From Terriglobia bacterium (lineage in GTDB: Bacteria > Acidobacteriota > Terriglobia > JAIQFV01): a stretch of 64,000 nucleotides of DNA. The DNA is taken from NCBI GenBank assembly GCA_020072965.1, contig JAIQFY010000009.1, forward strand, positions 9,649 to 73,648. The letters are read 5' to 3'. The number at the start of each line of letters is the position of its first letter. Position 1 is the stretch's first letter. Under the pieces are notes generated by a model. The model was not told the DNA's origin. It made no database searches and saw nothing but the letters and a program-made list of their open reading frames with translations. The translations under genes and the position numbers were made by a program. Shown here in pieces: positions 1-64,000 of this stretch.

Positions 1-1090
1 CACGCCATGAACCGTTCCCCTGTGAGTGAATAACGAGCCGATCAATCCCCGCTCCGAGCGCCGTCAAAACGGAGAGAACCAGAAACCCTTTGCGGATCAA
101 GCCTGAAAATTTTCTTTGAGTAGGGGCATGCGAGCTGGGCCCTCTTGCCACATGGGGTTCTGCAATAACACCGGCAAGCGGGCTATCAAGCCCCGGCTCC
201 GGGTGAAGCTGTTGTCTTAATTTCTTCAGGTCGTATAGCATTTCCTGGACTGAGTGATACCGCAGGTCGCGATCCTTACTCATCGCTTTCCTGACGATGC
301 TCTCCAACTCCAGGGGAGCGTCCTTCCGAAAGGTGCTGAGAGGGGGAGCCTCCCGGGTGAGAATTGCATGCAGGATCTCCGAAGTATCTTCCCCTTCGAA
401 CGGCCTTCGGGCACTGACCGCCTGATAGATCAAAACTCCGAGGGAGTAAATGTCAGTCCTGTCGTCGGGTGGATCGCCTCGCGCCTGCTCGGGAGACATG
501 AAACTGACTGTTCCGGAGATTCCAGGGGCACTAAGGAATGGAATTCCCGATCGTGAAGAGCCGGGATTGACATTCTCCAAGCCTGCTTCTCGGTCAACTT
601 CGCCCCGCTTTGGTGGCATCGGTGAAGTGAGAACGGCCAGGCCGAAATCAAGGACCTTTACCCGATCCTCTCCATCGAGCATGACGTTGGAGCTCTTCAA
701 GTCGCAATGAACAATACCGAGGGCATGGGCAGCATTCAGGGCTTCCGCCACCTGGATCGTAATATCGAGGGTTCTCCTGATCTCGAGGGGCCCATCCTTC
801 AATTCGCTGGCGAGGGTTCGTCCCTCGACATATTCCATCACAATGTAAGGTCGGCCTTCATCCTCGCCGAAGTCGTAAATGGTCGCGATGTTGGGGTGAT
901 TCAGGGCGGCTGCCCGCCGGGCTTCGCTTATCAGCTTCTCTCCTGCTTGGAGGTTTGACCGACCATCAGGAGGAAGAAACTTCAGGGCGACCGTCCGCCT
1001 CAGTCGCTGGTCTTCCGCCTTGTAAACTTCACCCAGCGAGCCCAGACCCAGACGCTCCAGGACGTGGAAATGAGCGAATTTTTGAACCAT
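1..1090 (-). CDS. Hanks-type Ser/Thr protein kinase; C-terminal end runs off the window start
   Basis: Reverse-strand translation from the ATG at 1088-1090 gives MVQKFAHFHVLERLGLGSLGEVYKA (Gly-rich loop), then HCDLKSSNV (catalytic loop) and VLDFGLA (DFG) near 700-640. No stop before position 1. This frame is absent from the ORF track because the gene is truncated by the window edge. Confidence 0.8.
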   Translation of the reverse strand, partial: MVQKFAHFHVLERLGLGSLGEVYKAEDQRLRRTVALKFLPPDGRSNLQAGEKLISEARRAAALNHPNIATIYDFGEDEGRPYIVMEYVEGRTLASELKDGPLEIRRTLDITIQVAEALNAAHALGIVHCDLKSSNVMLDGEDRVKVLDFGLAVLTSPMPPKRGEVDREAGLENVNPGSSRSGIPFLSAPGISGTVSFMSPEQARGDPPDDRTDIYSLGVLIYQAVSARRPFEGEDTSEILHAILTREAPPLSTFRKDAPLELESIVRKAMSKDRDLRYHSVQEMLYDLKKLRQQLHPEPGLDSPLAGVIAEPHVARGPSSHAPTQRKFSGLIRKGFLVLSVLTALGAGIDRLVIHSQGNGSWR

Positions 1091-1455
1091 TATTCTATCC
1101 ACAGGCGGCGAGGTACTTTGAACTCATGGACTTTCTATGAAAGTAGATAACTGCCTCCGAATTACCTGCTAGAAGTGTAACATTGTATGCATCACTTTTG
1201 CACTAGAAGTCCGGACATATATCTCAGAAAGATGAACCGGTTGAAGGTGTTTCTCGATTAGGCCCGGATTCCGGAGTACAGGCCGATCCCAGGGAATGGA
1301 CATTCGAAAGGTGTCCCAGCGATAGTTGATGGGCATAACAAGGGAGTGGAAGAACGGCAACCTCCTTCTGCCGATCTTTGGAATTTCCGCCTGTGTTTCC
1401 CTGAGTTCTGATAGTGTGAGGCAGGGTTCAAAATGAAGGCCGTAACTTTTGACGC

Positions 1456-1803
1456 GTGGAACTCGTCTCTAGGACCTTCACTTTCCTGGGATTCAAATCA
1501 TTTCAACGGTCAATTCATCTTGCGCTACCTGATCCGATCTCCAAGGTCTCACCTTCTATGCCTCAATTTCTAACTTCCACTGTAATCTCCTGCTTGAATC
1601 GCCAGGATGTTGAGGCTCTCATCAAAGATTTGCGCGCGCCTTCGCCTCAAGTAAAGCTCGACAAGGCCTGGGGCAGTACTGCAGAGGGCAAATTGATTTG
1701 CCTTTTTTCGACCGGTGATCGTGCCACGCTGCAACAGTTTCTGAAATTGAAGCACGTCCACACCGAATGGATCGTCAACGTCGAAACGGAGTGGAACCCT
1801 TAA
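1456..1803 (+). CDS. hypothetical protein (start may be the internal Met near 1558)
   Basis: 115-aa ORF divergent from the kinase. No recognisable motif; coding status uncertain. Confidence 0.3.
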   Translation: MELVSRTFTFLGFKSFQRSIHLALPDPISKVSPSMPQFLTSTVISCLNRQDVEALIKDLRAPSPQVKLDKAWGSTAEGKLICLFSTGDRATLQQFLKLKHVHTEWIVNVETEWNP

Positions 1804-1953
1804 CCACCGCTCCCCGAGGTCGGCACAATTCAAAGCGAGAAGCAGACTTCCGAAATCACTCGGTCCTTGCGATCAAACGCTCTCTAAGTCGACCTGGGCC
1901 ATTCAGTCATTGAATCAGATCCAACAGCTTTTAAACCCACGGAGGCATGACTC

Positions 1954-4239
1954 ATGAAGTTACTCAAAGGGATTTCTCTTGCGATTATTTTGCTCGGACC
2001 GGCCTCAGTCTTCTATTTTTCCCAGGAAGCCGAGGATCGGACACTTCTCTCCTGGCCGATCGTTCAGAAGATTGTGGACGAAGCCTCCGGGGACCGTGCT
2101 ATGCATACCCTTCTCGAAATTGCCCCATACCCCAGGCACCGCAGCAAAGAAGAGTATGAAAACAAATTCGCAGAGAGCGCTTACATTGAGCGAAAGGTTA
2201 GGGAATCCGGACTCGACGCAGTTTCCGTGGAGCGCTTTTCACCGGGAGGAGGCCCGGGGGGTGGAAGAGGAGACGGTGGAAACACACAGGCGCCCGCAAA
2301 TCCGTTTGCGGGGAAAGCATGGGAAGGTTCGACAGGCCAGCTCTGGATGGTGGAGCCCCGCCCTCATAAACTCCTCGACTATGCGGACGTTCCAACCATG
2401 CTCTGTGCGAACAGTGAAAATGGGGACTGGACAGCAGAGCTAATCGACGTTGGGGACGGGTCTCGCCCTGAAGATTACAAGGAAAAGGATATCAAAGGAA
2501 AAATCGTTCTCGGATCGGCCGGCCCCGGCGTGCTTCAGCGTATGGCGGTGTTTGAGCGGGATGCGATCGGGGTGATTTCGTACAATTCCTTGCGGCCGGA
2601 GTATGATGTCCAGCAGTCACTCTGGGAAAGCATTCAGCCCCAGCCTCCCAATCAACCCAGGTATGCGGGGAAGAAAGGAGGATTCGGGTTCAAGCTCAAT
2701 GCTGAGATGGGACACGGGCTGCGAACCCTGCTGGATCGAGGTACAAGAGTAAAGCTTCGGGCCGTCGTGCAGGCGGATTGGTATCCCAACACCATGGAAA
2801 CGGTGTTTGCCCGGATCGCAGGGGACGGATCGAGCGATCAGGAGATCATTCTCTCTGCACATCTCTACGAAGGCTACTTGAAACAAGGCGCCAACGATGA
2901 TGCCAGTGGCAGCGCTGCCATCCTCGAAGTGGCGCGAACACTGAACACTTTGATCCACAGTGGACAACTCCCCCGGCCCCGTCGAACCATCAATTTTCTA
3001 TGGGTGCCGGAAATCAGCGGTACCACGGCCTGGCTCCGCGCCCATGAGGAGATCCGCAAGAAACTCATCAACGACATCAATATGGACATGGTGGGGGAAG
3101 GACTACAGAAGAACAACGCCTCTTTTGTGCTGAGCCGGACGCCTGATACGACACCCAATTATCTGAACGATGTCATGCAGAGTGTTTTCGAGTTCATTGG
3201 AAACACCAACCGCGAACGGGTCCGCTATCGGGCCAACGGCTATGCCATGTCGTACCCAATCATTTCCTCAGTCGGTTCCGTCGAACCCTTCCACTTCAAT
3301 ATCGATAAACATTACGGGGCCTCGGACCATATCATTTACCTCAATAATGGAATCCCGGCTACGATGATGGGCGTGTGGCCGGACATGTGGTACCACTCCT
3401 CCGGCGATACTCCCGATAAGGCGGATCCCACTCAAATGAGACGCGCCGTGGTCCTCAGTGCCATGGGAGCTTACATCGTCGCTTCGGCGGACGATGCCGG
3501 GGCAGCCCGGATTGGCGCTGAGTCTCTGGCGAGAGGGGACGCCCGGATCGGCGACGCTCTTCGGAAGGGACTTGCTTATCTCGCCGATTGGAATTCAGAT
3601 CTGCTTCCCTCCGCCTACAAAGAAGCCATCAATACGGTCCGCCACCAGGGAAAGATCGAAAAAGGAACGATCGAGTCCTTGAAGATTCTGATGCCCCCTT
3701 CGATGACCGACATTGACAAGGGGAAAACCGTCGAACCGTTCCTTTCCCTCATCGATGAGAGAACCCGGGTGGCCGAGAAGGAGATCATGGAGTTTTATGT
3801 TGTCCGAACCAAACGGACTCCACCGGAGCTCACATTGACTGCGGAAGAGGCCAAGGCAGCGCGGTTGATCCCCGAGCGAACCGGAGGCCAGGGCGGGTTC
3901 GGAGGATTTGGAGGCGGGATCGCAAGGCTACTCGAGCAACAACCCGAAGCCGATCGTAAGGCCCTCGAGGAGGCGTTGAGAAAGGTTCCCCAGCACATGA
4001 CCGCGGAACTCAATGTGATGCTCACCCGAAACGGAAACAAGAATGATCCCCGCAAGTATTCGGTCCTGGATATCCGCGACTTTCTCTCGGGAGAATTTGA
4101 ACCGATCACCCTGGCTGACATGGTGACGTATTTCAATGCCCAGGAAAAACTCAAGGCGATCAAATTAATGGAAAGGGCGGAGGAACCAACGGCCCCGCCC
4201 CAAGGTCAGAAGGCTAAAGGGAAGAAGGCCAGAGCATAA
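1954..4239 (+). CDS. secreted M28-family zinc metallopeptidase with PA-like domain
   Basis: GGAGG ribosome-binding site 8 nt upstream. N-terminal signal peptide MKLLKGISLAIILLGPASVF. M28 metal-ligand motifs ANDDASGSAAILEVARTL and HSSGDTPDKADP. Gly-rich GGQGGFGGFGGG linker near the C-terminus. Confidence 0.8.
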   Translation: MKLLKGISLAIILLGPASVFYFSQEAEDRTLLSWPIVQKIVDEASGDRAMHTLLEIAPYPRHRSKEEYENKFAESAYIERKVRESGLDAVSVERFSPGGGPGGGRGDGGNTQAPANPFAGKAWEGSTGQLWMVEPRPHKLLDYADVPTMLCANSENGDWTAELIDVGDGSRPEDYKEKDIKGKIVLGSAGPGVLQRMAVFERDAIGVISYNSLRPEYDVQQSLWESIQPQPPNQPRYAGKKGGFGFKLNAEMGHGLRTLLDRGTRVKLRAVVQADWYPNTMETVFARIAGDGSSDQEIILSAHLYEGYLKQGANDDASGSAAILEVARTLNTLIHSGQLPRPRRTINFLWVPEISGTTAWLRAHEEIRKKLINDINMDMVGEGLQKNNASFVLSRTPDTTPNYLNDVMQSVFEFIGNTNRERVRYRANGYAMSYPIISSVGSVEPFHFNIDKHYGASDHIIYLNNGIPATMMGVWPDMWYHSSGDTPDKADPTQMRRAVVLSAMGAYIVASADDAGAARIGAESLARGDARIGDALRKGLAYLADWNSDLLPSAYKEAINTVRHQGKIEKGTIESLKILMPPSMTDIDKGKTVEPFLSLIDERTRVAEKEIMEFYVVRTKRTPPELTLTAEEAKAARLIPERTGGQGGFGGFGGGIARLLEQQPEADRKALEEALRKVPQHMTAELNVMLTRNGNKNDPRKYSVLDIRDFLSGEFEPITLADMVTYFNAQEKLKAIKLMERAEEPTAPPQGQKAKGKKARA

Positions 4240-4342
4240 ACCGATTGGGGCTGTAAGTTCTCTTGTTCGGAAAGGATTCATCCCCGGACCTGTAAGGGCG
4301 CACAGCCGTGCGCCCCAGCCTATCATGAAACGGAATGCATGC

Positions 4343-4373
4343 GGGGGGCACCCGCCGCGGCGGGTGCCCCTAC
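4343..4373. repeat. REP-like perfect palindrome (GGGGCACCCGCCGCGGCGGGTGCCCC), family copy 1; a second hairpin GGGCGCACagccGTGCGCCC lies at 4298-4317
   Basis: Read directly from sequence. Lies between the convergent gene ends at 4239 and 4400. The same core recurs at 10559-10576 and 17444-17475. Confidence 0.6.
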
Positions 4374-4399
4374 AAACGCGCTCGACCTCCGCCGCAATC

Positions 4400-4756
4400 T
4401 CAATTCCTCTTTTGTCTCTCCATTTCATGCAGTTTCTGGGCAACGAATCTTGCCCGGGCGTAACCATTGAGAGGCAGCCTTTGCCTCTCACACCAAGCGC
4501 GGAATTCTTCCACAGCCACGGGTGTTTTCCAGACCTCAATCCCGGCTCTCAATAATTCACCCATTTTCTCCTCGGCCATGAGGGCCCATTCCTCATAGGT
4601 GTTCTCAATGATCTCAGGGTCCACCGCAAGTTCTCGCAACCGCTCCCATTGTTCCGGCCGATACCACGTGACGCCAACGTCTTTCTTCTCCTCACTATCC
4701 TCTTCGTCTTCATGATCCATGAACATGGGGGCCGCTCCTTGACGAGTGAAGACCAC
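4400..4756 (-). CDS. hypothetical protein
   Basis: 118-aa ORF with an acidic N-terminus (DHEDEEDSEEKKD). No family recognised. Confidence 0.45.
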   Translation of the reverse strand: MVFTRQGAAPMFMDHEDEEDSEEKKDVGVTWYRPEQWERLRELAVDPEIIENTYEEWALMAEEKMGELLRAGIEVWKTPVAVEEFRAWCERQRLPLNGYARARFVAQKLHEMERQKRN

Positions 4757-4911
4757 TGTACCCTTGGATAAGGGGTTCGTCGACAGGCCTCAGGATAGGT
4801 CTAATCGTCGGGACCAGACTGCATAGATGTGTTTCTTATCGCCTGGGTATTGTAGCTTATTCGAATTCTTGAGGGGGACTGGCTGTCTTGAATCGGGGAA
4901 GGAATGATCCC

Positions 4912-6708
4912 TCAGGTAGCATTCATTGAATACTGGGTCTCCGCGTTTAAGTCCACCGGGATCAAGGGAAGGGTGATTCGGAAGGTGGCACCGCCTTTCA
5001 AATTATTCTCGGCGGTGATCTTCCCTCCGTAGTGCTGCAGGATGGAATGACTCACACTGAGCGCCATCCCTGTGCCCTTCCCCACTTCCTTCGTGGTGTA
5101 GAAGGGTTCGAAGATACGGTTGGGATCCTTGATTCCGGGTCCATCATCGGAAATGGACACGAACGTGTTGTCGCCATCTATCCCCGTCGTGATGGCGATG
5201 GTCCCGCCGTCTTTCACCTCACGGATGGCGTCCATGGCGTTTTTCAGGATGCTTTGGATCACTTGGACCAGGCGATCCCGATTGACATTGACCCACATGG
5301 GATCGTGTCCGAAGCGCAATTTTGTATTGATATGAAAGGTCTGAAAATCCTTTTCAAATGGACTTAAGGATTCCACGACGAGATCGTTGACCTCGATGGA
5401 TTCCACCGCATGCTCGGGAACCCGGACAAAGCTCTGGAGACTTTCGACAATCTTCTTTGAGCGCGCCGCCGCCTGGAGGATGCGGTCGAATCGCTGACGT
5501 AATTTCGGATCGAGCGCCTTATCCTGCAGCGAGAGTTCAGAAAATCCCATGACGGTTGTCAGCGGGTTGTTCAACTCGTGGGCCGCCCCCGAAATCATCT
5601 GGCCGAGAGCGATGAGTTTCTCAGCATGCTGAAGTTGCCGCTCCATGGTCTTCATTTCGGTCACATCGCGACCCACCGTGAGTACGCCTGAGACCTGGTT
5701 CTCGGCATCGCGTACGGGGGACATGGAGATTTGCATGGAGCAGAGCTTCCCCTGGGGTGCCTCAAGCTGAACTTCCAGAGACTGCGGCTTCCCTTGAAAC
5801 ACCAGGGCCGTCGCCAGTTCCACCAGGCCGCGATCCTTCCCCCGCAGGAACTCGCTATAGTTTTTTCCCTTCAGCTCCTCTGAAGTCAGGCCCAATCCTT
5901 GCTCACACTTCTTGTTGGCCCATTGAAATCGGCCATTCTGGCCGATTACAAAAATGGAATCATTTGCATTGTCTACCAGGCTTTGAATGAATTCATGTTG
6001 CCTCACGGCATCGTCCCGGTGTTGTTGCATTGCAATTTTTTCCCATTCGAAGAGGTGGATGAGCATGCCCACAGCGACCGCCAGTCGCGCAAAGTCAAGG
6101 AACTGGATAGTAAAGGGGAGGATGAAGTTCCACCTCAGTAGAGCGCCAAAAGCCATAAGGCCCAGTCCTATCATTAAGAAACCGCACGCGAGGATTTGAA
6201 TGCCAATGGAATGGGCCTTCCGTCCAGCTCGAAGAAACACTAACGCGGTGAAAAGAACCAGGATACCCAGCAACAGCCCGAACTCCGAGAAGCGGTAAGA
6301 AACCAGCACCATCCGGACGTTAGAAGCGGTATTGGAACCGACGAAATTAGGAGATGGAGCGGTCGCATGATAGATCTGGAAGTAGCTTGTGACGGTAAAA
6401 AGGCATCCGAGCGCTGCGATGAGAATCCGGGAGGTCCGCAGTCCTGCAAAGCTGCGTGCGCTGAGAAAGAACATGATGCCGGCAGATGCGAGCAGGACCC
6501 GGTCGATAAATATGACTGTGTGTGACCTCGCCGGATTGATCAGAACGGCGACTTGTGACAAATACTGAAGCGTCAGGAGAAGCCAACCCAGCGTCCAAAG
6601 CTTAAAGAATGTTTCGTGCAGCTCCCGCCGGGAAAATACAAGAAATACGACGGTAACCAGGACAATGGCCAGAAAAGTAGTCAGTGCGTCAGCGAGATAA
6701 AAGTCCAT
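4912..6708 (-). CDS. membrane-bound sensor histidine kinase (multi-TM N-terminus, PAS, HisKA, HATPase_c)
   Basis: N-terminal hydrophobic segments. PAS-like region (FVIGQNGRFQWANKKCEQGLG). H-box HELNNPLTTVMGFSELS. G-boxes DDGPGI and GTGMALSVSHSILQHYGG. Confidence 0.85.
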   Translation of the reverse strand: MDFYLADALTTFLAIVLVTVVFLVFSRRELHETFFKLWTLGWLLLTLQYLSQVAVLINPARSHTVIFIDRVLLASAGIMFFLSARSFAGLRTSRILIAALGCLFTVTSYFQIYHATAPSPNFVGSNTASNVRMVLVSYRFSEFGLLLGILVLFTALVFLRAGRKAHSIGIQILACGFLMIGLGLMAFGALLRWNFILPFTIQFLDFARLAVAVGMLIHLFEWEKIAMQQHRDDAVRQHEFIQSLVDNANDSIFVIGQNGRFQWANKKCEQGLGLTSEELKGKNYSEFLRGKDRGLVELATALVFQGKPQSLEVQLEAPQGKLCSMQISMSPVRDAENQVSGVLTVGRDVTEMKTMERQLQHAEKLIALGQMISGAAHELNNPLTTVMGFSELSLQDKALDPKLRQRFDRILQAAARSKKIVESLQSFVRVPEHAVESIEVNDLVVESLSPFEKDFQTFHINTKLRFGHDPMWVNVNRDRLVQVIQSILKNAMDAIREVKDGGTIAITTGIDGDNTFVSISDDGPGIKDPNRIFEPFYTTKEVGKGTGMALSVSHSILQHYGGKITAENNLKGGATFRITLPLIPVDLNAETQYSMNAT

Positions 6709-6951
6709 GAGTGCTCCTGGCGGAAGATGGTTCCCCGCCCCTTCTGTCTATTTCTTCGACAAACAGGGGGAAAACTTTAGCAAATAATCATCCACCCGGA
6801 GAAATTGCCTCAAGGCATCATCATTCGTCAGTGTTCCATTGCCCCCCACCCGCAATTTCTTTATTATAAAGACGAATTCGAACTCCCTATCAATTCTCAA
6901 GCGGGCTTTGGCGATCCCCCCGCTCAACGCGAATTACGAAAGGAAAAAGGA

Positions 6952-8247
6952 ATGAAACCGCGATATTGGGTAATCCCAGCGGCCATAATTGCCATCACCG
7001 CCCTGCTGATGAATTTTTCGGCAAAGGCGAGCTATTCGCTGAGAGGAGCAATTCTGGCCTCAGAGCAGGGTGAAAAACCGGTGCCGCTATTCAAGATCCG
7101 CGCCATTACGGCTTTTGTCTCCATCGACCCCGGCCAGGTCGAGGAGGCGGTATCCGGGACGGTCCAGTTCCTGGAGAGAGCCCGGGATCGATTTCAGGCG
7201 GCCGGGTTTGAGGTTCAAACCATTCGACTGGCAACCCAACCTTTTCCGGATTATACGAAAAACATGTCACACCGTGCGGCGCTTGAACTGATCCAAAAAC
7301 TGGATCGATTGGCGGTGCAACACCACCTCGATTTATCCATCGGACCGGGAATTCTGGAAGACCGCGACGATCCGGAAGTGGTGGCCTTGATTACCGATAT
7401 TCTGTCCCATACCAAAACCACCAATGCCAGCGTGACCGTGGCTACCCCGGAGCGCGGGGTCCAACCAAAGGCGGTTCGCGCGGCGGCGCAGATCATGAAA
7501 AGTCTTTCTACTGCCTCCAAGGGTGGAATCGGGAACTTCAGTTTTGCCGCGGCAGCAAACTGTCCCGCCGGGATTCCATTCTTCCCCACCGCTTACCACC
7601 GGGGAACACAGAAGCAATTTGCCCTCGCCATTCAGAGCGCCAGCCTCGTTCAGGAGGCTTTTGCCCATTCCCTCACTCCTGCTGAAGCTCGTGCCAACCT
7701 GAAGAAGATCTATGAAACGCAATTGCATCCGGTTGAAGCCATCGCTCAGGGATTGTCGGAGGAGACCCGTTGGAATTATGAGGGGATGGATGTTTCCACG
7801 GCACCGTTGAAGGATGTCTCGATCGGAGCAGCTATCGAAGCCCTTTCGGGAGTTCCGTTTGGAGACCATGGCACGCTCACCGTTGCCGCCATGATTACAG
7901 ACGTCCTGAAGAGTTTGAACTTAAGACGCACTGGATATTCCGGACTGATGATTCCGGTCATGGAAGACGCCACGATCGCACGACGGGCCGCCGAAGGAAG
8001 GTTGTCCCTTGACAAACTTCTGCTGTTCTCTTCGGTCTGTGCCACCGGCATCGATGTGGCGCCGATTCCGGGCGATACCCCGTCGAATGAAATCGAAAGA
8101 GTCATATTGGACGTGGCCTCCCAGTCCACCAAGTTGAAGAAACCACTTGCCGTCCGGCTCCTTGTGGTTCCAGGAAAACAGCAGGGAGCCATGACCGATT
8201 TTGAAGATCCGTTCCTCGTCAATACGAAAGTCATGTCTGTGAAGTGA
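6952..8247 (+). CDS. DUF711 / UPF0210-family protein
   Basis: AGGAAA ribosome-binding site before the ATG at 6952. The ORF track starts at 6805, but MKPRYW fits better. IRAITAFVSID resembles the conserved N-terminal IRTITMGISL block of UPF0210 proteins; family call is from memory. Confidence 0.55.
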   Translation: MKPRYWVIPAAIIAITALLMNFSAKASYSLRGAILASEQGEKPVPLFKIRAITAFVSIDPGQVEEAVSGTVQFLERARDRFQAAGFEVQTIRLATQPFPDYTKNMSHRAALELIQKLDRLAVQHHLDLSIGPGILEDRDDPEVVALITDILSHTKTTNASVTVATPERGVQPKAVRAAAQIMKSLSTASKGGIGNFSFAAAANCPAGIPFFPTAYHRGTQKQFALAIQSASLVQEAFAHSLTPAEARANLKKIYETQLHPVEAIAQGLSEETRWNYEGMDVSTAPLKDVSIGAAIEALSGVPFGDHGTLTVAAMITDVLKSLNLRRTGYSGLMIPVMEDATIARRAAEGRLSLDKLLLFSSVCATGIDVAPIPGDTPSNEIERVILDVASQSTKLKKPLAVRLLVVPGKQQGAMTDFEDPFLVNTKVMSVK

Positions 8248-8398
8248 GCTTGGTACAATGGAGGACCTGAACAGGTTTAATCGATAGGACACGGAGAAAC
8301 ACGGATCACACGGACCTTTGATTATTAATAGATCACGTCCGTGTCGTCCGTGTGTTCAGCGTCCAAAATTTATCGAAGGACTCTTGAGGTGAGGAAGC

Positions 8399-9397
8399 TC
8401 ATTTTGGATTGCGAAGCTCATTCAGCGCCTGTTCGACATAGGGGCGAACCATTTGCTTGCGCCAGTACATGAGGAAATCGGTGTTGTCGAGGGGCTTGGC
8501 GACAGCATGCGCTGCGGCGGCTGCGGCGCGGATGGCGTTCTCATCCAAGGGGCGACCGATCAGGAGTTTCTGCGCCTCCGTGGCTTCCAACGGATGCGGG
8601 GCGATGGCGCCCAGGATGAGTTTCGCGTCCCGAACAGTCGCGTGATCATCTTCAAACCAAACACAGGCCGCGACACCGAGCACTGGGAAGTCAAACGCGC
8701 CCCGCCGCCTTAGTTTCGCATAGCTGGCGCGCCAACCATTGGCCGGAGGAAGCAGGATTTCGGTCAACAGTTCATCGTGCTGTTTCGTTAAATAATGAAT
8801 CCCATCGAACCGGGAATAGAGTTGGGCGATGGGAATGACTCGTTCTCTCCCGGGGGAGACTAGTTTGACCCGAACGCCCAGAGCGATCAGGACCGGAACC
8901 TCATCAGCCGATTGAACGGCCCAGCAGATTTTGGATCCTGGCGCCACCCAGCAGGTATCGCCGTCTTTCTTCAGGCAGAAATGGACTCCCTTGCGCCATT
9001 CGTAGTTCTGGTCATAGTAATTGCAGCGGGTATCCAGGAGCAAATTGCCCCCGAGCGTGCCCATGTTTTGCAGGATCGGCGTCGAGATGAGTCTCGCCGC
9101 CTGAGCGATAACCGGATAATATTTCTGAATAGTCCGATTCTCAATCAGTTCGGTCAGTGTCACGCCAGCTCCGACGCTCACGCCCGTGGTCGAAGCGGAA
9201 CCTGTGATTTTCTTTAATGCGGCAATCCGGTGTAAACCAATCACGACCTTGGGAGTCTGCTGGCGGCGCTTCATGTTGGGATACAGATCCGTCCCCCCCG
9301 CGACGAACTGTCCCTCGCGACCGGCCTCTGCCATGAGCTTCACGGCATCTGCAATTTTCCGCGGCGCATGATACTCAAATTTTGGAAGTCGCATCAT
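8399..9397 (-). CDS. xanthine-dehydrogenase-family FAD-binding medium subunit with HcrB-type [4Fe-4S] insertion (4-hydroxybenzoyl-CoA reductase beta-like)
   Basis: FAD-binding fold (FVAGGTDLYPNMK). Contains the insertion LLDTRC-NYYDQNYEWRKGVHF-C-LKKDGDT-C-WVAPGSKI-C (Cys125, 141, 149, 158). Its spacing C-x15-C-x7-C-x8-C equals that of the HcrB [4Fe-4S] ligands as I recall them (C122, 138, 146, 155). Confidence 0.8.
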   Translation of the reverse strand: MMRLPKFEYHAPRKIADAVKLMAEAGREGQFVAGGTDLYPNMKRRQQTPKVVIGLHRIAALKKITGSASTTGVSVGAGVTLTELIENRTIQKYYPVIAQAARLISTPILQNMGTLGGNLLLDTRCNYYDQNYEWRKGVHFCLKKDGDTCWVAPGSKICWAVQSADEVPVLIALGVRVKLVSPGRERVIPIAQLYSRFDGIHYLTKQHDELLTEILLPPANGWRASYAKLRRRGAFDFPVLGVAACVWFEDDHATVRDAKLILGAIAPHPLEATEAQKLLIGRPLDENAIRAAAAAAHAVAKPLDNTDFLMYWRKQMVRPYVEQALNELRNPK

Positions 9398-9412
9398 AAG
9401 GCGAGCCGTTCA

Positions 9413-10393
9413 TTATCGCTTAAATGGCAAATGATCCAAATCCACGTTCCCGCCGGACAGAATAATTCCGATCCTCTTGTCCGCAAATCCCGCAGCCTTT
9501 TTGAAGATCGCCGCCGCGACCGCCACGGCGCCGGATGGTTCGACAATGATCTTCATCCGCTCCCAAATGTGACGCATGGCTTCGATGATCTCATCCTCGC
9601 TGACAGTGACGATGTCGTCGACCAGTTTCTGGATAATCGGAAACGTTTTATCTCCGAGGGACGACCGGAGGCCATCCGCAACGGTCTGCGGATGAGCCTG
9701 TAAAATGATTTTTCCGGCTTGCTTCGATTGAAACGCATCGTCAGCGCCCTTGGGTTCGCATCCAATGATCCAGGTTTCCGGAGAAAGACCTTTCATGGCC
9801 AGCGCGGTCCCGCTGATCAATCCCCCACCACCCACGGGGGCCAACAACAGGTCCAACCCTTCTTCAACCTGCTCAATGAACTCCAGGGCGCAGGTTCCCT
9901 GCCCGGCAATAACGCGGTAATTATTGTAAGGATGGATGAGGACGGCGCCGGTTCTGGCCACGAGTTCATCCGTCGTCGACTCCCGCGCCTCCAGGGTGGG
10001 CTTGCAAAAGGTGATCTCACCTCCATAGTTGCGGATCGCTCCCACCTTCGGCGCAGGCGCATTCGAAGGGACCACGATGTACGCTTTAATCCCCCGAATT
10101 CTGGCCGCCATGGAAAGCGCGGCTCCATGATTGCCGGAGGAGTGAGTGACGACTCCTTTCGCCGCGTCCGTTTCATCCAGTGAGAGGACCGCATTGATGG
10201 CCCCGCGCGCCTTGAAGGCGCCCCCCTTCTGCAGGTTTTCGCATTTGAAGAAGACCTGGGCGCCGGCCATCTCGTTCATCGTCCGGCTCGTCATGACGGG
10301 CGTGCGATGGATGTGTGGCCGTATCCTCTCGAGCGCCTCGCGAATCGTCTCCAGGCCAGGTTGGGTTTCAGCGTTTATGGTTGGAGTTGTCAT
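9413..10393 (-). CDS. PLP-dependent threonine/serine dehydratase or serine-racemase-like enzyme (fold type II)
   Basis: FKCENLQKGGAFKARGAINAV lysine motif. Gly-rich loops VGGGGLISG and SGGNV. Sits between the large and medium XDH-family subunits. Confidence 0.8.
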   Translation of the reverse strand: MTTPTINAETQPGLETIREALERIRPHIHRTPVMTSRTMNEMAGAQVFFKCENLQKGGAFKARGAINAVLSLDETDAAKGVVTHSSGNHGAALSMAARIRGIKAYIVVPSNAPAPKVGAIRNYGGEITFCKPTLEARESTTDELVARTGAVLIHPYNNYRVIAGQGTCALEFIEQVEEGLDLLLAPVGGGGLISGTALAMKGLSPETWIIGCEPKGADDAFQSKQAGKIILQAHPQTVADGLRSSLGDKTFPIIQKLVDDIVTVSEDEIIEAMRHIWERMKIIVEPSGAVAVAAAIFKKAAGFADKRIGIILSGGNVDLDHLPFKR

Positions 10394-10426
10394 ATGAATT
10401 CAATCACACTTTCTTTCTGTGTCTCC

Positions 10427-10625
10427 ATGGTTTGGTAGCCCCGGCGAGTATTCTTCTCGCCGGGGGATTCTCCAGTTTGGGTAGTCCCGGTCCGAGGCGG
10501 CGTCCGCCATTATTGCTGGCGGATCGCCGGGGGGGGGGCCAGCTTTGGTAGCCCCGGCGAGCCCGCCGCGGCGGGCCGGGGGATCTTCCCCGCGGCTCAC
10601 AGAAGCCCCGGTTTGCCATAGCGGG
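10427..10625. repeat. intercistronic cluster of GC-rich hairpins including a REP-like palindrome GAGCCCGCCGCGGCGGGC (family copy 2) and a TTTGGTAGCCCCGGCGAG direct repeat (3-4 copies)
   Basis: Hairpins read from sequence: CCCCGGCGAGtattcttCTCGCCGGGG (10436-10465) and CCGCCAttattgcTGGCGG (10504-10522). TTTGGTAGCCCCGGCGAG sits at 10430 and 10543, with variants at 10471 and 10603. The whole block lies between the large-subunit stop (10655) and the PLP gene start (10393). Confidence 0.5.
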
Positions 10626-10654
10626 ACAACGGGCTACTCGCTACCCAATCCTCC

Positions 10655-13339
10655 CTACTCCCGCGCGTGGACGGCTTCACGCAGAATTTCCTTTCCCGTC
10701 CCCCCGTCCCAGGGAGGCTTGACACGGACGGGTTCCGGCCAATCCACCTCAGGGACTGACTTTGGCCCGTAACGGTGAGGCTCTTCGACCCCCCGGGTAA
10801 TGCCTGTTCCCCCGCCGTTGGCCGATTCCCCCTCATCTTCTTGTTTTTCGTCCCGCTTCTGAATCGCGGACAGAACTTTGTCGGGCGTGATGGGGACCTC
10901 ATCGATGCGCACTTGGACCGCATCATAAACCGCGTTGGCAATAGCCGGTGGGACCGGCAGCAAGGGTCCCTGTCCGACTTCCTTGGCGCCAAACGGCCCG
11001 TTTGGATCCGGATCTTCAATCAAGAACGTCTTCACGTCGCACATTTCCAGGGTCGTGGGCGATTTGTATTCGAGGAGACTGGGAAATTTGTGCACGACAT
11101 TCCGATTAGTGCGGTAGCTCATTTCTTCCATGAGCGCTTCACCTAATCCCATGTATACCGAGCCCTCCACCTGTCCCAAGGTCAAGGCCGGGTTAATGGC
11201 GCGTCCAATATCGTGCGCAATCCAGATTCGCTCCACCCGCACAATCCCGGTGCGCGGGTCAACCTCAACTTCGGCGACCGCCGCATCGTAACTGTAAGCA
11301 GGAGAGGGACCGACTCCCGCTCCCTTGTATTTTCCTGCGGAGGGAGGCGGCGTATAACTGCCGACGGTCCCAATGGTCCCGAACCTCGCCTCGGCGATTT
11401 GCACCGCCTCGGCGAATGAGATGGACGTCTCGGGATTCTCCACGTCGAATAACCGGCCCCCTGAAAGGGAAAGACGAGTGGCGGGAATGTTCATTTTTTC
11501 CGAAACCGCGCGGATGAGCAGATCCCGGGCGCGCTCGGCTGCCTCCAGCGCCGCATTCCCGGTCATCAGCGTTACCCGGGAGGAATAACTTCCTAAATCC
11601 ACAGGTGTGAGATCGGTATCCGCCGTGAGAACTCGAATGTCGAAGGGATCAATCCCGAGCACCTCGGCAATAATGTAGGCCAAGACCGAATCGGAACCCT
11701 GTCCGATGTCGATCGATCCGCACATCACACACACGCCTCCCTGACGGTCCAGCCGGAGCTGCACCCCGGAATGCGGCATGTGGTTCCAATAAATGGGAAG
11801 CCCGGCGCCGCTCAGGTAGGAGGCACACGCCAGTCCTATGCCTTTTCCATAGGGGAGGTTTCGGAATTTGTTCTTGAAGTCGCTCGCCGTGACCACCTTG
11901 TCGATGCAGGCTGCCAGCCCCATCGAGCCAACCCTCAAGTAGTTTGAGGTGAGCGAATAGGGTTCCACCAGATGGTTCTTGCGTATTGCCACCGGATCGA
12001 GACGTAACTGTTCCGCGATTTTGTCGAGGTGAACCTCAAGGGCATAACGGGGCTGCGGGGTTCCGTGCCCTCGCTTGGGCCCGCAGGGCGGCTTGTTGGT
12101 GAACACACGGACGCCTTCAAACTTGTAATTCGGGATTTTGTAGGTCACCGTCTGCAACGCCCCGGTGTAATAAGTGGAAGCAACGCCATAACTGCCATAT
12201 GCCCCGCCATCGAGGAAGGAGCGGAAGTGCATCGCGGTAATGGCGCCATCTTTCTTCGCCCCCGTCTTCACCCACATGAGCACGGGATGTCGTCCCCGGT
12301 GGCAATAGAATACCTCTTCCCGCGTCAGGGTCACTTTCACGGGACGGCCCGTTAACAGGGCAAGTTTCGAGACAATCATTTCGTGGGGAAAAGGGTCACT
12401 CTTGCCGCCAAACCCGCCGCCATTGGGGGTCGCAATGACCCGGATACGGCTAGCCGGCATTTCCAGTACTTTCGCAAGTGCCCGGTGGACATAGTGCGGG
12501 GTCTGCGTGGAGCTCCATAAGCACAGCTTGCCGTCGCCATCGACCTGGGCCACGGCGGCGTGCTGCTCCATGGGAAGGTGCGTATTGCCTTCGTAAAAAA
12601 ATACATCCTCCCGAATCAGATCGGCCTGTTTGAATCCTTCTTCCACATCGCCAAACTCGAGGGCGACCATCTTGTGAACATTGCCGTGATCCCCATAGCC
12701 GTGAATGCGCCAGGCCTCTTTGTTCTCTCCGGCAAGCTGGGGGCCGCCGGTCCTTGAAGGATTATCGTCCATATGGGCGGAACCCGGACTTCTCAATGCA
12801 TCCTGTATCGAGGAAATGACCGGCAAGGGATCGTACTCCACTTCGATGGCATTCATCGCCTCAAATGCCGCGTCCTCATCGATGGCGGCCACGGCTGCCA
12901 CTGGATCACCGATCATGCGGACCTTGTCGAGGCACAGCGCGTGTTCGTCCTGGCTGACCGGTAAGATGCCATATGGAATCGGAAGAGACTTTCCCGTGAT
13001 CACCGCAACCACGCCGGGCATCGCTACGGCTTTGGACGTGTCAATTTTCCGAATGAGCGCATGGGGAACGTGACTGCGCAGGATCTTGCAGTAGAGCATA
13101 CGCGGCAACACGATGTCGTCGGCAAATTTCGTTTGCCCGGTTACTTTGGCCGAGGCATCCACCTTGCGAAACGGTTTGCCGACCACCTCGAGATGTTTTG
13201 AGCTTCCGTTTTTCATGAGATGAACCGGATAAGGTTTGGTAGCCGTGATCCGCCCGCTTTTTGGCGGATCACGGGTTCTTGTGACCTGCATACAAAAGCC
13301 CGCGATCTCCGCCACGGCGGACGGGATCACGGCTACCAA
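10655..13339 (-). CDS. xanthine-dehydrogenase-family molybdopterin-binding large subunit (HcrA/CoxL-like) with a ~85-aa low-complexity C-terminal tail
   Basis: 894 aa. N-terminal KHLEVVGKPFRKVDASAKVTGQTKFADD block and downstream a/b hammerhead and MoCo-binding blocks typical of CoxL/XdhB. The real start may be the internal MKNGSS. The tail DEKQEDEGESANGGGTG...PPWDGGTGKEILREAVHARE is atypical. Confidence 0.85.
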   Translation of the reverse strand: MVAVIPSAVAEIAGFCMQVTRTRDPPKSGRITATKPYPVHLMKNGSSKHLEVVGKPFRKVDASAKVTGQTKFADDIVLPRMLYCKILRSHVPHALIRKIDTSKAVAMPGVVAVITGKSLPIPYGILPVSQDEHALCLDKVRMIGDPVAAVAAIDEDAAFEAMNAIEVEYDPLPVISSIQDALRSPGSAHMDDNPSRTGGPQLAGENKEAWRIHGYGDHGNVHKMVALEFGDVEEGFKQADLIREDVFFYEGNTHLPMEQHAAVAQVDGDGKLCLWSSTQTPHYVHRALAKVLEMPASRIRVIATPNGGGFGGKSDPFPHEMIVSKLALLTGRPVKVTLTREEVFYCHRGRHPVLMWVKTGAKKDGAITAMHFRSFLDGGAYGSYGVASTYYTGALQTVTYKIPNYKFEGVRVFTNKPPCGPKRGHGTPQPRYALEVHLDKIAEQLRLDPVAIRKNHLVEPYSLTSNYLRVGSMGLAACIDKVVTASDFKNKFRNLPYGKGIGLACASYLSGAGLPIYWNHMPHSGVQLRLDRQGGVCVMCGSIDIGQGSDSVLAYIIAEVLGIDPFDIRVLTADTDLTPVDLGSYSSRVTLMTGNAALEAAERARDLLIRAVSEKMNIPATRLSLSGGRLFDVENPETSISFAEAVQIAEARFGTIGTVGSYTPPPSAGKYKGAGVGPSPAYSYDAAVAEVEVDPRTGIVRVERIWIAHDIGRAINPALTLGQVEGSVYMGLGEALMEEMSYRTNRNVVHKFPSLLEYKSPTTLEMCDVKTFLIEDPDPNGPFGAKEVGQGPLLPVPPAIANAVYDAVQVRIDEVPITPDKVLSAIQKRDEKQEDEGESANGGGTGITRGVEEPHRYGPKSVPEVDWPEPVRVKPPWDGGTGKEILREAVHARE

Positions 13340-13370
13340 ACCACTTCGGGATTGAAATGTCCCTGTACGT

Positions 13371-13916
13371 CTATGATTTCAGCCCGTACACAACTTCCTC
13401 GGCGACCTCTGCCTTTTCCCCGCGCATGTGGGCCGCTGCCAACTCGACCGCTTCGTAAATCTTGATGTAGCCCGTGCAACGGCACAGGTTGCCTGACAGC
13501 GCCTGGGCAATCTCTTCACGGGTCGGTTTTGGATTCTTTGCAAGTAATTCCAAGGCGGTCAGCAAGAATCCGGGGGTGCAGTAGCCGCACTGGGCGGCGC
13601 CGAGATCAGCAAACGTTTCCTGGAGCGGGTGCAAGCGGCCCTCCGGCAATTGCATTCCTTCCACTGTCGTGACCTCGCGGCCCTCGGCATCAAGCCCCAG
13701 GACGAGGCATGAGAGCACCGGCTTGCCGTCCAGGAGCACCGCGCAGGTCCCACATTCGCCCAGTTCACAACCGTGCTTGGTTCCGGTGAGATTCAGATCT
13801 TCGCGCAAAACTTCCAGCAGGGTCTTATGAGGTGCAAACGCAACTTCACACGGCTCCCCGTTCAGGACGAAGGCAATATGCGCTTTTTGTTTCCGAATCT
13901 TCCTTCTCTGTTTCAT
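13371..13916 (-). CDS. (2Fe-2S)-binding small subunit of the xanthine-dehydrogenase-family enzyme (HcrC/CoxS-like)
   Basis: Plant-type cluster motif GTKHGCELGECGTCAV and a second cluster motif CGYCTPG...CRCTGY. Confidence 0.9.
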   Translation of the reverse strand: MKQRRKIRKQKAHIAFVLNGEPCEVAFAPHKTLLEVLREDLNLTGTKHGCELGECGTCAVLLDGKPVLSCLVLGLDAEGREVTTVEGMQLPEGRLHPLQETFADLGAAQCGYCTPGFLLTALELLAKNPKPTREEIAQALSGNLCRCTGYIKIYEAVELAAAHMRGEKAEVAEEVVYGLKS

Positions 13917-13955
13917 CGTCTTTTGGTTCCCGGCCTCTTTGCGCCCCGGTCGTTT

Positions 13956-15371
13956 TCATAACCGAACATACTCGAATTCGAAGGGCTTGCCGCCGACGCC
14001 GCTCTTAGGGGGAGCAATCCAATTGGCAATCTTCCCCGGGTCGGTGACGGGTTTCATCAACTCGCGCACGTAAGCGCGGTCCTCTTGACCGGGCAGCCAG
14101 TGGGGGGCCTTCGCCTCATACTCTTCTTCCGAGATCAAGTTGCCCCCAAGATCGAAGTTATGGTTGGCGAATTCACCCTGATGGCGATGAAAACGGGTGG
14201 AGGGAAGGACCAACCTTGCGGAGATGCCTTCTTCCTCCAGCGCCTTGTTCCATCTTGCCAGACCGCGTTCGCAGTCTTTGACATATTCGCCACGCAGCAC
14301 TTCGTTCAACGCATTCCGGAGCGGAACCTCTTTCGTGGCAAGCTTTCCGTTCTCGATCACGGTCAGCGAATAGGTGGCGTCGCTGATCACGTGGTCCTCA
14401 TATTTCTTCTGTTCGAGATAGCGTCCTTTCAAGCCGGCCGAAAAGAAGTCCGCTGCGTTGGAAGAGATTTCTCCGCCGAAGAGGTCAAGTGAGTAGCTGT
14501 ACCAGAAATTGATGTAGCGCTGGATGATGGAGAGGGGGATGCCGTTGAGCGCCCTCACCTCGTCGTCGCCCTGATTCTTCGTCTGCTTCATCAGCTCCGC
14601 CGTCCGCTTCACAATGCGCTCCAGGCCTGACTCGCCCACAAACATGTGGTGCGCTTCTTCGGTCAGCATGAACTGGCAGGTGCGGGCCAGTGGCTCAAAA
14701 CCCGACTCCGCCAGGGACGCGAGCTGATACTTTCCGTCGCGGTCCGTGAACATGGTAAACGCGTAGAAGTTCAGCCAGTCATCACACGGCTGGTTGAAGG
14801 CGCCCAGGATCCGTGGCTTGTCGGTGTTGCCACTCCGGCGCTGGAGCAATTCTTCCGCTTCTTCACGGCCGTCGCGTCCGAAGTATTTTTGGAGGATGTA
14901 CACCATCGCCCACAAGTGTCGCCCCTCCTCAACATTCACCTGGAACAGGTTCCGCAAATCGTACATTGAAGGGCATGTGACACCCAGACGTCGTTGCTGC
15001 TCGACGGAGGCCGGCTCAGTATCGCCTTGGGTTACGACAATGCGCCGCAGCGCGTTGCGAAACTCCCCGGGGACTTCCTGGTACGCCGGATGGCCGCAAC
15101 CGTCTCCAAACCCGATGGTGGCGTTCGTCTTCGAAGGATTCAGGAAGATCCCCCAGCGATATTCCGGCATCTTGACATAACCGAAATGCGCCCAGCCTTC
15201 GGGTTCCACAGACACAGCGGTTCGAAGATAAACATCGTATCCCTGAAACCCCTCCGGCCCCATCTCGTTCCACCAGGACAGGAAATTCGGAAGCCATTTT
15301 TCCAGCGCGCGCTGAAGCTGGGGATCGTTGCTGAGATCGACATTGTTGGGAATTTTGTCAAATACGCTCAT
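13956..15371 (-). CDS. boxB: benzoyl-CoA 2,3-epoxidase (oxygenase) component B, diiron enzyme
   Basis: 471 aa. N-terminus MSVFDKIPNNVDLSNDPQLQRALEKWLPNFLSWWNEMGPEGFQGYDVYLRTAVSVEPEGWAHFGYVKM closely matches BoxB as I remember it. Two E-x-x-H diiron motifs: VEEGRHLW and TEEAHHMF. Confidence 0.85.
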   Translation of the reverse strand: MSVFDKIPNNVDLSNDPQLQRALEKWLPNFLSWWNEMGPEGFQGYDVYLRTAVSVEPEGWAHFGYVKMPEYRWGIFLNPSKTNATIGFGDGCGHPAYQEVPGEFRNALRRIVVTQGDTEPASVEQQRRLGVTCPSMYDLRNLFQVNVEEGRHLWAMVYILQKYFGRDGREEAEELLQRRSGNTDKPRILGAFNQPCDDWLNFYAFTMFTDRDGKYQLASLAESGFEPLARTCQFMLTEEAHHMFVGESGLERIVKRTAELMKQTKNQGDDEVRALNGIPLSIIQRYINFWYSYSLDLFGGEISSNAADFFSAGLKGRYLEQKKYEDHVISDATYSLTVIENGKLATKEVPLRNALNEVLRGEYVKDCERGLARWNKALEEEGISARLVLPSTRFHRHQGEFANHNFDLGGNLISEEEYEAKAPHWLPGQEDRAYVRELMKPVTDPGKIANWIAPPKSGVGGKPFEFEYVRL

Positions 15372-15442
15372 TGATGCTCCGTGTGAATCATTTCCTCTTG
15401 CCGGCGGCGTTTGAAGACTGCACGCGCCTTGCGTTCCGGCTC

Positions 15443-15552
15443 ACGAAGTCAGAGTTCAGAAGTCAAAAGTCGGAGGTCAGATATCAGAGATCGTGCTCCT
15501 TGCGCTCTTAAATCTGACTTCCGACTTCTGACTTCTGACTTCCGACCTCCTT
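15443..15552. repeat. imperfect ~45-nt-arm palindrome built from TCRRARG/GACTTCY heptamers, intercistronic between boxC and boxB
   Basis: Left arm GAAGTCAGAGTTCAGAAGTCAAAAGTCGGAGGTCAGAT. Right arm ATCTGACTTCCGACTTCTGACTTCTGACTTCCGACCTCC. Period 7, read from sequence. Confidence 0.6.
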
Positions 15553-15561
15553 TGAAAATCT

Positions 15562-17259
15562 TCATGTTCTTCGAAAATCGAATTTCGCTTTTGTCGGTTT
15601 CCCGTAATTCGTCAGCCCTCCATGTTCGCCAACGGCGTTGGGCCGCTGGAAGATCCAATTCTGCCACGCGGTGAGACGTCCATAGATCTTGGTCTCGGTG
15701 GTTTCCGGGCCGGCAAATCGCAACGAGGCTTCCATGCCGGTCAGGGCGTCGGGCGACAGCGAAGTGCGCTCTTCGATAGCAACGCGAATCTCATCGTCCC
15801 AGTCCAGGCCGTCGGGTGCCAGAGTCACGAGTCCACCTTCGAGCGCGGCGTCGGCAGAGAACCGAGCGGGAGGCTTCAACGCAGCCTCGATCCGGGCGTT
15901 ATCGTTGAGGAAACGGGATTCCAGGCGCGAAAGGCCATTCGACATGGGCAGCGCGCCGGCGTTCATCGAAGTAGTAGCGATTTTAATCGCTTGATCCGGG
16001 TCGTTTCGCATGTAGGTTCGATCCGAAGCGAGGGCAAGTTCCAACAGATTCCCCGCGAAGCAACTCCCCTCTTCAATTAAAGCAAAGAAACTCTTCGCGG
16101 TATGATCCATCCGGCGCAGGACGCGGCCCATGTGGAGAATTATCTCCCGCACCAATCCATGGTCCCGGTGGGATGAGAGCATTTCATCGATCCGATGGAT
16201 GGCGTCAATTTCGCCGTGAGTGCGGACAATCACCAGGCCGATTTCCGGCTCGTTGAAGCGCAAGTGTAGCAGCGCATCATCCAGCTCACGATAAGCCGCC
16301 AGGGCCCAGAACCGGTCTCCCCATTCCTGGATCCGCACGGCGGAATCGGGCTGGGGATCAGCGGGAGCACGCAGCGTCAGATTGGCGATCCGCGCCTTCC
16401 GGTTGAGCTGAAGGGAAACGTATCTGTATTCCCGGCCGCTCTCAGTAATCTGAACCTCAAGGGGATGCAGCTTGATTCCCTTGGGGGGCGTCGATCGAGA
16501 GGGCTCGTCGCTGGGACTGGATTGAATTTCAGCCAGTAGATGATCGATCCGGGAGGTCACCGCTTGGTCAAATTTGCTAGTCGGGAACGTGTCATCTATC
16601 AGGCCCCACTCTTTCGCACGCTTTCCTTTGATCCCTTCCGCGAGGGTGCAGAAAACATCAGCGCGGTCCCGGCGCACCTTGCGCTTATCCACCAGCCGGG
16701 TCAATCCTCCGGTCCCCGGCAGGACCCCCAGCAGAGGCACTTCCGGAAGCGAAACCGCCGAGCTGCCGTCGTCCACCAGGTAAATTGCGTCACACGCCAG
16801 CGCCAGCTCATATCCCCCACCCGCGCACGTCCCGTTGAGCGCGGCGACAAAACGGATGCCCGAAAACCGGGAGGCCTCTTCCATGGCGCAACGGGTCTCG
16901 TTGGTGAACTTGCAGAAATTGACCTTGAAGGGATGGGAAGAACTTCCGAGCATGTAGATATTGGCGCCGGCGCAAAACATGCGCGGCTTCAGGCTCTTCA
17001 CGACCACGACGCGCACCTCGGGGTGTTCGAAGCGGATGCGGTTAAGGGCATCGGCCAGCTCGATGTCGACGCCGAGGTCATAGGAATTCAATTTCAGCTT
17101 GTACCCCTCGCGCAGGGGCGAATCTTCCTGAACATCCAGTCCCAGCGTGGCGACTTCACCTTCCACGACCAAATTCCAGTGCCGGTACTGTCCCGGAGTA
17201 GCTTGAAACTCCACCGGCCGCTCGGCCGTCTGGGGTGGCGGGGTCACTGGAATCGGCAT
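15562..17259 (-). CDS. boxC: 2,3-epoxybenzoyl-CoA dihydrolase (benzoyl-CoA-dihydrodiol lyase), crotonase superfamily
   Basis: 565 aa. YRHWNLVVEGEVATLGLDVQEDSPLREGYKLKLNSYDLGVDIELADALNRIRFEHPEVRVVVV matches the BoxC N-terminal block. Two crotonase-like halves. Confidence 0.85.
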   Translation of the reverse strand: MPIPVTPPPQTAERPVEFQATPGQYRHWNLVVEGEVATLGLDVQEDSPLREGYKLKLNSYDLGVDIELADALNRIRFEHPEVRVVVVKSLKPRMFCAGANIYMLGSSSHPFKVNFCKFTNETRCAMEEASRFSGIRFVAALNGTCAGGGYELALACDAIYLVDDGSSAVSLPEVPLLGVLPGTGGLTRLVDKRKVRRDRADVFCTLAEGIKGKRAKEWGLIDDTFPTSKFDQAVTSRIDHLLAEIQSSPSDEPSRSTPPKGIKLHPLEVQITESGREYRYVSLQLNRKARIANLTLRAPADPQPDSAVRIQEWGDRFWALAAYRELDDALLHLRFNEPEIGLVIVRTHGEIDAIHRIDEMLSSHRDHGLVREIILHMGRVLRRMDHTAKSFFALIEEGSCFAGNLLELALASDRTYMRNDPDQAIKIATTSMNAGALPMSNGLSRLESRFLNDNARIEAALKPPARFSADAALEGGLVTLAPDGLDWDDEIRVAIEERTSLSPDALTGMEASLRFAGPETTETKIYGRLTAWQNWIFQRPNAVGEHGGLTNYGKPTKAKFDFRRT

Positions 17260-17322
17260 CTGGTCATCCTCCGGGATTATAGTGAGATACGCAGTATATT
17301 ACAATTTGACATCGGCAACAAG

Positions 17323-17340
17323 TGCAATATAATGCATGCG
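17323..17340. promoter_or_regulatory. candidate BoxR/BzdR operator: TGCA-N6-TGCA (TGCAATATAATGCATGCG) in the boxC/boxR divergent region
   Basis: TGCA repeats spaced by 6 nt. The embedded ATATAAT is a -10-like hexamer. BzdR-type regulators are reported to bind TGCA-containing repeats; function here is inferred. Confidence 0.35.
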
Positions 17341-17443
17341 TACCTTGAATCGCGGCCGTGCTGGATGCGGTCGGCGTCAGCGCCCAAAGACTAATACAAA
17401 CGTGGGAAATAGAGTTACATGGAGTAATGGTGGATTGTTCGCT

Positions 17444-17475
17444 GTAGGGGCGCCCGCCGCGGCGGGCGCCCCTAC
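17444..17475. repeat. REP-like perfect 32-nt palindrome GTAGGGGCGCCCGCCGCGGCGGGCGCCCCTAC, family copy 3
   Basis: Read from sequence. Located in the boxC-boxR divergent promoter region. Confidence 0.6.
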
Positions 17476-17541
17476 GTTGAATCATGCACGATGTTGTAGC
17501 ACTTTCAAGGGCGATCGAATTAGCCTCCAGAAAAGCGGGAC

Positions 17542-18342
17542 TTGGTCAACATGTCGAACCAAAGAGACTTCCTGTCAGCCATCGGAGAGCGCGTCCGTAA
17601 ATTGCGTCGCGCGCGCGGGTGGACCCAATCGCAACTGGCGGAGCGAGCCCAGCTTTCTCCCCGTTTTCTGGCCCAACTTGAGGCGGGAGATGGAAACATC
17701 TCCGTACTCCGTTTGGCGCAAGTGGCCGAGGCGTTGCACCAACCCTTGCGCGACCTGATCCCAAGTGTCTCCCTGACCGAAAGAAAGCCGGGCGGTCAAG
17801 TTCGTGGCCGCAAGCAGATCATCGCTTTGATTGGTCTCCGCGGAGCCGGAAAGACCAGTGTGGGCATTCAGTTGGCCGGACGACTCAAGCTGCCCTTCGT
17901 TGAATTGGACTCCCTCATTGAGAAAGCTGCGCTGATGCCACTGGCCCAGATCTTTTCTCTTCATGGAGAAGGCTACTATCGCCGGCTGGAGTATCAAACA
18001 TTGAAAGAGCTATTGCGGAATCCCAAGCCGATCGTACTCGCGACCGGGGGATCGCTCGTGACGGATCCGCGCACGTGGAGCCTCGTCAAGCAATCCTGCA
18101 CCTCGGTCTGGTTGAAGGCCACTCCCGAAGTTTATTGGAACCGCCTTCTCAAGCAAGGTGACACGCGGCCGATGAAGAACAACCCCTCCGCTATGACTGA
18201 GCTTCGTGCTCTGCTGGCGGCCAGGGAACCCCTCTACGGGCAGGCCGATCACATCATCGATACTTCGCGCCTCTCACTTGGTGAGGCTACGGAAGGCGCG
18301 CTTCACGCCCTTGGGATGGATGCGCTCAGTAAGGATGGATAG
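17542..18342 (+). CDS. boxR: BoxR/BzdR-family transcriptional regulator (N-terminal XRE HTH fused to shikimate-kinase-like effector domain)
   Basis: HTH block RKLRRARGWTQSQLAERAQLSPRFLAQLEAG. P-loop GLRGAGKTSVG and a shikimate-kinase fold. Divergent from boxCB. Confidence 0.8.
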   Translation: MVNMSNQRDFLSAIGERVRKLRRARGWTQSQLAERAQLSPRFLAQLEAGDGNISVLRLAQVAEALHQPLRDLIPSVSLTERKPGGQVRGRKQIIALIGLRGAGKTSVGIQLAGRLKLPFVELDSLIEKAALMPLAQIFSLHGEGYYRRLEYQTLKELLRNPKPIVLATGGSLVTDPRTWSLVKQSCTSVWLKATPEVYWNRLLKQGDTRPMKNNPSAMTELRALLAAREPLYGQADHIIDTSRLSLGEATEGALHALGMDALSKDG

Positions 18343-18575
18343 GGCGGGTGGACGGGGTGACGCACACATCGCGTTTTGTGTGATGTGTGCGAGTCATTAG
18401 ATTGAATGCAGTTCCGTCGTGGGTTCAGAAAGATGTCTCTGGAGATTCAAAGGAAACTGGTATAAGGAAATGAGTTGGTTCAGGAATGAAGGGCTTATGA
18501 CAAATGTTTCCCACAGAAGAAGGACCGCACACATGCCAAGAACGCCTATGTGCGCCACCCGGCCGATCCTACCGA
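18343..18575. repeat. copy A of a duplicated ~230-bp non-coding element (begins with hairpin CGCACACATCGCG..GATGTGTGCG and contains GATGTCTCTGGAGATTCAAAG)
   Basis: Aligns block-wise with 58075-58300. Shared hairpin, a shared 21-mer, and a shared ...CGCACACAYGC.AAGAAC.C.T.TGCGCCACCC segment. No conserved ORF between the copies. Confidence 0.5.
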
Positions 18576-18907
18576 CAAGCTGAGATGATATAACATGTTA
18601 TCGATGTGATTTCCCACACTCTTTTTGAGCTTCTTGTTATCTATTGCATCAATGGATTTCTTCGCAGGGAATGCAGGTTATTCTCCAACAACAGGCTTGG
18701 ACAGCAGTGGGGTGTATCTTATCGACTGGAATCCTCGAGACAAGCTCGGCGAGATGGCACGCGGAAAGGGAATCCATGACTCTGTTTGCCACATAGACCT
18801 GCTGAATGTGACAACCAAAACATGAGGGGTCAGGCACCACCATTCGACAATTGCGATAAAAAGAGAACGTAAGCTCGCTTGCTTCTCCCCTAAGAATTTG
18901 CTGAGTT

Positions 18908-19259
18908 GTCGAATGTCGGTGCCTGACCCGAATGGCGCTTAGACCCGAATGGCGCTTAGTTAAGAAATTGAGATGGAGATTGATCCGCTTCCCTGAAGGG
19001 GAAGTCTTCAATAGCCCAGGGTTGGCCGCCTTGCGGCCTACCCTGGGTGGGGATCGCCCGAAGAGAAGAAGGAACCCTGAAGGGGTTCCTTCCCCACGAG
19101 GATCTGGGTTCGATCCAGCCAAAATATGATCAAAGACTCCTCCGGCCCCCCCTGCGCGGTGACTGGGACTGTCATAAACCTGTTCTCTGGGATGGGGCTA
19201 GATCCGTTTTACCATTCTCTTAACTTAGCGCCATTCGGAGTCAGGCGCCGACATTCGAT
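18908..19259. mobile_element. MITE-like ~350-bp element with ~35-bp terminal inverted repeats and a highly structured interior
   Basis: Left end GTCGAATGTCGGTGCCTGACCCGAATGGCGCTTAG, followed by a duplicated ACCCGAATGGCGCTTAG. Right end CTAAGCGCCATTCGGAGTCAGGCGCCGACATTCGAT, its reverse complement. Interior hairpins: CTTCCCtgaaGGGGAAG, CCCAGGGT...ACCCTGGG, GGAACCCtgaaGGGGTTCC. Solo copies of the terminal-repeat core lie at 18826-18848 and 19949-19971. Confidence 0.45.
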
Positions 19260-19717
19260 TTTCCTGATGCAGCGTTCAATATTTCTTGAAGCTCCTCGAC
19301 GAGGGGATGGCGGGTAAACCCGTGAAAAAACCGAAAAGGCGGCATGAACACCACTTTCGTTCCGAACTCGGTGGGCCGTCGGAATCGGAGCCACATGAGC
19401 TCCGGGTTTACCAATAGACTCCCCGAGACCCGCTCAACGTCGCGGAGCGGCACCTCGATCTCGGTCTCGAAGTTGGAGATCAATAAAACGTCCCCACGAA
19501 GGCGAACTCGTTTGAGCCGCATGCAGGACCAGTAGAATAAAACGGTGCCGAAAACGGTCACGGCCAGGAAGACCCATCCAAGTTCTCGAAAATCTCTTAC
19601 TCCCCAGGAATTGGGCGCGATTATCATACTTAGCGAGATGGCGGCAAAACCACCGATCCATAGCGCTGGGAGTGCGAACTTGTAAAACCAAGTCCATTTA
19701 GACGAAAGGTCTCGCAT
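19241..19717 (-). CDS. hypothetical membrane protein
   Basis: 158-aa ORF with two or three hydrophobic helices (FYKFALPALWIGGFAAISLSMII and WVFLAVTVFGTVLFYW). Its 3' end overlaps the right end of the MITE-like element, so coding status is uncertain. Confidence 0.4.
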   Translation of the reverse strand: MRDLSSKWTWFYKFALPALWIGGFAAISLSMIIAPNSWGVRDFRELGWVFLAVTVFGTVLFYWSCMRLKRVRLRGDVLLISNFETEIEVPLRDVERVSGSLLVNPELMWLRFRRPTEFGTKVVFMPPFRFFHGFTRHPLVEELQEILNAASGKSNVGA

Positions 19718-19998
19718 AGTCTTCTTGTCGCCGACTAACTAATACAGGGAAAGATGAATTCTTTTCGGGTCAGATAACGACCTTAAATGATCCAACAAAT
19801 TTTTGATTGCCCCTTCAGGGCAAACCACGAATGAATGATGATCATCCCTCCCAGGGCGGCGCCCTGGGCTTTTGAAGGCCGCCCTTTCAGGGCAGGCGAA
19901 TAGGTATTGGCATCTCTGACACGGACAAGATCCGATAAAACATGGGGGGGCAGGCACCGACATTCCACGACTTCAGTCGTGCCTGCTCGGAACACCCC

Positions 19999-20031
19999 CC
20001 TCTTTCCCGGGCTTAAGCCCGGGAAAGAGGA
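19999..20031. repeat. perfect palindromic hairpin CCTCTTTCCCGGGCttaaGCCCGGGAAAGAGG
   Basis: Read from sequence. Lies in a repeat-rich intergenic zone next to hairpins sharing a CGACT-N3-AGTCG core. Confidence 0.4.
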
Positions 20032-20096
20032 AAATCCAAGAAGCCAGATTCGCCATCCTCGGCACGACTAAAGTCGTGCACTACCACCCGATCCCC

Positions 20097-20324
20097 TCAC
20101 TCTTCCGGCCAGATCTGTTCCCCCGTTTCGGCATCAATAATCGTGATGGCATCGGTAGGACAGGACCGGGCAGCTTCGATGATGGTGTCGTCGTCATTGC
20201 CCTCCGGATTCGTGACGATCGCCTTCGACCGCTCGTCCAGGGCAAAGGTTTCCGGCGCGGTTTCAATGCAATTGCCGGCCGCAATGCACTTGGGGCGATT
20301 GATGATGATGTTTAGCTGGGTCAT
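20097..20324 (-). CDS. small single-cluster ferredoxin
   Basis: 75 aa with the cysteine pattern CIAAGNC...CP typical of [3Fe-4S]/[4Fe-4S] ferredoxins of the P450-partner type. Confidence 0.75.
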   Translation of the reverse strand: MTQLNIIINRPKCIAAGNCIETAPETFALDERSKAIVTNPEGNDDDTIIEAARSCPTDAITIIDAETGEQIWPEE

Positions 20325-20422
20325 GGGTGAGTGAATAGTTTGGCCGATTCGTTTCCGCGGGCTTCACTTGGGCCCTGAGCGTCGTTCTACAACGTAACGA
20401 CTGAAGTCGTTACTACGGGATC

Positions 20423-22273
20423 TTACTCTGCGGCGAGCGCACGATCCACCACCGGGAGGGCGGGAGGACGCGGAAACAAAACGACCTTCCATTTTCGAAG
20501 AGAATCCACCAGGACAATGACTAGCGCGGTCATCATGATCGCGGTCAGGATGGCATCCAGCCAGCCCTGGAAGGCGGTGGCCGGATCCCGAGTAAGCGGA
20601 ATGAAGTTGCCGGTGATCGACAGCCATCCGGCGGTCATTGTCGTGGTGGCCACAAACGCCAGCGGCAGGAGGGTGACCCAAGCATACTTCGCGCGCTTGG
20701 AATTAATGATCACGGTCGTCCCGACGCACAGGGCAATCGATGCCAGCAATTGATTCGAAATCCCAAACATGGGCCAGATCGTGGAAATGGACCCGGTCAA
20801 AATAAAATAGGCCCAGGAAAAAACGATTACCGTTGTGGCGAGAATACTTCCCGGGATCCAGTCCGTTCGGCCCATCGGTTTCCATGCCTTGCCCAGCAGT
20901 TCCTGAAGGATGAATCGTCCCACGCGCGTGCCGGCATCGATCGTCGTCAGGATGAACAGGGCCTCAAACACAATGGCAAAGTGATACCAATAGGACATCA
21001 GATTTCGCAATCCGGGGATCGCGGTGAAGATCTGTGCCATGCCCACGGCGAGCGACACCGCCCCGCCCGTTCGGCCGGCAACTTTTTCTCCCACTTCGGC
21101 CTCCAGAAGGGGCAGGTTCTTCGGAACCAACTGGTCGGCAATGTCCGGGTTGGCCGCCCGAACCGCCGCCATCTTCTGCACCGGGACGTTGATGGTGTAA
21201 TAGTCTCCCGGGTACATGGAATTTGCTGCGACCAGGCACACGATCCCGACGATTCCCTCCACCAGCATGGCCCCGTATCCTATGGGACGGATGTGCGATT
21301 CCTTGGAAATCATTTTGGGCGTCGTGCCCGAACCAATCAAGGCATGAAAGCCAGAGATGGCCCCGCAGGCGATCGTGATAAAGACGAACGGGTACACCTT
21401 ACCGGGGATGATCGGACCTCCCCCATGGATAAATTTGGTGAGCGCCGCCATTTTCAAATCGGGATGAGCGATCATCACCCCCAGGATGAGCGCCACGACC
21501 ACTCCAATCTTCATGTACGAGCTAAGATAGTCGCGCGGGGAAAGCAACAGCCAGACCGGCAGCACGGAGGCGATAAAGCCATAGGCCGCCAATAACAGGG
21601 TGATCTGAGGCTGATTAAAAGAGAAGTAGCGTTCCAGCGCTGAGCCCGGGATCCATCGTCCCACAATCAAAGCGGCGAGTGTGAGCGTGACGCCGAAGAG
21701 GGTGGCCGGCACAACCCGCGGTTTCTTCCCCCGAAACATCCACAGGCCCATAACAATGGCGATCGGGATCGTCATGGCAATTGTGAATGTACCCCAGGAG
21801 CTTTCCCGAAGCGCATTGACGACCGCAAGTCCGACGCCTGCCATGGCAATCACCACTATCATCAGAATGGCAATTGCCGCCGTGTAACCCGAAAGGGAGG
21901 AAATCTCACCGCGCGCAATCTCCGCCAAGGACTTGCCGTCGCGGCGAACCGAGGCATACAGGATAATGATGTCGTGCACGGCGCCGCCCAGCACCACCCC
22001 GAACACCAGCCACAGCAACCCGGGAAGGTACCCGAATTGCGCCGCAAGCACCGGGCCGATCAGCGGACCCGGCCCGGCAATGGCGGCAAAGTGATGTCCG
22101 AACAGAACCCATTTGGGGGTGGGGAAATAGTTCTGTCCATCGTAGAATCGGAATGCCGGCGTCTGGCGCAAATCATCCAGCACCGCCACTTTCGTCACTA
22201 TAAACAAGGAGTAATACCGGTAGCCAATGGCGATCACGGCAAGGGCGCCAAGAATAATGGGCAGCGCATTCAT
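20423..22273 (-). CDS. cstA: carbon starvation protein A (CstA-family peptide/pyruvate transporter)
   Basis: 616 aa, polytopic. N-terminal block [66 protein letters not shown] is diagnostic of CstA. Confidence 0.9.
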
Positions 22274-22336
22274 GGAAACTCAGAGGAAAGGATTAATGAG
22301 CTGGGAACGCGATGAAGGCGCTCGATTCAGAGGGTC

Positions 22337-23185
22337 TCATCCTAAGCCGTCTTCGTCGGAGGCTCCACGAGCTTCGAACCCCGCCTCGCCCTTCCGCACA
22401 AACGATTCCAGACGGTCAAGAAAATCCGGCGATGAGAAGCATTCAAATTGAGCTTCCAGTTCCCGATCGAGCGCCTCTCGAAACGCCTCTTCAGAATAAC
22501 GTATCAGCGATTGTTTCATCAGCTTCAGGGAGAGTGCCGCGCGAGAGGCAACGATCTTTGAAAGCGAGACCGCAGCCGCGGGCAGTCCTTCCGCCGGGAC
22601 GACCCGACTGACCAAGCCAATCCGGTAGGCTTCCATCGCCGTGATCGTCTCCGCCGTAAAGAGCAATTCCCGGGCCTTCGATTCACCCACCAGCCGTGGC
22701 AAGAGGAATGAGGCGCCAAAGTCCGCATGGACCCCGACCTTGGCAAAGGCCTGGGTAAAAGTGGCGGATTCACTCGCAATACGGATGTCGCAGGCCATGG
22801 CGATGGATGCGCCGCCTCCGGCGGCGGGCCCGTTCACCGCGGCGATGACCGGCACGGGCAACTGTCTTAGAAACGTCACAACGCGACGGCCTCCTTCGAG
22901 AAGCCGATGGAACTCCTCCACTCGATTGTCTCGACGTAACGCCACCAGATAATCAAGGTCAGCTCCGGCGCAAAAACCGCGACCCGACCCCGTCAGCAGG
23001 ACACACCGAAGGGTCTTTTCCTCGTGCGAGAAAGAAGCGAGCGCCTCCCCCAGCGACTGAATCATCTCCGTATCGAAGGCATTCAACTTCGAAGGTCGAT
23101 TCAGGGTGATCGTGGCAACATGATCATGTTTTGCAATCAGGATTGAAGTTGCCTGCATTGGAACCATCTCCCACACCGCTCCCAC
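22337..23185 (-). CDS. enoyl-CoA hydratase/isomerase family protein
   Basis: Crotonase fold: GRGFCAGADL oxyanion-hole motif and AAVNGPAAGGGASIAMACD. Likely start at the internal MQATSIL. Confidence 0.8.
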   Translation of the reverse strand: MGAVWEMVPMQATSILIAKHDHVATITLNRPSKLNAFDTEMIQSLGEALASFSHEEKTLRCVLLTGSGRGFCAGADLDYLVALRRDNRVEEFHRLLEGGRRVVTFLRQLPVPVIAAVNGPAAGGGASIAMACDIRIASESATFTQAFAKVGVHADFGASFLLPRLVGESKARELLFTAETITAMEAYRIGLVSRVVPAEGLPAAAVSLSKIVASRAALSLKLMKQSLIRYSEEAFREALDRELEAQFECFSSPDFLDRLESFVRKGEAGFEARGASDEDGLG

Positions 23186-23374
23186 AGCTCATGACCGACC
23201 CGTCGACAGGTCCCATCCTCGAGTCATTGATGCAGACATCACAGAATGCAGGGAAAGCATAATTTCATCAGGATCAAACCTGTCCGCTGGTCCCCTTGGG
23301 CATCCGCTGTCAGATGTCCATTCCACGATCTAGCAACCTCCTGACTCACATCTCGATGACGGACGGATGGAGGC

Positions 23375-23707
23375 TCAAGGGGTCGGCGTCTCTTCCTCTT
23401 CAGGGATGCCCAACTGCTTCTTCGCCTCAGGGGACATCATTCGCGGGTGCCAGGGTGGTTCCCACACCACTTCGACGACGCAGTCTTTAACGCCATCGAC
23501 CGAAGTGAGAATCCGCATCCTCGCGTCTTCACTCATCATGACGTGAGAGGGGCATCCCGGCCCGGTGAGCGTCATCTTGACGTGGATTTTCCCTTCTTCG
23601 TTGTTGACATCGACGTCGTAGATGAGGCCCATGTCCACAATATTAATCGGGATCTCCGGGTCGTAGCAGTTTTTGAGTACCTCCATTACCCTTTCCTTAG
23701 TGATCAT
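23375..23707 (-). CDS. DUF59 (MIP18/PaaD-like) Fe-S cluster assembly domain protein
   Basis: Start chosen at MITKERVMEVL with a GAGGAG ribosome-binding site 6 nt upstream; the ORF track extends to 23821. Conserved YDPEIPINIVDMGLIYDVDV...GPGCP block. Confidence 0.75.
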   Translation of the reverse strand: MITKERVMEVLKNCYDPEIPINIVDMGLIYDVDVNNEEGKIHVKMTLTGPGCPSHVMMSEDARMRILTSVDGVKDCVVEVVWEPPWHPRMMSPEAKKQLGIPEEEETPTP

Positions 23708-23828
23708 AGATTTCTCCTCATTTCTTTCCCCGCAAGGGCGTACAGCCCGAACCGGCGGACGTCCTCGCAGAAAAATTCCTACACTTGAAAATTGCCCGGA
23801 TTCGACCCATCTGCGCCCCATGAGAGCA

Positions 23829-24644
23829 CTATTTCCCCGTGAATACCGGTTTCCTCTTCTCGATGTAGGCGCTCAATCCTTCCCGCGAATCCTCGCTCTC
23901 AAACAACTCCTGCTGCATCTCACGTTCCAAGGCGAGCCCTTCGTGAAAACCCACCTCCAGTCCTGAGATGATGCTGCGCTTGATGCGGCCCACAGCCATT
24001 GCCGCCTTATGTGGCGGACAGAAATCCCGGGCATATTGCTTCACATCATCCCAGAAATTCTCCTTCTCGAACACTTCGCTCACTAATCCAAGTCGTTTCG
24101 CCTCCTCGAAAGTGATGAGCTTTCCGGAGGCCATCAGCTCCAGAGCCCGGGTCCGGCCCAATACACGGGCGAGTCGTTGGGTCCCACCGGTCCCAGGCAG
24201 GACACCCAGCGAAACCTCAGGAAATCCCAGCTTGCCGGCGCCTTTGGACGCCAGTCGAAGGTCGGCAGCGAGGGCCACCTCCAACCCGCCCCCCACGCAG
24301 TGGCCGTTCAGCGCTGCAATAACTAGTTTGGGGGTTTGCTCCAGCCGGTTGAGGGTTTCATTGGCATGCAGACAGAAGTAATATTTATAAGTGGATGTCA
24401 TCTTGGAGAGCAAGTCGATATTGGCTCCAGCACAGAAGAACTTTTCCCCGGCTCCACGTAACACGATCACGTGGACGGCATCGTCCATCCGGGCCTCGAG
24501 GATCGCGGCGTCGAGCTGTTGCATCAAGGCATAAGAGTAAGTGTTTGCAGGCGGATCATTCAGTTCGATCACTGCAATGGCGTCTTCCAGACGATAATCC
24601 ACTAATCTGTTTTCCATTTCGACGGTTCCTGTTCCAGCACGCAA
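23829..24644 (-). CDS. enoyl-CoA hydratase/isomerase family protein
   Basis: Crotonase motifs GEKFFCAGANI and ALNGHCVGGGLEVALAAD. Confidence 0.8.
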   Translation of the reverse strand: MRAGTGTVEMENRLVDYRLEDAIAVIELNDPPANTYSYALMQQLDAAILEARMDDAVHVIVLRGAGEKFFCAGANIDLLSKMTSTYKYYFCLHANETLNRLEQTPKLVIAALNGHCVGGGLEVALAADLRLASKGAGKLGFPEVSLGVLPGTGGTQRLARVLGRTRALELMASGKLITFEEAKRLGLVSEVFEKENFWDDVKQYARDFCPPHKAAMAVGRIKRSIISGLEVGFHEGLALEREMQQELFESEDSREGLSAYIEKRKPVFTGK

Positions 24645-24847
24645 GTCAGGCGCATTGAGACCGGTTGGTAGCTTCGGAAAAAGAGATTAGACATCGCGGC
24701 ACCGAATCTGTCAAGGCGAGCGGGATCCCCTTCATAATGAAAGCTAACGGCCGCACACCGCCTGCTTATGAACCGCTTCCGGGAATTGTGCGCGCCATAA
24801 AGGGTAACCCGGCCCGATGGGAATAACAAAATATCCTGGGCCTCAAC

Positions 24848-24876
24848 TTGACAACCGGACCTCCCGATTTTACTTT
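24848..24876 (+). promoter_or_regulatory. sigma-70-like promoter TTGACA-N17-TACTTT upstream of hsp20
   Basis: Hexamers read from sequence, with correct spacing to the CIRCE element and the hsp20 ribosome-binding site. Confidence 0.4.
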
Positions 24877-24887
24877 TTGAATTGAAC

Positions 24888-24914
24888 ACAGCACTCCACT
24901 CGTTGGAGGGCTAG
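24888..24914 (+). promoter_or_regulatory. CIRCE-like HrcA operator (ACAGCACTC-N9-GAGGGCTAG)
   Basis: Matches the TTAGCACTC-N9-GAGTGCTAA consensus at 14 of 18 positions. Placed between the promoter and the hsp20 start. Confidence 0.5.
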
Positions 24915-24946
24915 AATTAAACGTTAGATTTTTTGGAGGTGGAACT

Positions 24947-25444
24947 ATGCTAATTCGATGGGCAGATCCTTTTCGCGACCTGCAGTTGTTTCAGGATCGC
25001 ATGAATCGTTTGTTTGACGAGGCGTATTCCGGGACGTCCCGACGAACGCTCGGTCAAGAGGGGCTTTCTTCATCGTGGTCCCCTGCGGTGGACATTTACG
25101 AAACCAACGAACAACTCTCTTTTGCGGTCGAAGTGCCGGGTTTCAAGCAGGAAGACCTCTCCATTTCAGTTGAGAATGGTGTGTTGACCATTCAGGGGGA
25201 GCGAAAATTCGAGGAGAAGAAGGACGAAAAGAATTATCACAGGCTGGAACGGGCCTACGGTCATTTCGTGCGCACCTTCACCCTTCCCGGCAACTTAAAC
25301 CCTGAGGCGATCAATGCCTCTTTGAATGACGGCGTTCTCAGCATCAATATTGCCAAGCGGGAGGAAGCCAAGCCGAAGACCATCCAGATCGGCGTCGGAG
25401 GCCCCAAGCAAATCCCCTTAAAGGCAGCGGCAGCCAAAGGATGA
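24947..25444 (+). CDS. Hsp20/alpha-crystallin-family small heat-shock protein
   Basis: GGAGGTGG ribosome-binding site. Alpha-crystallin domain block GVLTIQGERK...AYGHFVRTFTLPGNLNPEAINASLNDGVLSINIAK. Confidence 0.9.
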   Translation: MLIRWADPFRDLQLFQDRMNRLFDEAYSGTSRRTLGQEGLSSSWSPAVDIYETNEQLSFAVEVPGFKQEDLSISVENGVLTIQGERKFEEKKDEKNYHRLERAYGHFVRTFTLPGNLNPEAINASLNDGVLSINIAKREEAKPKTIQIGVGGPKQIPLKAAAAKG

Positions 25445-25486
25445 TATCGGAAAGACACGCCTGAGAAAGGCACTGTCGTAAAATTC

Positions 25487-25533
25487 AAAAGGCACTCCAC
25501 ATTGGCACCAGCAGACGTGGAGTGCCTTTTCTC
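25487..25533 (+). terminator. rho-independent terminator of hsp20
   Basis: AAAAGGCACTCCACattggcaccagcagacGTGGAGTGCCTTTTCTC: a GC-rich stem followed by a U-tract. Confidence 0.6.
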
Positions 25534-25969
25534 ATTAGGATGGATTTTGCAATTAAGAGAGTAAACAAAGCATCCCGCAGCGAGCGGGATACCTGTCCGC
25601 CCTCACGGGGATGGTTTGGAATTTCGGTTGAAGAATTCAAAAAATAGTGGCTGGCTTAGACCTGATTTCCGAATTTGCCAGCCATTCTCTTGTTCAGTTC
25701 GTTTGCATGGGGAAAGGTTGAAGTGATTCTGCCTTGGCACAAAGGGTGATGCCGCCCGCCAAGGCGGGCTGCGTGGTTGAAGGCTGGTGCCCTCCTGGGG
25801 CTCGCGCCCCAGGCTATTTCATTTCGCCGCTGTGCGGCTTTAAGTATGGATCCAACTCCGGAACGCGGGTTGAAATCCGAACACGCTTCGAACCCTTGAC
25901 TTCTCACCCTATGCCAATAATTAGCTGTCCCCCGTTGACGTGGTCTATACCTTGGCGCCGATTCCATTC

Positions 25970-28900
25970 CTACTTATTCTTTACCGGATAGGCCGGGCGA
26001 TTCACCTTCCCCGGAGGATTTTTGCTGAGTTCCTCCATGACGACTTGAATCGCCTTTTCCAGTTGCGGGTCACGCCCCTGGATAACATCCGCCGGTGTTT
26101 GCTCCACCTCGATATCCGGCGGAACGCCAATGTTCTCGACCACCCATCCTTCATCGGTCCAGATCGCGAGGTTGGGTGCAGTCACAAAACCCCCATCCAT
26201 CAGGACCGGAAATCCCAGGATTCCCACCAACCCACCCCAGGTCCGCTTGCCGATGAGCTTCCCGATATTGAATTTGCGAAACATCCAGGGCAGCAGATCT
26301 CCCCCCGAGCCGGCCGTCTCGTCAATGAGCATCACCTTTGGGCCCTGTATCGAAGCTGACGGAGTTTTGAGATCCGCTCCGTACCGCATGGCCCAGTAAG
26401 CGCTCACGGGTCGCCGCAGGATGTCAATGTAGTAATCCGCCACCGAACCACCGCCATTAAATCGCTCATCCACGATAATGGCGTCTTTGTGAGACTGTGG
26501 AAAAAAGTAGCGTTTAAAGTAGGTATGACCCAGGGTGCTGGTGTTCGGGACGTAGACATAGGCCACGCGGCCTCCTGTCGCTTCATCCACTTTCTTGAGG
26601 TTCCCTTCCACCCAGTCCCGATTGCGCAAGGCTCCTTCGTTGGCGATGGGGACCACAGAGACGGTGCGGGCTCCCGTCCCGTCGGGATTGGGCCCGACCG
26701 TGATCTCAATGATTTTTCCTGAGGTATTTTCAAACCGGCTGTAAAGATCCGTCGGCGGATGCAAATCCCTACCCTGCACGGCAAGCAAGTACTCTCCGGC
26801 CTTTACGTCCACACCCGGTTCGGTCAGGGGGGAACGGAGTTCCGGATTCCAGTTGAGACCCCCGTAGACCTTCATGAAGCGGTAGCGCCCTTTCTCGATG
26901 GAGTAATCGGCTCCCAGCAAGCCGCCCGGGACGTTCTTGGGCTGAAAGAGAAAGTCTCCACCGCCGACGCGATGGTGTCCGACTGAAAGCTCGCTGAACA
27001 TCCATTGCATCACCCGGTTCAAGTCGCTCCTCGTCACCGCGTGCGGCAGGAACGCCGCGTATTTCTCCCGCATCGCATTCCAATCCACCCCGTGCATGTG
27101 GGGATCGTAAAAGTAATCGCGATTGATCCGCCAGGCCTCATTGAAGATCTGGCTCCATTCTGCCCGGGGATCGATGCGCACCTCAATCGCATCCGTGTTC
27201 AGCTTTCCCTGGCCCGGCGTGATCTTGCCTGTCGTCGGGACAACGCCGTAACTCTCCTTCGAAGAATAGAGCAGTTTCTTCTTATCGAAGGAGAGCTGGT
27301 AGTCTCTCACGTCGGTCATGAAGGATTCGTCTTTTCGCTTGGTTAGATCGTATTGATGCAAGGTCGTCTTTTCGCTGTCCCCCGGCCCGAAAGCTGACTC
27401 TCCCCCGGGGGCGCCTTCAATAAAATAAATCTGCCCGGTTGTTCCGGCCTGCAGGTTGCGATAATTCCCCGCGGGAATCGGGAGGTTCAGGATGCGATGG
27501 TTGAGCCCTTCGAAATCAATGGAGAATGGTTCAGCGGGCTTGGTGGCCTCTTTGGGTTTCTCTTCTTTTGGCTTCTCTTCTTTCTGTGCTCCCTTCTCCT
27601 CATCACTCTCCTTGGCCAGCGGCGAGGGAAGGTCCTTGCGCAGGACCGCCAGGTAGAGCGACCGCGTGACGCGCATGTCGGCATTCGACAGGGCAAACCA
27701 TTCTTTCACCGGGCCGGCATCGGTGGAACTGAAGAAGTAGAGGTATTTTCCGCTCTCATCAAACACCGGCTCGCTGACTTCGCTCAACCCGTCCGTGATG
27801 GCGAAGGACTTGTCCTGATCGATGGAGTAAACGTAGACCGACTGAATGTACGCCTTGCTGTTCAAGGTATAGGCAATCCACTTGGAATCCGGAGACCAGA
27901 CGTGGTGAATGGTCTTCGCGCGGCCAGGCCCATAAAGATATTCCGAACCGATCTTCTTTGAGATGCCAGTTTTCAGATCCAGCCAGTACAAGCTCCACGA
28001 GTTGTCCGTGTAGGCAATTTTCTGATTGTCGGGAGACCACGCCAGGTCCTCGTAGAAGCCCGCCCCCGACAACTTGATTTTGCGGACCTCCCCCTTGCCG
28101 TCCTGATTGCGGATGTGAAGTTCATATTCACCCGATTCGTCCGACAGGTATGCGATGGATTTTCCGTCGGGAGACCAAGCGGGAGACCGCTCGTTGGCAG
28201 CGGCCGTATTGGTTAGATTGCGGGGATCCCCTTTCTCTGCGGGTACCGTAACGATTTCGCCGCGAAATTCAAATACGGCCCGGGCCCCCGAGGGAGAAAT
28301 GGCGGCGGCGTGAATGTACTTTGACCCCTTGACATAGCGCGGCCGCGTTTCCACCAGGTCCGCGGACACACCCACCGTCAGTCGGGTACTCTTCGAGGTT
28401 CCGGGATCATAAAGGTGGAGGTATCCGGCTTGTTCATAGATGATCTGCCCTCCTCCCATGGATGCCGCCAGTACCGGAAAGTCCTTATGAGAGGTCAGTT
28501 GCTTGATGGCCTTAGTCTTCAGATCATAGGAAAACAGGTTGAAATCCCCGTTCCGGTCGGAACGGAAATAGATCACGTCGCCCATCCACATCGGATCTAC
28601 GTCATTCGACCGGCCCTCGGGTTGAGGAATCTTTTCGATGGAATGGTCGCTGAACCGGTACAGCCAGATCGTAGACGCCGTTCCTCCCCGGTAATGCTTC
28701 CACTCATTGAAGGCCTCATAGAGGGGGTTGTAGGCCATGCGGCTGCCATCCGGCGAGTAAGTGGCCTTGAAGGCATGAGGGATCTCGAGCGGCTCTTCGA
28801 TTCCCCCTTTGACCGGGACGGTGAATAATTGGGTGTAGCGTCCGGTATAAACAGCGCGGGGAGAGATAAAAAGCACCTTCGAGCCATCGGGTGTGAAACC

Positions 28901-29329
28901 CTGGACGATGTCGGCCCCGGGATGCCAGGTGAGGCGTGTGGGGACTCCGCCGGTCACGGGGACCACATACACGTCCGTGTTGCCGTCGTATTGAGCGCTG
29001 AAGGCGAGCAGCGAACCATCGGGTGAAAACGCCGGGTTCGACTCCACTCCTTCATCGGTGGTAAGGCGCTGTACACTCCTTCCGTCCAGGCCTGCTACCC
29101 AAAGATCGCCGGCATAGACAAAGGCGATATGCGTCTTGCTGACAGCCGGTTGGCTCAGCAGTCTCGTGTCACGAATGTCCGGACCCTGGGCTGCGGAGAA
29201 AGTTGACAGGAGAAGTAAGAGGATCACGATGAACACCATGGAAAAAACACGAGCGGAAGCTGTTTGCGGGATTCTCTGCATGGTTTTTCCTTTCATGATT
29301 CCGCGCTCTGAGGTGAATGATAGCGGCAA
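25970..29329 (-). CDS. tricorn-protease-like S41 peptidase (N-terminal beta-propellers, PDZ, C-terminal S41 domain), secreted
   Basis: 1119 aa. Signal peptide. TolB-like repeat blocks (DGSLLAFSAQYDGNTDVYVV and SPDGKSIAYLSDESGEYELHI). C-terminal S41 block (DLRFNGGG...LIDETAGSGGDLL). Confidence 0.85.
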   Translation of the reverse strand: MPLSFTSERGIMKGKTMQRIPQTASARVFSMVFIVILLLLLSTFSAAQGPDIRDTRLLSQPAVSKTHIAFVYAGDLWVAGLDGRSVQRLTTDEGVESNPAFSPDGSLLAFSAQYDGNTDVYVVPVTGGVPTRLTWHPGADIVQGFTPDGSKVLFISPRAVYTGRYTQLFTVPVKGGIEEPLEIPHAFKATYSPDGSRMAYNPLYEAFNEWKHYRGGTASTIWLYRFSDHSIEKIPQPEGRSNDVDPMWMGDVIYFRSDRNGDFNLFSYDLKTKAIKQLTSHKDFPVLAASMGGGQIIYEQAGYLHLYDPGTSKSTRLTVGVSADLVETRPRYVKGSKYIHAAAISPSGARAVFEFRGEIVTVPAEKGDPRNLTNTAAANERSPAWSPDGKSIAYLSDESGEYELHIRNQDGKGEVRKIKLSGAGFYEDLAWSPDNQKIAYTDNSWSLYWLDLKTGISKKIGSEYLYGPGRAKTIHHVWSPDSKWIAYTLNSKAYIQSVYVYSIDQDKSFAITDGLSEVSEPVFDESGKYLYFFSSTDAGPVKEWFALSNADMRVTRSLYLAVLRKDLPSPLAKESDEEKGAQKEEKPKEEKPKEATKPAEPFSIDFEGLNHRILNLPIPAGNYRNLQAGTTGQIYFIEGAPGGESAFGPGDSEKTTLHQYDLTKRKDESFMTDVRDYQLSFDKKKLLYSSKESYGVVPTTGKITPGQGKLNTDAIEVRIDPRAEWSQIFNEAWRINRDYFYDPHMHGVDWNAMREKYAAFLPHAVTRSDLNRVMQWMFSELSVGHHRVGGGDFLFQPKNVPGGLLGADYSIEKGRYRFMKVYGGLNWNPELRSPLTEPGVDVKAGEYLLAVQGRDLHPPTDLYSRFENTSGKIIEITVGPNPDGTGARTVSVVPIANEGALRNRDWVEGNLKKVDEATGGRVAYVYVPNTSTLGHTYFKRYFFPQSHKDAIIVDERFNGGGSVADYYIDILRRPVSAYWAMRYGADLKTPSASIQGPKVMLIDETAGSGGDLLPWMFRKFNIGKLIGKRTWGGLVGILGFPVLMDGGFVTAPNLAIWTDEGWVVENIGVPPDIEVEQTPADVIQGRDPQLEKAIQVVMEELSKNPPGKVNRPAYPVKNK

Positions 29330-29409
29330 GTGTCCTTTAGCGCAGGACGGGCGAAGTGAGGGTGTCCCGTCCGTTGGGCGGCCGGATAGGCAGTGCTCCC
29401 GAATGAATC

Positions 29410-30393
29410 TTACCCCCGGGATTTGAACCAGGTCGCGTCCTCAAAATAGGGTTTCGTCTTTCCCTCCAACAGAGCAACCTCGGCTGGTTTCAGGGGTGAA
29501 AAGGATCGGGCAATCCGGATATTCTCTTCCAGGTGAGGAAGGGTATCAATGCCGATGATCACGGTCGACACCGGGAAGCTGAGCGTGTAACGCATCGCTT
29601 GCTCCATGGTGGTGAGACCGCCTTCCTTGAAGATGCGGCCCCGGGCCGGGATTTTCATCCCGATGATCCCCATTTTCTTCTCGACAGCCAGCGGGAGGAG
29701 ATTTTCGATGAAGCTGTTATGATGCCTGTCCGCCGCGTTGAGCGCCATGAGGATGGTATCGAATTCATACTGCTTGAGCGCTTTGGCCAGCACAAAGGGG
29801 TCGCGATGGCCGGTTATGCCGATGTACTTAATGATTTTTTCGGACCGCGCTTTTTCCATGGCCTTGATGACGCCGTCGGGGGCAAACATGCGATCGAGAT
29901 CTTCCTGTGATCCGACATGGTGAATCTGCCAGGCATCCAGGTGATCGGTCTGCAGGTTCTTCAACGTCCGATCCAGCAGACGCATGGAACCCTCGTAGCT
30001 GCGATCATGCGTCTTGGAGGCGAGATAGACCTCCTTCCGCCGGGACTTCATCACCTTTCCAATATAAGTCTCGCTGATGCCACTCCCGTAAGCGGCGGCG
30101 GTGTCGACATAGTTGACGCCGAGGTCGAGGGCTCGATTAATGATGGCCAGCGACACCTCCTCGGTTTCAGGCTGCTCCAGCGTCGATTGTCCGCCAAGAC
30201 TGAATAGGCACACGGAATGTCCGGTCTTGCCCAGAGGTCGCGTGGGCATTTTTGTTGAAGCGGGGCCGTCTGCCGCTTTCCCCCACACGCTCGACACTTT
30301 CCCTTCTCCCAATACGGTGATCCCCGCGACGGCTCCCGCTGTCGTTTTCAAAAACTTTCGACGATCCACTTTACGGCTCATGATTGCCTCCAA
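29410..30393 (-). CDS. aldo/keto reductase with twin-arginine (Tat) signal peptide
   Basis: SRKVDRRKFLKTTAGAVAG Tat motif. AKR blocks DTAAAYGSG and IKYIGITGH. Confidence 0.85.
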   Translation of the reverse strand: MEAIMSRKVDRRKFLKTTAGAVAGITVLGEGKVSSVWGKAADGPASTKMPTRPLGKTGHSVCLFSLGGQSTLEQPETEEVSLAIINRALDLGVNYVDTAAAYGSGISETYIGKVMKSRRKEVYLASKTHDRSYEGSMRLLDRTLKNLQTDHLDAWQIHHVGSQEDLDRMFAPDGVIKAMEKARSEKIIKYIGITGHRDPFVLAKALKQYEFDTILMALNAADRHHNSFIENLLPLAVEKKMGIIGMKIPARGRIFKEGGLTTMEQAMRYTLSFPVSTVIIGIDTLPHLEENIRIARSFSPLKPAEVALLEGKTKPYFEDATWFKSRG

Positions 30394-30412
30394 CGACCAT
30401 TTGAATTGTTGT

Positions 30413-30925
30413 TCAACGGATGATCGCGTACATCAGTTGATCAATATTTTCCCCATCCTTCACAACACTTTTTCTCAGCCGGCCTTCAAAGACGTAACCT
30501 GCCTTTTCGAGCGCCCGGGCCGACGCAGGATTCCACTCAAACACGCCGGCATAAAGACGCACAAGATTGAGGTGGGCAAAGGCATACTCTGTGGCTGCCT
30601 TCAGTGCCAGGGTGGCGATGCCTTTTCCCCAGAAGGGTTCGCCCACCCATAATCCGATCTCGGCCGATTGACGGTAGATGTCCCTCTGGGGGTAGAATCC
30701 AATCCCCCCGATGACCTCATTCGGAGAAGCGATGGCAAAGTGCGTTTCAGGCTTCTTTGCCAGGGCGTAGTGAATCCAACCCAGCGCGTCTTCCGTCGTG
30801 TATGGATGGGGAAAGCTATCCCAAAGGTTTCTGGCCACTTTCCAGTTGTTCGCGTACTTGACGAGCGCGACAACGTCCGTGATTTCAAAACTCCGGAGTT
30901 TCCATGGGTCGATTGGAATTTCCAT
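30413..30925 (-). CDS. GNAT-family N-acetyltransferase (RimJ/RimL-like)
   Basis: Acetyl-CoA binding block ...IGLWVGEPFWGKGIATLALKAATEYAF. Confidence 0.8.
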   Translation of the reverse strand: MEIPIDPWKLRSFEITDVVALVKYANNWKVARNLWDSFPHPYTTEDALGWIHYALAKKPETHFAIASPNEVIGGIGFYPQRDIYRQSAEIGLWVGEPFWGKGIATLALKAATEYAFAHLNLVRLYAGVFEWNPASARALEKAGYVFEGRLRKSVVKDGENIDQLMYAIIR

Positions 30926-31099
30926 GATTCTGCGTTTAAGGATGCGGAGGTTCGGGAGAGCCTTATAAAGATTTCAAAGATGTGAACTCCTCGCGCTGAC
31001 TCCCTCTTCCTTTGCCGCTCAGCCTTGCCTCCCCGCGATATGCTGGCGCGTCTTGATAGAAACGGCTGCAATGAATAGCGCTTGACGCGCCAAAGGCAC

Positions 31100-32335
31100 C
31101 TATTTAACACCTTTGAAGAGTAACCGCAACACTGGAGGGGTCATCAAGGTTGTGATCAATGTCATCACAATGACCACGGAATAGGCAGCAGCAGTAACGG
31201 TATGCAGTCGGAGCCCCACCAGCGCGACGATGATTCCCACCTCGCCCCTCGGAACCATTCCAAACCCGACGCGAACTGCGGCATGCACTCCCATCCGCCA
31301 GGCGCCCAGACTGCAACCAATGAGCTTGGTCGCGATAGCTATCCCCGAAATAACCAGGGCCGTGGTCATGATACCGCGATCCCGAAATGTTGTCAGGTTC
31401 AACTGTGCTCCCATGACCACGAAGAAAAAGGGAACGAGAAATTCGTAAAGGGCATGAGTTTTCTCTTCGATCCCCCAGGCCTCCCGTTGATCGGCGATGG
31501 CCAGCCCTGCCAGGAACGCGCCGATGATAGCCGCCATCCCAATATAACTGGCCGCGACGGAAAGCCCCAAACAGGCGAGCAGAGAAATGATGAACGCGGG
31601 GTTTCGCGAGTTCATCGAATCGAGGCGCGGCTTGATCCGACCGGCGACGCGACTGCCCCAGAACACCATGATCAGGGTAAAGGTCACAGCTTCCACGACA
31701 ACGAGTCCGATGGACAAATAGTTGACCTTGCCGTTGGACAGTGAACTCACGATCGCGAGCAGGATCATCCCCAGGATATCGTCAATGACGGCGGCCCCCA
31801 GGATGACGCGCGCCACTTCGGTGTCGAGGATATGCATATCGGCCATCACCCGAGCCGTGATTCCCACACTGGTAGCCACCAGGGCGGTCCCAATAAAAAC
31901 CGATTCGAGCGTGGAATGGCTCATCGCTTTCATGTAGACGAGGCCTCCCGCAAACGGGAGGACCACCCCCAGCACAGCGACCAGCGCTGCCCGCCCGCCG
32001 ACGCGAAACAATTCGCTCGGCCGGGTCTCCAGTCCCACTACGAACAGCAGAATGATGACTCCGATCTCCGCAATTCCCGTCGTCAGTTCCGAGGGCGAGA
32101 CGATCTTCAAGACGTAAGGACCCAGCAGGACCCCCGCCAGGATCTCCCCAATCACAGCGGGCTGCCGGACGCGCTCACACATCTCTCCGAATAGCTTTGC
32201 CGCGGCAAACATCAGGAAAAGCTCGAATAGGATTTGAGTTGAGTGTTCCACACAGCCCCTTTTAATGTGCGCTGCCGGCAATGACAGCGGCCTCAAAAGG
32301 CCTTGATTATCCTCACAGGTCTCCTCTTCGAACAA
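31100..32335 (-). CDS. cation:proton antiporter (CPA family Na+/H+ or K+/H+ exchanger)
   Basis: FAAAKLFGEMCERVRQPAVIGEILAGVLLGPYVL signature. 10-12 TM helices. Confidence 0.8.
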   Translation of the reverse strand: MFEEETCEDNQGLLRPLSLPAAHIKRGCVEHSTQILFELFLMFAAAKLFGEMCERVRQPAVIGEILAGVLLGPYVLKIVSPSELTTGIAEIGVIILLFVVGLETRPSELFRVGGRAALVAVLGVVLPFAGGLVYMKAMSHSTLESVFIGTALVATSVGITARVMADMHILDTEVARVILGAAVIDDILGMILLAIVSSLSNGKVNYLSIGLVVVEAVTFTLIMVFWGSRVAGRIKPRLDSMNSRNPAFIISLLACLGLSVAASYIGMAAIIGAFLAGLAIADQREAWGIEEKTHALYEFLVPFFFVVMGAQLNLTTFRDRGIMTTALVISGIAIATKLIGCSLGAWRMGVHAAVRVGFGMVPRGEVGIIVALVGLRLHTVTAAAYSVVIVMTLITTLMTPPVLRLLFKGVK

Positions 32336-32557
32336 GCGAATTCGGAGCCCTTGTCCTCAAGTCGAACGACGGACGCCAGAGCACTTGATCCAACCCGCCG
32401 CTGCTTATGAGGGGAAACATTCGCCGCCCAGCCATGGGAAAGTAGCATCTCTTGACCGCACATTCAGCTTGAGTCATTTCCGAGCAGGCAATTCGGGCCT
32501 TATCAGGAACGGCCCTTTTTTGACCTCTCCCAGGCATTTGGTTATAATGAGTAATAG

Positions 32558-34009
32558 TTGCTCCTGAGTTGGATTCCTCTTATGCTCTCTCCCATGAAAA
32601 AGCAGGCCCTGCTCGTTGATGATGAGGAGTCGATCCGGCATCTGCTGGTCGAGATCTTCAACGCTGAATTCGCGGACATCGAAACTGTGACGGCAGGGAA
32701 CGGCCAGGAAGCCATCGAAAAACTCCGCCAGAACGCCTACGACATCCTGGTGACCGACCTGAAAATGCCCGAGGTCGACGGCCTGCAGGTGCTTGAAGAA
32801 GCTCTCACACTGTATCCCGACATTGTAGCGATCGCGGTGACCGGATATGGCACCATCGAAACCGCCGTCCGGGCCATCAAGCTGGGAGCCTTCGACTACA
32901 TCACGAAACCCTTTGAAATAACCGATTTTCAGCTGACGCTCCGCAGGGCCATTGAGCAGAAGGAACTCCGTGAAGAGAATCTGGCGCTGCGAACACAGCT
33001 TAAGGAACGGTATAGTTTTTCCAACATCATCGGGAGCAGCCCGCCGATGCGAAAGATCTTCGACGCCATTGCGATGATTGGCCCCACCACCTCCACGGTG
33101 CTGATTACCGGCGAAACGGGGACCGGAAAGGAATTGATTGCCCGGGCGATCTATTACAACAGTTCCCGGCGGGAGCAGAAGTTAGTCTCCATCAACTGCG
33201 GCGCTATTCCGGAAACCCTGTTGGAGAGTGAGTTGTTCGGGCACGTGCGCGGCGCCTTCACGGGAGCGCATCAGAATCGAATCGGCAAATTCGAACAGGC
33301 TCACCGGGGAACGGTTTTTCTGGACGAGATTGGAAACATGAGCCCGATGCTTCAGGTGAAGCTGCTGAGGATCCTGCAGGAACGGGAATTTGAACGAGTG
33401 GGAGACAACCGCACCATTAAGGTAGATGTCCGCGTCATTGCCGCTACCAGCGCCGACCTGGCCACGCGCGTGGCGCAGGGAACCTTCCGTGAAGATCTTT
33501 ATTATCGGTTGAATGTGATTCCTATCGTTGTCCCGCCATTGCGAGAACGGCGGGAAGATATTCCCTTGCTCGCCCAATTCTTTTTGAAGAAGTATTCCGA
33601 CGGGCAGGGAGAACAGAAGGTCATCGCCCAGGATGCGATGCGCCTGCTCCAGAACTACCCGTGGCCCGGCAATGTGCGGCAACTGGAAAACGCCATCGAA
33701 CGGGCCGTGATGATGGTTCGTAATCGCAGCCAGATTCACATCGAGGATCTCCCGCCGGAGATTCAGGAGGCTCCCCTCGCTGCCACCGGGACTGTGTTCC
33801 AGATCCCTGAGGAGGGCATCTCGTTGGACCAGGTTGTGGAGGACACGGAGCGCCGTCTCATTATGGAAAGCCTTCAACGGCACCACGGAAACAAGCAGAA
33901 GGCCTCCGATTTTCTTCAGATGAACCGTACCACGCTCATCCAAAAGATGAAGCGCCTCGGAATCGAAACGCTCCCCGCAGATCCCCCCATTCCAGTAAAA
34001 AAAGACTAA
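32558..34009 (+). CDS. sigma-54-dependent Fis-family response regulator (NtrC-type)
   Basis: Receiver domain [13 protein letters not shown]...[16 protein letters not shown]+ domain [16 protein letters not shown] and GAFTGA. ESELFGH. C-terminal Fis HTH. The true start may be the internal [10 protein letters not shown]. Confidence 0.9.
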
Positions 34010-34070
34010 AGTTTTTCCCCGGCCTGGACGTAATGAAAGGTAAGGGTCATGCAAGGAACTTCGCAGCGGG

Positions 34071-34394
34071 ATGAAAGGTGTCTCGGACTTGGTGGAACCA
34101 GGTGACGGCACACGGCGCTGCCAAGAGATTCAGCAAGAGGGTCAGATCAGATGCCCTATTCGCCGTCAATGGATTATGAACCACAAACAAAAAGCAGCAA
34201 AGGCATTCACCATGTTGACTGAAGAAAAGGCAGGCCACCGGAGTGCAAACCGGTCAACCTTCATCACCCGGTTTGAAGAGGATCGCGCGCTCCGCATTGA
34301 AAGATTGCGTCGTGCCATCGCTGAGGGAACTTACGCCGTCTCAGGAGAAGATGTGGCCGAGAAAATAATCAATCGCTTTATGCGCCATTCCTGA
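34071..34394 (+). CDS. FlgM-like anti-sigma-28 factor domain protein (likely shorter; start perhaps at internal MLTEEK)
   Basis: C-terminal RIERLRRAIAEGTYAVSGEDVAEKII matches the FlgM C-terminal helix pattern (..LK.AI..G.Y.VD.E.VA.K.I). Confidence 0.5.
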   Translation: MKGVSDLVEPGDGTRRCQEIQQEGQIRCPIRRQWIMNHKQKAAKAFTMLTEEKAGHRSANRSTFITRFEEDRALRIERLRRAIAEGTYAVSGEDVAEKIINRFMRHS

Positions 34395-34487
34395 ACCCCG
34401 GGAACTTCGGAAGTGGATGTCTCTTCCAGGACTGAATCGGGCCGCGACGGGCCTCCGGGCAGGGCGGGCGTTCCAGAAATCCCCCCC

Positions 34488-36107
34488 CTAGTGTCTAAAA
34501 TGTCGAATCCCGGTGAACACCATGGCGAGGTTTTTCTCGTCGGCGGCGGCGATCACTTCTTCATCCCGGACCGAGCCGCCCGGCTGCATTACCGCAGTAG
34601 CACCCGCTTTCGCCGCTTCGTCGACCCCATCCCGAAAAGGGAAGAAGGCATCAGATGCAACCACGCTGCCTGCCAGCGGGTGTTGAGCTTTCATCACGGC
34701 GATCTTCACCGCATCCACCCGACTCATTTGGCCTGCTCCGATCCCCAGCGTTTGCTCGCCGCGGGAAAAGACGATGGCATTCGACTTAACGTGTTTGACG
34801 ACTCGCCAGGCAAAGCGCAGGCTCTGCCACTCTTGATCGTCCGGCAGACGCCGTGAGACCACTCTAATTAACGGCTCATCGAGAAGTTTCGTGTTGCCGG
34901 TCTGCGCAAGAAATCCTCCATCGATCTGCCGAAATTCAATGTCCCGACTGGCAGGGGGTGACCCGCTCGAGTCGGAGGGAGAAGATGAATCCGGGGGCCG
35001 GGACGCCCGCTCGATCAGGCGCAAATTCTTTTTCTTTGAGAAGACTTCGCGGGCCTCGCGGGAATACCCCGGGGCGACAATCGCCTCGACGAAGATCTTT
35101 GCAACCTCCTCTGCCAGGGATTGATCGACCGGACGGTTAAAGGAAAGCACCGATCCATATGCCGAGACGGGATCGCAGGCCAGGGCGAGCTGATAAGCGG
35201 CGAGGGCTGTTTCCGCGGACGCCACGCCGCAGGGATTGTTGTGCTTCATGATCACCGCATTCGGCCGGTCAAACTCGGTCGATAATCGCCATGCCGAGTC
35301 AAGGTCCAAGAGGTTATTGTAAGAGAGCTCTTTGCCCTGGAGCGGCTCCGCGGTGGCGATAACGGAGCGCGCCTCCCTTCCGCTCCGGTAGACAGCCGCG
35401 CGCTGATGGGGATTTTCACCGTAGCGCAACTCACGGACCTTGTGCAATCCAATGAAACGGATCGCCGGAAACTCCCGGGGGTGACGTTTAATCCCTTCGC
35501 TGTCCTCCTCGCCGCTCCAATCGCTCAGCTCTTCCACTATCGCCGCATCGTAGCGGGCGACCTCCTCGTAGGCCTGTCGAGCCAGATGCAGGCGCGTTCC
35601 CAGGGAAAGGTGTCCCCCGGTCCTCTCCAGTTCCAGCAAAACATCGCCATACTGTTCGGGTGAAACCACCACCGCCACGTGACGAAAGTTTTTCGCCGCC
35701 GCACGCAGGAGCGCGACCCCGCCGATGTCGATATTTTCAACGAGTTCCTCCGGAGTCGCCCCGAGTTGCTCCGTCACGGACTCGAAGGGATAGAGGTTCA
35801 CCACCACAAGATCGATCGGGTCGATTCCCCGTTCCTTCAGGGTCCTCATGTGATTCGGATCATTTCGATCGGCCAGCAACGCCCCGTGAATGTGGGGATG
35901 CAGCGTCTTGACGCGCCCTCCCAGCATCTCCGGGGAACCGGTGACTTCGGAAACATCCCGGACTGCAAGGGAAGCACTACGGATCATCTGCGCCGTTCCC
36001 CCGGTCGAAACGATCCGGATTCCCTGGGCGGCCAGTCCGCGGGCCAAATCCACCAATCTGGTTTTGTCATGGACACTGATCAGCGCGCTGGATATTCGTG
36101 TTTGCAT
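34488..36107 (-). CDS. purH: bifunctional AICAR transformylase / IMP cyclohydrolase
   Basis: N-terminal [32 protein letters not shown] (MGS-like IMPCH domain). C-terminal AICARFT blocks. Ser/Pro-rich linker insertion. Confidence 0.9.
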
Positions 36108-36161
36108 GGCTGCAGCCTCGGGGTGAAGGGTTGGTGTTGAAGAGTGTCAAGTTGGGAAGAG

Positions 36162-36782
36162 TTATGATTTGACCGGTTCGTTCGGAGCCGAATCCGTGCT
36201 CCGAACGGGGGCGGCTTGAAATTTGACGCGGTCGTCAACCAGCACAATCATGAAGGCAACACTGCTGCAGCGTTCCGATTTCTTGAGTTGTTCCGCCTTC
36301 TGGCTCACGAACTGCTCGAAAGCACCGAGGGACGGCAGACTGGAAGTATCGTGATAGGTCTCCCTGCAGTCCTTGAGATTCTCGTAGAGTTTCAGGATCT
36401 TGTTGTGCTCCTCTTCCGGCTTAAGAATCACCTCTTTGAAGAGGACCTCTTGGCCTCCGGAGGGTTTGGGCGGAGGAGGCGGGGCTGGGGCCTCCTGGAT
36501 CTCCTCGATGTGGATTCGTCTGTCGTTCCCCTCCTCCCGAGCCCGCATCCGGTTTCGCCACAGATCGCAAAAAAGCGAGAATCGCGAGGCCAATGTGTTG
36601 TAGCGGAAGCGTTGATGGGAGTTCAGTTTCTGGGTGTCGCCGTACTTCTTCAGAATTTTCTCGACACGTGAGCGCAGATCGACAGGAGGCTTCTTAGAGC
36701 CCCCATTGAAGAAAATCTCATATTCGATTTTAAGTTTGCGGATGTCGTCGGTCAACAAATCCAAATCTTCTTCGACAGTCAT
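36162..36782 (-). CDS. hypothetical protein with central poly-proline (APAPPPPPKPSGG)
   Basis: 206-aa ORF, charged, no family recognised. Divergent from selA. Confidence 0.5.
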   Translation of the reverse strand: MTVEEDLDLLTDDIRKLKIEYEIFFNGGSKKPPVDLRSRVEKILKKYGDTQKLNSHQRFRYNTLASRFSLFCDLWRNRMRAREEGNDRRIHIEEIQEAPAPPPPPKPSGGQEVLFKEVILKPEEEHNKILKLYENLKDCRETYHDTSSLPSLGAFEQFVSQKAEQLKKSERCSSVAFMIVLVDDRVKFQAAPVRSTDSAPNEPVKS

Positions 36783-36854
36783 AATCAGTTCAAAGTCTAG
36801 AATCTCGACCCCTTGGCGTCAATCAAAAAGTTGACACCTGAAATTTCAATATGA

Positions 36855-38336
36855 TTGAATGGTCAGATGCCCATAACCCTTTCTCCTGCAATAAAAAAGA
36901 AGACCTCGACGCAATCCGCTGGAACAGCGGCCACTCTGCTGCGGAGGATTCCCTCAATCGACCAGTTGCTGCTGACCGCGGAGCTCCAGCGAAGCTTAAG
37001 CAGCTTCCCTCATGAGGCGGTTGTGGACGAGTTGCGTCACGCGGTTCAAACCCTTCGAAACCAGACCCTGACCGGACGTCTGTCAGACCCCGTCTTCACG
37101 CAAGCCCTGGCGGAGATCCCCGACAAGGTCCACACCATTTTGGGACGCCGCTTTGCGCCCTCTCTCGGAAAAGTGATCAATGCGACCGGCGTGGTGTTGC
37201 ACACGAATCTTGGTCGCGCGCCGCTTTCGCGTGCAATCCTGGAGCGCATCCGCGAAGTGGCCGCCGGGTACTCCAACCTGGAATTCGATTTAGCGAAAAA
37301 TACACGGGGAAATCGTGACGTTCACGCGGAGCGCCTGTTAACATCGCTGCTCCGTTGCCAGGCCGCGCTGGTGGTAAACAACTGCGCCGCCGCAGTTCTG
37401 TTGACGCTCAATTCACTGGCGGAGGGTGGCGAGGTCCTTGTCTCCCGGGGAGAGCTTGTGGAAATCGGGGGATCGTTTCGAATCCCTGAAATCATGGCGA
37501 AAAGCGGTGCCGTGTTACGCGAGGTGGGAACCACCAATCGCACCCGGGTCAGCGATTATGCCCGGGCCATCAACGCTCAAACAAGACTCATCCTTAGGGT
37601 CCATCGGAGTAACTTCAAGATGGTCGGCTTTTCGGAACAGCCGTCGCTGGAGGAATTGGTCCGGCTGGCACACCGCAAGCACCTGCCCCTGGTTGAGGAC
37701 CTCGGCTCCGGGTGCGTTGTCGATTTGAGCCCGACCGGAATCACCGGCGAACCTACCGTCGCTGCCAGCCTGAAGGCGGGCGTCGATGTCATCACCTTCA
37801 GCGGCGATAAGCTGCTCGGCGGACCCCAGGCGGGCATCCTGTTGGGCCGCAAGAAAATCCTGGCGCAGCTTCGGACGAATCCCCTTTACCGGGCCTTTCG
37901 CGTCGACAAGCTGACGGTGGCAGCCCTTGAGGCCACAATCCTTTCCTACCTCCGACATGAAGAGCGCACACAAGTCCCGGCACTTAAGATGATCTTCGAA
38001 ACACGCGACCAAATTGAATCTCGGGCAAAGCGGCTGGTTCAGCGCGTGGACGAGGAAACAAAGCCGGGTGGTATGCTCTTGCTCCAGCTTATTCCTGGAA
38101 ATTCCGTGATCGGCGGAGGGTCCACGCCGGGGCAGGAAATCTCCACCATGCTGATATCCATCGGTTCTACCCGAGATTCCGCCCGGGCGATTGAAGCCCG
38201 CCTGAGGGGTTCTCCCATTCCCATTCTGGCAAGGGTGGAAGGGAACCGCGTGCTTGTCGATTTGAGAACCGTGGATGTAAGCGAGGAGGAAGAGATCGTT
38301 CGCGCCCTGGTGAGCCTGGGGAAGCCGGTGGTATAA
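36855..38336 (+). CDS. selA: L-seryl-tRNA(Sec) selenium transferase
   Basis: GKVINATGVVLHTNLGRAPLS block. PLP-lysine context FSGDKLLGGPQAGILLGRK. Confidence 0.85.
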   Translation: MNGQMPITLSPAIKKKTSTQSAGTAATLLRRIPSIDQLLLTAELQRSLSSFPHEAVVDELRHAVQTLRNQTLTGRLSDPVFTQALAEIPDKVHTILGRRFAPSLGKVINATGVVLHTNLGRAPLSRAILERIREVAAGYSNLEFDLAKNTRGNRDVHAERLLTSLLRCQAALVVNNCAAAVLLTLNSLAEGGEVLVSRGELVEIGGSFRIPEIMAKSGAVLREVGTTNRTRVSDYARAINAQTRLILRVHRSNFKMVGFSEQPSLEELVRLAHRKHLPLVEDLGSGCVVDLSPTGITGEPTVAASLKAGVDVITFSGDKLLGGPQAGILLGRKKILAQLRTNPLYRAFRVDKLTVAALEATILSYLRHEERTQVPALKMIFETRDQIESRAKRLVQRVDEETKPGGMLLLQLIPGNSVIGGGSTPGQEISTMLISIGSTRDSARAIEARLRGSPIPILARVEGNRVLVDLRTVDVSEEEEIVRALVSLGKPVV

Positions 38337-38496
38337 GGTCGAGGATCAGGGGGAGCTTGAATTCGAACGCCCACAGCCTTGGCGCAGTTCGTCGCAAAGC
38401 ACTTGTTCTCACGCCAGAACGCGAAACCGGCAGAGCATATCAATGATCCGCTGCCCCCTTGTATGCTTCCGGGCCTTTGCGTGAGGTATTCGTTCT

Positions 38497-39060
38497 TTAA
38501 CGTACCCGCTCCAGGTACTTCCCCTCTTCTGTGTCGACGCGGATCACTTCACCCGCATCGATGAACGCGGGAACAAGAACGGTAAGCCCCGTTTCAAGTT
38601 TTGCGGGCTTCCCGACGTTCGAGACAGTGGCGGACTTCAACCCTGGCTCTACTTCCACCACCTTGAGGTCTACCGTCGGAGGCAACTCGATGCCGATGGG
38701 GCGCCCCTCAAAGACCATGATCTGGACTTTGAGATTGGGGGTGAGAAAGTTCGCGTCCTCACCGAGCATATCCTCGGAAATGTTGGTCTGCTCGTAATTC
38801 TGCGTGTCCATGAAAAAGTAATTCGTTCCATCCTTGTACAAGTATTCCATCTCGGACTCATCCACATTAACCTTCTCGACGGAATCCTGTGAGCGGAAAC
38901 GGTGTTCGAACATGGCGCCGGTCCGCACATTTCGGATCTTGGCCTGCACAAAAGCCCGCAGGTTCCCCGGGGTGCGATGTTCCACGCTGAACACCTTGTG
39001 CAGCTCATTATTATGCCTGATCAGCATCCCCCGCCGTAAATCGTTCCCCATAATAAACAT
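38497..39060 (-). CDS. efp: translation elongation factor P
   Basis: 187 aa. GMLIRHNNELHKVFSVEHRTPGNLRAFVQAKIRNVRTG, including the KPG-loop region typical of EF-P. Confidence 0.9.
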   Translation of the reverse strand: MFIMGNDLRRGMLIRHNNELHKVFSVEHRTPGNLRAFVQAKIRNVRTGAMFEHRFRSQDSVEKVNVDESEMEYLYKDGTNYFFMDTQNYEQTNISEDMLGEDANFLTPNLKVQIMVFEGRPIGIELPPTVDLKVVEVEPGLKSATVSNVGKPAKLETGLTVLVPAFIDAGEVIRVDTEEGKYLERVR

Positions 39061-39139
39061 ATATTAAAATTCCTCCCTTGAATTGAATCTAAACCTGAAG
39101 TCCCTGGCCGCACCCCTGGGAGACAGACACCTCGTCTGC

Positions 39140-40534
39140 TTATCGGCCTTTCGGGGTCGCTCCCGACATCGAACGCTCAACTTCCTGAATCGAACTGGGG
39201 AGCCGTGATGAAAGCTTAACGATCTTTCCTTCACCATTGACCATGTAATCATCTTCGATTCGGACACCCAGGTTCTCTTCCGGGATATAGAGTCCGGGCT
39301 CGATGGTAAAAATCATGTTCTTGTCAATCGGCCGATTGTAGTCGCCCACGTCGTGGACCGCCAAGCCAAGCCAATGCCCGGTCCCGTGGATGAAGTAATG
39401 ATCCAAGGTATCGTCCTCGCCCTTTGGCCCACGCAAGGGGCTCTTCTTGAAATAATCTTTCACAACCTGGGTCAAACCCCGCAACAGGGTCTTGCCCGGC
39501 ACGATGGCATTGACAGCCTCCTCCTGGGCCCCCAGCACCAATTCGTAAATCTGCTTTTGTCGTTCTGTAAATTTTCCGCTGACCGGGTAGGTCCGGGTGA
39601 TGTCGGCGGCATATCCGCTGAATTCGCCGGCCGCGTCAACGACCACCGTTTGACCACTCAGCATCGGCTGGTCATCCTGGTTGTAATGCAGCACCGTAGA
39701 GTCGAACCCTGAGCCGACGATCGGAGCATAGGCGGCCCGTTCGCAACCTGCATTTTCCCATGTGTACTTGAGCAGCGCCGCCACCTGATATTCAAAAACC
39801 CCCGGTTTGATCGCTTTCATTGCCGCCAGATGCGCATCCACGGACGCGTCAACAGCCTTCTGTAAAAAAGCAACCTCCGATTTGCCTTTGACCTGACGGA
39901 GATTGTCGATGCTGCTCCGGGCGTCATGAATCTCGGCAAAAGGAGCTAAGGCCTTCAATTGCTCCGCTTTTTCCTGTTCGCGGGAGAGTCTCAGGTTTGC
40001 CGTCGCCAGTGGAAGAATCGTGTAAATAGTCTGACCCGCGCTCAGGGCATTGCTCATCTCGATGGGAAAGCGGTCCAGAGGCAGCACCAGGGGGAAGCCT
40101 GTCAGGGTGGCAGTCTGTTTGTCCACCGGGCCCAGCTTCGGCCCGGTCCATCGTTCCCGGACGGGATCCCGGTTGGCGAGGAAGAGGATCTCCCGGTTGG
40201 TCTGCTCGCCCGGAAACATGGCTGTGGCGATATTCTGGCGTCCCTTGGGGAGCAGCATCAGAATGGCCCCGGGTTCATCCCATCCTGAAAGGTAATAGAA
40301 GTAATCATCCTGCCGAAACCGGGTCAAATCCGCATCGGATTGCTCCGATTCCTTCAATCCAAAGATGACGATCACCCCGTCCTTCAGCTTATCCATGACC
40401 GCCGCACGCCGCGCCCGATAAACCTCCATCGGCTCTTTTTCCAATCCCCAGTTCAACGTGGACATCACCGTCAAGAGAAGAAAAGATCCGGCCATCCCTG
40501 CGCAGGCCAACCGTGCCTTAGAGTTGAGTAGCAT
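39140..40534 (-). CDS. secreted M24B Xaa-Pro aminopeptidase
   Basis: Signal peptide. HGTGHWLGLAVHDVGDY and IEPGLYIPE metal-ligand blocks of the M24 pita-bread fold. Confidence 0.85.
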   Translation of the reverse strand: MLLNSKARLACAGMAGSFLLLTVMSTLNWGLEKEPMEVYRARRAAVMDKLKDGVIVIFGLKESEQSDADLTRFRQDDYFYYLSGWDEPGAILMLLPKGRQNIATAMFPGEQTNREILFLANRDPVRERWTGPKLGPVDKQTATLTGFPLVLPLDRFPIEMSNALSAGQTIYTILPLATANLRLSREQEKAEQLKALAPFAEIHDARSSIDNLRQVKGKSEVAFLQKAVDASVDAHLAAMKAIKPGVFEYQVAALLKYTWENAGCERAAYAPIVGSGFDSTVLHYNQDDQPMLSGQTVVVDAAGEFSGYAADITRTYPVSGKFTERQKQIYELVLGAQEEAVNAIVPGKTLLRGLTQVVKDYFKKSPLRGPKGEDDTLDHYFIHGTGHWLGLAVHDVGDYNRPIDKNMIFTIEPGLYIPEENLGVRIEDDYMVNGEGKIVKLSSRLPSSIQEVERSMSGATPKGR

Positions 40535-40585
40535 TCCTGGTTTCTCCTGATACCTTCCTGAGTGAACGGTTCAGGCAAAGGTGCA

Positions 40586-40623
40586 ATAAAAAACCCAGCG
40601 CAGCTGATCGCATTGCTGGGGGA
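40586..40623 (-). terminator. rho-independent terminator of the GT2 gene (minus strand)
   Basis: Minus-strand RNA CCCAGCaatgcgatcagctgcGCTGGG followed by UUUUUUAUU. Confidence 0.45.
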
Positions 40624-40762
40624 TCTTTCAAACACTCCGAGAGGCTACGCGAACTGAGAAAGGGATCGGACCGCTCCGTCCCCTCGCCCGGGGTCGATGA
40701 CCCGCTGTTGTTCTCGAATCAGCGTGCACGCTTAAGCACCTCTTCGTTCATCCCGCATGGGT

Positions 40763-42403
40763 TCATCCGACCTTCGCGGTCCGCTTGGGGAATAAGGCCA
40801 CGAACTGTTCGACGAGAGCTTGCCGCATGGCTCGCAAATTCTCCACGTAGGTCTGCATCAACGACATGAACCCCGTGTACAGGTATCCGATTACAAAGAG
40901 GATCAAGAAGGGCGTCACGGCGTAATCTTCGTTCATAATCAGGTAGTACACCGTCAACGCGAAATAGAACCCCAGGAGCAGCTCGATATAGGGGGTATAC
41001 CCGCTGCGGCGACGATATTTTTTCACCGTCCACCTGTCGCGCTGGCTTTCAATGCGGTACTTCGGCGTCCGCTTGAAGCTGGTCTGAATCCCCAGCAGGG
41101 CCTCCACGACGGCCCGGGAATTCGACACGGACAGCCCGATACCGGTCGCCATCAAGAAGGGGAGATACTTGATTTTTCGCCACCACGAATCAGGGAACAA
41201 CTCGCGCTGCGAGACAAGGTAGAAAGAGGAAACAGAGAACGTGGAAGCCAAAAACAAGGGGAGATCGATCCACAGCATCTGGGTCCACCCCTGGTAAAAC
41301 CGGACAATGGTCGCCGGGAGCAACACCAGGGAGAGAACGACCATGAGGGGGTAGGCGATGTTGGCAGTGAGGTGGAAGAAGGCTTCAATCTTCACCCGCA
41401 GCGGCAGCTTGGCCCTCAGAATCATGGGCAAGTCCTTTTTCGCGCATTGAATCAGCCCCTTGGCCCACCGGAACTGCTGCACCTTGAATGAGGTCATCTC
41501 CACAGGCAGTTCGGCATCGCACACTACTTCCGGGATGTACACGAACTTCCAGCCACGCATTTGGGCGCGATAGCTCAAGTCGGTGTCTTCGGTGAGCGTG
41601 TCGTGCTCCCAGCCCCCCGAGGTCTCGATCGCCTTGCGACGCCAGATGCCCGCCGTCCCGTTGAAGTTGAAAAACCGCTCCGCCACGTAACGAGCGCCAT
41701 GCTCGATCACAAAATGGCCATCCAGCAGAATCGATTCCACCTGGGTGAGAAAAGAATAGTCCCGGTTGATGTGTCCCCACCGGGTCTGCACCATGCCCAC
41801 TTCCGAGCTGGTGAAATAGTGAATAGTCTGATTGAGAAACTCGGGGGGGGGGATAAAATCAGCGTCGAAAATGGCGATGAATTCGCCGCTGGCCGACTTC
41901 AACCCTGCCTCGAGCGCCCCGGCCTTGAATCCTGCCCGATTCTCGCGGTGGTGATAAGAGATATTCAAGCCGGTCTTGCGGTAACGTTCCACTACGTCCG
42001 CTGCGATCTGCTGCGTATCGTCGGTGGAGTCATCCAGGACCTGGACCTCTAATAATTCCGCCGGATAATTCATGCGGCTTGTCACTTCCACGAGGCGTTC
42101 CACGACGTACCGCTCGTTAAAGATCGGCAGTTGAATAGTCACCCGCGGAAGCTCCGTAAAGTGCTCCTTGATCCTGGCCCGGTTGGCGCGATGCTTGAAA
42201 TAAAGATATACGAGGTGGTACCGGTGGAGTCCATACATCGCCAGTATGACCAGCACCGTGAAATAGGGGATGAGGAACGCCAGGTCAAACCAGTTGGTCT
42301 GATACAACCCGACGAAGCGATCGCGAGGGAAAAACTGCCGCAACGTCTTTTGCCACGGCGTCAGCGGAGCCGCCGCCAAAAACAACCAGAGTTGGAGCCA
42401 CAT
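40763..42403 (-). CDS. membrane-embedded processive family-2 glycosyltransferase (cellulose/beta-glucan synthase-like)
   Basis: 546 aa. D, DxD, D motifs and QQFRWAKG (the Q-x-x-R-W motif). TM helices at both ends. Confidence 0.85.
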   Translation of the reverse strand: MWLQLWLFLAAAPLTPWQKTLRQFFPRDRFVGLYQTNWFDLAFLIPYFTVLVILAMYGLHRYHLVYLYFKHRANRARIKEHFTELPRVTIQLPIFNERYVVERLVEVTSRMNYPAELLEVQVLDDSTDDTQQIAADVVERYRKTGLNISYHHRENRAGFKAGALEAGLKSASGEFIAIFDADFIPPPEFLNQTIHYFTSSEVGMVQTRWGHINRDYSFLTQVESILLDGHFVIEHGARYVAERFFNFNGTAGIWRRKAIETSGGWEHDTLTEDTDLSYRAQMRGWKFVYIPEVVCDAELPVEMTSFKVQQFRWAKGLIQCAKKDLPMILRAKLPLRVKIEAFFHLTANIAYPLMVVLSLVLLPATIVRFYQGWTQMLWIDLPLFLASTFSVSSFYLVSQRELFPDSWWRKIKYLPFLMATGIGLSVSNSRAVVEALLGIQTSFKRTPKYRIESQRDRWTVKKYRRRSGYTPYIELLLGFYFALTVYYLIMNEDYAVTPFLILFVIGYLYTGFMSLMQTYVENLRAMRQALVEQFVALFPKRTAKVG

Positions 42404-43017
42404 GAGGACTATCCTTGCTAAATTCGCTGGATTCTGGGTTACGAGCCCGGGGAGTCAACTGCCCACACCGCTCGTACTAAGTATTGCGAAGGAAAACTAT
42501 CGGCCCGCAAGGAAGCTCATCCAACAATAATACAGAAAACGAAGGCCCGAGAAACAAGACTCCCATCTCTCATCCCTTGCGTCATTCGATGAGCTGATTG
42601 CATTGTCCCCCAGATGGCCGAAAACCTCTTGATTATATTGAATCCAGTCAAATTGTCAATCGAACCGACCGGGGACAGAATGGTTCTGAACAGACCTATG
42701 AACACAGTTGCTACTTGAATGTGCAGCGGTGCCGGGGAACGCAAACCTCCCGTAAACTAGAGGGCTGATTTTCACGGGTATTCCTCGGATCGATTTTAGG
42801 ACCCGGATCCCCATCCCCGTTCGTCTGTGTTTGTCAGTCTCCAATCCCAGAGATCATGTCCAAAATTGTCTCTCCGCAAGTCCAGGTGAACACCGTCGTG
42901 TCTCCTTGCCAAAGTCCACCAAACCCCTAAAAAATAAGTACAGGAATGACAACCCAGGACTTATAATCTACATCTAGGCGAGTAGGGCAGGACAAGAGCC
43001 CGAGGGGGTGGCTAGAG

Positions 43018-45393
43018 ATGAAACGGCTAACATCGAAATTAATTACGAACAGCGTTTTAATCCTTGCCTTTTTGCTTTTCGCAACCGGGTTTTCCTGGAC
43101 TCAGGATGACTCCTATCCCCAGAACGGACAGAATGGGGATCAGGGTTATCAGGGCCGCGTTTTGCGCCTCAGCCTGGTGGAAGGTGACGTTTCACTCCAG
43201 CATGGACCCAATGACCAATGGCTGGATGCCACCATCAACGCTCCCCTTTTAGTGGGGGACCGATTGTGGGTAGGGGATCAAGGCCGAGCGGAAATCGAGT
43301 TTGACGACGGCTCCTATGTCCGGCTGGCTTCCAACAGCGTTTTCGAAATCCAGCAGCTCGACCAGTCTTCGAACGGTCGATACACTCAAGTCTTTCTGAG
43401 CCAGGGACTCGCCTACTTCAATGTTCGTCAGAGCTATAACGACACCTTTCGAGTGACTACCCCCGCGCTGGCGGCTGATGCCTATAATGGAGGCGCCCGT
43501 TTCCGCCTGGAAGTCGACGGCCGGAATGATTTGACAGTATTCCAGGGGGAAATTCAGATAAACAGCCACGCCGGCAGTGCGACGGTGCGCGCCAACGAGC
43601 TGTTCTCGCTTCCTAATGGCGAAAATAGCCAATATTACCTGGGCCGGGCCGGCAACCGCGATGATTGGGACCGCTGGAACTCCGAGCGGGATGATTACCT
43701 TTCTCGAGCGAGCAGCTATCATTATCTGCCGTCTTCGGTCAACTATGGGGCCTACGATCTCGATCACTATGGCCACTGGGTCTACCAGAATGGCTACGGT
43801 TACGTGTGGTTCCCTTATAACGTCGATGATGGATGGGTTCCGTACAGCTACGGCCGTTGGGCGTGGTACCCGAACATGGGCTATTCCTGGGTATCCTATG
43901 AGCCGTGGGGATGGCTCCCCTATCACTATGGCGGTTGGGATTGGTTCGCGGGCTTCGGGTGGGCCTGGTGCCCTGGGACATCGTTCGGGTTCTTTAGCCC
44001 CCACCGGGCATTTTTTTTCAACTTTGGAACCTTTGTGGGATGGTGCCCGTTTTCACCCTTTGACCGCTTCTTTTTTGGGACCTCATTCTTCAGCATCCAC
44101 ACATTCCGCCCTCACAATTTTTTCAACAACCGGATTGTTGTGGTGAACAATAATGATTTCAACCATAATGTCATCACGCGGCAGAGCATGGTGCGGAATC
44201 GTGAGGTCATCTCGCAGGCGACCTCCAACAGCAACCTGCAACTGGGGGTGCGACCACGAGTGGAACGGGTTTCGGGCTCAGAAGTGTTGAGGCCATCCTC
44301 ATTCGCCAACAGCTCAGCAGCGCGAATCTCTACCGATACGAAGGGATGGACTCGTCAGGACGGAATTCGCGGTACCGGCGCGCGACCCGCTGAAACTTTG
44401 CGAACCGGTCAACCTTTGGGAGGCGCGGCAGGGGCGAATCGTGATGCGATCCGGGCCGGCTCGGGAAACAACGGCGCCGTCATTAATAATCGAGAGAACA
44501 CGGGACGGCGGGGTGAAGTGATTAATCCTGCCGGGACCGCGGCCGAGGCGGCTTCAGGTGTGCGTGGAGAAAGGGTCAACCGCGGAACGTCTCAGGCGCC
44601 AGCAATGCGGGTACCCTATTCAGGAAATAGTGGGGGTGCCAACGGACGCTCTGAGATTCGCAACCAGGGTGTTCCAAATCCAGCGTCGGTCAATGGATCC
44701 CGGGGTGAGGGAGTCCGGCCGCAAGCACCTGCAGTCCAGGCGCCTCGCAACAACGACTCTCGTGGGACAGCACCTCGACAGGAAGTGATCCGTCCGGAAT
44801 CGAGGCCTGTCGCTCCGTCCTCACCGTCGCGAAGTGAGAATAAGACGACCGGGACTGATAAACCCAAGACAACCTCTTCGCTGCGCAATGAGTCAGGGTC
44901 GCAGTGGAGAAATTATGCGGAACAGAATCCGGGAGCGCGCGATAGTGCGCGCTCTTCATTTGACAGCACCCGCCCCAGTTATAATTCCGAGGGGACAGGA
45001 CGAATCGAGCGGGTGGGACCCAACTCATATACATCAACCTATAACGCACCGCCCGCCAGTCGGAACGATGTGCGATCCGCTTATACGCCATCGGCGGGAA
45101 GATCCAGTTACTCAGCTCCTTCGCCAAGAACCGAAGCGCCGCGCTATTCTGCTCCTTCACCTGTCGCGCCCCGGTATGCAGCGCCCAGTCAGAGCTTTTC
45201 AGGGCCGCGTCAGAGCTACTCCGCACCCTCCATGCCACGACAAGAATCTTCAAGGCCAAGCTACTCCGCTCCTCACTATTCGGCCCCTTCCCCCACATTC
45301 CGCAGCGCCCCCGCACCTCGTGGCGAATCCCGCTCGAGTGGTGGCGGTAGCAGTGGACGCACCTCCGGCTCTCCAAGATCCGCCCGGCGATAA
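43018..45393 (+). CDS. secreted FecR-domain protein with Trp/Tyr/Gly-rich core and ~400-aa Ser/Pro/Arg-rich disordered tail
   Basis: Signal peptide. FecR-like block LSLVEGDVSLQHGPNDQWL...GDRLWVGDQGRAEIEFDDGSYVRLASNSVFEI. Core WVYQNGYGYVWFPY...GWDWFAGFGWAWCPG. Tail repeats of (S/P)YSAPS and PRYSAPSP. Confidence 0.65.
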   Translation: MKRLTSKLITNSVLILAFLLFATGFSWTQDDSYPQNGQNGDQGYQGRVLRLSLVEGDVSLQHGPNDQWLDATINAPLLVGDRLWVGDQGRAEIEFDDGSYVRLASNSVFEIQQLDQSSNGRYTQVFLSQGLAYFNVRQSYNDTFRVTTPALAADAYNGGARFRLEVDGRNDLTVFQGEIQINSHAGSATVRANELFSLPNGENSQYYLGRAGNRDDWDRWNSERDDYLSRASSYHYLPSSVNYGAYDLDHYGHWVYQNGYGYVWFPYNVDDGWVPYSYGRWAWYPNMGYSWVSYEPWGWLPYHYGGWDWFAGFGWAWCPGTSFGFFSPHRAFFFNFGTFVGWCPFSPFDRFFFGTSFFSIHTFRPHNFFNNRIVVVNNNDFNHNVITRQSMVRNREVISQATSNSNLQLGVRPRVERVSGSEVLRPSSFANSSAARISTDTKGWTRQDGIRGTGARPAETLRTGQPLGGAAGANRDAIRAGSGNNGAVINNRENTGRRGEVINPAGTAAEAASGVRGERVNRGTSQAPAMRVPYSGNSGGANGRSEIRNQGVPNPASVNGSRGEGVRPQAPAVQAPRNNDSRGTAPRQEVIRPESRPVAPSSPSRSENKTTGTDKPKTTSSLRNESGSQWRNYAEQNPGARDSARSSFDSTRPSYNSEGTGRIERVGPNSYTSTYNAPPASRNDVRSAYTPSAGRSSYSAPSPRTEAPRYSAPSPVAPRYAAPSQSFSGPRQSYSAPSMPRQESSRPSYSAPHYSAPSPTFRSAPAPRGESRSSGGGSSGRTSGSPRSARR

Positions 45394-45529
45394 GTCAGCC
45401 GGCGTCGGTCTTCACACCCTTCATTTCCAAGAATGTCAACCGCTCCGGAATGCCGGAGTGATTCTTATTTTTACCAGGATTCCTAAGTTGGCCCCTGTTT
45501 TAAGCCGCGCAGCGGCGAAATAAAGTAAC

Positions 45530-46262
45530 CTGGGGCGTGAGCCTCAGGACCGGGCGACAAGAATAGAATGACAGTCCGCCTTGGCGGACGAAAGAGCGCG
45601 ACAGGAGCGTGGATGCCAACCTAAATCAGTGTTACAATTCAGTGGCGTGATTCCCCCCAGAAGGTCTCAGTAAACCCACATCCCCCGAACAGAGGTCCTC
45701 ACATGGCCACGAGTTATACATCCCTGCGTTTTCACGTTCTCTTCAGTACCAAGAATCGTATGAGATGGATTACAAAAGAATGGGAAGAGGAGCCCTACTC
45801 CTACCTCGCGGGCATCCTTCGGGAAGAACGAGGCCGGCTTCTGAGGGGAACGGAATGGACGACCATGTTCATCTTCTCCTCGTGCTCAGGGCTGACCAGT
45901 CCCTCACCGAGATCATGCGGATCTTGAAATCAAATTCCTCGAGGTGGATTCATGAAAAATCGAGGGAGCGCTGGAGGTTTGAATGGCAACGTGGATATTT
46001 CGGGGTCACAGTGACCAAGTCCCAGGTGGAGCGAGTCCGGCAATACATCAAAAATCAAAAGCAGCACCACCAGCGAGTCAGTTTTCAGGAGGAATTTTTG
46101 AGGTTGCTCAAGGCACATCAAATTGAATTCGACGAACGTTATGTTTGGAAATAATGATCCGGGCATAACTGTCGTCCGCCAAGGCGGACTCAATCTTCTC
46201 CTATTGCACCGAAACCTGAGGCTCACGCCTCAGGCTACGAATAGGCCGTCCGCACAAGGCGG
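45530..46262. mobile_element. IS200/IS605-type (RAYT-like) element: tnpA flanked by inverted hairpin-containing ends
   Basis: Upstream GCGTGAGCCTCAGG...AGTCCGCCTTGGCGGACGAAAG. Downstream GTCGTCCGCCAAGGCGGACT...CCTGAGGCTCACGCC, its reverse complement. An extra GTCCGCACAAGGCGGAC hairpin lies at 46246. Confidence 0.5.
45703..46154 (+). pseudogene. tnpA: IS200/IS605-family Y1 (HuH) transposase TnpA, interrupted by an apparent frameshift near 45840-45860
   Basis: Frame 1 gives SLRFHVLFSTKNRMRWITKEWEEEPYSYLAGILREERG. Frame 2 gives GMDDHVHLLLVLRADQSLTEIMRILKSNSSRW...WQRGYFGVTVTKSQVERVRQYIKNQ, carrying the HuH and catalytic Tyr motifs. Together they cover a complete TnpA. Confidence 0.6.
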
Positions 46263-46315
46263 ACTCTAAACCGACATGTTCAAATGTCTATCACCCTCAA
46301 GAGATTACGCACTCT

Positions 46316-47260
46316 TCAGGAGTTTTGTCGATTGGTGTGCAGCTTCCGAAACGCAACCGGAGGGAATTGATACTCAGAAGCCAGCTCCGGGTGAATCATC
46401 ACTGCCAGCATCTCGAGGCTGTCGATGATGCGCGGTCCCGGGCGGCTGAAGTACTGGTTTCCGTCGGCGATGAAGACGTGCTGGTTGAGAACGGCCGGTA
46501 GACATTGCCACTCCCTGACACTCTTCAACTGCGCGACTTCGCGGAGAGTCCGGTCGATCGAGAATCCGCAGCAGCTGATGACAACGATTTCTGCGGCAAA
46601 ATCGAGGATCTCCTGGCACTCCACACGCCGCGAGGGTTGACCCGACTTCGCGATTCGATCCACTCCGCCGGCAATCTCAACCAATTCACCATTCCAGTGT
46701 CCACCGGAAAACGGCGGATGGAGCCACTCCATCAGGAAGGTCCGCGGGCGCGTGTCAATCCGCGAAACCAGTGATCTCACCCGTTCGACACGGCGCTGGA
46801 GCAAGCTGATGACCGCTTCGCCTTGTTCAGAGCACCCAGTCATTCGGGCTACGGTCCGGATGTTCTCAAAGATATCCTGCAACCGCATCGGCTCCAGATT
46901 GACCACCCGGGGCGAATGGACCAACCCTTTGACTGCATCTTTCACATAATCGTACGAAACCGCGCACACGCTGCAAAGCTGTTGAGTCAGGATCAGATCC
47001 GGCTGAAGGCGCTTCAGTAATTCAAAATCCAAATCATAGAGCGTTCCCGCCTCGTGCAACTTTTCCCTGACCTCATGGTCGATCGTTTCGCTCGGCTGGT
47101 CCGAATCCACCAGCGCCCGGGTAATCCGGGGCTTGCTTCGAGCCTCAACCGGAAAGTCGCACTCGTGGGACACGGCGACCAGGTCATCGCCTAAACCAAG
47201 GGCGTACACAATTTCAGTGGCACTGGGAAGCAGGGAGACGATTTTCATGGCTTGGGGCAA
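46316..47260 (-). CDS. BtuF/FecB-like (class III periplasmic-binding-fold) cobalamin/iron-complex binding protein, no obvious signal peptide
   Basis: MKIVSLLPSATEIVYALGLGDDLVAVSHECDFP N-terminal block typical of BtuF-type binding proteins. Confidence 0.7.
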   Translation of the reverse strand: MPQAMKIVSLLPSATEIVYALGLGDDLVAVSHECDFPVEARSKPRITRALVDSDQPSETIDHEVREKLHEAGTLYDLDFELLKRLQPDLILTQQLCSVCAVSYDYVKDAVKGLVHSPRVVNLEPMRLQDIFENIRTVARMTGCSEQGEAVISLLQRRVERVRSLVSRIDTRPRTFLMEWLHPPFSGGHWNGELVEIAGGVDRIAKSGQPSRRVECQEILDFAAEIVVISCCGFSIDRTLREVAQLKSVREWQCLPAVLNQHVFIADGNQYFSRPGPRIIDSLEMLAVMIHPELASEYQFPPVAFRKLHTNRQNS

Positions 47261-47454
47261 ATCCCATTCTAATCACGAACCCGGATTCGCGAAATTCTTT
47301 TTTTATATGTTTGGGCTATGGAAGAGCTATTTCAGTCCACAGATTACGCCGATCACACCGAGTAAAATCAAGATTTAAAGCAGTCGTTGTTTTTGATATC
47401 CTCACGATTCATCGAAGACGAGATATTTCAAAGACCGGGGACATCAAGGGCAGA

Positions 47455-48288
47455 ATGGCCATTTCAGTCAGCGGCATTTTTCATCATCCGGTGAAATCTG
47501 CCAAGAGCAAGCCGCTAAACCGTGCAGAGATTGGTGTGCGCGGAATTTTGCACGACCGCGAATGGATGGTGGTCGATGAGCGGGGAATGTTCGTGGCGCA
47601 GCGCCAATCTTCGGAGGCTGGTGTCGAAGTCCGGACCATGTGTTTGGTGGACGCCGCCCTCCAGGACAGGCGCCTGGTCCTCACAGCCCCCGGCCTGAGC
47701 TCAATCTCGGTTCCCCTCAGTGGCCCCGATACCCCGGAAGAAGAGGTGCGGGTCTGGGAGCATCAAGCCCGCGGCATCGATCAAGGCGAAGAGGTCTCCC
47801 GTTGGTTGAGTGAACTGCTCGGAAGGGAGAGACCCGGGAAATATCGCCTCATACGAATGTCAAACCATCACGTTCGCCGCGCCAAACAGGGAGATTCACA
47901 GCTGGCCTTCGCCGATGGCTATCCGTTCCTCATTATCTCTCAGGCTTCGCTGGATGATCTGAACAGCCGCCTTTCAGAAGCCCTTCCTATGAACAGGTTT
48001 CGCCCCAACCTCGTTCTTGACGGGTGCGCGCCGTACCAGGAGGATCAAATGGCCTTGATCCGGATCGGCCGAGTCCTTCTCGAGGGCCAGGGGCTATGCG
48101 CACGCTGTCCAACCACGGCCACCAATCAGGAAACCGCCGAGCGCGGCAAGGAGCCGCTCCGCACCCTGGCGACCTACCGCCGGCACCCCAGCGGCGAAGA
48201 CGGTGTCGTGTTCGGGCGTAATTTCAATCATTTGAATCTCGGGACGATCGCGATGGGGGATACCGTTGAAATTCTAGCTGCTGACTGA
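47455..48288 (+). CDS. MOSC-domain protein (YcbX-like: MOSC_N beta-barrel plus MOSC)
   Basis: Start chosen at MAISVSGIFHHPVKS; the ORF track starts at 47311. MOSC block with conserved Cys: LEGQGLCARCPTTATNQETAERGKEPLRTL. Confidence 0.7.
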   Translation: MAISVSGIFHHPVKSAKSKPLNRAEIGVRGILHDREWMVVDERGMFVAQRQSSEAGVEVRTMCLVDAALQDRRLVLTAPGLSSISVPLSGPDTPEEEVRVWEHQARGIDQGEEVSRWLSELLGRERPGKYRLIRMSNHHVRRAKQGDSQLAFADGYPFLIISQASLDDLNSRLSEALPMNRFRPNLVLDGCAPYQEDQMALIRIGRVLLEGQGLCARCPTTATNQETAERGKEPLRTLATYRRHPSGEDGVVFGRNFNHLNLGTIAMGDTVEILAAD

Positions 48289-48515
48289 CTCGCGTCGCCT
48301 CAATGGCACGAGCAACCGGAAATGGTGTTGTCCCGCAAGATCTTCGGAGACCCGTTTAACCGCAAAGATCGCAATGGCGGCCCAAAGATCGCATAAATGC
48401 CTGTGCCTTATTGCGGAGGCATTCTTTTTGCGCTCTTGGCGCCTACTTAGCGAACTCTGCGGTTCGTCTTTAATCCGAATTCCGCACTCCGAAATCCGCA
48501 ATTGATGACCCGCAT

Positions 48516-50834
48516 TCATCTCTTCAGATGGAGTCCGTTTTCTCCACCCAGATTCACCCGCACCCCGGAGACAAAATTCAAACGATAGGCGGGGAATCCG
48601 AGGACCTCTTCATATCGCTGATTCAGCAAATTGTTTATCCTTGCATACCAGGTGACCCCACTGGAGAAGTCGTACGATCCCCCGACGTTGGCAACAACAA
48701 AGCCGGGATTCTTGAGAATGCAGGGGAGCCCCAGATCGCAGGCAAACGTGCCCAAGTTCGGATCCGTGTCGGTCGTCCTCCCCCGCATCAACGCATCGAG
48801 CGAAAGAACCCACCGCCGATGCGTCCACGTCGCAAAGAAAGAGCCGGAATGAGCCGGGCGGCGGATCAACGGATCCCCAACTTTGAAGATCGATTGGGCG
48901 CGGCCGGGATCGCCGTTCAGCGAGAGAATTTCGGAATTCAGATAAGTATACTGGCCGCCCAAACGGATCTTTGAACTGGGCTGCATCGTCACAGAAACCT
49001 CCATGCCTTGCGCGCGAGCATTGCCCAGGTTGTCGGAGCTGAACGTGGAAAGCTGGCGCAAATCCCCCGTCAGGGTGACGATCTGGTCCTCGAACCGATT
49101 GTAGAAGTACGTAACGTCGAAGAGTGCCCGCGAGTTCCACAAGGACACCTCGGCGCCCGTGTCAAAACTCAAGGACCGCTCAGGACGAAGCCTGGGATTG
49201 CTGGTAAATGCGAGCTCAAATCCATTCGGAGCGCGGATCCCGGTCCCCGCCGAACCGTGCAGCCTGACATAGCTGAACGCGTGATCCATCGACCCTGGCC
49301 GGATGAAATAAGCGGCCGACACTCTCGGGTTGGTTGAGACAATGGAGGACGCCGGAAAATTCTGGTCGTGTGAAAAAGGGACGGCAAGGATATCCTCCGT
49401 CCTGAAGTTTTCGATTCGCACGCCAGCCGTTAGAAAGAGCCGCTGCTGCCAATTCCACTGATTCTCGGCAAAGTATCCAAAATTGTTCCGATGAAGAGCG
49501 AAAATCTGGCCCGTCGGATCTGTCACAAAATTATTCAAAAACCTCTCCCGCTGGTATTCAAACCCGAAGGCGAGGGTGTCACCGGGGAAAAGGAGGAGAT
49601 CACTTTCGCTGCGCAAGGTTCCACGAAAGTTATCGCTAAACGAATCTCCCAGGGAAGGGCTTAAGAATCGAAAATTGCGCGAGAGGAAATTTCCCTCAAA
49701 GCGCTGCCTGAATTTTGAAGAGAACTCGTGCTCGAAGTCCAGCCCATAAACATAGTCATTGTTCTTATCGCGGGACTGAAGATCGAGACCGAAGAAGGTG
49801 CTGTTGGGATCGCTTCCGTATGCCCCCGGGGCGCCTGCGTCGTTGGCATTAAGATTGAAATGGAACGCAGCGTGGGTCCGGGGAGACAGGTCCATGCCGA
49901 TTCGCCCGGAAGCATTCTGGTCGCGGTAGTTGTCGTTAAAATTGGCCCCGTCGGAGTCCATGCGCGACAGGTTCAAGGCCCAATTCACGCTCCGCGTCAG
50001 GCCGTTCGCACCCGCGGCCCAGCGCCGCAACATGTAGCTGCCCCCTTCGGCTTGAAACGAGTACCGGGGGGTCCCTTCCCCGCGCTGCGTAATGACATTA
50101 AGGGTTGCCCCCACGGCCTCCGATCCATAGAGGGCGCTCTGCGCACCGCGCACGACTTCGATGCGATCCACATCATCCGCCACCAGATGCGCGAAATCGT
50201 ATCCCAGCCCTCCCCCAAAGTCGTTGAGCTTCACCCCGTCCAACAGCACCAGGTCGTAATTAGCGTCCCCCCCCCGCGCGAAAATCGAGGTCGTCCCACC
50301 ACGGCGGCCGGCCGAACTCACCGTGAGACCCGGGATCCCTCGCAGCGCATCCTGGATGAGGGGAGCGGCAGAGTTTTTCAAGTCCTCCCCCGTAATAATG
50401 CTGACGGAGCTTCCTACTTGCGCCATCGGCTGGTCGATCAACGACGCGCTGACCAGAACGCTATCAGTTCGGGCACTCAGTTGAAGGCCGATCTCAATAG
50501 ATCGCGTCTGACCGGGCTTCAATGGACCGGTGGGCACTGTTCCTGACGAGAATCCGGGCTGACTGACGATCAACTGGTACTCGATCCCTGCCGAAACTTC
50601 AAAGCGGAACCGCCCCTGGCCGTCGCTCCAGTGGGAAAGGGTGGTCCCCAGGGCATCGATGCAACTGATTTGAGCGCCACGAATAACGGCGCCGGATGGA
50701 TCCTTGATCTGACCCTCGATCACGCTGGTCTGAGCGATCAGGGAAAGATGCAAACCCGTCCATAAAATACAGAAGGCGAAGAGACGCACTGCGCGCTTCG
50801 AAACGCTTTGGCTGTGATTCATCAGTTCCTCCAA
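48516..50834 (-). CDS. TonB-dependent outer-membrane receptor with N-terminal carboxypeptidase-regulatory-like domain
   Basis: Signal peptide. CarboxypepD_reg block QTSVIEGQIKDPSGAVIRGAQI...GRFRFE. Plug domain VSASLIDQPMAQVGSSVSII...DALRGIPG. Long beta-barrel. Confidence 0.85.
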   Translation of the reverse strand: MEELMNHSQSVSKRAVRLFAFCILWTGLHLSLIAQTSVIEGQIKDPSGAVIRGAQISCIDALGTTLSHWSDGQGRFRFEVSAGIEYQLIVSQPGFSSGTVPTGPLKPGQTRSIEIGLQLSARTDSVLVSASLIDQPMAQVGSSVSIITGEDLKNSAAPLIQDALRGIPGLTVSSAGRRGGTTSIFARGGDANYDLVLLDGVKLNDFGGGLGYDFAHLVADDVDRIEVVRGAQSALYGSEAVGATLNVITQRGEGTPRYSFQAEGGSYMLRRWAAGANGLTRSVNWALNLSRMDSDGANFNDNYRDQNASGRIGMDLSPRTHAAFHFNLNANDAGAPGAYGSDPNSTFFGLDLQSRDKNNDYVYGLDFEHEFSSKFRQRFEGNFLSRNFRFLSPSLGDSFSDNFRGTLRSESDLLLFPGDTLAFGFEYQRERFLNNFVTDPTGQIFALHRNNFGYFAENQWNWQQRLFLTAGVRIENFRTEDILAVPFSHDQNFPASSIVSTNPRVSAAYFIRPGSMDHAFSYVRLHGSAGTGIRAPNGFELAFTSNPRLRPERSLSFDTGAEVSLWNSRALFDVTYFYNRFEDQIVTLTGDLRQLSTFSSDNLGNARAQGMEVSVTMQPSSKIRLGGQYTYLNSEILSLNGDPGRAQSIFKVGDPLIRRPAHSGSFFATWTHRRWVLSLDALMRGRTTDTDPNLGTFACDLGLPCILKNPGFVVANVGGSYDFSSGVTWYARINNLLNQRYEEVLGFPAYRLNFVSGVRVNLGGENGLHLKR

Positions 50835-50976
50835 ATTTCAAAAGGCCGTTCTCATTTAAAACACATGAGCCTGCATGGCTAATGGCCGTACCAGAATTCG
50901 TTCAACATCGAACCTCGGAATTCACGGGTTTTACCAATAGCGCTTTTCTCTGTGTCCTCCGCGCGGTGAAATCGTC

Positions 50977-51834
50977 TTACTCATTAATCTCTGATCTCTT
51001 CCCCCTCAGAAGTGTCACCCGGGCCGCGCCGGAGATAGGATTAAGGTCGACCAGGAGATCGGAATCAAAGACCTTGCGAAGCCGCTCTTCGGTCAGCACC
51101 TCAGCGGGCGGTCCAACCGCCAGGGGCACACCGGCATTCAAAAGCAGAATGTGATCCGCGAATTCGGCGGCGAGGTTGAGTTCGTGGGTGACCATGAGGA
51201 CGGCCATGCCGTGCTCCCGCGCCAACCGTTCAACCAGCTCAAGTAGCCCCATCTGAAACGCCACGTCGAGGTTGAGGGTCGGCTCATCCAGCAGGAGCAA
51301 TCCTGGGGTTTGCGCCAGGGCACGGGCCAAAATGACCCGCTGGCGCTCACCGCCCGAAAGTTCGTTCATCCATCGCCGCTCGAAGACCGACGCCTCCGTC
51401 ATCTCGAGAGACCGGCGCACGATGGTCAGGTCTTCGTGCGACGCCAGCTGCAATCCATCGAGGAAGGGATGGCGTGCCAGCAGGCAGTATTCAAGGACGG
51501 TCATGGGAAAATGCAACGAGCTTTCCTGGGCCACCACTGCAATTTGCCTCGCCCGCTCGCGATGCCTCATTCGATGGATGTCCACCCCGTTCCATCGGGC
51601 CCATCCGGAGGTGGGCCGGAGCGTCCCGCTCACCAGCTTGAGCAAGGTCGACTTCCCGGAGCCGTTCGGGCCCACAATTGCCGTTACTTCGGAAGTGCGC
51701 ATGGAAAAGGAAACGGGGTGAAGTTGAAATTTGCCCACTTTCACACCCACATCGTGCAGTTCGAGGCATGAAACGCCGGCAGCGGGCGGTTGCGCATCCA
51801 TCCGGGGTTGTGAATGGGAAGAGATCACTGTCAA
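50977..51834 (-). CDS. ABC transporter ATP-binding protein (FecE/BtuD/HmuV type)
   Basis: Walker A GPNGSGKST. Signature LSGGERQRV. Walker B LLLDEP. Confidence 0.85.
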   Translation of the reverse strand: MTVISSHSQPRMDAQPPAAGVSCLELHDVGVKVGKFQLHPVSFSMRTSEVTAIVGPNGSGKSTLLKLVSGTLRPTSGWARWNGVDIHRMRHRERARQIAVVAQESSLHFPMTVLEYCLLARHPFLDGLQLASHEDLTIVRRSLEMTEASVFERRWMNELSGGERQRVILARALAQTPGLLLLDEPTLNLDVAFQMGLLELVERLAREHGMAVLMVTHELNLAAEFADHILLLNAGVPLAVGPPAEVLTEERLRKVFDSDLLVDLNPISGAARVTLLRGKRSEINE

Positions 51835-52847
51835 TCCTCCGCCCGATCGCGTCTTAACAGGTAAATGAACACCGGGGCTCCCGCCAGCGCTGTAATGGCC
51901 CCGACCGGAAGTTCTGTCGGTGCGACGATGGTTCGTGCAATCAGATCGGCCAGCAAAGTCAGCATGGCCCCCAGGATGGCCGTCGATGGCAGCAGCAGTC
52001 GATAATCATTGCCGAAAAGCATTCGTGCGATGTGCGGAACGATTAACCCCACAAAACCGATGGAGCCGCTGAGGGAGACCGCCAGGCCGGTCAGCAGGGC
52101 CGCCAATACAAAGATCGCCCGCTTCACCCATTCGACAGGCACCCCCAGGTGGGCGGCTTCCTGCTCGCCGATGAGCATGACATTGAGATCGCCTGCAAAG
52201 CGGTAGATCAAGACTACCGTCGTGAGCGTTACCAGCGAAATCCATTTCATCGAGGGGACGTGGACACTGTTGAAGTTACCGGTGAGCCAGAAAGTCGTCT
52301 CGCGCAACTGGCCCCCGCTGAGAAAGGGTTGAATGAAAATGATGACGGATGAAAAGAATGACGCCACGATGATCCCTGCGAGAATCAAGGTGTGCGCGGA
52401 GACTCTTCCCTTCCGGCTTCCCAGGGTGTAAACGAGCACAATGGTGATCAAACCCCCGACAAATGCGGCGGCCGGAGTAGGAATTCCCCATTGACCCGCA
52501 AATGCGATCGATAGAATCGCCGCCAGCGCGGCACCACTGGAAACACCCAGGATATGGGGGTCGGCCAGGGGGTTTCTCAAGAGGGCTTGAAAACTGGCGC
52601 CCGCCACCGCCAGGGCCATCCCGACCAGCATGGCGAGATAAATCCTCGGCATCCGCAGGCTGAAGAGTATCGTGGAAGTCTCCGAGGCCGGGTACTCGCC
52701 GGGATGTGTCAATCGGGTCGAAACACTTTCGAGCACGGTGACAAGCGGGATGTGTGTGCTGCCGATGGACAACGCAACCCCCATCATCCCTGCCAAGAGC
52801 AAGAGCAGCAGAATCAAACGCACCGCCATTTTTTTTCGAGTCAGCAT
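51831..52847 (-). CDS. FecCD-family ABC transporter permease (BtuC-like)
   Basis: 338 aa, about 9 TM helices. Stop/start overlap with the ATPase gene. Confidence 0.85.
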   Translation of the reverse strand: MLTRKKMAVRLILLLLLLAGMMGVALSIGSTHIPLVTVLESVSTRLTHPGEYPASETSTILFSLRMPRIYLAMLVGMALAVAGASFQALLRNPLADPHILGVSSGAALAAILSIAFAGQWGIPTPAAAFVGGLITIVLVYTLGSRKGRVSAHTLILAGIIVASFFSSVIIFIQPFLSGGQLRETTFWLTGNFNSVHVPSMKWISLVTLTTVVLIYRFAGDLNVMLIGEQEAAHLGVPVEWVKRAIFVLAALLTGLAVSLSGSIGFVGLIVPHIARMLFGNDYRLLLPSTAILGAMLTLLADLIARTIVAPTELPVGAITALAGAPVFIYLLRRDRAED

Positions 52848-52958
52848 CCGAAGTCTTGTTCACCGCAGAGGCGCCGGGCAAATTGGGGACAGACACCTTG
52901 CTCTGACAAACCTCGAAAATCCATAAGAGTTGGTGTCTGTCCCATCGCTTTTCGTCCC

Positions 52959-53996
52959 TTAATTCGTCTTCTGATGAAAATATTTTGCAAACTGTTCCAA
53001 GGCGTCAAAGAGCCGCGGGCCCGGGCGGCTGGCATTGTCCTCGACTTTGAAGATCCGGTTCGTCTGTACCGCCGTCGTGTGGCTCCAGCCCGGCCAGGAT
53101 CTCATTTGTTCGATCGCGGGAGAGTTTCCGTTATTTTTCGGGAGAAGGATGATTTCCGGGTCGCGCCTTACAATTTCCTCCAGCGACAATTGCGCCCAGT
53201 CCTGTTTTAGATCGCCGCTGATCGATTCGCCCCCCGCAAGCGAAATCAGATCTGTAATATAGGCCCCGCGTCCCGGCACGCTGATCGGGTTGTACCAAAC
53301 CAGGTAGAGCACCCGAGGCCGGGGCCGTCCCGCCACTTGATTCACGACCGCGTCCCGGCGTTCCCGAAGTGAACGAACGAGGGCGTCCGCTTGGGCCTGG
53401 TTTCCGGTCAACGCGCCGACATCCTCCAAGGCTCGGAAGACATCGTCGACAGACGTCGTGTGCACCCCGTAGAGAGGAATGCCAAAGTGCATCAGCTCGT
53501 CCGCCACAGCAATCTTGTTAATCTCAGGCGTTCCAATCACCAGGTCCGGATGCAGAGAGACGATCACTTCGATGTTGGGATCGATCAATCCCCCCACGCT
53601 GGGCTTCTGCCGGACCTCCGGGGGGTAATCACAATAATCGCTGCGGCCCACCACTCTCTGAGCCAAACCGAGGGCATAGAGAAGTTCGGTGACACTCGGG
53701 GCGATGGAAATGATGCGCTGGGGATGCTCGGGAACCATCACCGTCCGGCCGGTTTCGTCGATGACTTTGCGGTTGGCGGCGGGAGCGAGTATTGGAAAAA
53801 TCAACAGTAACCAGAGTGGGAGGAGAAGTTGCCAGTTGCCAGTGGCCAGTTGCCTAAGTGCAGTTGTCAGTTGTCGGTTCTCAGTTCTCAGTTCCAGGTA
53901 GTCAGTTGCCAGTGGCCAGAAAGACCAGGAGCGGGACTTCGAAGGAATACTGTCAACTCTTGAGCTTCTCATTCTGATGATATTCAATGGAGACAT
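52959..53996 (-). CDS. periplasmic substrate-binding protein of the BtuF/FecB type; true start uncertain because the N-terminal 50 codons are encoded by a heptamer repeat
   Basis: Binding-protein blocks IISIAPSVTELLYALGL and VIVSLHPDL. Signal-like LLLPLWLLLIFPILAPAA follows the repeat-encoded WPLATDYLELRTENRQLTTALRQLATGNWQ. Confidence 0.7.
   Translation of the reverse strand: MSPLNIIRMRSSRVDSIPSKSRSWSFWPLATDYLELRTENRQLTTALRQLATGNWQLLLPLWLLLIFPILAPAANRKVIDETGRTVMVPEHPQRIISIAPSVTELLYALGLAQRVVGRSDYCDYPPEVRQKPSVGGLIDPNIEVIVSLHPDLVIGTPEINKIAVADELMHFGIPLYGVHTTSVDDVFRALEDVGALTGNQAQADALVRSLRERRDAVVNQVAGRPRPRVLYLVWYNPISVPGRGAYITDLISLAGGESISGDLKQDWAQLSLEEIVRRDPEIILLPKNNGNSPAIEQMRSWPGWSHTTAVQTNRIFKVEDNASRPGPRLFDALEQFAKYFHQKTN
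53828..53919. repeat. CAGTTSY heptamer-repeat block with internal direct repeat CAGTTGCCAGTGGCCAG (x2)
   Basis: Read from sequence. A related GCTGAT repeat lies at 54041-54082. Confidence 0.55.
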
Positions 53997-54294
53997 GGCA
54001 CATCCAAGAATAAAGGAGCAAGCCTTTCAGCCGGGACTTGCTGAAAGCTGATTGCTGATAGCTGATCGCTGACAGCTGTTCACTTCAAAAAAATACCCCA
54101 TGCATCTTCGTTGGAAAACGCACGGGGCAATAAACTTTGTCCACGGGCCCTTTGACGCGAAGAGCACAACTTTGGAGTCGTGAACCTGAAGGAACAAAGC
54201 CGTTGAGCATCGCTATGGATGCCAGTCCTTCGGCTTCAATCCCTGGGTTTCGCTGGTTCCAGGCAGGTCTCCTGACTTGACCACTCTCGGTTGC

Positions 54295-54445
54295 GTTCTC
54301 GCCTTCCCATCCCGCTGAAGCGGGGCAGTGGTTTTGAACCCGGAAGCGTGGTCTCACAGTGGCGCGACCGTCGCCGACTTTCACGGCGTTCCCTTTTTGA
54401 CTCCGACCTTTCGGAGTGCCTGAAACCGCTGAGAAAGATCACAGT
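54295..54445 (-). ncRNA. cobalamin (B12) riboswitch leading the btuF-permease-ATPase-TonB-receptor operon
   Basis: Minus-strand RNA contains GGGAAcgccGTGaAAgTCggcgacgGTCGCGCCACTGTGA. This matches the GGGAAnnnGGTGnAAnTCC...CCCGCnACTGT core. Further 3' it contains CCACTG...GGGAAGGC (B12 box and 3' element). Position is appropriate for a B12-uptake operon. Confidence 0.5.
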
Positions 54446-54676
54446 GCTTTTTCACGCTACCAAAAATCGGCTCGGGGTGTCAAATGTTTAAAACACTCTA
54501 CCGCGAAAAAAATCAGAGAAGAGTCCTCATTCCTTAAATCGACAAATTGTGAAAAGCGTCTCATGCGCGGATTCGCTCGACATCCCCCCCGGCTGGTGGC
54601 AGAGTGTTGTCGTTTTACGATATATCTTCCCCTCAACCGTTGGAGACTTACAAAACATATTGAACCGGAGGCGTCT

Positions 54677-57331
54677 ATGACGACCATATCCTTCGGGCCC
54701 CTCAAAACTCTCGCTTTGGGAGCGCTATTGGTGGCTGCGCTTTCAAGCAATATCAATGCGGTGTCCCAAACCCGTCAGCTCCCGCGCGAACTCGACTTCG
54801 CTTATTATTCCTTGCGGGACGGTTTTCTCTCCAGCCTCTCTCTCGTCAACAATTCTCCTACCGCTCTATCTTTCGCAGTTACGATCTTCAGCCGTTCCGG
54901 CCAGAGTGTGGTAGGACCGACAACAGATCTCCCTCCTCAAGCAAACACGTCGGTGGATCTTTCTTCGATTCTGCAGGCGGCCTCCATCGATGCAACCGGC
55001 GATTTTTCGGAGGGCAGCGTGGCCGTGCATTATACGGGCAACGGCTTCAAGCCGCTCGTGGGGCAGTTGGTGATTTCCAATGCCGCCACGGGTGCAGCCT
55101 TTACTTCCGAAATGTTTCAAAACCAGGGAGGAAGCGCAAACGGTCCCCCAGCATTGAATTTCATGTGGTGGGAATTCGATCGGGGAGAAACCGCTCGCAT
55201 CGCCGTGACCAACATTTCCGGCAGCCCGGTGGTGGCTGACATTGTGCTCGAATTCAATGGAAGGCATCGACCGGGTTCGGTGCTCTATTTCAGCGCTCAC
55301 CAGACGATGGTGCTTTTGATGTCGGACATCCTGGACAGCCTCGGCGAAACCTCCGGTTCGGCTCCTCAGGGGGGCATCACCATTGTGCCACGAGGCCCCG
55401 GTTCGCCCCTCATCGCCACGGGTTTGTTGAGTAATCCCATCACTGAATCCGCGACTCCCTTGCCCGTTGCGCACCCGGATCGGCAGTTTGTCAGTGCCCA
55501 GCATGCGATCGGCATCCCGGTGGGCGTCCCCTCTCCCGATTCGCCATATGTAGGTTTGGGAACCTTTGAGCCTCACGTGGTCCTCCGAAACCTCGCCGCT
55601 GCTCCACAAAACGTCACACTCACCGTCGAGTATCCCGGCAACGAAGGCACACAGCAACTCGTGCTGCTGCCATTTCCAGTCGAGGCCAACAATACTAAGG
55701 ATGTTTCTTTGGCTTCGGCCCTGCCTCAGTTGCCGGCGCCGCTGCCTTTTGCTTCGGTTCGCATTCAATACGATGGCGCTCCGGACTCCCTGATGGGCCA
55801 GGTGGAGAGCCGCGAGCAGCAAGGGAGATTGGTGGTAAGCAGCCCTCTGGTCAATGAGGGCGATGGGCAGGCAGGGGCGGGCGCCCATCCCTGGCAGGTC
55901 GATCACGGCACGAATTCCTTTCTGTTCTTGACCAACATGGGCGAGAAACCCAGCCGAATCGGTTTTCAGGTGCAGGCCAAAGGAGTAAACTACTATTTGA
56001 CGAATCTGACGCTCCAGCCGCACGAAACCCGCGCCATCGGTATGCGCGAGCTACGGGATCAGCAGCAGGAAGACTTCCAGAAGAACAAGATTCCGGCGGA
56101 CGCCACGGAAGGCTCGGTGCGCTGGGTGCGGTTGGATAATGTGCCGGTCATGGGGCGGTTGGTGGTATTAAAAGGTCAAGAGCACGAAATTGTCAGTCTG
56201 GGCAAACGGGCAGGTGGGACAGCAAGCGGTAGTGGCCAAGCTCCCCCCACGCCGGTCAACTTCATTTGCCTGGACTGTTTTTGCAACTGTCCTGCCGGCT
56301 TGCAGAGTTTGGGCTACGATGCGGGATGTGACGTCTTGAACGTGATTTCCGGCCAGATCTGTGGAATTTCATTTCTGGGCAATTACGCGGACTGCAATGG
56401 GAATTCCAGCTTCTTTGACGATACGCTGTTCTCGATCCTATCGTTGAGTGATACTTCCGTCGCTACCATTTCCAATTCCACGGACCCGGCATCCCTTACC
56501 GGGGTGGGTCCGGGAACCGCTGACCTCATTGCAGCCTTCACAGACAACTCATACCCGTTTGCTCCCAACAGCTGCTCGCCTTTACTGCATACTGTGCGAG
56601 TCGTACCGCGGGTGATCGTAAAACCAAAGGTCGCATTTGTGGGGGGGAATAGGTTCATGTTTGTTGGAAATGACTCCTCTCTAACAAATGCTAACAGCCA
56701 ATCAGTACAAGGAACCCCTCCTGGAGGACAATACGCTTGGAGTTCGAGCAAGACCTCAATCTCTTTTCAGCCCTATCCGAATATACCCGAGATCACCATC
56801 TTGACCGCTCCGAGCTCTGCTGTTAGCAGTTCGCTGTTGGATACAACCATTACCGTAACGTACACGCTGAATCAACAAACCTCCGCTCCTGCCTCAAAGG
56901 CGATTACGGTGCGAAAGTTCAAGTTCGTAACGAACCAGAGCCCTACTGTGCTCCAGCAAAGCAATGGTTACACGGCTTATGCGATATACACTATTTACAC
57001 AAGCCCTTCTGGACAAAAGCTCGAGGAAGGGCTTAGAGATATTTCCGTCGAAGAGAGTGTCAGCACACAGAGCGCAACTCTCAACGGAACACCGTTAACC
57101 CAAGCGCAATTTAACGCCATTTCCTTCGGTCAGGGACCGGGTGCCACCGATGACCACAGCCAGTTCAAAGATGACTTGAGCTTTACCACGCAGTCAGGCA
57201 CTGCATTACTATCCGGACTTGTGATCACTCAAGCCCAAGACCTCCTTGTTACGGGGTGTTTTGTGCGCCACAACACCCTTCAGTACACTTCAAGCACTGT
57301 GACACTCACAAACGGAGGACCGACGAATTAA
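54677..57331 (+). CDS. large secreted hypothetical protein with C-terminal bacterial Ig-like (Big-type) region
   Basis: Start chosen at MTTISFGPLKTLALGALLVAALSSNINA (signal peptide); the ORF track starts at 54416. Beta-rich. Cys-rich patch FICLDCFCNCPAG. Big-like block SVATISNSTDPASLTGVGPGTADLIAAFTD. Confidence 0.6.
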   Translation: MTTISFGPLKTLALGALLVAALSSNINAVSQTRQLPRELDFAYYSLRDGFLSSLSLVNNSPTALSFAVTIFSRSGQSVVGPTTDLPPQANTSVDLSSILQAASIDATGDFSEGSVAVHYTGNGFKPLVGQLVISNAATGAAFTSEMFQNQGGSANGPPALNFMWWEFDRGETARIAVTNISGSPVVADIVLEFNGRHRPGSVLYFSAHQTMVLLMSDILDSLGETSGSAPQGGITIVPRGPGSPLIATGLLSNPITESATPLPVAHPDRQFVSAQHAIGIPVGVPSPDSPYVGLGTFEPHVVLRNLAAAPQNVTLTVEYPGNEGTQQLVLLPFPVEANNTKDVSLASALPQLPAPLPFASVRIQYDGAPDSLMGQVESREQQGRLVVSSPLVNEGDGQAGAGAHPWQVDHGTNSFLFLTNMGEKPSRIGFQVQAKGVNYYLTNLTLQPHETRAIGMRELRDQQQEDFQKNKIPADATEGSVRWVRLDNVPVMGRLVVLKGQEHEIVSLGKRAGGTASGSGQAPPTPVNFICLDCFCNCPAGLQSLGYDAGCDVLNVISGQICGISFLGNYADCNGNSSFFDDTLFSILSLSDTSVATISNSTDPASLTGVGPGTADLIAAFTDNSYPFAPNSCSPLLHTVRVVPRVIVKPKVAFVGGNRFMFVGNDSSLTNANSQSVQGTPPGGQYAWSSSKTSISFQPYPNIPEITILTAPSSAVSSSLLDTTITVTYTLNQQTSAPASKAITVRKFKFVTNQSPTVLQQSNGYTAYAIYTIYTSPSGQKLEEGLRDISVEESVSTQSATLNGTPLTQAQFNAISFGQGPGATDDHSQFKDDLSFTTQSGTALLSGLVITQAQDLLVTGCFVRHNTLQYTSSTVTLTNGGPTN

Positions 57332-58047
57332 TGGAGACCCCAGCCATGTCCATCCAATACGGATTCTGCGCTGTACTGATGCTCTGGTTTCTTTCACCAT
57401 TGGGACTCAGGGGACAGGGCTCAAAGCCAAATGAGTCGACGGTGGATCTTTTACAGCAGCCCATTCAAGAGCTAACCCTCAAGGACCAATATTTCATGGA
57501 CGGGATCGTGAAACTTGACAGTCTGGCTTCAGGATTGGGTTTCTCTGTGGAATATATCCTTCCCTCACCCGAGGCGCCACGGCCCGTTGACCCTAGATTT
57601 ACAGCCAAAATCACTGCAGTTACTCTATCGGAAGCGCTGGACTGGTTGTGCAGATTGGATCCTCGATACACTTGGTCGCGGGATGGAACCACGATCAACG
57701 TCTTTCCGCGAGCAAGCCTGGAGGAAAAAAATTACTATTTCACCCGAAAGTTGTCGAATCTTGTCTTCCGCGACGAGCGAAATGCTTATCATGCTCTTCC
57801 CAAAATCCTCAAACCCATTTCATCGCCCAAGGAGGCGGTCATTACATGGTCTGGGGTGAGGGATTATCAGACTCCTTTTAATGCCAGTCTTACAAACATT
57901 ACTGTGCGAGAGGCGTTGAATCGCCTGATACAGCATCTTTCACCCACTGAAGGGTGGATGGTGACTGGGAATCAAGAGGTCATGCTGCTCGTTGTCTACG
58001 ATACCATCACTCTTCGACCGCCGACAAGCAACGCAGAAAGGCCGTGA
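57322..58047 (+). CDS. secreted hypothetical protein
   Basis: Start at METPAMSIQYGFCAVLMLWFLSPLGLRG (signal peptide). Overlaps the upstream gene end by a few nucleotides. Confidence 0.5.
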   Translation, partial: DELMETPAMSIQYGFCAVLMLWFLSPLGLRGQGSKPNESTVDLLQQPIQELTLKDQYFMDGIVKLDSLASGLGFSVEYILPSPEAPRPVDPRFTAKITAVTLSEALDWLCRLDPRYTWSRDGTTINVFPRASLEEKNYYFTRKLSNLVFRDERNAYHALPKILKPISSPKEAVITWSGVRDYQTPFNASLTNITVREALNRLIQHLSPTEGWMVTGNQEVMLLVVYDTITLRPPTSNAERP

Positions 58048-58074
58048 CGTCAAGCTGCGTGTGTAAAATCACCT

Positions 58075-58300
58075 GGGGCGGGGTGGCGCACACATCGCGT
58101 TGGATGCGATGTGTGCGAGTCATCTGAGGAAGGGAGTTCCACTGCCGGTTTAGAACGATGTCTCTGGAGATTCAAAGAAAATGGCTCCATCGAGATGAGT
58201 TGCTGTTGGGACGAAATGATTCACGTTAAATGTCTGCCAAAAAAAAGAAACGCACACACGCAAAGAACACGTGTATGCGCCACCCAGCCCATATGGCACT
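58075..58300. repeat. copy B of the duplicated ~230-bp non-coding element (see 18343-18575)
   Basis: Shares the CGCACACATCGCG..GATGTGTGCGAGTCAT hairpin, GATGTCTCTGGAGATTCAAAG, and the ...TGCGCCACCC segment with copy A. Lies directly after a gene stop, as copy A does. Confidence 0.5.
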
Positions 58301-58602
58301 TCACTCTTTCAATGCCAAAAGAGAAATGAAAACGTGGAAGTAAGAAGGGGTCAACCCGGGACATTGGACAAATGGAAGTTCCAGAAACGATAAACAGAAT
58401 GAATGGGTCAGGCACTCGTATTACAATCACACTTGTTATCCAGCTCATCAAGTCAAAGTGAACGGAAGGGTAGTTTATAATTACACTCCAACGAGAAATG
58501 ATCTTGTTTATATTGTACAGTGCCTTACTGGACTGCTCCCCACGATCAGCAACCAGACAGGGCCCGTTCCGGTTCCGACCCGATTGGGGGTAGGAGTAAT
58601 CA

Positions 58603-60132
58603 ATGATCAGACCCTCGCTGACAAAGAGCTTAGGCTGGGTCTTCATTCTGTTGAGCTATGCTTCGGCCACCGTCCATAGCCAGATGGCGACTCCTCAGAA
58701 CAAGGGTGTAGAACCCCTTGAGAGTTTCTTCCGAGCATCAGTGGTGGAAGCCAAGAATTCTTCTGTGCCCGTAGAACGAAAAGTCTTGGAATTAAACGAC
58801 AGGATTACAGCCGCCAGTCCCGAAGAGATTCATACGGCTCTACCCTCGATTTTGACAGCGTTGAAATCTCCAGACAAAGAGGTGAAGAGGCTTGCCACTG
58901 CGGCCTTAATGACAATCAGTCTGCGGACCGATGGCGGGAGGATTCTCGGGAGCCACGTCACTGAAATCAGCGATCTATTCAACTCGCCGGAGTATTATTT
59001 CCAGCGCGGCGCCGCAGTTATTCTCGGTGTGCTCCGACCATCTCCTCCCCCAGAGGCGATTCCGCCTATGGTAAGCTTTCTGGAACGGACCGACCGGGAT
59101 CTTCCAGCCCAGAGGACTACCCTCGGCACCCTCGCCCGATTTGGAGGAGAAAACCCACAGGCCCGAAGGGCCATTCTGGACTTCCTCTCTCGGCCCATGA
59201 ATGTTGCCGAACGCATCGATGCCCTCAATGCGATGGGAGACCCTCGGGTCAAAGATCCAATTCTCATAAATAAAATCGTCGCGTCTCTTCATGATCCCGA
59301 TCCCCAAGCCAGGCTTGCCGCAATCAATGTGATCACGCGCATTGGGAAGCTTGCTCTGTCGCGGGCAGAGCCTGATTTGCATCGACTGGCCGAGGGCACT
59401 GACGAACCGCAGGAGGTGAAAGCGGCTGCACAGGAGGCCCTTCGGGAGATACAACGCGCCGGCCTTAGCGAACAGATCAACCGGGCAGGCGCCAATGAAA
59501 TCGGCAGATTGTTGCCCTCGATCGTCGCGGCCTTGGCGAATCCGGACGACGCGGTCAAGCTTGACGCGACCATTGCCCTGAGTCAAATCAGCGCGCGACC
59601 GGATAGTGCTGCCCTCCTGACGCCATTCATCAGTGACATCGCCGGTCTCTTGAAGCTGCCCGATAGGAGCTTGCAGCATATGGGAGCCTTTTTGCTGAGT
59701 AGCTTGAAGCCTTCTTCTCCCCCTGAGGTCGTTCCTCCTTTACTGGCATTTCTTAAGCGAACGGACTGTGACACCGAAGAACAGGCGGACCTCATCTTCG
59801 TGCTGGCCCATTATGTTCGCGACTATCCCGAAGTGGGAGACGCCATCGAACGCTTCCTGGCACGACCCTTGGAAGTAAAGGCGAGAATAGTCGCTTTAAC
59901 TGGTCTAGGCAGCTCCCACATCAGCAGCGGCCCGATCCTGGACGAGGTGATTCTGTCTTTGCGTGATCCGAATCAGGACATTAGGCTTGCCGCCATAGAA
60001 ACCCTCACGCGCCTGGGACCGCAGGCGTTGCCTCGCGCTGAGCCGGATCTGCAGCGGATTGCCAACCGAGCCGATGAGTCGCCCGATGTAAGGGAGGCAG
60101 CCAAGCGAGCCTTCAATGCTACACGCCGTTGA
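58603..60132 (+). CDS. secreted HEAT/PBS-lyase-repeat protein
   Basis: Signal peptide. Repeated alpha-helical units, such as IVASLHDPDPQARLAAINVITRIG and ILSLRDPNQDIRLAAIETLTRLG. Confidence 0.7.
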   Translation: MIRPSLTKSLGWVFILLSYASATVHSQMATPQNKGVEPLESFFRASVVEAKNSSVPVERKVLELNDRITAASPEEIHTALPSILTALKSPDKEVKRLATAALMTISLRTDGGRILGSHVTEISDLFNSPEYYFQRGAAVILGVLRPSPPPEAIPPMVSFLERTDRDLPAQRTTLGTLARFGGENPQARRAILDFLSRPMNVAERIDALNAMGDPRVKDPILINKIVASLHDPDPQARLAAINVITRIGKLALSRAEPDLHRLAEGTDEPQEVKAAAQEALREIQRAGLSEQINRAGANEIGRLLPSIVAALANPDDAVKLDATIALSQISARPDSAALLTPFISDIAGLLKLPDRSLQHMGAFLLSSLKPSSPPEVVPPLLAFLKRTDCDTEEQADLIFVLAHYVRDYPEVGDAIERFLARPLEVKARIVALTGLGSSHISSGPILDEVILSLRDPNQDIRLAAIETLTRLGPQALPRAEPDLQRIANRADESPDVREAAKRAFNATRR

Positions 60133-60543
60133 ACTGCTCGAGTAGATCGCCCAAAAGTACTTTCGATTGCCGTTCCAGGTATACAATGACATCCATCTCG
60201 CCGTCCATCAGATCCCACATGTTGAGCGAGACGTCCTCCCACTCGACAATTGCTTCGCAGCGATAAGGCGGGCTATAACCCTTCTTCGACTCGGCGATAA
60301 AGCAGATGGGACGGGCGAATCAGTGAGCCGATCACTGCCTGATTACCGCCTTGGATCTCCCCCTTCATTACCCTCGCTGCCCCTCCGGTCTGTTCATTCC
60401 CCTGTTAGAGAAATCTGACACCAGCGAATGACAACCTCGTCGATTTGTGACACGGTCAAGCCCCCGACCCTCAGAGTCTGCTTGACCCTTTGAGTAACAT
60501 TCGTTATTCTATGTAACGACTGTTACGTCCATATATTTTTATT

Positions 60544-61587
60544 ATGCGCTGGCTCTTCCTTGTGCATCAGATTCCCCCGCAACCGTCGCAGGCCCGCGTC
60601 AAGACCTGGCGCGCCCTGAAGAAAATGGGGGCGGTGCTGCATCGCAACTCGGTTTACGTCCTTCCCTATTCCAAAGACCAGCATGAAGACTTCGAATGGT
60701 TGTCGCAGCAGATTCGCGACAGCGGGGGCGAGGCGTCGGTGTTTCTTTCGGAGGCTTTGAGCGAGCAGGAGAATCACGAATTGGTTCGACAGTTCCAGAC
60801 GGCCCGGGTCGCTGACTACGCGGATTTGTTACGGCAGTCCGGGATCCTGGGGCAAAAACTGGACGCCAGCCGGGACCGCGCGCATCTCTCCCCGCAGCGC
60901 ATGAAGAAGATGCTTTCAGGTTGGGATGATCTGAAGTCGTCGCTCGAACGGATACGCCGTGTGGATTTTTTTCACTCGAACCGGGCTCGCGTGGTGGAGG
61001 AGCAGGTGGCCCGCCTCGGACGGCAACTGCAGGCGCTGCGCAGCCCGACCCCCGAGGGCTCCCCACCTCCGCTCTCCAGCGGCCGCTGCTCCCCGAAGCA
61101 ATTTCACGGCAAAACCTGGGTGACGCGCCGCGACCTGCATATTGACCGGCTGGCGTCGGCCTGGCTGATCCGCCGTTTCATCGACCCGAAGGCAAAAATC
61201 AAGTTTGCACCGGAAGGCCGAATTCCCCGCGGCCCAATCCCCTTCGATTGCTTTGGCGCGGAATTCAGTCATCACGGGGAGGATTGCACCTTTGAGACCT
61301 TCATCAAGCGATTTCAATTGCACTCCGATTCAGCCCTCGCGGATATTGCCGAAATCGTCCATGACGTCGATCTCAAAGACGAGAAGTTTGGCCGGGCGGA
61401 AGCGACAGGATTCGACCTCGTCATCCAATCGCTCTGTTCGCCAGTCATAGACGATTCCAAGAGGCTGGAAGAGGGGCTCCGGCTGTTCAACCAGCTTTAC
61501 GAATACTTGAAGCAAAAGCACAAGTCTAAAGGGGGGCACGTCCCGGGACGAGTCAACCATCCGTCATCCGGAAGAGTGCCGAAGTGA
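60544..61587 (+). CDS. ChrB-family protein (ChrB N-terminal domain plus C-terminal chromate-resistance domain)
   Basis: WLFLVHQIPPQPSQARVKTWRALKKMGAVLHRNSVYVLP (ChrB_N-like). C-terminal VTRRDLHIDRLASAWLIRRFIDPKAKIKF (Chrome_Resist-like). Confidence 0.7.
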   Translation: MRWLFLVHQIPPQPSQARVKTWRALKKMGAVLHRNSVYVLPYSKDQHEDFEWLSQQIRDSGGEASVFLSEALSEQENHELVRQFQTARVADYADLLRQSGILGQKLDASRDRAHLSPQRMKKMLSGWDDLKSSLERIRRVDFFHSNRARVVEEQVARLGRQLQALRSPTPEGSPPPLSSGRCSPKQFHGKTWVTRRDLHIDRLASAWLIRRFIDPKAKIKFAPEGRIPRGPIPFDCFGAEFSHHGEDCTFETFIKRFQLHSDSALADIAEIVHDVDLKDEKFGRAEATGFDLVIQSLCSPVIDDSKRLEEGLRLFNQLYEYLKQKHKSKGGHVPGRVNHPSSGRVPK

Positions 61588-62795
61588 ACACGGTGAATTC
61601 CCTGAGCCTGCGGAAATCGTCTTCCATCGAGCGCAACGTCATCATCCTGTCAATCGCTGTTTTTCTGGTCGCGTTTGGCGAAGAACTTTGGAACAGTTTT
61701 CTCCCGAAGTACCTGGAAGCGCTAGGCGGTTCCATCGCCCTGATTGCCGTCTTTGGCACCTTCAAAGACTTCCTCGATGCCATTTATCAATACCCCGGAG
61801 GAGTCCTGTCCGACCGACTGGGTGAACGACAGGCCCTGACCTTATTCGCCGGGATGGCGGCCTGCGGTTATGCTATTTACTTAGTGAGCTCGCGACCATG
61901 GATGCTTTTCATCGGAGTTTTATTTGTCATGAGTTGGTCGTCTCTGGCGTCTCCCGCCCTCTTCGCCATGATCGGCGCGACCCTTCCCAGCGAGCGCAGG
62001 ACGCTGGGGTTTTCCTGGCAATCGCTGTTGAAACGACTCCCCATCATCATTGCCCCCGCCCTGGGGGGACTCCTGATCGCTCATGAGGGAATAATTCGCG
62101 GAGTCCGGACAGGGCTGGCCATCGCCATCCTGATGGCTATATTAACGATGATCCTACAACAAAGGTTCTACATTCAAACTCCGACCGCGCCTATCAGTCC
62201 CCCCGGGGGGATGGCCCTGCTCTTCCGGAGTTTTTCACCAGTCCTCAAGCAGCTCCTGTTTTCGGACATCCTCGCGAGGCTCGCTGAGGGGATCGCCGAG
62301 ATCTTCATCGTAATTTATGCCATCAACTTCATCGGCCTGAATCCGAAACAGTTTGGACTGCTCGTCGGCGTCCAAATGACCACCGCCATCGTGGGGTATC
62401 TCCCGGCGGCTGCCCTGACGGTCCGGATCGGACGGAAGCCGCTCGTTTTTTTCACGTTCGTTTGCTTCGCACTTTTCCCCTTGATGGTTGCGTATGCCCA
62501 GAGCTTTCCGCAGATGCTCGGAGCGTTTGTTGTTGGAGGCCTCCGAGAGTTCGGGGAACCCGCGCGGAAAGCGATGATTGTGAACTTTGCGGGTGAACAA
62601 TCCCGGGGGCGCCATGTCGGGCTCTACTATTTAATCCGGAATATTTCAGTGACTCCGGCTGCCGCGGTGGGAGGATGGCTTTGGCATGTTCTATCACCAA
62701 ACGCCACTTTCCATGCTGCCTTCCTGTGCGGGGTGGCCGGAGCCCTCTTCTTCCTTTTTTCTGTTCATGATAAGACACCGGAGGTGAATGCATGA
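61584..62795 (+). CDS. MFS transporter (12 TM)
   Basis: 403 aa, hydrophobic throughout. Start overlaps the upstream stop (ATGA). Stop overlaps the downstream start. Confidence 0.85.
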   Translation: MNTVNSLSLRKSSSIERNVIILSIAVFLVAFGEELWNSFLPKYLEALGGSIALIAVFGTFKDFLDAIYQYPGGVLSDRLGERQALTLFAGMAACGYAIYLVSSRPWMLFIGVLFVMSWSSLASPALFAMIGATLPSERRTLGFSWQSLLKRLPIIIAPALGGLLIAHEGIIRGVRTGLAIAILMAILTMILQQRFYIQTPTAPISPPGGMALLFRSFSPVLKQLLFSDILARLAEGIAEIFIVIYAINFIGLNPKQFGLLVGVQMTTAIVGYLPAAALTVRIGRKPLVFFTFVCFALFPLMVAYAQSFPQMLGAFVVGGLREFGEPARKAMIVNFAGEQSRGRHVGLYYLIRNISVTPAAAVGGWLWHVLSPNATFHAAFLCGVAGALFFLFSVHDKTPEVNA

Positions 62796-63223
62796 GGTGG
62801 ATTACTCGAGAAAATGTGAAAGTTGATCGTGTGGCCTGCCCCTGGTTGATTAAGCGTTTTATCGATTCGAGCGCGGAATTTATCTTTTGTCCAGAAGACC
62901 GTATCGTGGATCGGGCCAGCGAACTACAAGCGACACCTTTTGACGTCCCCAAAAACCCTGCGATTAAATTGAATCATCGCGATGGAAAATGTTCATTTGA
63001 AACTATCCTCGAAGAATTCCACTTAACTGGGAATCCCGCACTGGCGCGACTCGCTCTCATCGTGCATGGGGCCGATATCCCCAGTGAAATGCATGTCGCC
63101 CCCGAAAGCGCGGGGCTCTACGCGATTGCCAATGGATTTTCCAAAACCTGCACCTCCGATGATGAGCGCCTGGAAAAGCAATTTCCGGTTTATGATGCGT
63201 TGTATGAATTCTGCAAGAAGTGA
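62792..63223 (+). CDS. stand-alone chromate-resistance (ChrB C-terminal-like) domain protein
   Basis: MRWITRENVKVDRVACPWLIKRFIDSSAEFIF parallels the C-terminal domain block of the 60544 gene. Confidence 0.65.
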   Translation: MRWITRENVKVDRVACPWLIKRFIDSSAEFIFCPEDRIVDRASELQATPFDVPKNPAIKLNHRDGKCSFETILEEFHLTGNPALARLALIVHGADIPSEMHVAPESAGLYAIANGFSKTCTSDDERLEKQFPVYDALYEFCKK

Positions 63224-63230
63224 GAAGAAG

Positions 63231-63494
63231 TTGTCAGTTCTCAGTTGCCAGTTGCCAGAAGGCAGTTGTCAGTTCTCAGTTCTCAGTTGTCAGTTGAAGT
63301 ACTCCCGCGCTCCGTGACTCTCCAATCTGGCTGCATACGCAACTCACATCCAGTCTGGCGCGACATCGAAAGAAAGGAATTGAGTGGTCAGTTGTGATTG
63401 AGGTCCACTTCCGTTCTCTGACCTCTGGCTATTCTTTCAAACCACTGAAGTCTCTCTCTTCACTGATAACTGAGAACTGAGAACTGACAACTGC
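63231..63494. repeat. CAGTTSY heptamer-repeat arms in inverted orientation flanking ~160 bp
   Basis: Left arm 63231-63297 (GTTGTCAGTTCTCAGTTGCCAGTTGCCAG...CAGTTCTCAGTTCTCAGTTGTCAGTTG). Right arm 63461-63494 (CACTGATAACTGAGAACTGAGAACTGACAACTGC). Confidence 0.55.
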
Positions 63495-63514
63495 TCTTAA
63501 ACAAGGAGCCCAAT

Positions 63515-64000
63515 ATGAAATCCATGAAAAGATTCACAACGAGGTTCGGTTTTCTTAGTATCGTCACCTTCATCACCCTTTTGATCCTCCCCCAGGCCCT
63601 CACCCTGGCAGCAGGTGACGACTCCTCCTGGAAAAAAGTTGAAGCGATCTTCGGGAGGACCGGAACCTACAGCGGAAGCATAGCCAAGTTCGGATTTCCC
63701 CGCACCGACCTGAAGGTGACGCTGGGAGGGGTGACGCTCAAGCCGGGGCTGGCCCTTGGTTCCTGGGCGGCGTTCGCCGGGACTGAAGAGTCCGCCACCA
63801 TGATGGGAGACCTGGTGCTCTTGCCGAGTGAAATCGAAGGGGTTGTTGACCGGCTTGAAGCGGGCGGCGTTATGATCTCCGCTCTCCACAACCATCTTCT
63901 CGGCGAGACCCCTCACGTGATGTATCTGCATTACATGGGGCATGGCAATGCCGAAACACTTGCAAAAGCCCTGAAGACCGCGCTCTCAACAACAGCTACT
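63515..64000 (+). CDS. DUF1259-family secreted protein, 3'-truncated by window end
   Basis: AAGGAG ribosome-binding site. Signal peptide. FPRTDLKVTLGGVTLKPGLALGSWAAF and MISALHNHLLGETPHVMYLHYMGHG blocks. Confidence 0.65.
   Translation, partial: MKSMKRFTTRFGFLSIVTFITLLILPQALTLAAGDDSSWKKVEAIFGRTGTYSGSIAKFGFPRTDLKVTLGGVTLKPGLALGSWAAFAGTEESATMMGDLVLLPSEIEGVVDRLEAGGVMISALHNHLLGETPHVMYLHYMGHGNAETLAKALKTALSTTAT

Follow-up and report, generated by a model that had tools for sequence, protein, structure and literature searches.

Within the 64-kb stretch of DNA that was analysed, hereafter the window, which comes from a genome of the Terriglobia (Acidobacteriota), positions 45503–46265 form a 763-bp mobile unit that is related to IS200 and contains one Y1/HUH transposase gene (tnpA). 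Judged by analogy with better-known elements, the unit is probably an IS200-related element that is no longer active; Acido-Lenti-1, which Rfam carries as an sRNA gene, would be its REP/MITE-like DNA partner. It sits between two convergent genes; its neighbours are FecR/DUF6600 and Peripla_BP_2 genes, and the spacer measures 922 nt with the unit. A preliminary description had proposed a frameshifted Y1 transposase gene of the IS200/IS605 superfamily with inverted, hairpin-bearing ends, and this is borne out by the Pfam match of the joined frames and the complementarity of the arms given below. The limits then drawn, 45530 and 46262, have been moved: the left side of the element extends to 45503, and the element stops at 46265.

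Anatomy of the unit and its ends

The anatomy is seen directly. The gene is bracketed by two inverted modules of ~95–100 nt, each of three hairpins in the order hpB, spacer, hpA, linker, hpB.

45503–45597, − strand: left end module, running outward from the gene (inverted repeats, DNA fold, alignment with the right end)
45574–45589, 45529–45548, 45504–45516 and 45503, − strand: hpB1 (GTCCGCC-AA-GGCGGAC on the − strand), hpA, outer hpB2 and terminal CT of the left module
45503–45548, − strand: RF01687 match covering the left hpA and outer hpB (48.5 bits against a gathering score of 37; R1 model, 53.1 bits)
45598–45702, + strand: leader that separates the left module from the start codon (read from the sequence)
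46166–46265, + strand: right end module (inverted repeats, DNA fold)
46174–46189, 46215–46234, 46249–46263 and 46264–46265, + strand: hpB1, hpA, outer hpB2 and terminal CT of the right module
46215–46265, + strand: RF01687 match below threshold, covering the right hpA and outer hpB (29.5 bits, gathering score 37; E 1.6e-4 when 1 kb was searched; R1 model, 29.3 bits)

Folded as DNA, the left module gives three hairpins at −16.8 kcal/mol (z −2.1), and the right module reaches −25.3 kcal/mol (z −5.6). The hairpin that had been noted earlier in each end is indeed there: hpB1 reads GTCCGCCTTGGCGGAC at 45574–45589 and GTCCGCCAAGGCGGAC at 46174–46189, and the window holds four matches against a mean of 0.1 in window shuffles. 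The arms 45525–45548/46215–46238 are 92% complementary and the arms 45573–45594/46169–46190 are 95% complementary. A length of ~55 bp had been given for the ends, which is corrected here to ~95–100 nt, the two modules sharing 71 identical positions at an alignment score of 33, against −13.8 ± 4.5 for shuffles.

The stems of hpB are GC-rich and 5–7 bp long, with a conserved unpaired (T)nTGTC foot on the 5′ side and a tail of a single T or CT; hpA is followed by GCTA, and the GT[AG]G foot is absent. Across 147 copies, conservation stops sharply, the information content falling from 1.4–1.6 bits to ~0 directly after the terminal CT. An alignment of 19 whole modules with MAFFT was too ragged for a three-hairpin covariance model on account of the variable spacer. 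The covariance model used, R1, spans 46 columns comprising hpA and the outer hpB, and the inner hpB was characterised with a hairpin script. R1 includes six sequences from the window and from homologue loci; the key matches were first found with the independent Rfam model.

Promoter and terminator scans of 45350–46400 found nothing above chance within the element. In the leader, TGTTACAAT at 45630–45638 resembles an extended −10 box when the sequence alone is read, although the promoter scan of the same 45350–46400 did not call it; the leader of a close homologue (L049) contains CGTTATAAT. The sole terminator-like site in this interval, at 45441–45460, belongs to the FecR-like gene upstream of the unit; it is also conserved at the empty sites described below.

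The transposase gene and its frameshift

The coding sequence lies in two frames, 45703–45927 (74 aa) and 45765–46154 (129 aa), each of which encodes one half of the Pfam Y1_Tnp domain (profile positions 2–44 in the first and 45–121 in the second).

45703–45842, + strand: 5′ part of tnpA in frame 1, residues 1–46 and two bases of codon 47 (ORF list; Pfam positions 2–44)
45842–45843, + strand: position of the frame-breaking 1-nt deletion (aligned by codon to L049, L050, L052 and L053)
45843–46154, + strand: 3′ part of tnpA in frame 2, through the stop codon (Pfam positions 45–121; alignment with IS608 TnpA, 2a6m; 58 homologues)

Its family assignment is observed directly. The joined frames match Y1_Tnp (PF01797) with 97 bits (E 1.1e-27; cut-off 23) and the NCBIfam profile transpos_IS200 (NF033573) with 74 bits against a cut-off of 55. 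The 3′ part holds the HUH motif (H55, H57), W95-Q96, Y115, Q119, H122-H123 and the C-terminal tail. Residues H55, H57, Y115 and Q119 align with H64, H66, Y127 and Q131 of IS608 TnpA (2a6m) and are invariant or nearly so among 58 homologues, in which H122, H123, E131 and D144 are conserved as well. Both HVHLLL and YFGVTV, the motifs named at the outset, are present, but the catalytic tyrosine does not lie in YFGVTV: it is Y115 in RQYIKNQ, on helix αD and four residues ahead of Q119, and is the counterpart of Y127 in IS608 TnpA. An AlphaFold model of P0001, an intact homologue that is 84% identical, has a pLDDT of 91.8, and its best matches in the PDB are the TnpA proteins of ISDra2 and IS608 (E 2.5e-9 and below), the RAYT structure 4ER8 ranking 30th (E 2.4e-5).

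The preliminary description had also called the protein RAYT-like. By sequence it is no canonical RAYT: the NCBIfam profile REP_Tyr_transpos (NF047646) gives 34 bits, below its cut-off of 80, the tyrosine motif is YIKNQ (Y---Q) and not the Y---NP of RAYTs, and the hairpins lack a GTAG foot. With DHVH, WQ, YIKNQKQHH and a length of 150 aa, the predicted protein agrees with what Quentin, Siguier, Chandler and Fichant (2018, PMC6006769) give in their Table 1 for TnpAY1 subclass 1.2, an assignment made by comparing motifs with the published table. Two other candidates were rejected. Class 3 of Quentin et al., from Acidobacteria and Planctomycetes and associated with CnGA-footed hairpins, has NHVH, W[TA], Y----Q and ~178 aa; the acidobacterial TIRYTs of Di Nocera and co-workers appear in their alignment as class-2 proteins with Y..NP. 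A second tnpA copy was not found in the 64-kb window.

The frame switch had been placed at 45840–45860. The region was right, and codon alignment with four intact homologues refines the event to a 1-nt deletion between 45842 and 45843. The missing nucleotide is the third base of a Leu codon: homologues have CTN GAG GGN where the window has ct-gagggg, and the intact homologues P0001–P0004 have RLLEGNGMDDHVH at this site. An 811-nt stretch (45490–46300) is identical in four assemblies, three from separate sequencing runs and one from ENA. Because the frameshifted sequence is base-for-base the same in four independent assemblies, a one-off sequencing or assembly error, which had been one of two explanations offered, is unlikely; the other, a decaying copy, has held up. 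Since the deletion interrupts tnpA after codon 46, the copy in the window is very probably inactive. That the frameshift is no defect at all, whether because the sequencing error is systematic or because programmed −1 ribosomal frameshifting still yields the full-length enzyme, is highly improbable. A run of four G adjoins the shift, and the downstream frame is open for ~80 nt upstream of it, as such a reading would have it. However, four assemblies built from different runs agree on the sequence, each of the four close homologues reads through in one frame and has an additional base exactly where the window has the deletion, and the protein search returned no intact allele more than 84% identical. 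A canonical X XXY YYZ slippery heptamer was not seen at the shift site when the sequence was read directly, and with single-frame homologues besides, programmed frameshifting was rejected. The window copy is an ordinary pseudogene.

Acido-Lenti-1 with and without the gene

The outer two hairpins of each module, hpA and the outer hpB, constitute a match to Acido-Lenti-1 (Rfam RF01687). This family is entered in Rfam as an sRNA gene of unassigned function, sometimes found near group II introns (Weinberg et al. 2010, PMC2864571). The genomes of the RF01687 seed include Lentisphaera araneosa and Koribacter versatilis. We found no literature linking Acido-Lenti-1 to a transposase in a search whose scope took in little of the subscription journals. 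Three further modules stand alone in the window.

18985–19095, − strand: solo module whose hpA loop contains an additional small hairpin (R1, 21 bits at 18989–19047; fold z −6.5)
19801–19896, + strand: solo three-hairpin module, diverged (Rfam, 38.2 bits at 19850–19894; fold z −2.8)
25746–25840, + strand: solo three-hairpin module (Rfam, 51.7 bits at 25794–25839; fold z −3.1)

The Rfam gathering threshold (37 bits) is passed by the left end of the unit and by two of these three copies, and the stems of 25746–25840 differ from those of the copies flanking tnpA by compensatory changes. The earlier suggestion that the gene possibly encodes the mobilising enzyme of one of the REP families in the window stands in part: the modules at its ends are members of a repeat family that has the three additional copies listed here. 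As a canonical RAYT it does not stand.

The association of module and gene across phyla is a direct observation. With Rfam's own model, outward-facing pairs of Acido-Lenti-1 matches, left (−) and right (+), are also found around the homologues in L004, L008, L009 and L015. Of 52 R1 matches at E <= 0.01 in 44 genome loci, 44 fall within 250 nt of the gene, a zone that makes up 9.1% of the flanking bases (p about 6e-38); the p value is still about 9e-9 if matches are limited to intergenic DNA and the share of the zone is assumed to be 46%. A match lies near the gene in 20 of the 44 homologue loci, and in the others the similarity of the flanks was judged by eye. Comparable inverted hairpin modules, likewise by eye, flank the genes in loci of Bacteroidota, Pasteurellaceae, Pyrinomonadaceae and Planctomycetota. 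Similar inverted modules occur beside homologous genes in four phyla.

Dispersal without the gene is just as plainly observed. A metagenome scan with the hpA pattern returned at least 120 stretches, and the 80 listed ones (442 kb) were analysed. They contain 165 R1 matches and one tnpA homologue; the loci were chosen by motif and many contigs are short, so 165:1 is not a per-genome copy ratio. Adjacent pairs of matches in these 80 stretches comprise 40 (−)(+) doublets, 17 tandem pairs with a period of 65–72 nt and nine (+)(−) pairs. The modules form inverted doublets and ~72-nt tandem arrays in many unrelated contexts.

Presence or absence of the entire unit between related genomes is a further direct observation. 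In two relatives the FecR/DUF6600 and Peripla_BP_2 genes are neighbours as in the window, but the spacer is 132 nt in one and 102 nt in the other, with no Y1_Tnp gene; Peripla_BP_2 protein identity to the window copy is 85% and 78%. When the window minus the element was aligned to the empty sites (L177 and L179), the spacers were too diverged, and the result concerns the presence or absence of the block and not a nucleotide junction. Close tnpA homologues (75–84% identical) are surrounded by unrelated genes. Absence of the block from the syntenic site, together with the occurrence of homologues in unrelated neighbourhoods, points to movement of the whole unit.

Whether such a module is a substrate or a transcript can be weighed from the same material, and Acido-Lenti-1 is probably the DNA repeat of the transposase family rather than an RNA. 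From its covariation, Weinberg et al. 2010 judged it probably to be an RNA, and in doublets a T-rich spacer often comes after the inner hpB, an arrangement that resembles a terminator. Yet the covariation is almost wholly Watson-Crick: 98.4% of the alignment cells in the stems are paired, 133 are changed on both sides against 6 wobbles, only 6 of about 1,850 are G.U, and mismatches that would wobble on the opposite strand are 3–4 times commoner (20–23 A.C cells against 6 G.T cells). The two copies that flank the gene are on opposite strands, so only one of them can be in mRNA sense. Inverted doublets and tandem arrays in unrelated contexts, an abrupt end of conservation at one nucleotide, as at a transposon end, and a terminator scan that found none in the modules all speak against a genuine small or cis-acting RNA that regulates the transposase gene as terminator or antisense RNA without being a DNA substrate, which we consider very unlikely.

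Two more familiar identities compete for the unit itself. It could be an ordinary decaying IS200 copy, the hairpins being the usual subterminal ones of an autonomous IS and the other hairpins of the window being unrelated; the transpos_IS200 profile above its cut-off, a typical IS200 size of 763 bp, a fold nearest to IS608 and ISDra2 TnpA and the absence of the entire unit from the syntenic site of relatives all agree with this. We nevertheless think it quite unlikely. Its ends are inverted repeats of ~95–100 nt, so that the unit is not a typical IS200; the end module is far commoner alone, in gene-less doublets and in tandem arrays than with the gene, in loci that were selected by motif; only one tnpA copy is present in 64 kb; and the signature is Y---Q--HH of subclass 1.2, which Quentin et al. 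set apart from IS200 transposases because its copy number is low and IS features are missing. The opposite reading, in which the gene is a canonical RAYT or REPtron as in E. coli and Pseudomonas, domesticated, vertically inherited, immobile and spreading only REPs, would account for inverted copies of a dispersed palindromic repeat beside the gene, for REPIN-like inverted doublets and for the low copy number of the subclass (PMC6006769). It too is unlikely, given the 34 bits against 80 for REP_Tyr_transpos, YIKNQ in place of Y---NP, hairpins without the GT[AG]G foot and the 30th rank of 4ER8; moreover, two related genomes lack the whole block of gene and both modules at this site, and close homologues occupy unrelated neighbourhoods. 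A dead IS200-related element with a dispersed DNA partner is the more probable reading.

Proposed mechanism, significance and comparison with known systems

If IS608, ISDra2 and E. coli TnpAREP are a guide, the enzyme of such an element would bind the hairpins of the modules while the DNA is single-stranded and would cut on the 3′ side of the outer hpB, directly behind the CT of its foot, where conservation stops; it would then move the whole unit, gene-less inverted doublets or single modules. Acido-Lenti-1, if this is so, is a DNA repeat of the REP/REPIN/MITE kind and not an sRNA. The three other modules of the window may be remnants, or they may serve as substrates for another copy at a different place in the genome.

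A broader scheme can be put forward only tentatively. In it, Acido-Lenti-1 would be no RNA but the single-stranded DNA substrate of a widespread and formerly partner-less Y1 branch, subclass 1.2; both strands would be processed at the identical hpB-CT site, because the ends are inverted, unlike in IS608; the system would be an intermediate between IS and REP/RAYT present in at least four phyla; and the TGTC foot might link it to the orphan CGTC-tagged REPs. On the main reading, a family that has been without an assigned function since 2010 would acquire a concrete role, its members being the inverted ends of a Y1 transposase element and the derivatives of that element that lack the gene, and its Rfam entry would describe a DNA repeat. 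RF01687 matches in Acidobacteriota, Planctomycetota and Lentisphaerota are probably repeat DNA and not sRNA genes, and a candidate partner repeat would fill a gap for subclass 1.2, which is listed without REPs and IS features. The mixture of an IS trait (presence or absence as a block) with REP/RAYT traits (inverted flanks, REPIN-like doublets) bears on the domestication of RAYTs from IS200-like elements.

The unit shares with IS200, IS608 and ISDra2 the HUH/Y1 fold, the catalytic residues, a single small tnpA, a size of ~0.7 kb and end hairpins, and would by analogy share the single-strand transposition without target duplication of the IS200/IS605 elements. Typical ends of that superfamily, those of IS608 and ISDra2, are dissimilar and both on the same strand. 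Here, unlike in IS608, the ends are inverted, and the module also occurs alone, in doublets and in arrays. RAYTs with their REPs and REPINs (E. coli TnpAREP, Pseudomonas) likewise have a Y1 gene between inverted short palindromic repeats, a repeat far commoner than the gene and frequent inverted doublets. As Ton-Hoang and colleagues are said to have found in 2012, E. coli TnpAREP cleaves at a CT dinucleotide, and CT likewise marks the end of the window element. The window protein differs from RAYTs in being class 1 (Y---Q) and not class 2 (Y---NP), its hairpins have no GTAG foot and number three per module, and the whole unit is present or absent between related genomes.

In its DH[IV]H, WQ and YIKNQK(E/Q)HH motifs, ~148–150 aa length, conserved C-terminal tail, low copy number and IS200-related core, the family resembles subclass 1.2, which is described as having no REP partner, as generally lacking terminal IS200-type hairpins and as occurring mostly in Cyanobacteria and Bacteroidetes (PMC6006769). 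In contrast to that description, the window gene is in Acidobacteriota and is flanked by inverted, dispersed three-hairpin modules, and homologues were met here in Planctomycetota, Bacteroidota and Pasteurellaceae. With RF01687 the modules share the two-hairpin architecture, the conserved CTnACG loop, the GCTA linker and the terminal CT, but here the Rfam motif accounts for two of the three parts of a longer DNA module with three hairpins, copies of which lie on either side of a Y1 transposase gene. TIRtrons and TIRYTs of Acidobacteria (PMC3733652) are similar in having tyrosine transposase genes and long terminal inverted repeats, some of them in repeated families, but the TIRYTs (aba 1552, aba 3477, tsa 392 and others) have a class-2 signature, Y..NP, as well as longer N termini, and belong to a different family. 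The CGTC-tagged REPs, a superfamily without a known transposase, have TGTC variants of their tag (Di Nocera et al. 2013, PMC3733652), and hpB has a conserved unpaired TGTC foot on its 5′ side. This is a resemblance only. The published CGTC REPs have stems of 8–9 bp that start with A/T pairs and end in a CCA tail, whereas those of hpB are 5–7 bp long and GC-rich.

The transposase gene and its frameshift

A Y1 transposase split over two frames had been claimed in the preliminary description, and the frames of the gene, tnpA, do match successive halves of Pfam Y1_Tnp: 45703-45927 (74 aa) the first half and 45765-46154 (129 aa) the second, with 97 bits for the two joined. NCBIfam places the joined protein in the IS200/IS605 family of transposases (74 bits, cut-off 55), and its model for the REP-associated tyrosine transposases (RAYTs) gives 34 bits, below the cut-off of 80. 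A protein search returned four intact homologues of 150-151 aa and 75-84% identity, together with a 99-aa protein annotated in a Terriglobia/Acidobacteriia MAG that is 100% identical to the 3' part of tnpA. According to a codon alignment, a Leu codon in the window lacks its third base, between 45842 and 45843. The 811-nt stretch 45490-46300 is identical across the assemblies of three separate runs and one ENA assembly, which makes the deletion a genuine feature of that population rather than a one-off error. Strictly speaking, a systematic error or a programmed frameshift is still conceivable, but no slippery site is visible and the close relatives are all single-frame.

Alignment to IS608 TnpA identifies H55 and H57 as the HUH histidines, Y115 in RQYIKNQ as the catalytic tyrosine and Q119 as the metal-ligand glutamine. 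Across 58 homologues, all of these positions, and H122/H123 as well, show little or no variation. YFGVTV, previously read as the tyrosine motif, is instead a conserved strand. The predicted structure of the 84%-identical homologue is confident (pLDDT 91.8). Its closest structures are the ISDra2 and IS608 transposases, with the E. coli RAYT only 30th among the matches.

Acido-Lenti-1 modules at the ends and elsewhere

Hairpins and inverted ends around tnpA had also been proposed. Both are found, far above the expectation from shuffled sequence, in the following arrangement, which includes matches elsewhere in the window.

Hairpins and Acido-Lenti-1 (RF01687) matches in the window
19850-19894: Acido-Lenti-1, Rfam scan of the window
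25794-25839: Acido-Lenti-1, Rfam scan of the window
45503-45548, minus strand: Acido-Lenti-1, Rfam scan of the window
45574-45589: hairpin GTCCGCCTTGGCGGAC, present in the sequence
46174-46189: hairpin GTCCGCCAAGGCGGAC, present in the sequence
46215-46265, plus strand: Acido-Lenti-1, local scan, 29.5 bits, below threshold

An outward-facing copy of Acido-Lenti-1 therefore lies on each side of tnpA. A full-length alignment of the ends gives 71 identical positions of 95-100 and a score of 33, against -13.8 ± 4.5 in shuffles; the ends are therefore longer than originally thought, and the element spans 45503-46265. Outward from tnpA, each side reads (T)nTGTC-[hpB]-(C)T, 22-30 nt, [hpA, loop CTnACG]-GCTA, about 8 nt, [hpB]-CT, where hpA and hpB are hairpins. 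All five copies of this module in the window form three hairpins when folded as single-stranded DNA. Some copies bear an extra small hairpin nested in the hpA loop (window 18989-19047; homologue loci L004, ~3490-3570, and L013, right flank, where it is of hpB type), pointing to the CTnAC loop as a hotspot or target of insertion.

Weinberg et al. 2010 (PMC2864571) based their description of the Acido-Lenti-1 motif on 89 examples, from Lentisphaera araneosa, Koribacter versatilis and other sources, and proposed no function for it; many of these examples form part of arrays. Its association with the gene recurs. Of the first 20 genome loci, Rfam's own model detects left (-)/right (+) pairs around homologous genes in 4, including one of Phycisphaerales. 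With R1, our covariance model of hpA and the outer hpB built from six local sequences and part of the published seed, 44 of 52 matches (E <= 0.01; 44 loci) lie within 250 nt of the gene, a zone that makes up 9.1% of the flanking bases. Near matches occur in 20 of the 44 loci and full pairs in 9 (for near-gene matches, p ~9e-9 if only intergenic DNA is possible and the near zone is assumed to be 46% of it).

Dispersed modules also occur in places that lack the gene. A search of metagenomes with the hpA pattern gave at least 120 stretches; the 80 loci listed (442 kb, selected by that pattern) hold 165 R1 matches and only one tnpA homologue, which is flanked by modules (-),(-) on the left and (+) on the right. 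Forty adjacent pairs in these loci are (-)(+) doublets, ~100 nt apart, that share the mutual orientation of the modules around tnpA but are closer together; they are gene-less versions of the element. A further arrangement is the tandem pair (n = 17, period 65-72 nt). Conservation ends abruptly past the terminal CT of modules, as at a transposon end. Long same-strand arrays in metagenome contigs L110 (2610-3086) and L133 (2100-2500) have a period of ~72 nt, matching the 74-nt arrays of the published Lentisphaera seed, which makes hpB, spacer, hpA and linker the basic repeat unit.

Covariation is strong in both module stems and almost solely Watson-Crick: over 143 distinct copies, 133 stem cells carry changes on both sides as against 6 wobble cells, and the published seed subset has the same near-pure pattern. 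A.C cells, the would-be wobble pairs of the opposite strand, number 20-23 against 6 for G.T. Taken with the inverted placement of modules and with their doublets and arrays, this pairing pattern favours a DNA-level element.

Genomic surroundings and mobility

The FecR/DUF6600, Peripla_BP_2, MOSC and TonB-dependent receptor neighbours are kept in two related Terriglobia genomes, with 85% and 78% identity between their Peripla_BP_2 proteins and that of the window. There, the convergent genes are separated by 132 and 102 nt, as against 922 nt in the window, and no Y1_Tnp gene is present. One gain of the element in the window's lineage is the simplest history. Close homologues of tnpA occupy unrelated gene neighbourhoods.

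The gene adjoining the element (46316-47260, minus strand) encodes the cobalamin-binding Peripla_BP_2 protein and a cobalamin riboswitch (RF00174, 99 bits) lies at 54245-54438 (minus strand); this genomic region thus seems to be dedicated to B12 uptake. A 158-aa ORF (19241-19717, minus strand), whose hydrophobic N-terminal half looks membrane-spanning and which has no Pfam or NCBIfam match, sits between modules 18985-19095 (-) and 19801-19896 (+), which are arranged like those flanking tnpA; the ORF may be a passenger gene between two modules, or the placement may be accidental. The window holds several other repeats. A GC-rich palindrome family distinct from the modules, GGGGCRCCCGCCGCGGCGGGYGCCCC (4345-4373, 10556-10576, 17447-17475, 22563-22583), is probably another REP-like repeat of the source genome. 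A ~140-nt repeat (18350-18490 and 58076-58215, 72-88% identical) contains the hairpin CGCACACATCGCG...CGATGTGTGCG and matches no Rfam family at the gathering threshold. Arrays of 7-nt period, CAGTTNN (e.g. GTTGCCAGTTGCCAG), occur at 53820-53920, 63222-63295 and 63462-63504 in direct and inverted orientation, and the inverted-repeat family GGGTCAGGCACCnnCATTCGACAA (18827-18850, 18906-18929, 19947-19972) clusters in a repeat-rich stretch shared with two modules.

Relation to known transposase families

We read the unit at 45503-46265 as a dead IS200-related element with Acido-Lenti-1 modules for inverted ends. Judging by analogy with IS608, ISDra2 and E. coli TnpAREP, the Y1 enzyme would most likely act on single-stranded DNA by hairpin recognition and cleavage. 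In its DHVH, WQ and YIKNQKQHH motifs, fitting length and conserved tail, tnpA fits subclass 1.2 of the TnpAY1 transposases, described as low-copy and without IS features or REPs (Quentin et al. 2018, PMC6006769). By inspection, comparable inverted hairpin pairs stand beside subclass 1.2 genes of Bacteroidota, Pasteurellaceae, Pyrinomonadaceae and Planctomycetia. The acidobacterial TIRYTs (Di Nocera et al. 2013, PMC3733652) are class-2 proteins and belong to another family. The literature that could be searched yielded no link between Acido-Lenti-1 and subclass 1.2. The copy itself is an ordinary member of known families; the association is a variation on the REP/RAYT and IS200 theme.

Follow-up and report, generated by a model that had tools for sequence, protein, structure and literature searches.

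In enterobacterial operons, REP and BIME elements form intercistronic hairpins, for instance downstream of malE or hisJ. In cyanobacteria, STRR sequences consist of tandem 7-bp units that occupy many intergenic sites, are often inverted and can form hairpins, for which a role in transcript stabilisation was proposed (PMC2670836). Heptamers also form the contingency locus hmw1A of H. influenzae, which carries at least 11 repeats in nature and has in its 5' UTR a heptamer hairpin that RNase III processes (PMC12721329). Here, we describe heptamer arrays within and around a cobalamin-type transport operon of a Terriglobia (Acidobacteriota) bacterium from soil, analyzed in a window of 64,000 nucleotides, by which we mean the whole stretch of DNA under study. 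The locus is best explained, with good confidence, as a standard cobalamin riboswitch followed by a corrinoid uptake operon, in which the heptamers form a translated, length-polymorphic linker and not a switch. The 5' leader and the arrays discussed below include the following features.

54454..54483, minus strand: predicted sigma-70-type promoter (alignment of six species)
54245..54438, minus strand: cobalamin riboswitch aptamer, including the B12 box AAGUCAGGAGACCUGCC (RF00174)
54139..54180, minus strand: conserved expression-platform hairpin CGACUCCA..GCUCUUCGCG..AAAGGGCCCGUGGAC (RNAalifold, five species)
54087..54129, minus strand: intrinsic terminator, a 16-bp stem (54129-54094) and a U7 run (54093-54087) (terminator scan)
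54040..54078, minus strand: 5'-UTR heptamer array GCTGATA x5.6, in the mRNA CAGCNAU x ~6 (TRF)
53827..53919, minus strand: in-ORF heptamer array AGTTGCC x13.3, of GGCAACU type in the mRNA (TRF)
48472..48502, strand not assigned: short heptamer array AATCCGC x4.4 (TRF)

The presence of a B12 riboswitch on the minus strand, proposed in an earlier note on this DNA, is borne out by the covariance model. At positions 54245-54438, the Rfam Cobalamin family (RF00174) scores 99.1 bits (E=1.5e-23), above its gathering score of 31.5, the alignment covers the full model (positions 1-189), and no other Rfam family matches the region 53700-54700 even at E<=1. The aligned aptamer shows the core motifs GGGAAC, GUGAAA, GCCACUG and GGGAAGG together with the B12 box, and orthologous aptamers in the related loci L001-L003 score 99.6-102.6 bits. 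The lower bound had earlier been placed at 54295, 50 nt short of the true one, and the gap between the aptamer and the first ATG is 248 nt (to ATG 53996) and not ~300 nt.

The predicted promoter consists of a -35 box TTGACA (54483-54478), an 18-nt spacer and an extended -10 box TGnTAGCGT (54462-54454). It was missed by a consensus promoter scan because the -10 box is weak; in the alignment of six species, the TTGACA and TG/TA..T positions are invariant. The 3' end of the promoter is 16 nt upstream of the aptamer, and transcription would start near 54447. Thus placed, the riboswitch occupies a 5' leader with a promoter upstream and B12-type transport genes downstream, and the sequence evidence supports its control over a corrinoid uptake operon that encodes a substrate-binding protein (SBP), a permease, an ATPase and a TonB receptor.

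The spacer between the aptamer and the terminator is ~115 nt long and contains an extra conserved hairpin. This block (54139..54180) is nearly invariant across five species; the pairs of the hairpin predicted by RNAalifold are themselves invariant, so covariation speaks neither for nor against it. The hairpin may be a kissing-loop or switching element. The terminator hairpin has an energy of -25.5 kcal/mol and is kept in five species, where all changes but one preserve pairing (G-C to G-U). A further 90 nt of leader with a heptamer array follow, and then the start codon. A convincing anti-terminator was sought in the leader and not found; the best candidate, formed by the 5' arm of the terminator and the aptamer core, reaches only -15.6 kcal/mol. 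Judging from the behaviour of the riboswitch family, the aptamer would bind a corrinoid, and the bound form would favour the terminator, which halts transcription. When B12 is scarce, read-through would yield the mRNA for the binding protein, the permease, the ATPase and the TonB-dependent receptor. These genes and their neighbors are as follows.

52959-53996, minus strand: BtuF-like periplasmic binding protein precursor (SBP), Peripla_BP_2 (Pfam)
52886..52943, minus strand: intercistronic hairpin in the SBP/permease gap, 12-bp stem GGGACAGACACC/GGUGUCUGUCCC (read from the sequence)
51831-52847, minus strand: BtuC-like FecCD permease (PF01032, 305 bits)
50977-51834, minus strand: ABC ATPase of BtuD / corrinoid type, ABC_tran (PF00005, 115 bits)
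48516-50834, minus strand: TonB-dependent receptor with CarboxypepD_reg, Plug and TonB barrel domains (Pfam PF07715, PF00593)
47311-48288, plus strand: MOSC_N + MOSC protein (Pfam)
46316-47260, minus strand: second Peripla_BP_2 protein (Pfam)

The Pfam domains agree with the operon as first read from the open reading frames, and also with the second BtuF-like protein and its MOSC neighbor. Joint encoding of Peripla_BP_2, FecCD and ABC ATPase proteins fits a BtuFCD-type (type II) ABC importer, the gene order is identical in L161, and no terminators were predicted on the same strand inside the operon except one weak site. Most of the best NCBIfam matches of the operon proteins are B12 or corrinoid families, although all fall below the equivalog cutoffs: 112 vs 234 bits for BtuF, 272 vs 461 for BtuC (the best match of the permease) and 151 vs 281 for BtuD. 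For the ATPase, the corrinoid ABC ATPase family scores 231.5 bits and the putative F420-0 ABC ATPase family slightly higher, 235.3 bits, both below cutoff. The best match of the receptor is TonB-B12 (TIGR01779; 167 bits vs a cutoff of 599.7), and NF007926 gives 114 bits vs 836. By sequence similarity, SBP, permease and ATPase are thus homologs of BtuF, BtuC and BtuD below the naming threshold, and it is mainly from the riboswitch that substrate specificity is assigned. The receptor has the Plug domain and 22-strand barrel expected of BtuB, and it carries an extra N-terminal CarboxypepD_reg domain. Its likely start is ATG 50822, with a Shine-Dalgarno sequence GGAGG at 50832-50828, as read from the sequence.

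The SBP has 345 aa when counted from ATG 53996, whereas the NCBI annotation starts at ATG 53972; MBZ5535673.1, a record named 'cobalamin-binding protein', has the identical sequence. An N-terminal region of ~56 aa is followed by a hydrophobic core and then by the mature domain, with Peripla_BP_2 matched at 146 bits over residues 95-318. Some 56 residues before a signal-peptide core are unusual. The in-ORF array encodes ~31 aa of this region as degenerate QLATGNW-like heptads and directly precedes the hydrophobic core of the signal peptide (53828-53775). As the earlier note had stated, the array and the SBP ORF share a reading frame, and this is the only open frame, the other two carrying 3 and 2 stops. 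The length of the region varies among relatives. Measured from the FW to the DETG codons, seven alleles span 162, 141, 99, 204, 162, 183 and 120 nt; all of them (seven of seven) are in frame, 15 modulo 21 nt long, and differ by multiples of 21 nt, that is, three units; these alleles share ancestry, and consensus assemblies would hide out-of-frame minority alleles within populations. Between L001 and L167, which are nearly identical, the difference is exactly three units. One of the 21-nt steps is explicable by a local 21-nt direct repeat.

Two readings of the in-ORF array compete with a translated linker. One of them takes the array for an untranslated part of the 5' UTR, so that the SBP would really start downstream of 53827 and its ORF would be extended only by accident. 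Almost every other array of the class is intergenic, the upstream ATGs, including the proposed SBP start, have no Shine-Dalgarno sequence, and the NCBI start of the L003 orthologue is indeed downstream (P0013, 260 aa). However, the sole in-frame canonical start after the array is a TTG, and the ~10 residues that it would leave in front of the mature domain are too few to export a periplasmic binding protein; in L001 and L002, the stretch from the array to the hydrophobic core has no in-frame ATG, GTG or TTG. The frame remains open in all seven alleles, whatever the length of the array. Moreover, the first ATG is kept in the window, L001, L002, L081, L163 and L165, and the peptide upstream of the array, in which synonymous differences exceed non-synonymous ones in six of six pairs, is recognisable in the array-free relatives L081, P0008 and P0009 as part of a retained long N-terminal region. 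We therefore find this reading very improbable. The other reading, put forward in the earlier note, is slipped-strand phase variation, where single-unit changes shift the frame or start of the SBP and switch B12 uptake on and off within populations. As in contingency loci, the unit (7 nt, not divisible by three) is repeated 13.3 times inside an ORF, and since the array stands before the signal-peptide core, a one- or two-unit change breaks the frame. Copy number also differs among proteins of the same 90% identity cluster, and perfect arrays of 8-12 units at other Acidobacteriota loci demonstrate active slippage in the phylum. On the other hand, the array lacks the long perfect tract of a contingency locus (the match to the consensus is 74% and the longest perfect stretch 18 nt, or 2.6 units), and an independent assembly (a Logan contig) is identical over 4038 bp. 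Instead of a mixture of in-frame and out-of-frame alleles among strains, only in-frame alleles were observed, which if frame were neutral would have a chance of ~(1/3)^6, bearing in mind their shared ancestry. In addition, most arrays of this class stand between genes, where frame is meaningless. Thus, the expected variation of copy number among relatives is real, it proceeds in 21-nt steps and always in frame, and phase variation is improbable. The preferred explanation is that the 13-unit array is translated as a degenerate seven-residue repeat within the long N-terminal region; because it is translated, only three-unit (21 nt) changes would survive, which makes it a length-polymorphic linker and not an on/off slippage switch.

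The repeats noticed in the leader are genuine; they are not peculiar to the B12 leader and belong to a period-7 class found across the sampled Acidobacteriota loci. In the window, TRF detects six arrays of heptamers at five loci. In a strict lag-identity test with periods 4-12, only period 7 gives arrays (4 loci), and 50 Markov simulations of the window produced 0 strict arrays. The array at 48472..48502 lies 14 nt downstream of the receptor stop codon, and the window has inverted heptamer pairs at other places as well (15445-15549; 63262-63494 at 97% complementarity). In the 5'-UTR array, the 3'-most units are kept in L001, L002, L163 and L165, and a small hairpin is predicted between the last units (54049-54040) and 54031-54021. 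Acidobacteriota loci (570 kb) contain 12 strict period-7 arrays and soil metagenome loci (347 kb) contain 17, whereas Rokubacteria, Chloroflexota and other loci (328 kb) contain 0; in the same comparison, 0-1 arrays are obtained at other periods. The unit sequences are highly diverse (CAGTTSY, CAGCNAT, GACTTCY, GAAGGCR, CCCGARC and others). Inverted heptamer hairpins lie right after the SBP stop codon in L011, L023, L026, L116 and L122. The arrays are probably not part of the riboswitch and would expand and contract quickly, often as inverted hairpin pairs. The operon is ordinary, and for the repeats our literature search found no earlier report in Acidobacteria.

In five relatives of the window (L161, L163, L164, L165 and L167), the leader contains inverted arms of 31-59 nt, and the inverted partner array sits after the terminator, where its pairing with the in-ORF array, around the start codon, is predicted. 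A long-range duplex around the start codon is predicted in L161 (z -5.5), L163 (z -4.9) and L164 (z -4.7), and a partial one only in L001 (z -1.85). No inverted repeats were found in the leaders of the window, L002, L081 and L003, and the window leader folds no better than shuffled sequences (z +0.5). On this evidence, the window has lost the partner arm, so the start-codon duplex is not predicted to form here.

The paired arrays could be a functional RNA module, in which an arm A after the terminator and an arm A' in the ORF form a 30-60 bp duplex around the start codon and add a second layer of control via RNase III cleavage, transcript stability or translation coupling, the version in the window being decayed. 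This reading, compatible with the linker explanation, is possible although rather unlikely. Apart from the predicted duplexes, it draws on the co-variation of the arms between species (GGUGCCA/UGGCACC in L164 vs CAGUUGY/RCAACUG in L161, L163 and L165), on L165, where 92% complementarity runs beyond the arrays into unique flanks, and on the precedents of RNase III processing in hmw1A (PMC12721329) and of the hairpin stabilisation proposed for STRRs (PMC2670836). However, the pair is missing or partial in several of the leaders, which makes the module dispensable, the co-variation could reflect copying by inverted duplication or gene conversion instead of selection, and the units differ so widely between loci that no common protein-binding site is evident. 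The same geometry admits recombination, with the inverted arrays serving as inverton-like sites for inversion or cassette exchange of the start-codon or promoter segment. Segments of 150-220 bp close to the 5' ends of genes are bordered by inverted repeats of 30-60 bp, the pair in L003 flanks an AT-rich segment just upstream of a second riboswitch, and L161 combines both arms with an unrelated internal segment and a different N-terminus. Nevertheless, the internal segment of L161 fits the others in neither orientation (local alignment scores of 14-20 vs 58-139 for true orthologues), no two contigs were found to carry opposite orientations, the L161 and L162 leaders being the same by eye, the diversity of units between loci argues against a site-specific invertase, and the window leader has one arm only. 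We regard such recombination as extremely improbable.

A broader and tentative possibility, to which we assign a low probability, is that the arrays represent an undescribed, actively expanding class of Acidobacteriota heptamers, whose inverted, co-varying pairs would build long-range mRNA duplexes around start codons or promoters and, downstream of this riboswitch, act as a fast-evolving second regulatory layer. If so, this layer would be coupled to RNase III or translation and quickly gained and lost by lineages, and its coding-region arm, limited to 21-nt steps, would yield a length-variable heptad peptide.

Compared with known cobalamin riboswitches (RF00174) upstream of btuB or btuFCD with an intrinsic terminator, the locus differs in nothing essential: it has a full aptamer, the B12 box, a position in the leader of an importer and TonB receptor operon, and a strong terminator. 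The placement of the heptamer hairpins after the SBP stop codon in relatives, and of the 12-bp hairpin at the same place in the window, resembles that of REP and BIME elements; the sequences, however, are unrelated to these, the arms consist of tandem 7-mers, and the heptamers have no known tie to a RAYT transposase. With the phase-variable (ATCTTTC)n array of hmw1A (PMC12721329), the locus shares a heptanucleotide array transcribed in the leader, which in relatives of the window is predicted to form one arm of a long hairpin. However, hmw1A has a perfect tract of at least 11 units that is long and non-coding and grades expression by its length, whereas the array of the window is degenerate, translated, frame-locked and without a pairing partner. 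Like the STRRs, the heptamers are dispersed, mostly intergenic tandem 7-nt units (five loci in 64 kb) with inverted arrays; they differ in the host, a Terriglobia MAG, in the units themselves, and in having one array that is coding and limited to 21-nt steps. By this analogy, we consider the likeness to STRRs a formal resemblance and not membership.

A single match to the cobalamin riboswitch family (RF00174) was found by the Rfam scan of the whole window, at 54245-54438 on the minus strand, with the full model covered and a score of 99.1 bits against a gathering score of 31.5 (E=1.5e-23). The earlier note had placed a B12 riboswitch here on the basis of sequence motifs, all of which are present; its placement is confirmed, but its boundary is 50 nt short, as the aptamer runs further downstream. 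Pfam searches also bear out the proposed order of genes after the aptamer.

Genes of the operon (Pfam)
52959-53996, minus strand, Peripla_BP_2 binding protein (SBP)
51831-52847, minus strand, FecCD permease
50977-51834, minus strand, ABC ATPase
48516-50834, minus strand, TonB-dependent receptor with an N-terminal CarboxypepD_reg domain

The receptor likely starts at ATG 50822, preceded by GGAGG. The best NCBIfam matches are mostly to B12 or corrinoid families (BtuC, corrinoid ATPase, TonB-B12), and every match in the operon lies under its equivalog cutoff. For the binding protein, the top model is a PGF-CTERM-anchored binding protein, followed by BtuF; for the ATPase, the corrinoid ATPase model is marginally outscored by a putative F420-0 ATPase model. 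Riboswitch and operon together form a well-supported but ordinary instance of a known system, adding one more case of corrinoid uptake under B12 control, here from a soil lineage of uncultured Terriglobia.

In an alignment of six species, an invariant TTGACA (54483-54478, minus strand) lies upstream of the aptamer, and an extended -10 element, TGnTAGCGT (54462-54454), follows eighteen nt after it. These elements would set the transcription start near 54447, immediately before the aptamer, so that a start downstream of the aptamer, named in the earlier note as a condition that would refute its reading, is unlikely. About 115 nt after the aptamer we observed a 16-bp hairpin (54129-54094; -25.5 kcal/mol) followed by seven U. 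This terminator is kept in five species, with pairing preserved by nearly all changes, and a further hairpin between it and the aptamer (54180-54139) is almost invariant. Duplex searches for an anti-terminator yielded weak candidates only, none of them convincing. Judging from this anatomy and the known working of the riboswitch family, binding of B12 would lead to termination and its absence to read-through. The leader, 248 nt from aptamer to ATG, is long because the platform has an extra conserved hairpin and because heptamer repeats colonised both the UTR and the 5' end of the ORF; a permissive Rfam rescan of 53700-54700 detected no other known RNA family at E<=1.

Several features of the neighborhood can be described. 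The MOSC protein (47311-48288) and second Peripla_BP_2 protein (46316-47260, minus strand) reported beside the operon are both recognized by Pfam and stand back to back. The latter, BtuF-like, begins MKIVSLLPSATE, with the domain from residue 7; it has no signal peptide and upstream extension is impossible, so it would be cytoplasmic. A GC-rich 12-bp hairpin with a 34-nt loop (52886-52943, minus strand) follows the SBP stop codon and precedes the permease start; at the equivalent position, directly 3' of the SBP stop codon, many relatives have inverted heptamer hairpins. A divergent 884-aa ORF with a GGAGG Shine-Dalgarno sequence (54677-57331, plus strand) has no Pfam or NCBIfam match. In the related locus L161 the riboswitch adjoins ChrB/MFS genes, whose window counterparts are distant (60544-63223); thus, about 6 kb appears to have been inserted in the window between them.

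Heptamer arrays were found by Tandem Repeats Finder in five places of the window.

Heptamer arrays in the window
15445-15549, inverted pair
48472-48502, array
53827-53919, AGTTGCC, 13.3 copies, inside the SBP ORF
54040-54078, GCTGATA, 5.6 copies, in the 5' UTR of the operon
63229-63296 with 63462-63494, inverted arrays

Several lines of evidence show that the in-ORF array is, as far as can be judged from sequence, translated. It is in frame inside the binding-protein ORF, as had been noted before, and across it stops interrupt both other frames (three and two), leaving the SBP frame as the only open one. The hydrophobic core of the signal peptide, LLLPLWLLLIFPILAPAA (53828-53775), immediately follows the array. 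In the related loci L001 and L002, no in-frame ATG, GTG or TTG is found between array and core, apart from one TTG that would leave just ~10 residues; the arrangement in the window is alike. Because a periplasmic binding protein needs a signal peptide and no adequate start follows the array, translation should begin upstream and cross it. In the 19 codons before the array, synonymous divergence (0.36-0.54 per site) is higher than non-synonymous divergence (0.12-0.35) in all six pairwise comparisons, and the array-free relatives L081, P0008, and P0009 keep a long N-terminal region with a recognisable motif. The strongest evidence, again comparative, is provided by array length.

Spacing of the conserved Phe-Trp and Asp-Glu-Thr-Gly codons in the window and related loci (nt; L002 value from the P0132 sequence)
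Window: 162
L163: 141
L165: 99
L164: 204
L001: 162
L167: 183
L002: 120

All seven distances equal 15 mod 21, so any length difference between alleles is a multiple of three heptamers. Between L001 and L167 it is exactly three units, while the rest of the leader looks identical. Thus, copy number shifts quickly, even inside protein clusters of 90% identity, and by frame-preserving changes only. The array offers a clean natural case of selection on the reading frame acting on a 7-nt repeat, only steps of 21 nt being observed; such evolution inside a coding region is mildly new.

A different role for the array, a phase switch operated by slipped-strand changes in heptamer number, had been proposed in the earlier note. 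Copy number indeed varies between relatives, and the switch is mechanically possible, as a change of one unit would break the SBP frame; however, all seven alleles are in frame, and the array of the window matches its consensus at only 74% and is perfect over no more than 2.6 units at a stretch. By comparison, the heptamer contingency locus hmw1A of H. influenzae has at least 11 repeats in nature, and its array is non-coding (PMC12721329). An exact-protein look-up returned a contig, a Logan assembly identical to the window over 4038 bp, both arrays included; the compared sequences are consensus assemblies, in which minority out-of-frame alleles within a population would not appear. Genome and metagenome scans for the window's own species gave nothing closer than 82% and 75% amino-acid identity, respectively. 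No near-identical strain with a different array length was found, and length can therefore be compared in sister clusters only. The phase switch is not supported, and we retain the reading of a translated array that changes in frame-preserving steps.

In several relatives (L161, L163, L164, L165, and L001/L167) a second array, arm A, starts within a few nt of the terminator U-run, in inverse orientation. Arm A and the in-ORF array, arm A', are complementary (arms of 31-59 nt, 77-97% complementarity), and the predicted long-range duplex encloses the start codon (z -5.5 in L161, -4.9 in L163, -4.7 in L164). The arms co-vary, with GGTGCCA/TGGCACC in L164 and CAGTTGY/RCAACTG in L161, L163, and L165; in L165 complementarity continues into unique flanking sequence. 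Arm A is absent from the leaders of the window, L002, L081, and L003, so this structure is gained and lost quickly. The A/A' duplex may be functional, in which case it would form a rapidly evolving RNA-structure module layered on the riboswitch, or it may be a by-product of how the arrays arise. In either case, inverted arms that flank a start codon and co-vary, as in these sister lineages, are mildly new.

Other arrangements were considered as well. A conserved structure formed by the two leader arrays of the window was rejected, as they fold no better than shuffles (z +0.5) and contain no inverted repeats. L161 has both arms, but the segment they enclose is unrelated and brings its own Shine-Dalgarno sequence and ATG. 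That it arose by inversion was rejected as well, since this segment gave only background scores against all other leaders, both forward and reverse-complemented. L166, a 1036-bp ENA contig of the P0004 cluster, carries at 1-100 arm-A-type CAGTTGY units and, after 24 nt, arm A', the ~190-nt internal segment of L161 being missing. Either the deletion is real or the contig folded back on itself at the inverted repeat during assembly, and L166 was left out of the evidence. In L003, a 66%-identical relative, a second cobalamin riboswitch (9830-10038, 76 bits) lies directly upstream of the TonB receptor. Just before it, inverted AGACCCA/GGGTCTT arrays (9634-9852) flank a 145-nt AT-rich segment, the right arm abutting the 5' end of the second aptamer; arrays and riboswitch belong to the stretch 9634-10081. 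A further heptamer pair of L003 lies at 5081-5370.

Even if the arms are nonfunctional, the repeats matter for annotation, as gene callers place the SBP start inconsistently. The protein annotated for the NCBI Terriglobia MAG, MBZ5535673.1, matches the window ORF exactly when the ORF is read from the second ATG; other callers choose the first one. The window's own gene is predicted at 337 or 345 aa, and among relatives the prediction varies between 296 and 429 aa inside single 90% identity clusters. Short-read assemblies, too, are likely disrupted by such repeats.

The heptamer repeats are not special to the B12 leader. Under a strict criterion (>=80% identity at lag p over 28 nt; periods 4-12), period 7 alone yields arrays in the window, at four loci, versus none in 50 Markov simulations.

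Arrays under the strict criterion
Acidobacteriota loci, 570 kb: 12 of period 7; other periods 0-1
Soil or peat metagenome loci, 347 kb: 17 of period 7; other periods 0
Rokubacteria, Chloroflexota and other loci, 328 kb: 0 of period 7; other periods 0-1

Unit sequences vary widely among loci, the common features being the period and a tendency to inverted pairs. One such pair (15445-15489 and 15505-15549; GAAGTCA-type and GACTTCY-type units) has 45-nt arms, 82% complementary, and a 15-nt loop; it lies in the gap between two minus-strand genes and begins 12 nt past the stop codon of gene 15562-17259. In another, CAGTTSY arrays at 63262-63294 and 63462-63494, 167 nt apart and 97% complementary over 33 nt, form a predicted stem of ~35 bp (z -5.5), with 20 nt between its end and the downstream AAGGAG and ATG of a secreted-looking protein. 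The arrays at 63229-63296 and 63462-63494 share their unit family with the in-ORF array. Nearly perfect arrays occur in other Acidobacteriota-like metagenome loci (11.9 perfect TTTGAGA units in L101, 4836-4922; 7.9 perfect GAAGGCG units in L105, 5896-5964); expansion thus seems recent and ongoing in the phylum.

The window also contains repeats of other kinds. The region 45503-46264 holds an IS200-like Y1 transposase gene (Pfam Y1_Tnp; ORF 45765-46154); read by eye, this gene may start further up, at an ATG near 45704, and may contain a frameshift. On one side of it lies an Acido-Lenti-1 RNA match (45503-45548, minus strand) and on the other an inverted copy of the first hairpin of that motif (46215-46234, plus strand). 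GTCCGCC..GGCGGAC hairpins are found at 45574-45589, 46174-46189, and 46248-46264. The layout looks like a REP/RAYT-type arrangement, and so the Rfam 'sRNA' Acido-Lenti-1 may be a transposase-associated repeat. A cluster of non-heptamer repeats at 18827-19258 includes a 17-nt tandem, GACCCGAATGGCGCTTA, in 2.1 copies (18925-18959) and the inverted repeats 18827-18850/18906-18929, 18909-18927/19240-19258, and 18934-18970/19213-19249.

In summary, the repeats are a more useful result than the riboswitch and operon. A literature search, whose coverage excludes subscription journals, found no description of heptamer repeats in Acidobacteria, and we regard a repeat class of this kind in the phylum as mildly new. 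In cyanobacteria, STRR are described as repeats of 7 bp whose intergenic hairpins have no known function (PMC2670836). The arrays of the window and of other Acidobacteriota closely resemble these STRR heptanucleotide repeats, and heptanucleotide arrays, mainly known from cyanobacteria, are also present across the sampled Acidobacteriota loci.

Follow-up and report, generated by a model that had tools for sequence, protein, structure and literature searches.

How does a ChrB-type regulator come to share an operon with a transporter that is not ChrA, and which task does that transporter perform? Teaching and annotation usually present chromate resistance as "ChrA efflux plus helpers". The stretch of Terriglobia DNA analysed here (64 kb, hereafter the window) had been described in an earlier note as carrying, at 60544-63223, a three-gene operon in which an MFS transporter (ORF2) is enclosed by two ChrB-related genes (ORF1 and ORF3). 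All three genes are present (Table 1), and the cluster has been found to continue beyond them with a fourth gene, encoding a DUF1259 protein and running from 63515 to the window end, which gives the order chrB-MFS-chrF-chrY (gene names from PMC2864759 and PMC2751784). Regarding the overlaps by which the genes had been said to be coupled, the ATGA at the ORF2/ORF3 junction (62792-62795) has been recovered, with GGAGG at 62781-62785, but the ORF1/ORF2 junction is a 4-nt GTGA, in which ORF2 starts with GTG at 61584 and ORF1 stops with TGA at 61585-61587. Identical 4-nt overlaps are kept in the Terriglobia relatives L004 and L005, whose MFS proteins are 87% identical to ORF2, and the whole chrB-MFS-chrB_C-DUF1259 order is conserved in both.

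Table 1. Features of the chrB-MFS locus; positions are counted from the first nucleotide of the window.
Feature	Position	Strand	Description
Sigma-70-type promoter	60482-60510	+	TTGACC 60482-60487, 17-nt spacer, TATTCT 60505-60510; consensus scan
Operator candidate 1	60494-60507		GTAAC-ATTC-GTTAT palindrome over the -10
Operator candidate 2	60513-60526		GTAAC-GACT-GTTAC, perfect palindrome covering the expected start of transcription
chrB (ORF1)	60544-61587	+	347 aa, ChrB_N + ChrB_C (Pfam)
MFS transporter (ORF2)	61584-62795	+	403 aa, 12 TM helices, MFS_1/MFS_3 (Pfam)
chrF-like (ORF3)	62792-63223	+	143 aa, stand-alone ChrB_C protein (Pfam)
Structured spacer	63226-63495	+	Inverted-repeat arms between the chrF-like and DUF1259 genes
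DUF1259 (ChrL/ChrY-type) secreted protein	63515-64000	+	5' part only, gene cut by the window end

Profile searches with Pfam have supported both ChrB assignments. The first gene had been taken for a ChrB_N-domain protein, and ChrB_N (PF20229) is indeed recognised at residues 18-160 (E=7e-12, 46 bits, cutoff 23), but it does not stand alone, as ChrB_C (PF09828) follows at residues 192-321 (E=9e-44, 149.5 bits, cutoff 25), and ORF1 has the two-domain architecture of a complete ChrB. The Chrome_Resist-type block that had been noticed in the first and third genes lies in both ChrB_C copies, as 194-TRRDLHIDRLASAWLIRRFID-214 in ORF1 and 5-TRENVKVDRVACPWLIKRFID-25 in ORF3. Over its full length ORF1 is 29% identical to the pMOL28-type ChrB1 (E=3e-42), and its identity to studied or plasmid ChrBs amounts to 29-40%. 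Five of its residues, R18, R23, R195, R202 and H243, are invariant across the 11 ChrBs compared. Their spacing (R+7R, then RR at +8 and +9) matches that of published Ochrobactrum tritici residues, so that they have been mapped, by motif spacing and not by alignment, to R18, R23, R180, R187 and H229 of O. tritici ChrB, where mutagenesis has assigned the first two to DNA binding and the other three to the chromate response (PMC3817168). A ChrB_C sequence search of the PDB has returned no match, and a fold search with the ChrB_C model has had an uncharacterised H. pylori protein as its sole match; the published claim of a rhodanese-like ChrB C-terminus gains no support from this predicted structure. 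The NCBI name "sulfurtransferase/chromate resistance protein" has been met among plasmid proteins (matches H18-H20) that align with the ChrB_C part only, which suggests sulfurtransferase-domain fusions.

The third gene product, previously read as a stand-alone ChrB_C-domain protein, is covered by the ChrB_C profile along its entire length (E=1e-44, residues 3-141 of 143; model pLDDT 91.8). It is nearer to the 140-aa ChrB_C protein at the chrF position of the pMOL28-type cluster (46% identical, E=7e-48) than to the C-domain of ORF1 (36%), and shares its N-terminus MKWITRE with O. tritici ChrF, as encoded by the chrF primer. Being of the size of ChrF (∼140-150 aa), with ChrB_C as its only domain and located inside a chr cluster, ORF3 is a ChrF homolog, and as such an ordinary chr-operon member, as in chrBAF and chrBACF, not an oddity. 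The fourth protein (PF07485, E=3e-40) is complete in L001, a locus reaching 10 kb past the window end, in which its gene (10724-11653) encodes 309 amino acids that align with both repeats of the pMOL28-type protein at the ChrY position (31% identical, E=5e-42). With a signal-like hydrophobic segment at the N-terminus and no lipobox cysteine, two DUF1259 repeats and a position in a chr cluster, it falls into the ChrL/ChrY group of secreted proteins; the connection of DUF1259 to ChrL and Rmet_6195 is taken from PMC2751784.

As for the transporter, its description as MFS and not CHR-family has held: ORF2 matches MFS_1 (E=3e-32, 112 bits, cutoff 33.4), and no CHR-family gene has been found in the window or the 10 kb beyond it. 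The AlphaFold model (pLDDT 88.7) contains 12 long helices, arranged as two 6-helix halves around a central loop (196-218), and has been paired by Foldseek with many MFS structures at a probability of 1.00. Its neighbours in sequence and structure are generic MFS proteins of 13-17% identity (NorA, LmrP, YajR, OxlT), and no substrate clue has been found among PDB sequence matches or fold neighbours. The sole Pfam subfamily model above cutoff is MFS_3, that of EntS-type exporters (33.8 bits vs cutoff 27). No NCBIfam model exceeds its cutoff for any of the four cluster proteins, and the full-length NCBIfam similarities of ORF2 are strongest for EntS, Tet and MdtH-type exporters, every one scoring far under its cutoff. 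The MFS antiporter motif C (G-P-x-x-G-G) is a mark of H+ antiporters. An invariant block in TM5 of the ORF2 family, (A/S)P-x-(L/I)-GG-x-L-I, corresponds partially to motif C in its longer form (G-x-x-x-G-P-x-x-G-G), with Ala or Ser where the motif has Gly. Conserved charged residues within the TM helices are E33, E34, D65, K150, R151, R232, R321, R328 and R352. The pMOL28 chr cluster is known to contain an MFS gene of its own, chrP, which belongs to a different MFS family. ORF2 has been ruled out as a ChrP ortholog (E=0.29 against the pMOL28-type ChrP). A literature search has found no published experiments on the ORF2-type family or ChrP; no E. coli plasmid record matches ORF2 at E<=1e-5, and the haloarchaeal plasmid MFS relatives (∼33% identity) have shown no chr context.

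The operon had further been described as lacking ChrA. Neither a ChrA query nor a ChrA profile at E<=1 nor the precomputed Pfam annotation has revealed a chrA gene (Chromate_transp, PF02417) in the window or in L001, a total span of 74 kb that includes the 10 kb beyond the window, and chrA is likewise missing near every locus in the Terriglobia clade of ORF2-type MFS proteins (window, L004-L007). Of 80 reference-genome loci of the family, 35 show linkage to chr genes; among the 38 loci with flanks of at least 5 kb on both sides, 20 do so. The MFS gene then immediately follows chrA or chrB, or lies between chrA and chrF, the latter as chrB-chrA-MFS-chrF in L061 and L064. Because it often adjoins chrA (19/80 loci), the ORF2-type MFS is not simply a one-off replacement but an accessory that recurs in chr clusters, sometimes on its own; chrB is present without chrA in 10/80. 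Independent metagenome ChrB loci, scored by presence or absence of genes, likewise carry ORF2-type or ChrP MFS families, with true ORF2-family members in L098, L106, L114, L124 and L162, and MFS-bearing ChrB loci without chrA recur independently (L098, L124, L153, L156, L162, L169 and L093). Ordinary soil metagenomes have yielded at least 593 ChrB relatives, and no chrA is seen in ∼30-40% of the ChrB loci with adequate flanks. The transporters enclosed by ChrB and ChrF relatives are ChrA, ChrP-type MFS or RND pumps, and in L089 a tripartite RND efflux pump occupies the slot between ChrB and ChrF-DUF1259. Members of the ORF2 family outside chr clusters lie beside modA, a DUF47-PiT permease pair or a sulfate-binding protein. 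The modA gene precedes the MFS gene directly on the same strand in L030, L048 and L056 (gaps of 2-17 nt), a pattern drawn mostly from one Pyrinomonadaceae subclade and hence from few independent events; in L074 a sulfate SBP, ModA, ChrA, an ORF2-type MFS and DUF1259 occur together.

A candidate operator footprint lies upstream of the operon. In L004 and L005 the -35 TTGAC and the -10 TA(T/A)TCT of the promoter are kept amid an otherwise diverged spacer, and both palindromes are likewise conserved, the half-sites of operator candidate 1 being invariant around a variable 4-nt spacer. These two are the only matches to the palindrome in the 64-kb window, against 0.31 expected. Exact GTAAC-N4-GTTAC copies are located just 5' of chrB in 10/10 cases within 1.01 Mb of MFS-family loci and, at <=200 nt upstream, in 11/12 within 524 kb of independent metagenome ChrB loci, which combines to 21/22 across 1.5 Mb of related loci. 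One locus without chrB (L055) has a near-match 52 nt upstream of the MFS gene itself. The palindrome has not been found upstream of the proteobacterial chrB genes examined, and we regard it as a candidate operator that is specific to the ChrB subfamily nearest ORF1. ChrB of O. tritici binds an inverted repeat that overlaps the -10 and is derepressed by chromate (PMC3817168); its operator has been described as AT-rich, in contrast to the GTAAC-N4-GTTAC candidate of the window. The conserved gene order, the chrA-less chrB-MFS loci and these operator candidates together support the earlier idea that a ChrB sensing module has been coupled to a non-CHR transporter.

Among the characterised determinants, the pMOL28 cluster chrIBACEFONPYZ of Cupriavidus metallidurans (L087; PMC2864759) has a full-length ChrB, a stand-alone ChrB_C protein, an MFS and a DUF1259 protein in common with the window, and its DUF1259 gene (chrY position) adjoins that of the MFS permease ChrP. 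It differs from the window in gene order, in the MFS family and in possessing the ChrA pump together with ChrC (SOD), ChrE (rhodanese), ChrI, ChrO, ChrN and ChrZ; chrO, chrN, chrP, chrY and chrZ are chromate-induced (PMC2864759). The chromosomal chrBAF of C. metallidurans (Rmet_3866-3864) and chrBACF of the O. tritici transposon TnOtChr share with the window a frame of ChrB first, transporter second and ChrF last (PMC2864759, PMC3817168, PMC4779226). Their transporter is the CHR-family ChrA, whereas it is an MFS here; their ChrB is a chromate-responsive DNA-binding regulator, and residues equivalent to its key positions, as mapped by spacing, are present in ORF1. The determinant of the actinobacterium Arthrobacter sp. 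FB24 resembles the window in its DUF1259 (LppY/LpqO) protein ChrL and its separate ChrB-Cterm genes, and differs in having ChrA plus a short CHR gene, split ChrB N/C genes, the WD40 protein ChrK and ChrJ, and in lacking an MFS; ChrL is chromate-induced and required for full resistance, the determinant shows the accessories to be no less important than ChrA, and chrA alone gives only ∼1/10 of full resistance, the accessories supplying the rest (PMC2751784). The ChrF and DUF1259 families are chromate-induced in C. metallidurans and Arthrobacter FB24, where induction was specific to chromate over lead, arsenate and H2O2 (PMC2864759, PMC2751784). A window-like architecture in another phylum has been found in the unannotated and unstudied cluster chrB-chrF-chrP-DUF1080-DUF1259 of a Limnocylindrales MAG (L093), with no chrA in view, whose MFS is a true ChrP ortholog (41% identical to the pMOL28-type ChrP, E=6e-81, vs 24% and E=7e-6 to ORF2), and the metagenome loci L156 and L169 likewise combine ChrB, a ChrF-type protein and DUF1259 with an MFS, again without chrA in view. 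The mcr-5 transposon Tn6452 (L086) also couples a ChrB-family regulator-type gene to a gene other than chrA, here a phosphoethanolamine transferase downstream of a ChrB_N-only protein of 180 aa, and contains no ChrF and no DUF1259; as a carrier of a ChrB-MFS pair it has been ruled out.

Based on these observations we favour, with moderate confidence, a chr-type operon in minimal form, chrB-MFS-chrF plus a downstream chrL/chrY-type DUF1259 gene, that is repressed by ChrB, induced by an oxyanion and equipped with an MFS exporter in the slot of ChrA. ChrB dimers would bind the two palindromes over the -10 and the transcription start and repress the operon, until a tetrahedral oxyanion, most likely chromate, binds to the C-terminal domain (R195, R202, H243) and repression is released. 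The translationally coupled genes would then be co-produced, the MFS acting as a proton-coupled exporter that clears the oxyanion from the cytoplasm and the secreted DUF1259 protein acting in the periplasm. The ChrF-like protein, which shares the ligand-site residues of the ChrB sensor domain, may act in the cytoplasm by binding the oxyanion as a helper, by modulating ChrB or by protecting against oxidative stress; the activity reported for ChrF of O. tritici is that of a Mn-containing superoxide dismutase, not oxyanion binding (PMC4779226). The MFS is counted as a member of the system because the 4-nt overlaps are kept, the family is frequently chr-linked, and it recurs in independent ChrB loci. 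Export is favoured because the equivalent slot holds ChrA or an RND pump (L089), and because of the MFS_3 match, the EntS/Tet/MdtH similarities and the TM5 block; the link to oxyanions is suggested by the neighbours of the family members outside chr clusters. Against this reading, an MFS directly beside chrA would be redundant if both exported chromate, the adjacency to modA, which encodes an uptake binding protein, fits import better than export, the TM5 match to motif C is imperfect, and the sequence and structure neighbours are generic. A bolder formulation, which we put forward only tentatively, is that an undescribed family of inorganic tetrahedral-oxyanion transporters, able to replace ChrA as the sole chromate pump, has the ORF2-type MFS as its founding member, and that ChrB, ChrF and DUF1259 make up a transporter-agnostic kit joined to at least four pump types (ChrA, ChrP-type MFS, ORF2-type MFS and RND).

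Chromate enters cells via sulfate transporters and causes sulfur starvation. The MFS might accordingly import a nutrient oxyanion, sulfate or molybdate, while discriminating against chromate, and would be turned on by ChrB under chromate stress, at a time when the usual uptake of sulfate or molybdate is poisoned or closed, to relieve starvation for sulfur or molybdenum instead of expelling chromate. The uptake-type genes next to family members outside chr clusters and the gene combination of L074 agree with such a role, and the frequent chrA-MFS adjacency makes more sense with two transporters of different function. However, MFS transporters that work with periplasmic binding proteins are not known, the modA pattern reflects few independent events, and both the exporters found in the equivalent slot and the antiporter-like TM5 motif with its EntS/DHA-type similarities speak for export, so that we consider import unlikely.

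To our knowledge, experimental tests of ChrB effector specificity have been confined to Proteobacteria. It is conceivable, if improbable, that the acidobacterial ChrB/ChrF/DUF1259 kit answers another anion or stress (e.g., molybdate, tungstate, vanadate or an organic anion), that the MFS exports that compound, and that "chromate resistance" is an annotation inherited from distant proteobacterial relatives. This would suit the modest identity of ORF1 to the studied or plasmid ChrBs, the abundance of the kit in ordinary soil metagenomes, the share of ChrB loci devoid of chrA, the RND pumps that neighbour some ChrB relatives, and the ChrB_N-only protein that precedes mcr-5 in Tn6452, in a setting with no chromate connection. 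Against it stand the chromate-response residues of O. tritici ChrB, which are invariant here as far as spacing maps them, the companions, every one of which belongs to a family that is chromate-induced in C. metallidurans and Arthrobacter FB24, and the repeated adjacency of true ChrA to the same MFS family. Quite improbable in our view is a chrA elsewhere in the genome that performs the efflux, with the MFS as an accessory for another task (e.g., to extrude a Cr(III) complex, a reductant or a damaged metabolite): chrA is absent from the 74 kb of genomic sequence covered, C. metallidurans has a pair of chr loci that differ in gene content (PMC2864759) and accessories supply most of the resistance in Arthrobacter FB24 (PMC2751784), but the entire Terriglobia clade is without chrA nearby, the operon with its own ChrB and candidate operator forms a self-contained regulatory unit, and chrA-less MFS-bearing ChrB loci recur independently.

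The ChrB sensor and its accessory proteins are thus often coupled to pumps other than ChrA in abundant soil phyla (Acidobacteriota, Chloroflexota), and surveys that count chrA therefore miss part of the environmental capacity for handling chromate or related oxyanions. A second class of transporters for chromate or oxyanions has a concrete candidate in the MFS, the promoter-operator-ChrB set from Acidobacteria is a possible biosensor part, and the four genes offer a natural minimal system for working out the roles of ChrF and DUF1259.

A further feature of the locus is the structured spacer ahead of the DUF1259 gene. Its 5' arm of heptamer repeats (63226-63300) pairs with a 3' arm (63462-63495) whose end lies immediately ahead of the AAGGAG Shine-Dalgarno sequence of this gene, the inverted repeat comprising 33 nt at 97% complementarity and the RNA having a predicted folding energy of -108 kcal/mol (z=-5.9 vs shuffles). 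No Rfam family matches anywhere in the region, the spacer included. The architecture is retained in L004 and L005 with both arms changed; in L006, the DUF1259 homolog overlaps the chrF-like gene by 4 nt.

The three genes described in the earlier note as an operon without the CHR-family chromate efflux pump ChrA have been recovered at window 60544-63223. Profile searches support the ChrB domains, the MFS class of the transporter and the third gene as a stand-alone ChrB_C protein; the first, described as a ChrB_N-domain protein, does contain that domain but is a complete ChrB with ChrB_C as well. The block TRxxxxxDRxAxxWLIxRFID, claimed as a Chrome_Resist-type signature of the first and third genes, is indeed common to ORF1 and ORF3. 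The overlaps cited for coupling are real (4 nt) and conserved in two relatives (L004 and L005, MFS 87% identical), but the junctions are GTGA and ATGA rather than ATGA and TGA/ATG. A public contig encoding an ORF3-identical protein (L001) continues 10 kb beyond the window with the full DUF1259 gene (309 aa), a MacB/FtsX-type permease, a PAP2 phosphatase, a glycosyltransferase and a hydrolase, and neither the window nor this extension contains chrA by single-sequence query, ChrA profile or precomputed Pfam annotation, so that the claimed absence of ChrA holds for 10 kb past the window end.

Features of the operon, its surroundings and comparison loci (L-numbers)
Feature	Location	Strand	Description
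ORF1 (chrB)	window 60544-61587	+	347 aa; Pfam ChrB_N (E=7e-12), ChrB_C (E=9e-44)
ORF2 (MFS)	window 61584-62795	+	403 aa; Pfam MFS_1 (E=3e-32), MFS_3
ORF3 (chrF-like)	window 62792-63223	+	143 aa; Pfam ChrB_C (E=1e-44) as sole domain
C16, C67 of ORF3	window 62837-62839, 62990-62992		VACPWLI, KCSFE
Structured spacer	window 63224-63514; L004 3054-3282; L005 9640-9926		chrF-like/DUF1259 intergenic
DUF1259 gene	window from 63515, truncated at window end	+	fourth gene, strand as ORF1-ORF3
Palindrome 1	overlaps -10		GTAAC-ATTC-GTTAT; candidate operator
Palindrome 2	over expected transcription start		GTAAC-GACT-GTTAC; candidate operator
Operator-like site	L055 7886-7899		GTAAGACTCGTTAC; 52 nt 5' of MFS gene
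Upstream genes	window 54416-60132	+	three, little or no annotation: two without Pfam match (~884-971 aa, ~233-263 aa), one 509-aa HEAT-repeat protein
Uptake genes further upstream	window 48516-53996	-	TonB-dependent receptor, FecCD-type ABC uptake system
MacB/FtsX-type permease genes	L001 11909-13123; L004 4700-5914; L005 11108-12322; also L037, L038, L051, L075		ADOP family
RND-type ChrB locus	L089 1-7411		ChrB-[OEP-RND-MFP]-ChrF-DUF1259
Limnocylindrales MAG locus	L093 1-9460		RND system-Rieske-ChrB-ChrF-MFS-DUF1080-DUF1259, no chrA
Tn6452 (E. coli plasmid pEC1897-13)	L086 4986-7190		180-aa ChrB_N-only protein, 19 nt 5' of mcr-5.1
Pyrinomonadaceae MFS neighbourhood	L021, L022, L027, L030, L036, L039-L041, L045, L048, L052, L056, L066, L069		divergent sulfate-binding gene, DUF47-PiT, orphan modA, sometimes B12-radical-SAM, MFS, PepE, SpoIID
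DUF1080 genes	L091-L093, many of L096-L175 (e.g. L102, L109, L110, L120, L130, L134, L138, L163)		in ChrB loci

In the C. metallidurans pMOL28-type cluster (L087) the order regulator, ChrB, ChrA, SOD, rhodanese ChrE, 140-aa stand-alone ChrB_C, two small proteins, MFS, DUF1259 and YncE-type agrees with the published chrIBACEFONPYZ, in which the MFS is chrP (PMC2864759). ORF3 matches the chrF-position protein of this cluster (46% identity, E=7e-48), ORF1 its ChrB1 (29%, E=3e-42) and the window DUF1259 protein the chrY-position protein (31%, E=5e-42). For Arthrobacter FB24, Henne et al. gave its LppY/LpqO lipoprotein the name ChrL, found it induced by chromate and required for full resistance, and equated it with Rmet_6195, i.e., chrY (PMC2751784). 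The O. tritici chrF cloning primer translates to MKWITRE, the N-terminus of the ORF3-type family. Based on these matches and the primer, the window cluster comprises chrB, then an MFS gene belonging to a new family, then chrF and chrL/chrY. ORF2 is ruled out as a ChrP relative by pairwise comparison, which gives no specific similarity (E=0.29). The frame is that of the classical chrBAF/chrBACF, but the transporter there is ChrA and here an MFS; the pMOL28-type cluster shares chrB, stand-alone ChrB_C, MFS and DUF1259 genes, but its MFS is unrelated to ORF2, and ChrA, SOD and ChrE are additionally present. The component families are known, yet the architecture is recurrent and undescribed.

Whether the MFS belongs to the system was examined in 80 reference-genome loci with ORF2 relatives (48-87% identity, all Acidobacteriota), whose neighbours were sorted with profiles made for this analysis. 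At least one chr-type neighbour occurs in 35 of the 80, and in 20/38 flanked by at least 5 kb on each side. Of the 80 loci, 19 have chrA, which in most cases touches or overlaps the beginning of the MFS gene, and 10 have chrB without chrA. The order in L061 and L064 is chrB-chrA-MFS-chrF, and a DUF1259 gene comes farther 3'. A neighbour-joining tree scatters chr linkage across the entire MFS family, and the Terriglobia clade including the window is entirely chr-linked and without chrA. Among 80 ChrB loci fetched from metagenomes, the 39 with at least 1.5 kb downstream contain chrA in 23, MFS in 11 and MFS without chrA in 6 cases, and chrA is found in 11/16 with at least 3 kb on both sides. True members of the ORF2 family (35-50% identity) are encoded in L098, L106, L114, L124 and L162; the MFS in L116, L156 and L169 belongs to the ChrP family. 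As both families are found in ChrA-less loci, the chrB and MFS cluster without ChrA is a recurrent architecture involving two unrelated MFS families, which supports the earlier suggestion that a ChrB sensing module has been joined to another transporter class. No functional study of an ORF2-type or ChrP-type MFS has been found in the searchable literature.

Relatives of ORF3 at ~60% identity occur in three kinds of context: with a tripartite RND system exactly between ChrB and ChrF-DUF1259 (L089), in the order ChrF-DUF1080-DUF1259-ChrA-WD40 (L091 and L092), and in L093, whose MFS was rejected as an ORF2 relative and is a ChrP ortholog (E=6e-81). The ChrB/ChrF/DUF1259 kit may be transporter-agnostic. 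ChrB, ChrF and DUF1259 genes also flank or neighbour OEP-RND-MFP systems in L129, L138 and L163. A DUF1080 gene (3-keto-disaccharide hydrolase-like, PF06439) is frequent in ChrB loci, often right after chrB or beside DUF1259, and has found no mention as a chr gene in the chr literature examined; another recurrent type is the WD40 beta-propeller gene, as in Arthrobacter chrK. In the Tn3-family transposon Tn6452, the position of the ChrB_N gene directly upstream of mcr-5.1 couples a ChrB-type N-domain regulator to a lipid A phosphoethanolamine transferase.

The chrB promoter is of sigma-70 type (TTGACC, 17 nt, TATTCT), and its two palindromes are the only matches in the 64-kb window vs 0.31 expected. 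The -35 and -10 elements and each of the four half-sites are conserved in L004 and L005, amid a diverged surrounding spacer and with variable 4-nt spacers. Exact palindromes lie directly 5' of chrB in 10/10 cases within 1.01 Mb of MFS-family loci and in 11/12 within 524 kb of ChrB loci collected independently; the motif has not been found in the proteobacterial chrB promoters fetched. In O. tritici the site bound by ChrB is an inverted repeat overlapping the -10; R18 or R23 mutants express constitutively, and R180, R187 or H229 mutations abolish chromate induction (PMC3817168). ORF1 carries R18 and R23 as well as R195, R202 and H243, the putative equivalents of R180/R187/H229 as mapped by spacing, all five being invariant in the 11 ChrBs compared; ORF3 retains R6, R13 and H62, ligand-site residues of the ChrB sensor domain. 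From the conserved palindromes and the residues kept in ORF1 we infer that ChrB would repress the operon and that chromate would release it, inducing expression. At L055, a locus without chrB whose sister is the chrB-MFS locus L075, a near-perfect candidate ChrB operator suggests that the MFS is controlled in trans or that chrB was lost recently.

The AlphaFold model of ORF2 has 12 helices (pLDDT 88.7) and generic MFS transporters as neighbours (13-17% identity); the TM5 block (A/S)P-x-(L/I)-GG, invariant in the family, resembles MFS antiporter motif C. We favour, at roughly even probability, a ChrB-repressed, chromate-induced operon in which the MFS would export the oxyanion, since exporters (ChrA, RND) occupy the equivalent slot in other loci, the curated families nearest to ORF2 are exporters and the TM5 motif is antiporter-like. 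Against export count the frequent co-occurrence of the family with chrA and its modA adjacency. In loci without chr genes the MFS position is syntenic, preceded by a codirectional DUF47-PiT permease pair and modA, and with a divergent sulfate-binding protein gene; ModA and the sulfate-binding protein score over curated cutoffs, and the gene 5' of the MFS repeatedly handles a tetrahedral oxyanion, a pattern mostly of one Pyrinomonadaceae subclade and hence of few independent events. The modA gene abuts the MFS gene in L030, L048 and L056, and modB/modC have not been seen near it in the Pyrinomonadaceae loci; as no MFS transporter is known to depend on binding proteins, this arrangement is unusual. 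A chromate-insensitive importer of sulfate or molybdate, to which this adjacency would be suited and the exporter-filled slot would not, is nevertheless unlikely. An effector and substrate other than chromate are rather improbable, with the putative chromate-induction residues kept in ORF1. That the MFS is a secondary accessory to a chrA elsewhere in the genome is the least probable for a clade devoid of linked chrA.

ChrF is a Mn-containing SOD according to a single biochemical report (PMC4779226); its fold is unlike known SODs and it conserves the ChrB ligand-site residues, so that this may or may not be its role. C16 and C67 of ORF3 are ChrF-type invariant cysteines across 37 homologs and could form a ChrF-specific redox or metal site; full-length ChrBs have Ser-Ala at the first site (two with Cys-Ala) and usually keep the second cysteine. 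In Acidobacteriota, the MacB/FtsX-type permease gene recurs 3' of chr-linked MFS loci, which could merely mirror the high ADOP copy number of the phylum. The spacer between the chrF-like and DUF1259 genes, missing in L006 where the two overlap, has no Rfam match and folds at -108 kcal/mol (z=-5.9). In its long-range stem, 5' tandem heptamers CAGTTNT pair with a 3' complement; the same architecture occurs in L004 and L005, where the heptamer is different (CAGTGGN) and the 3' arm is changed to match. The stem stops ~10 nt 5' of the Shine-Dalgarno sequence.
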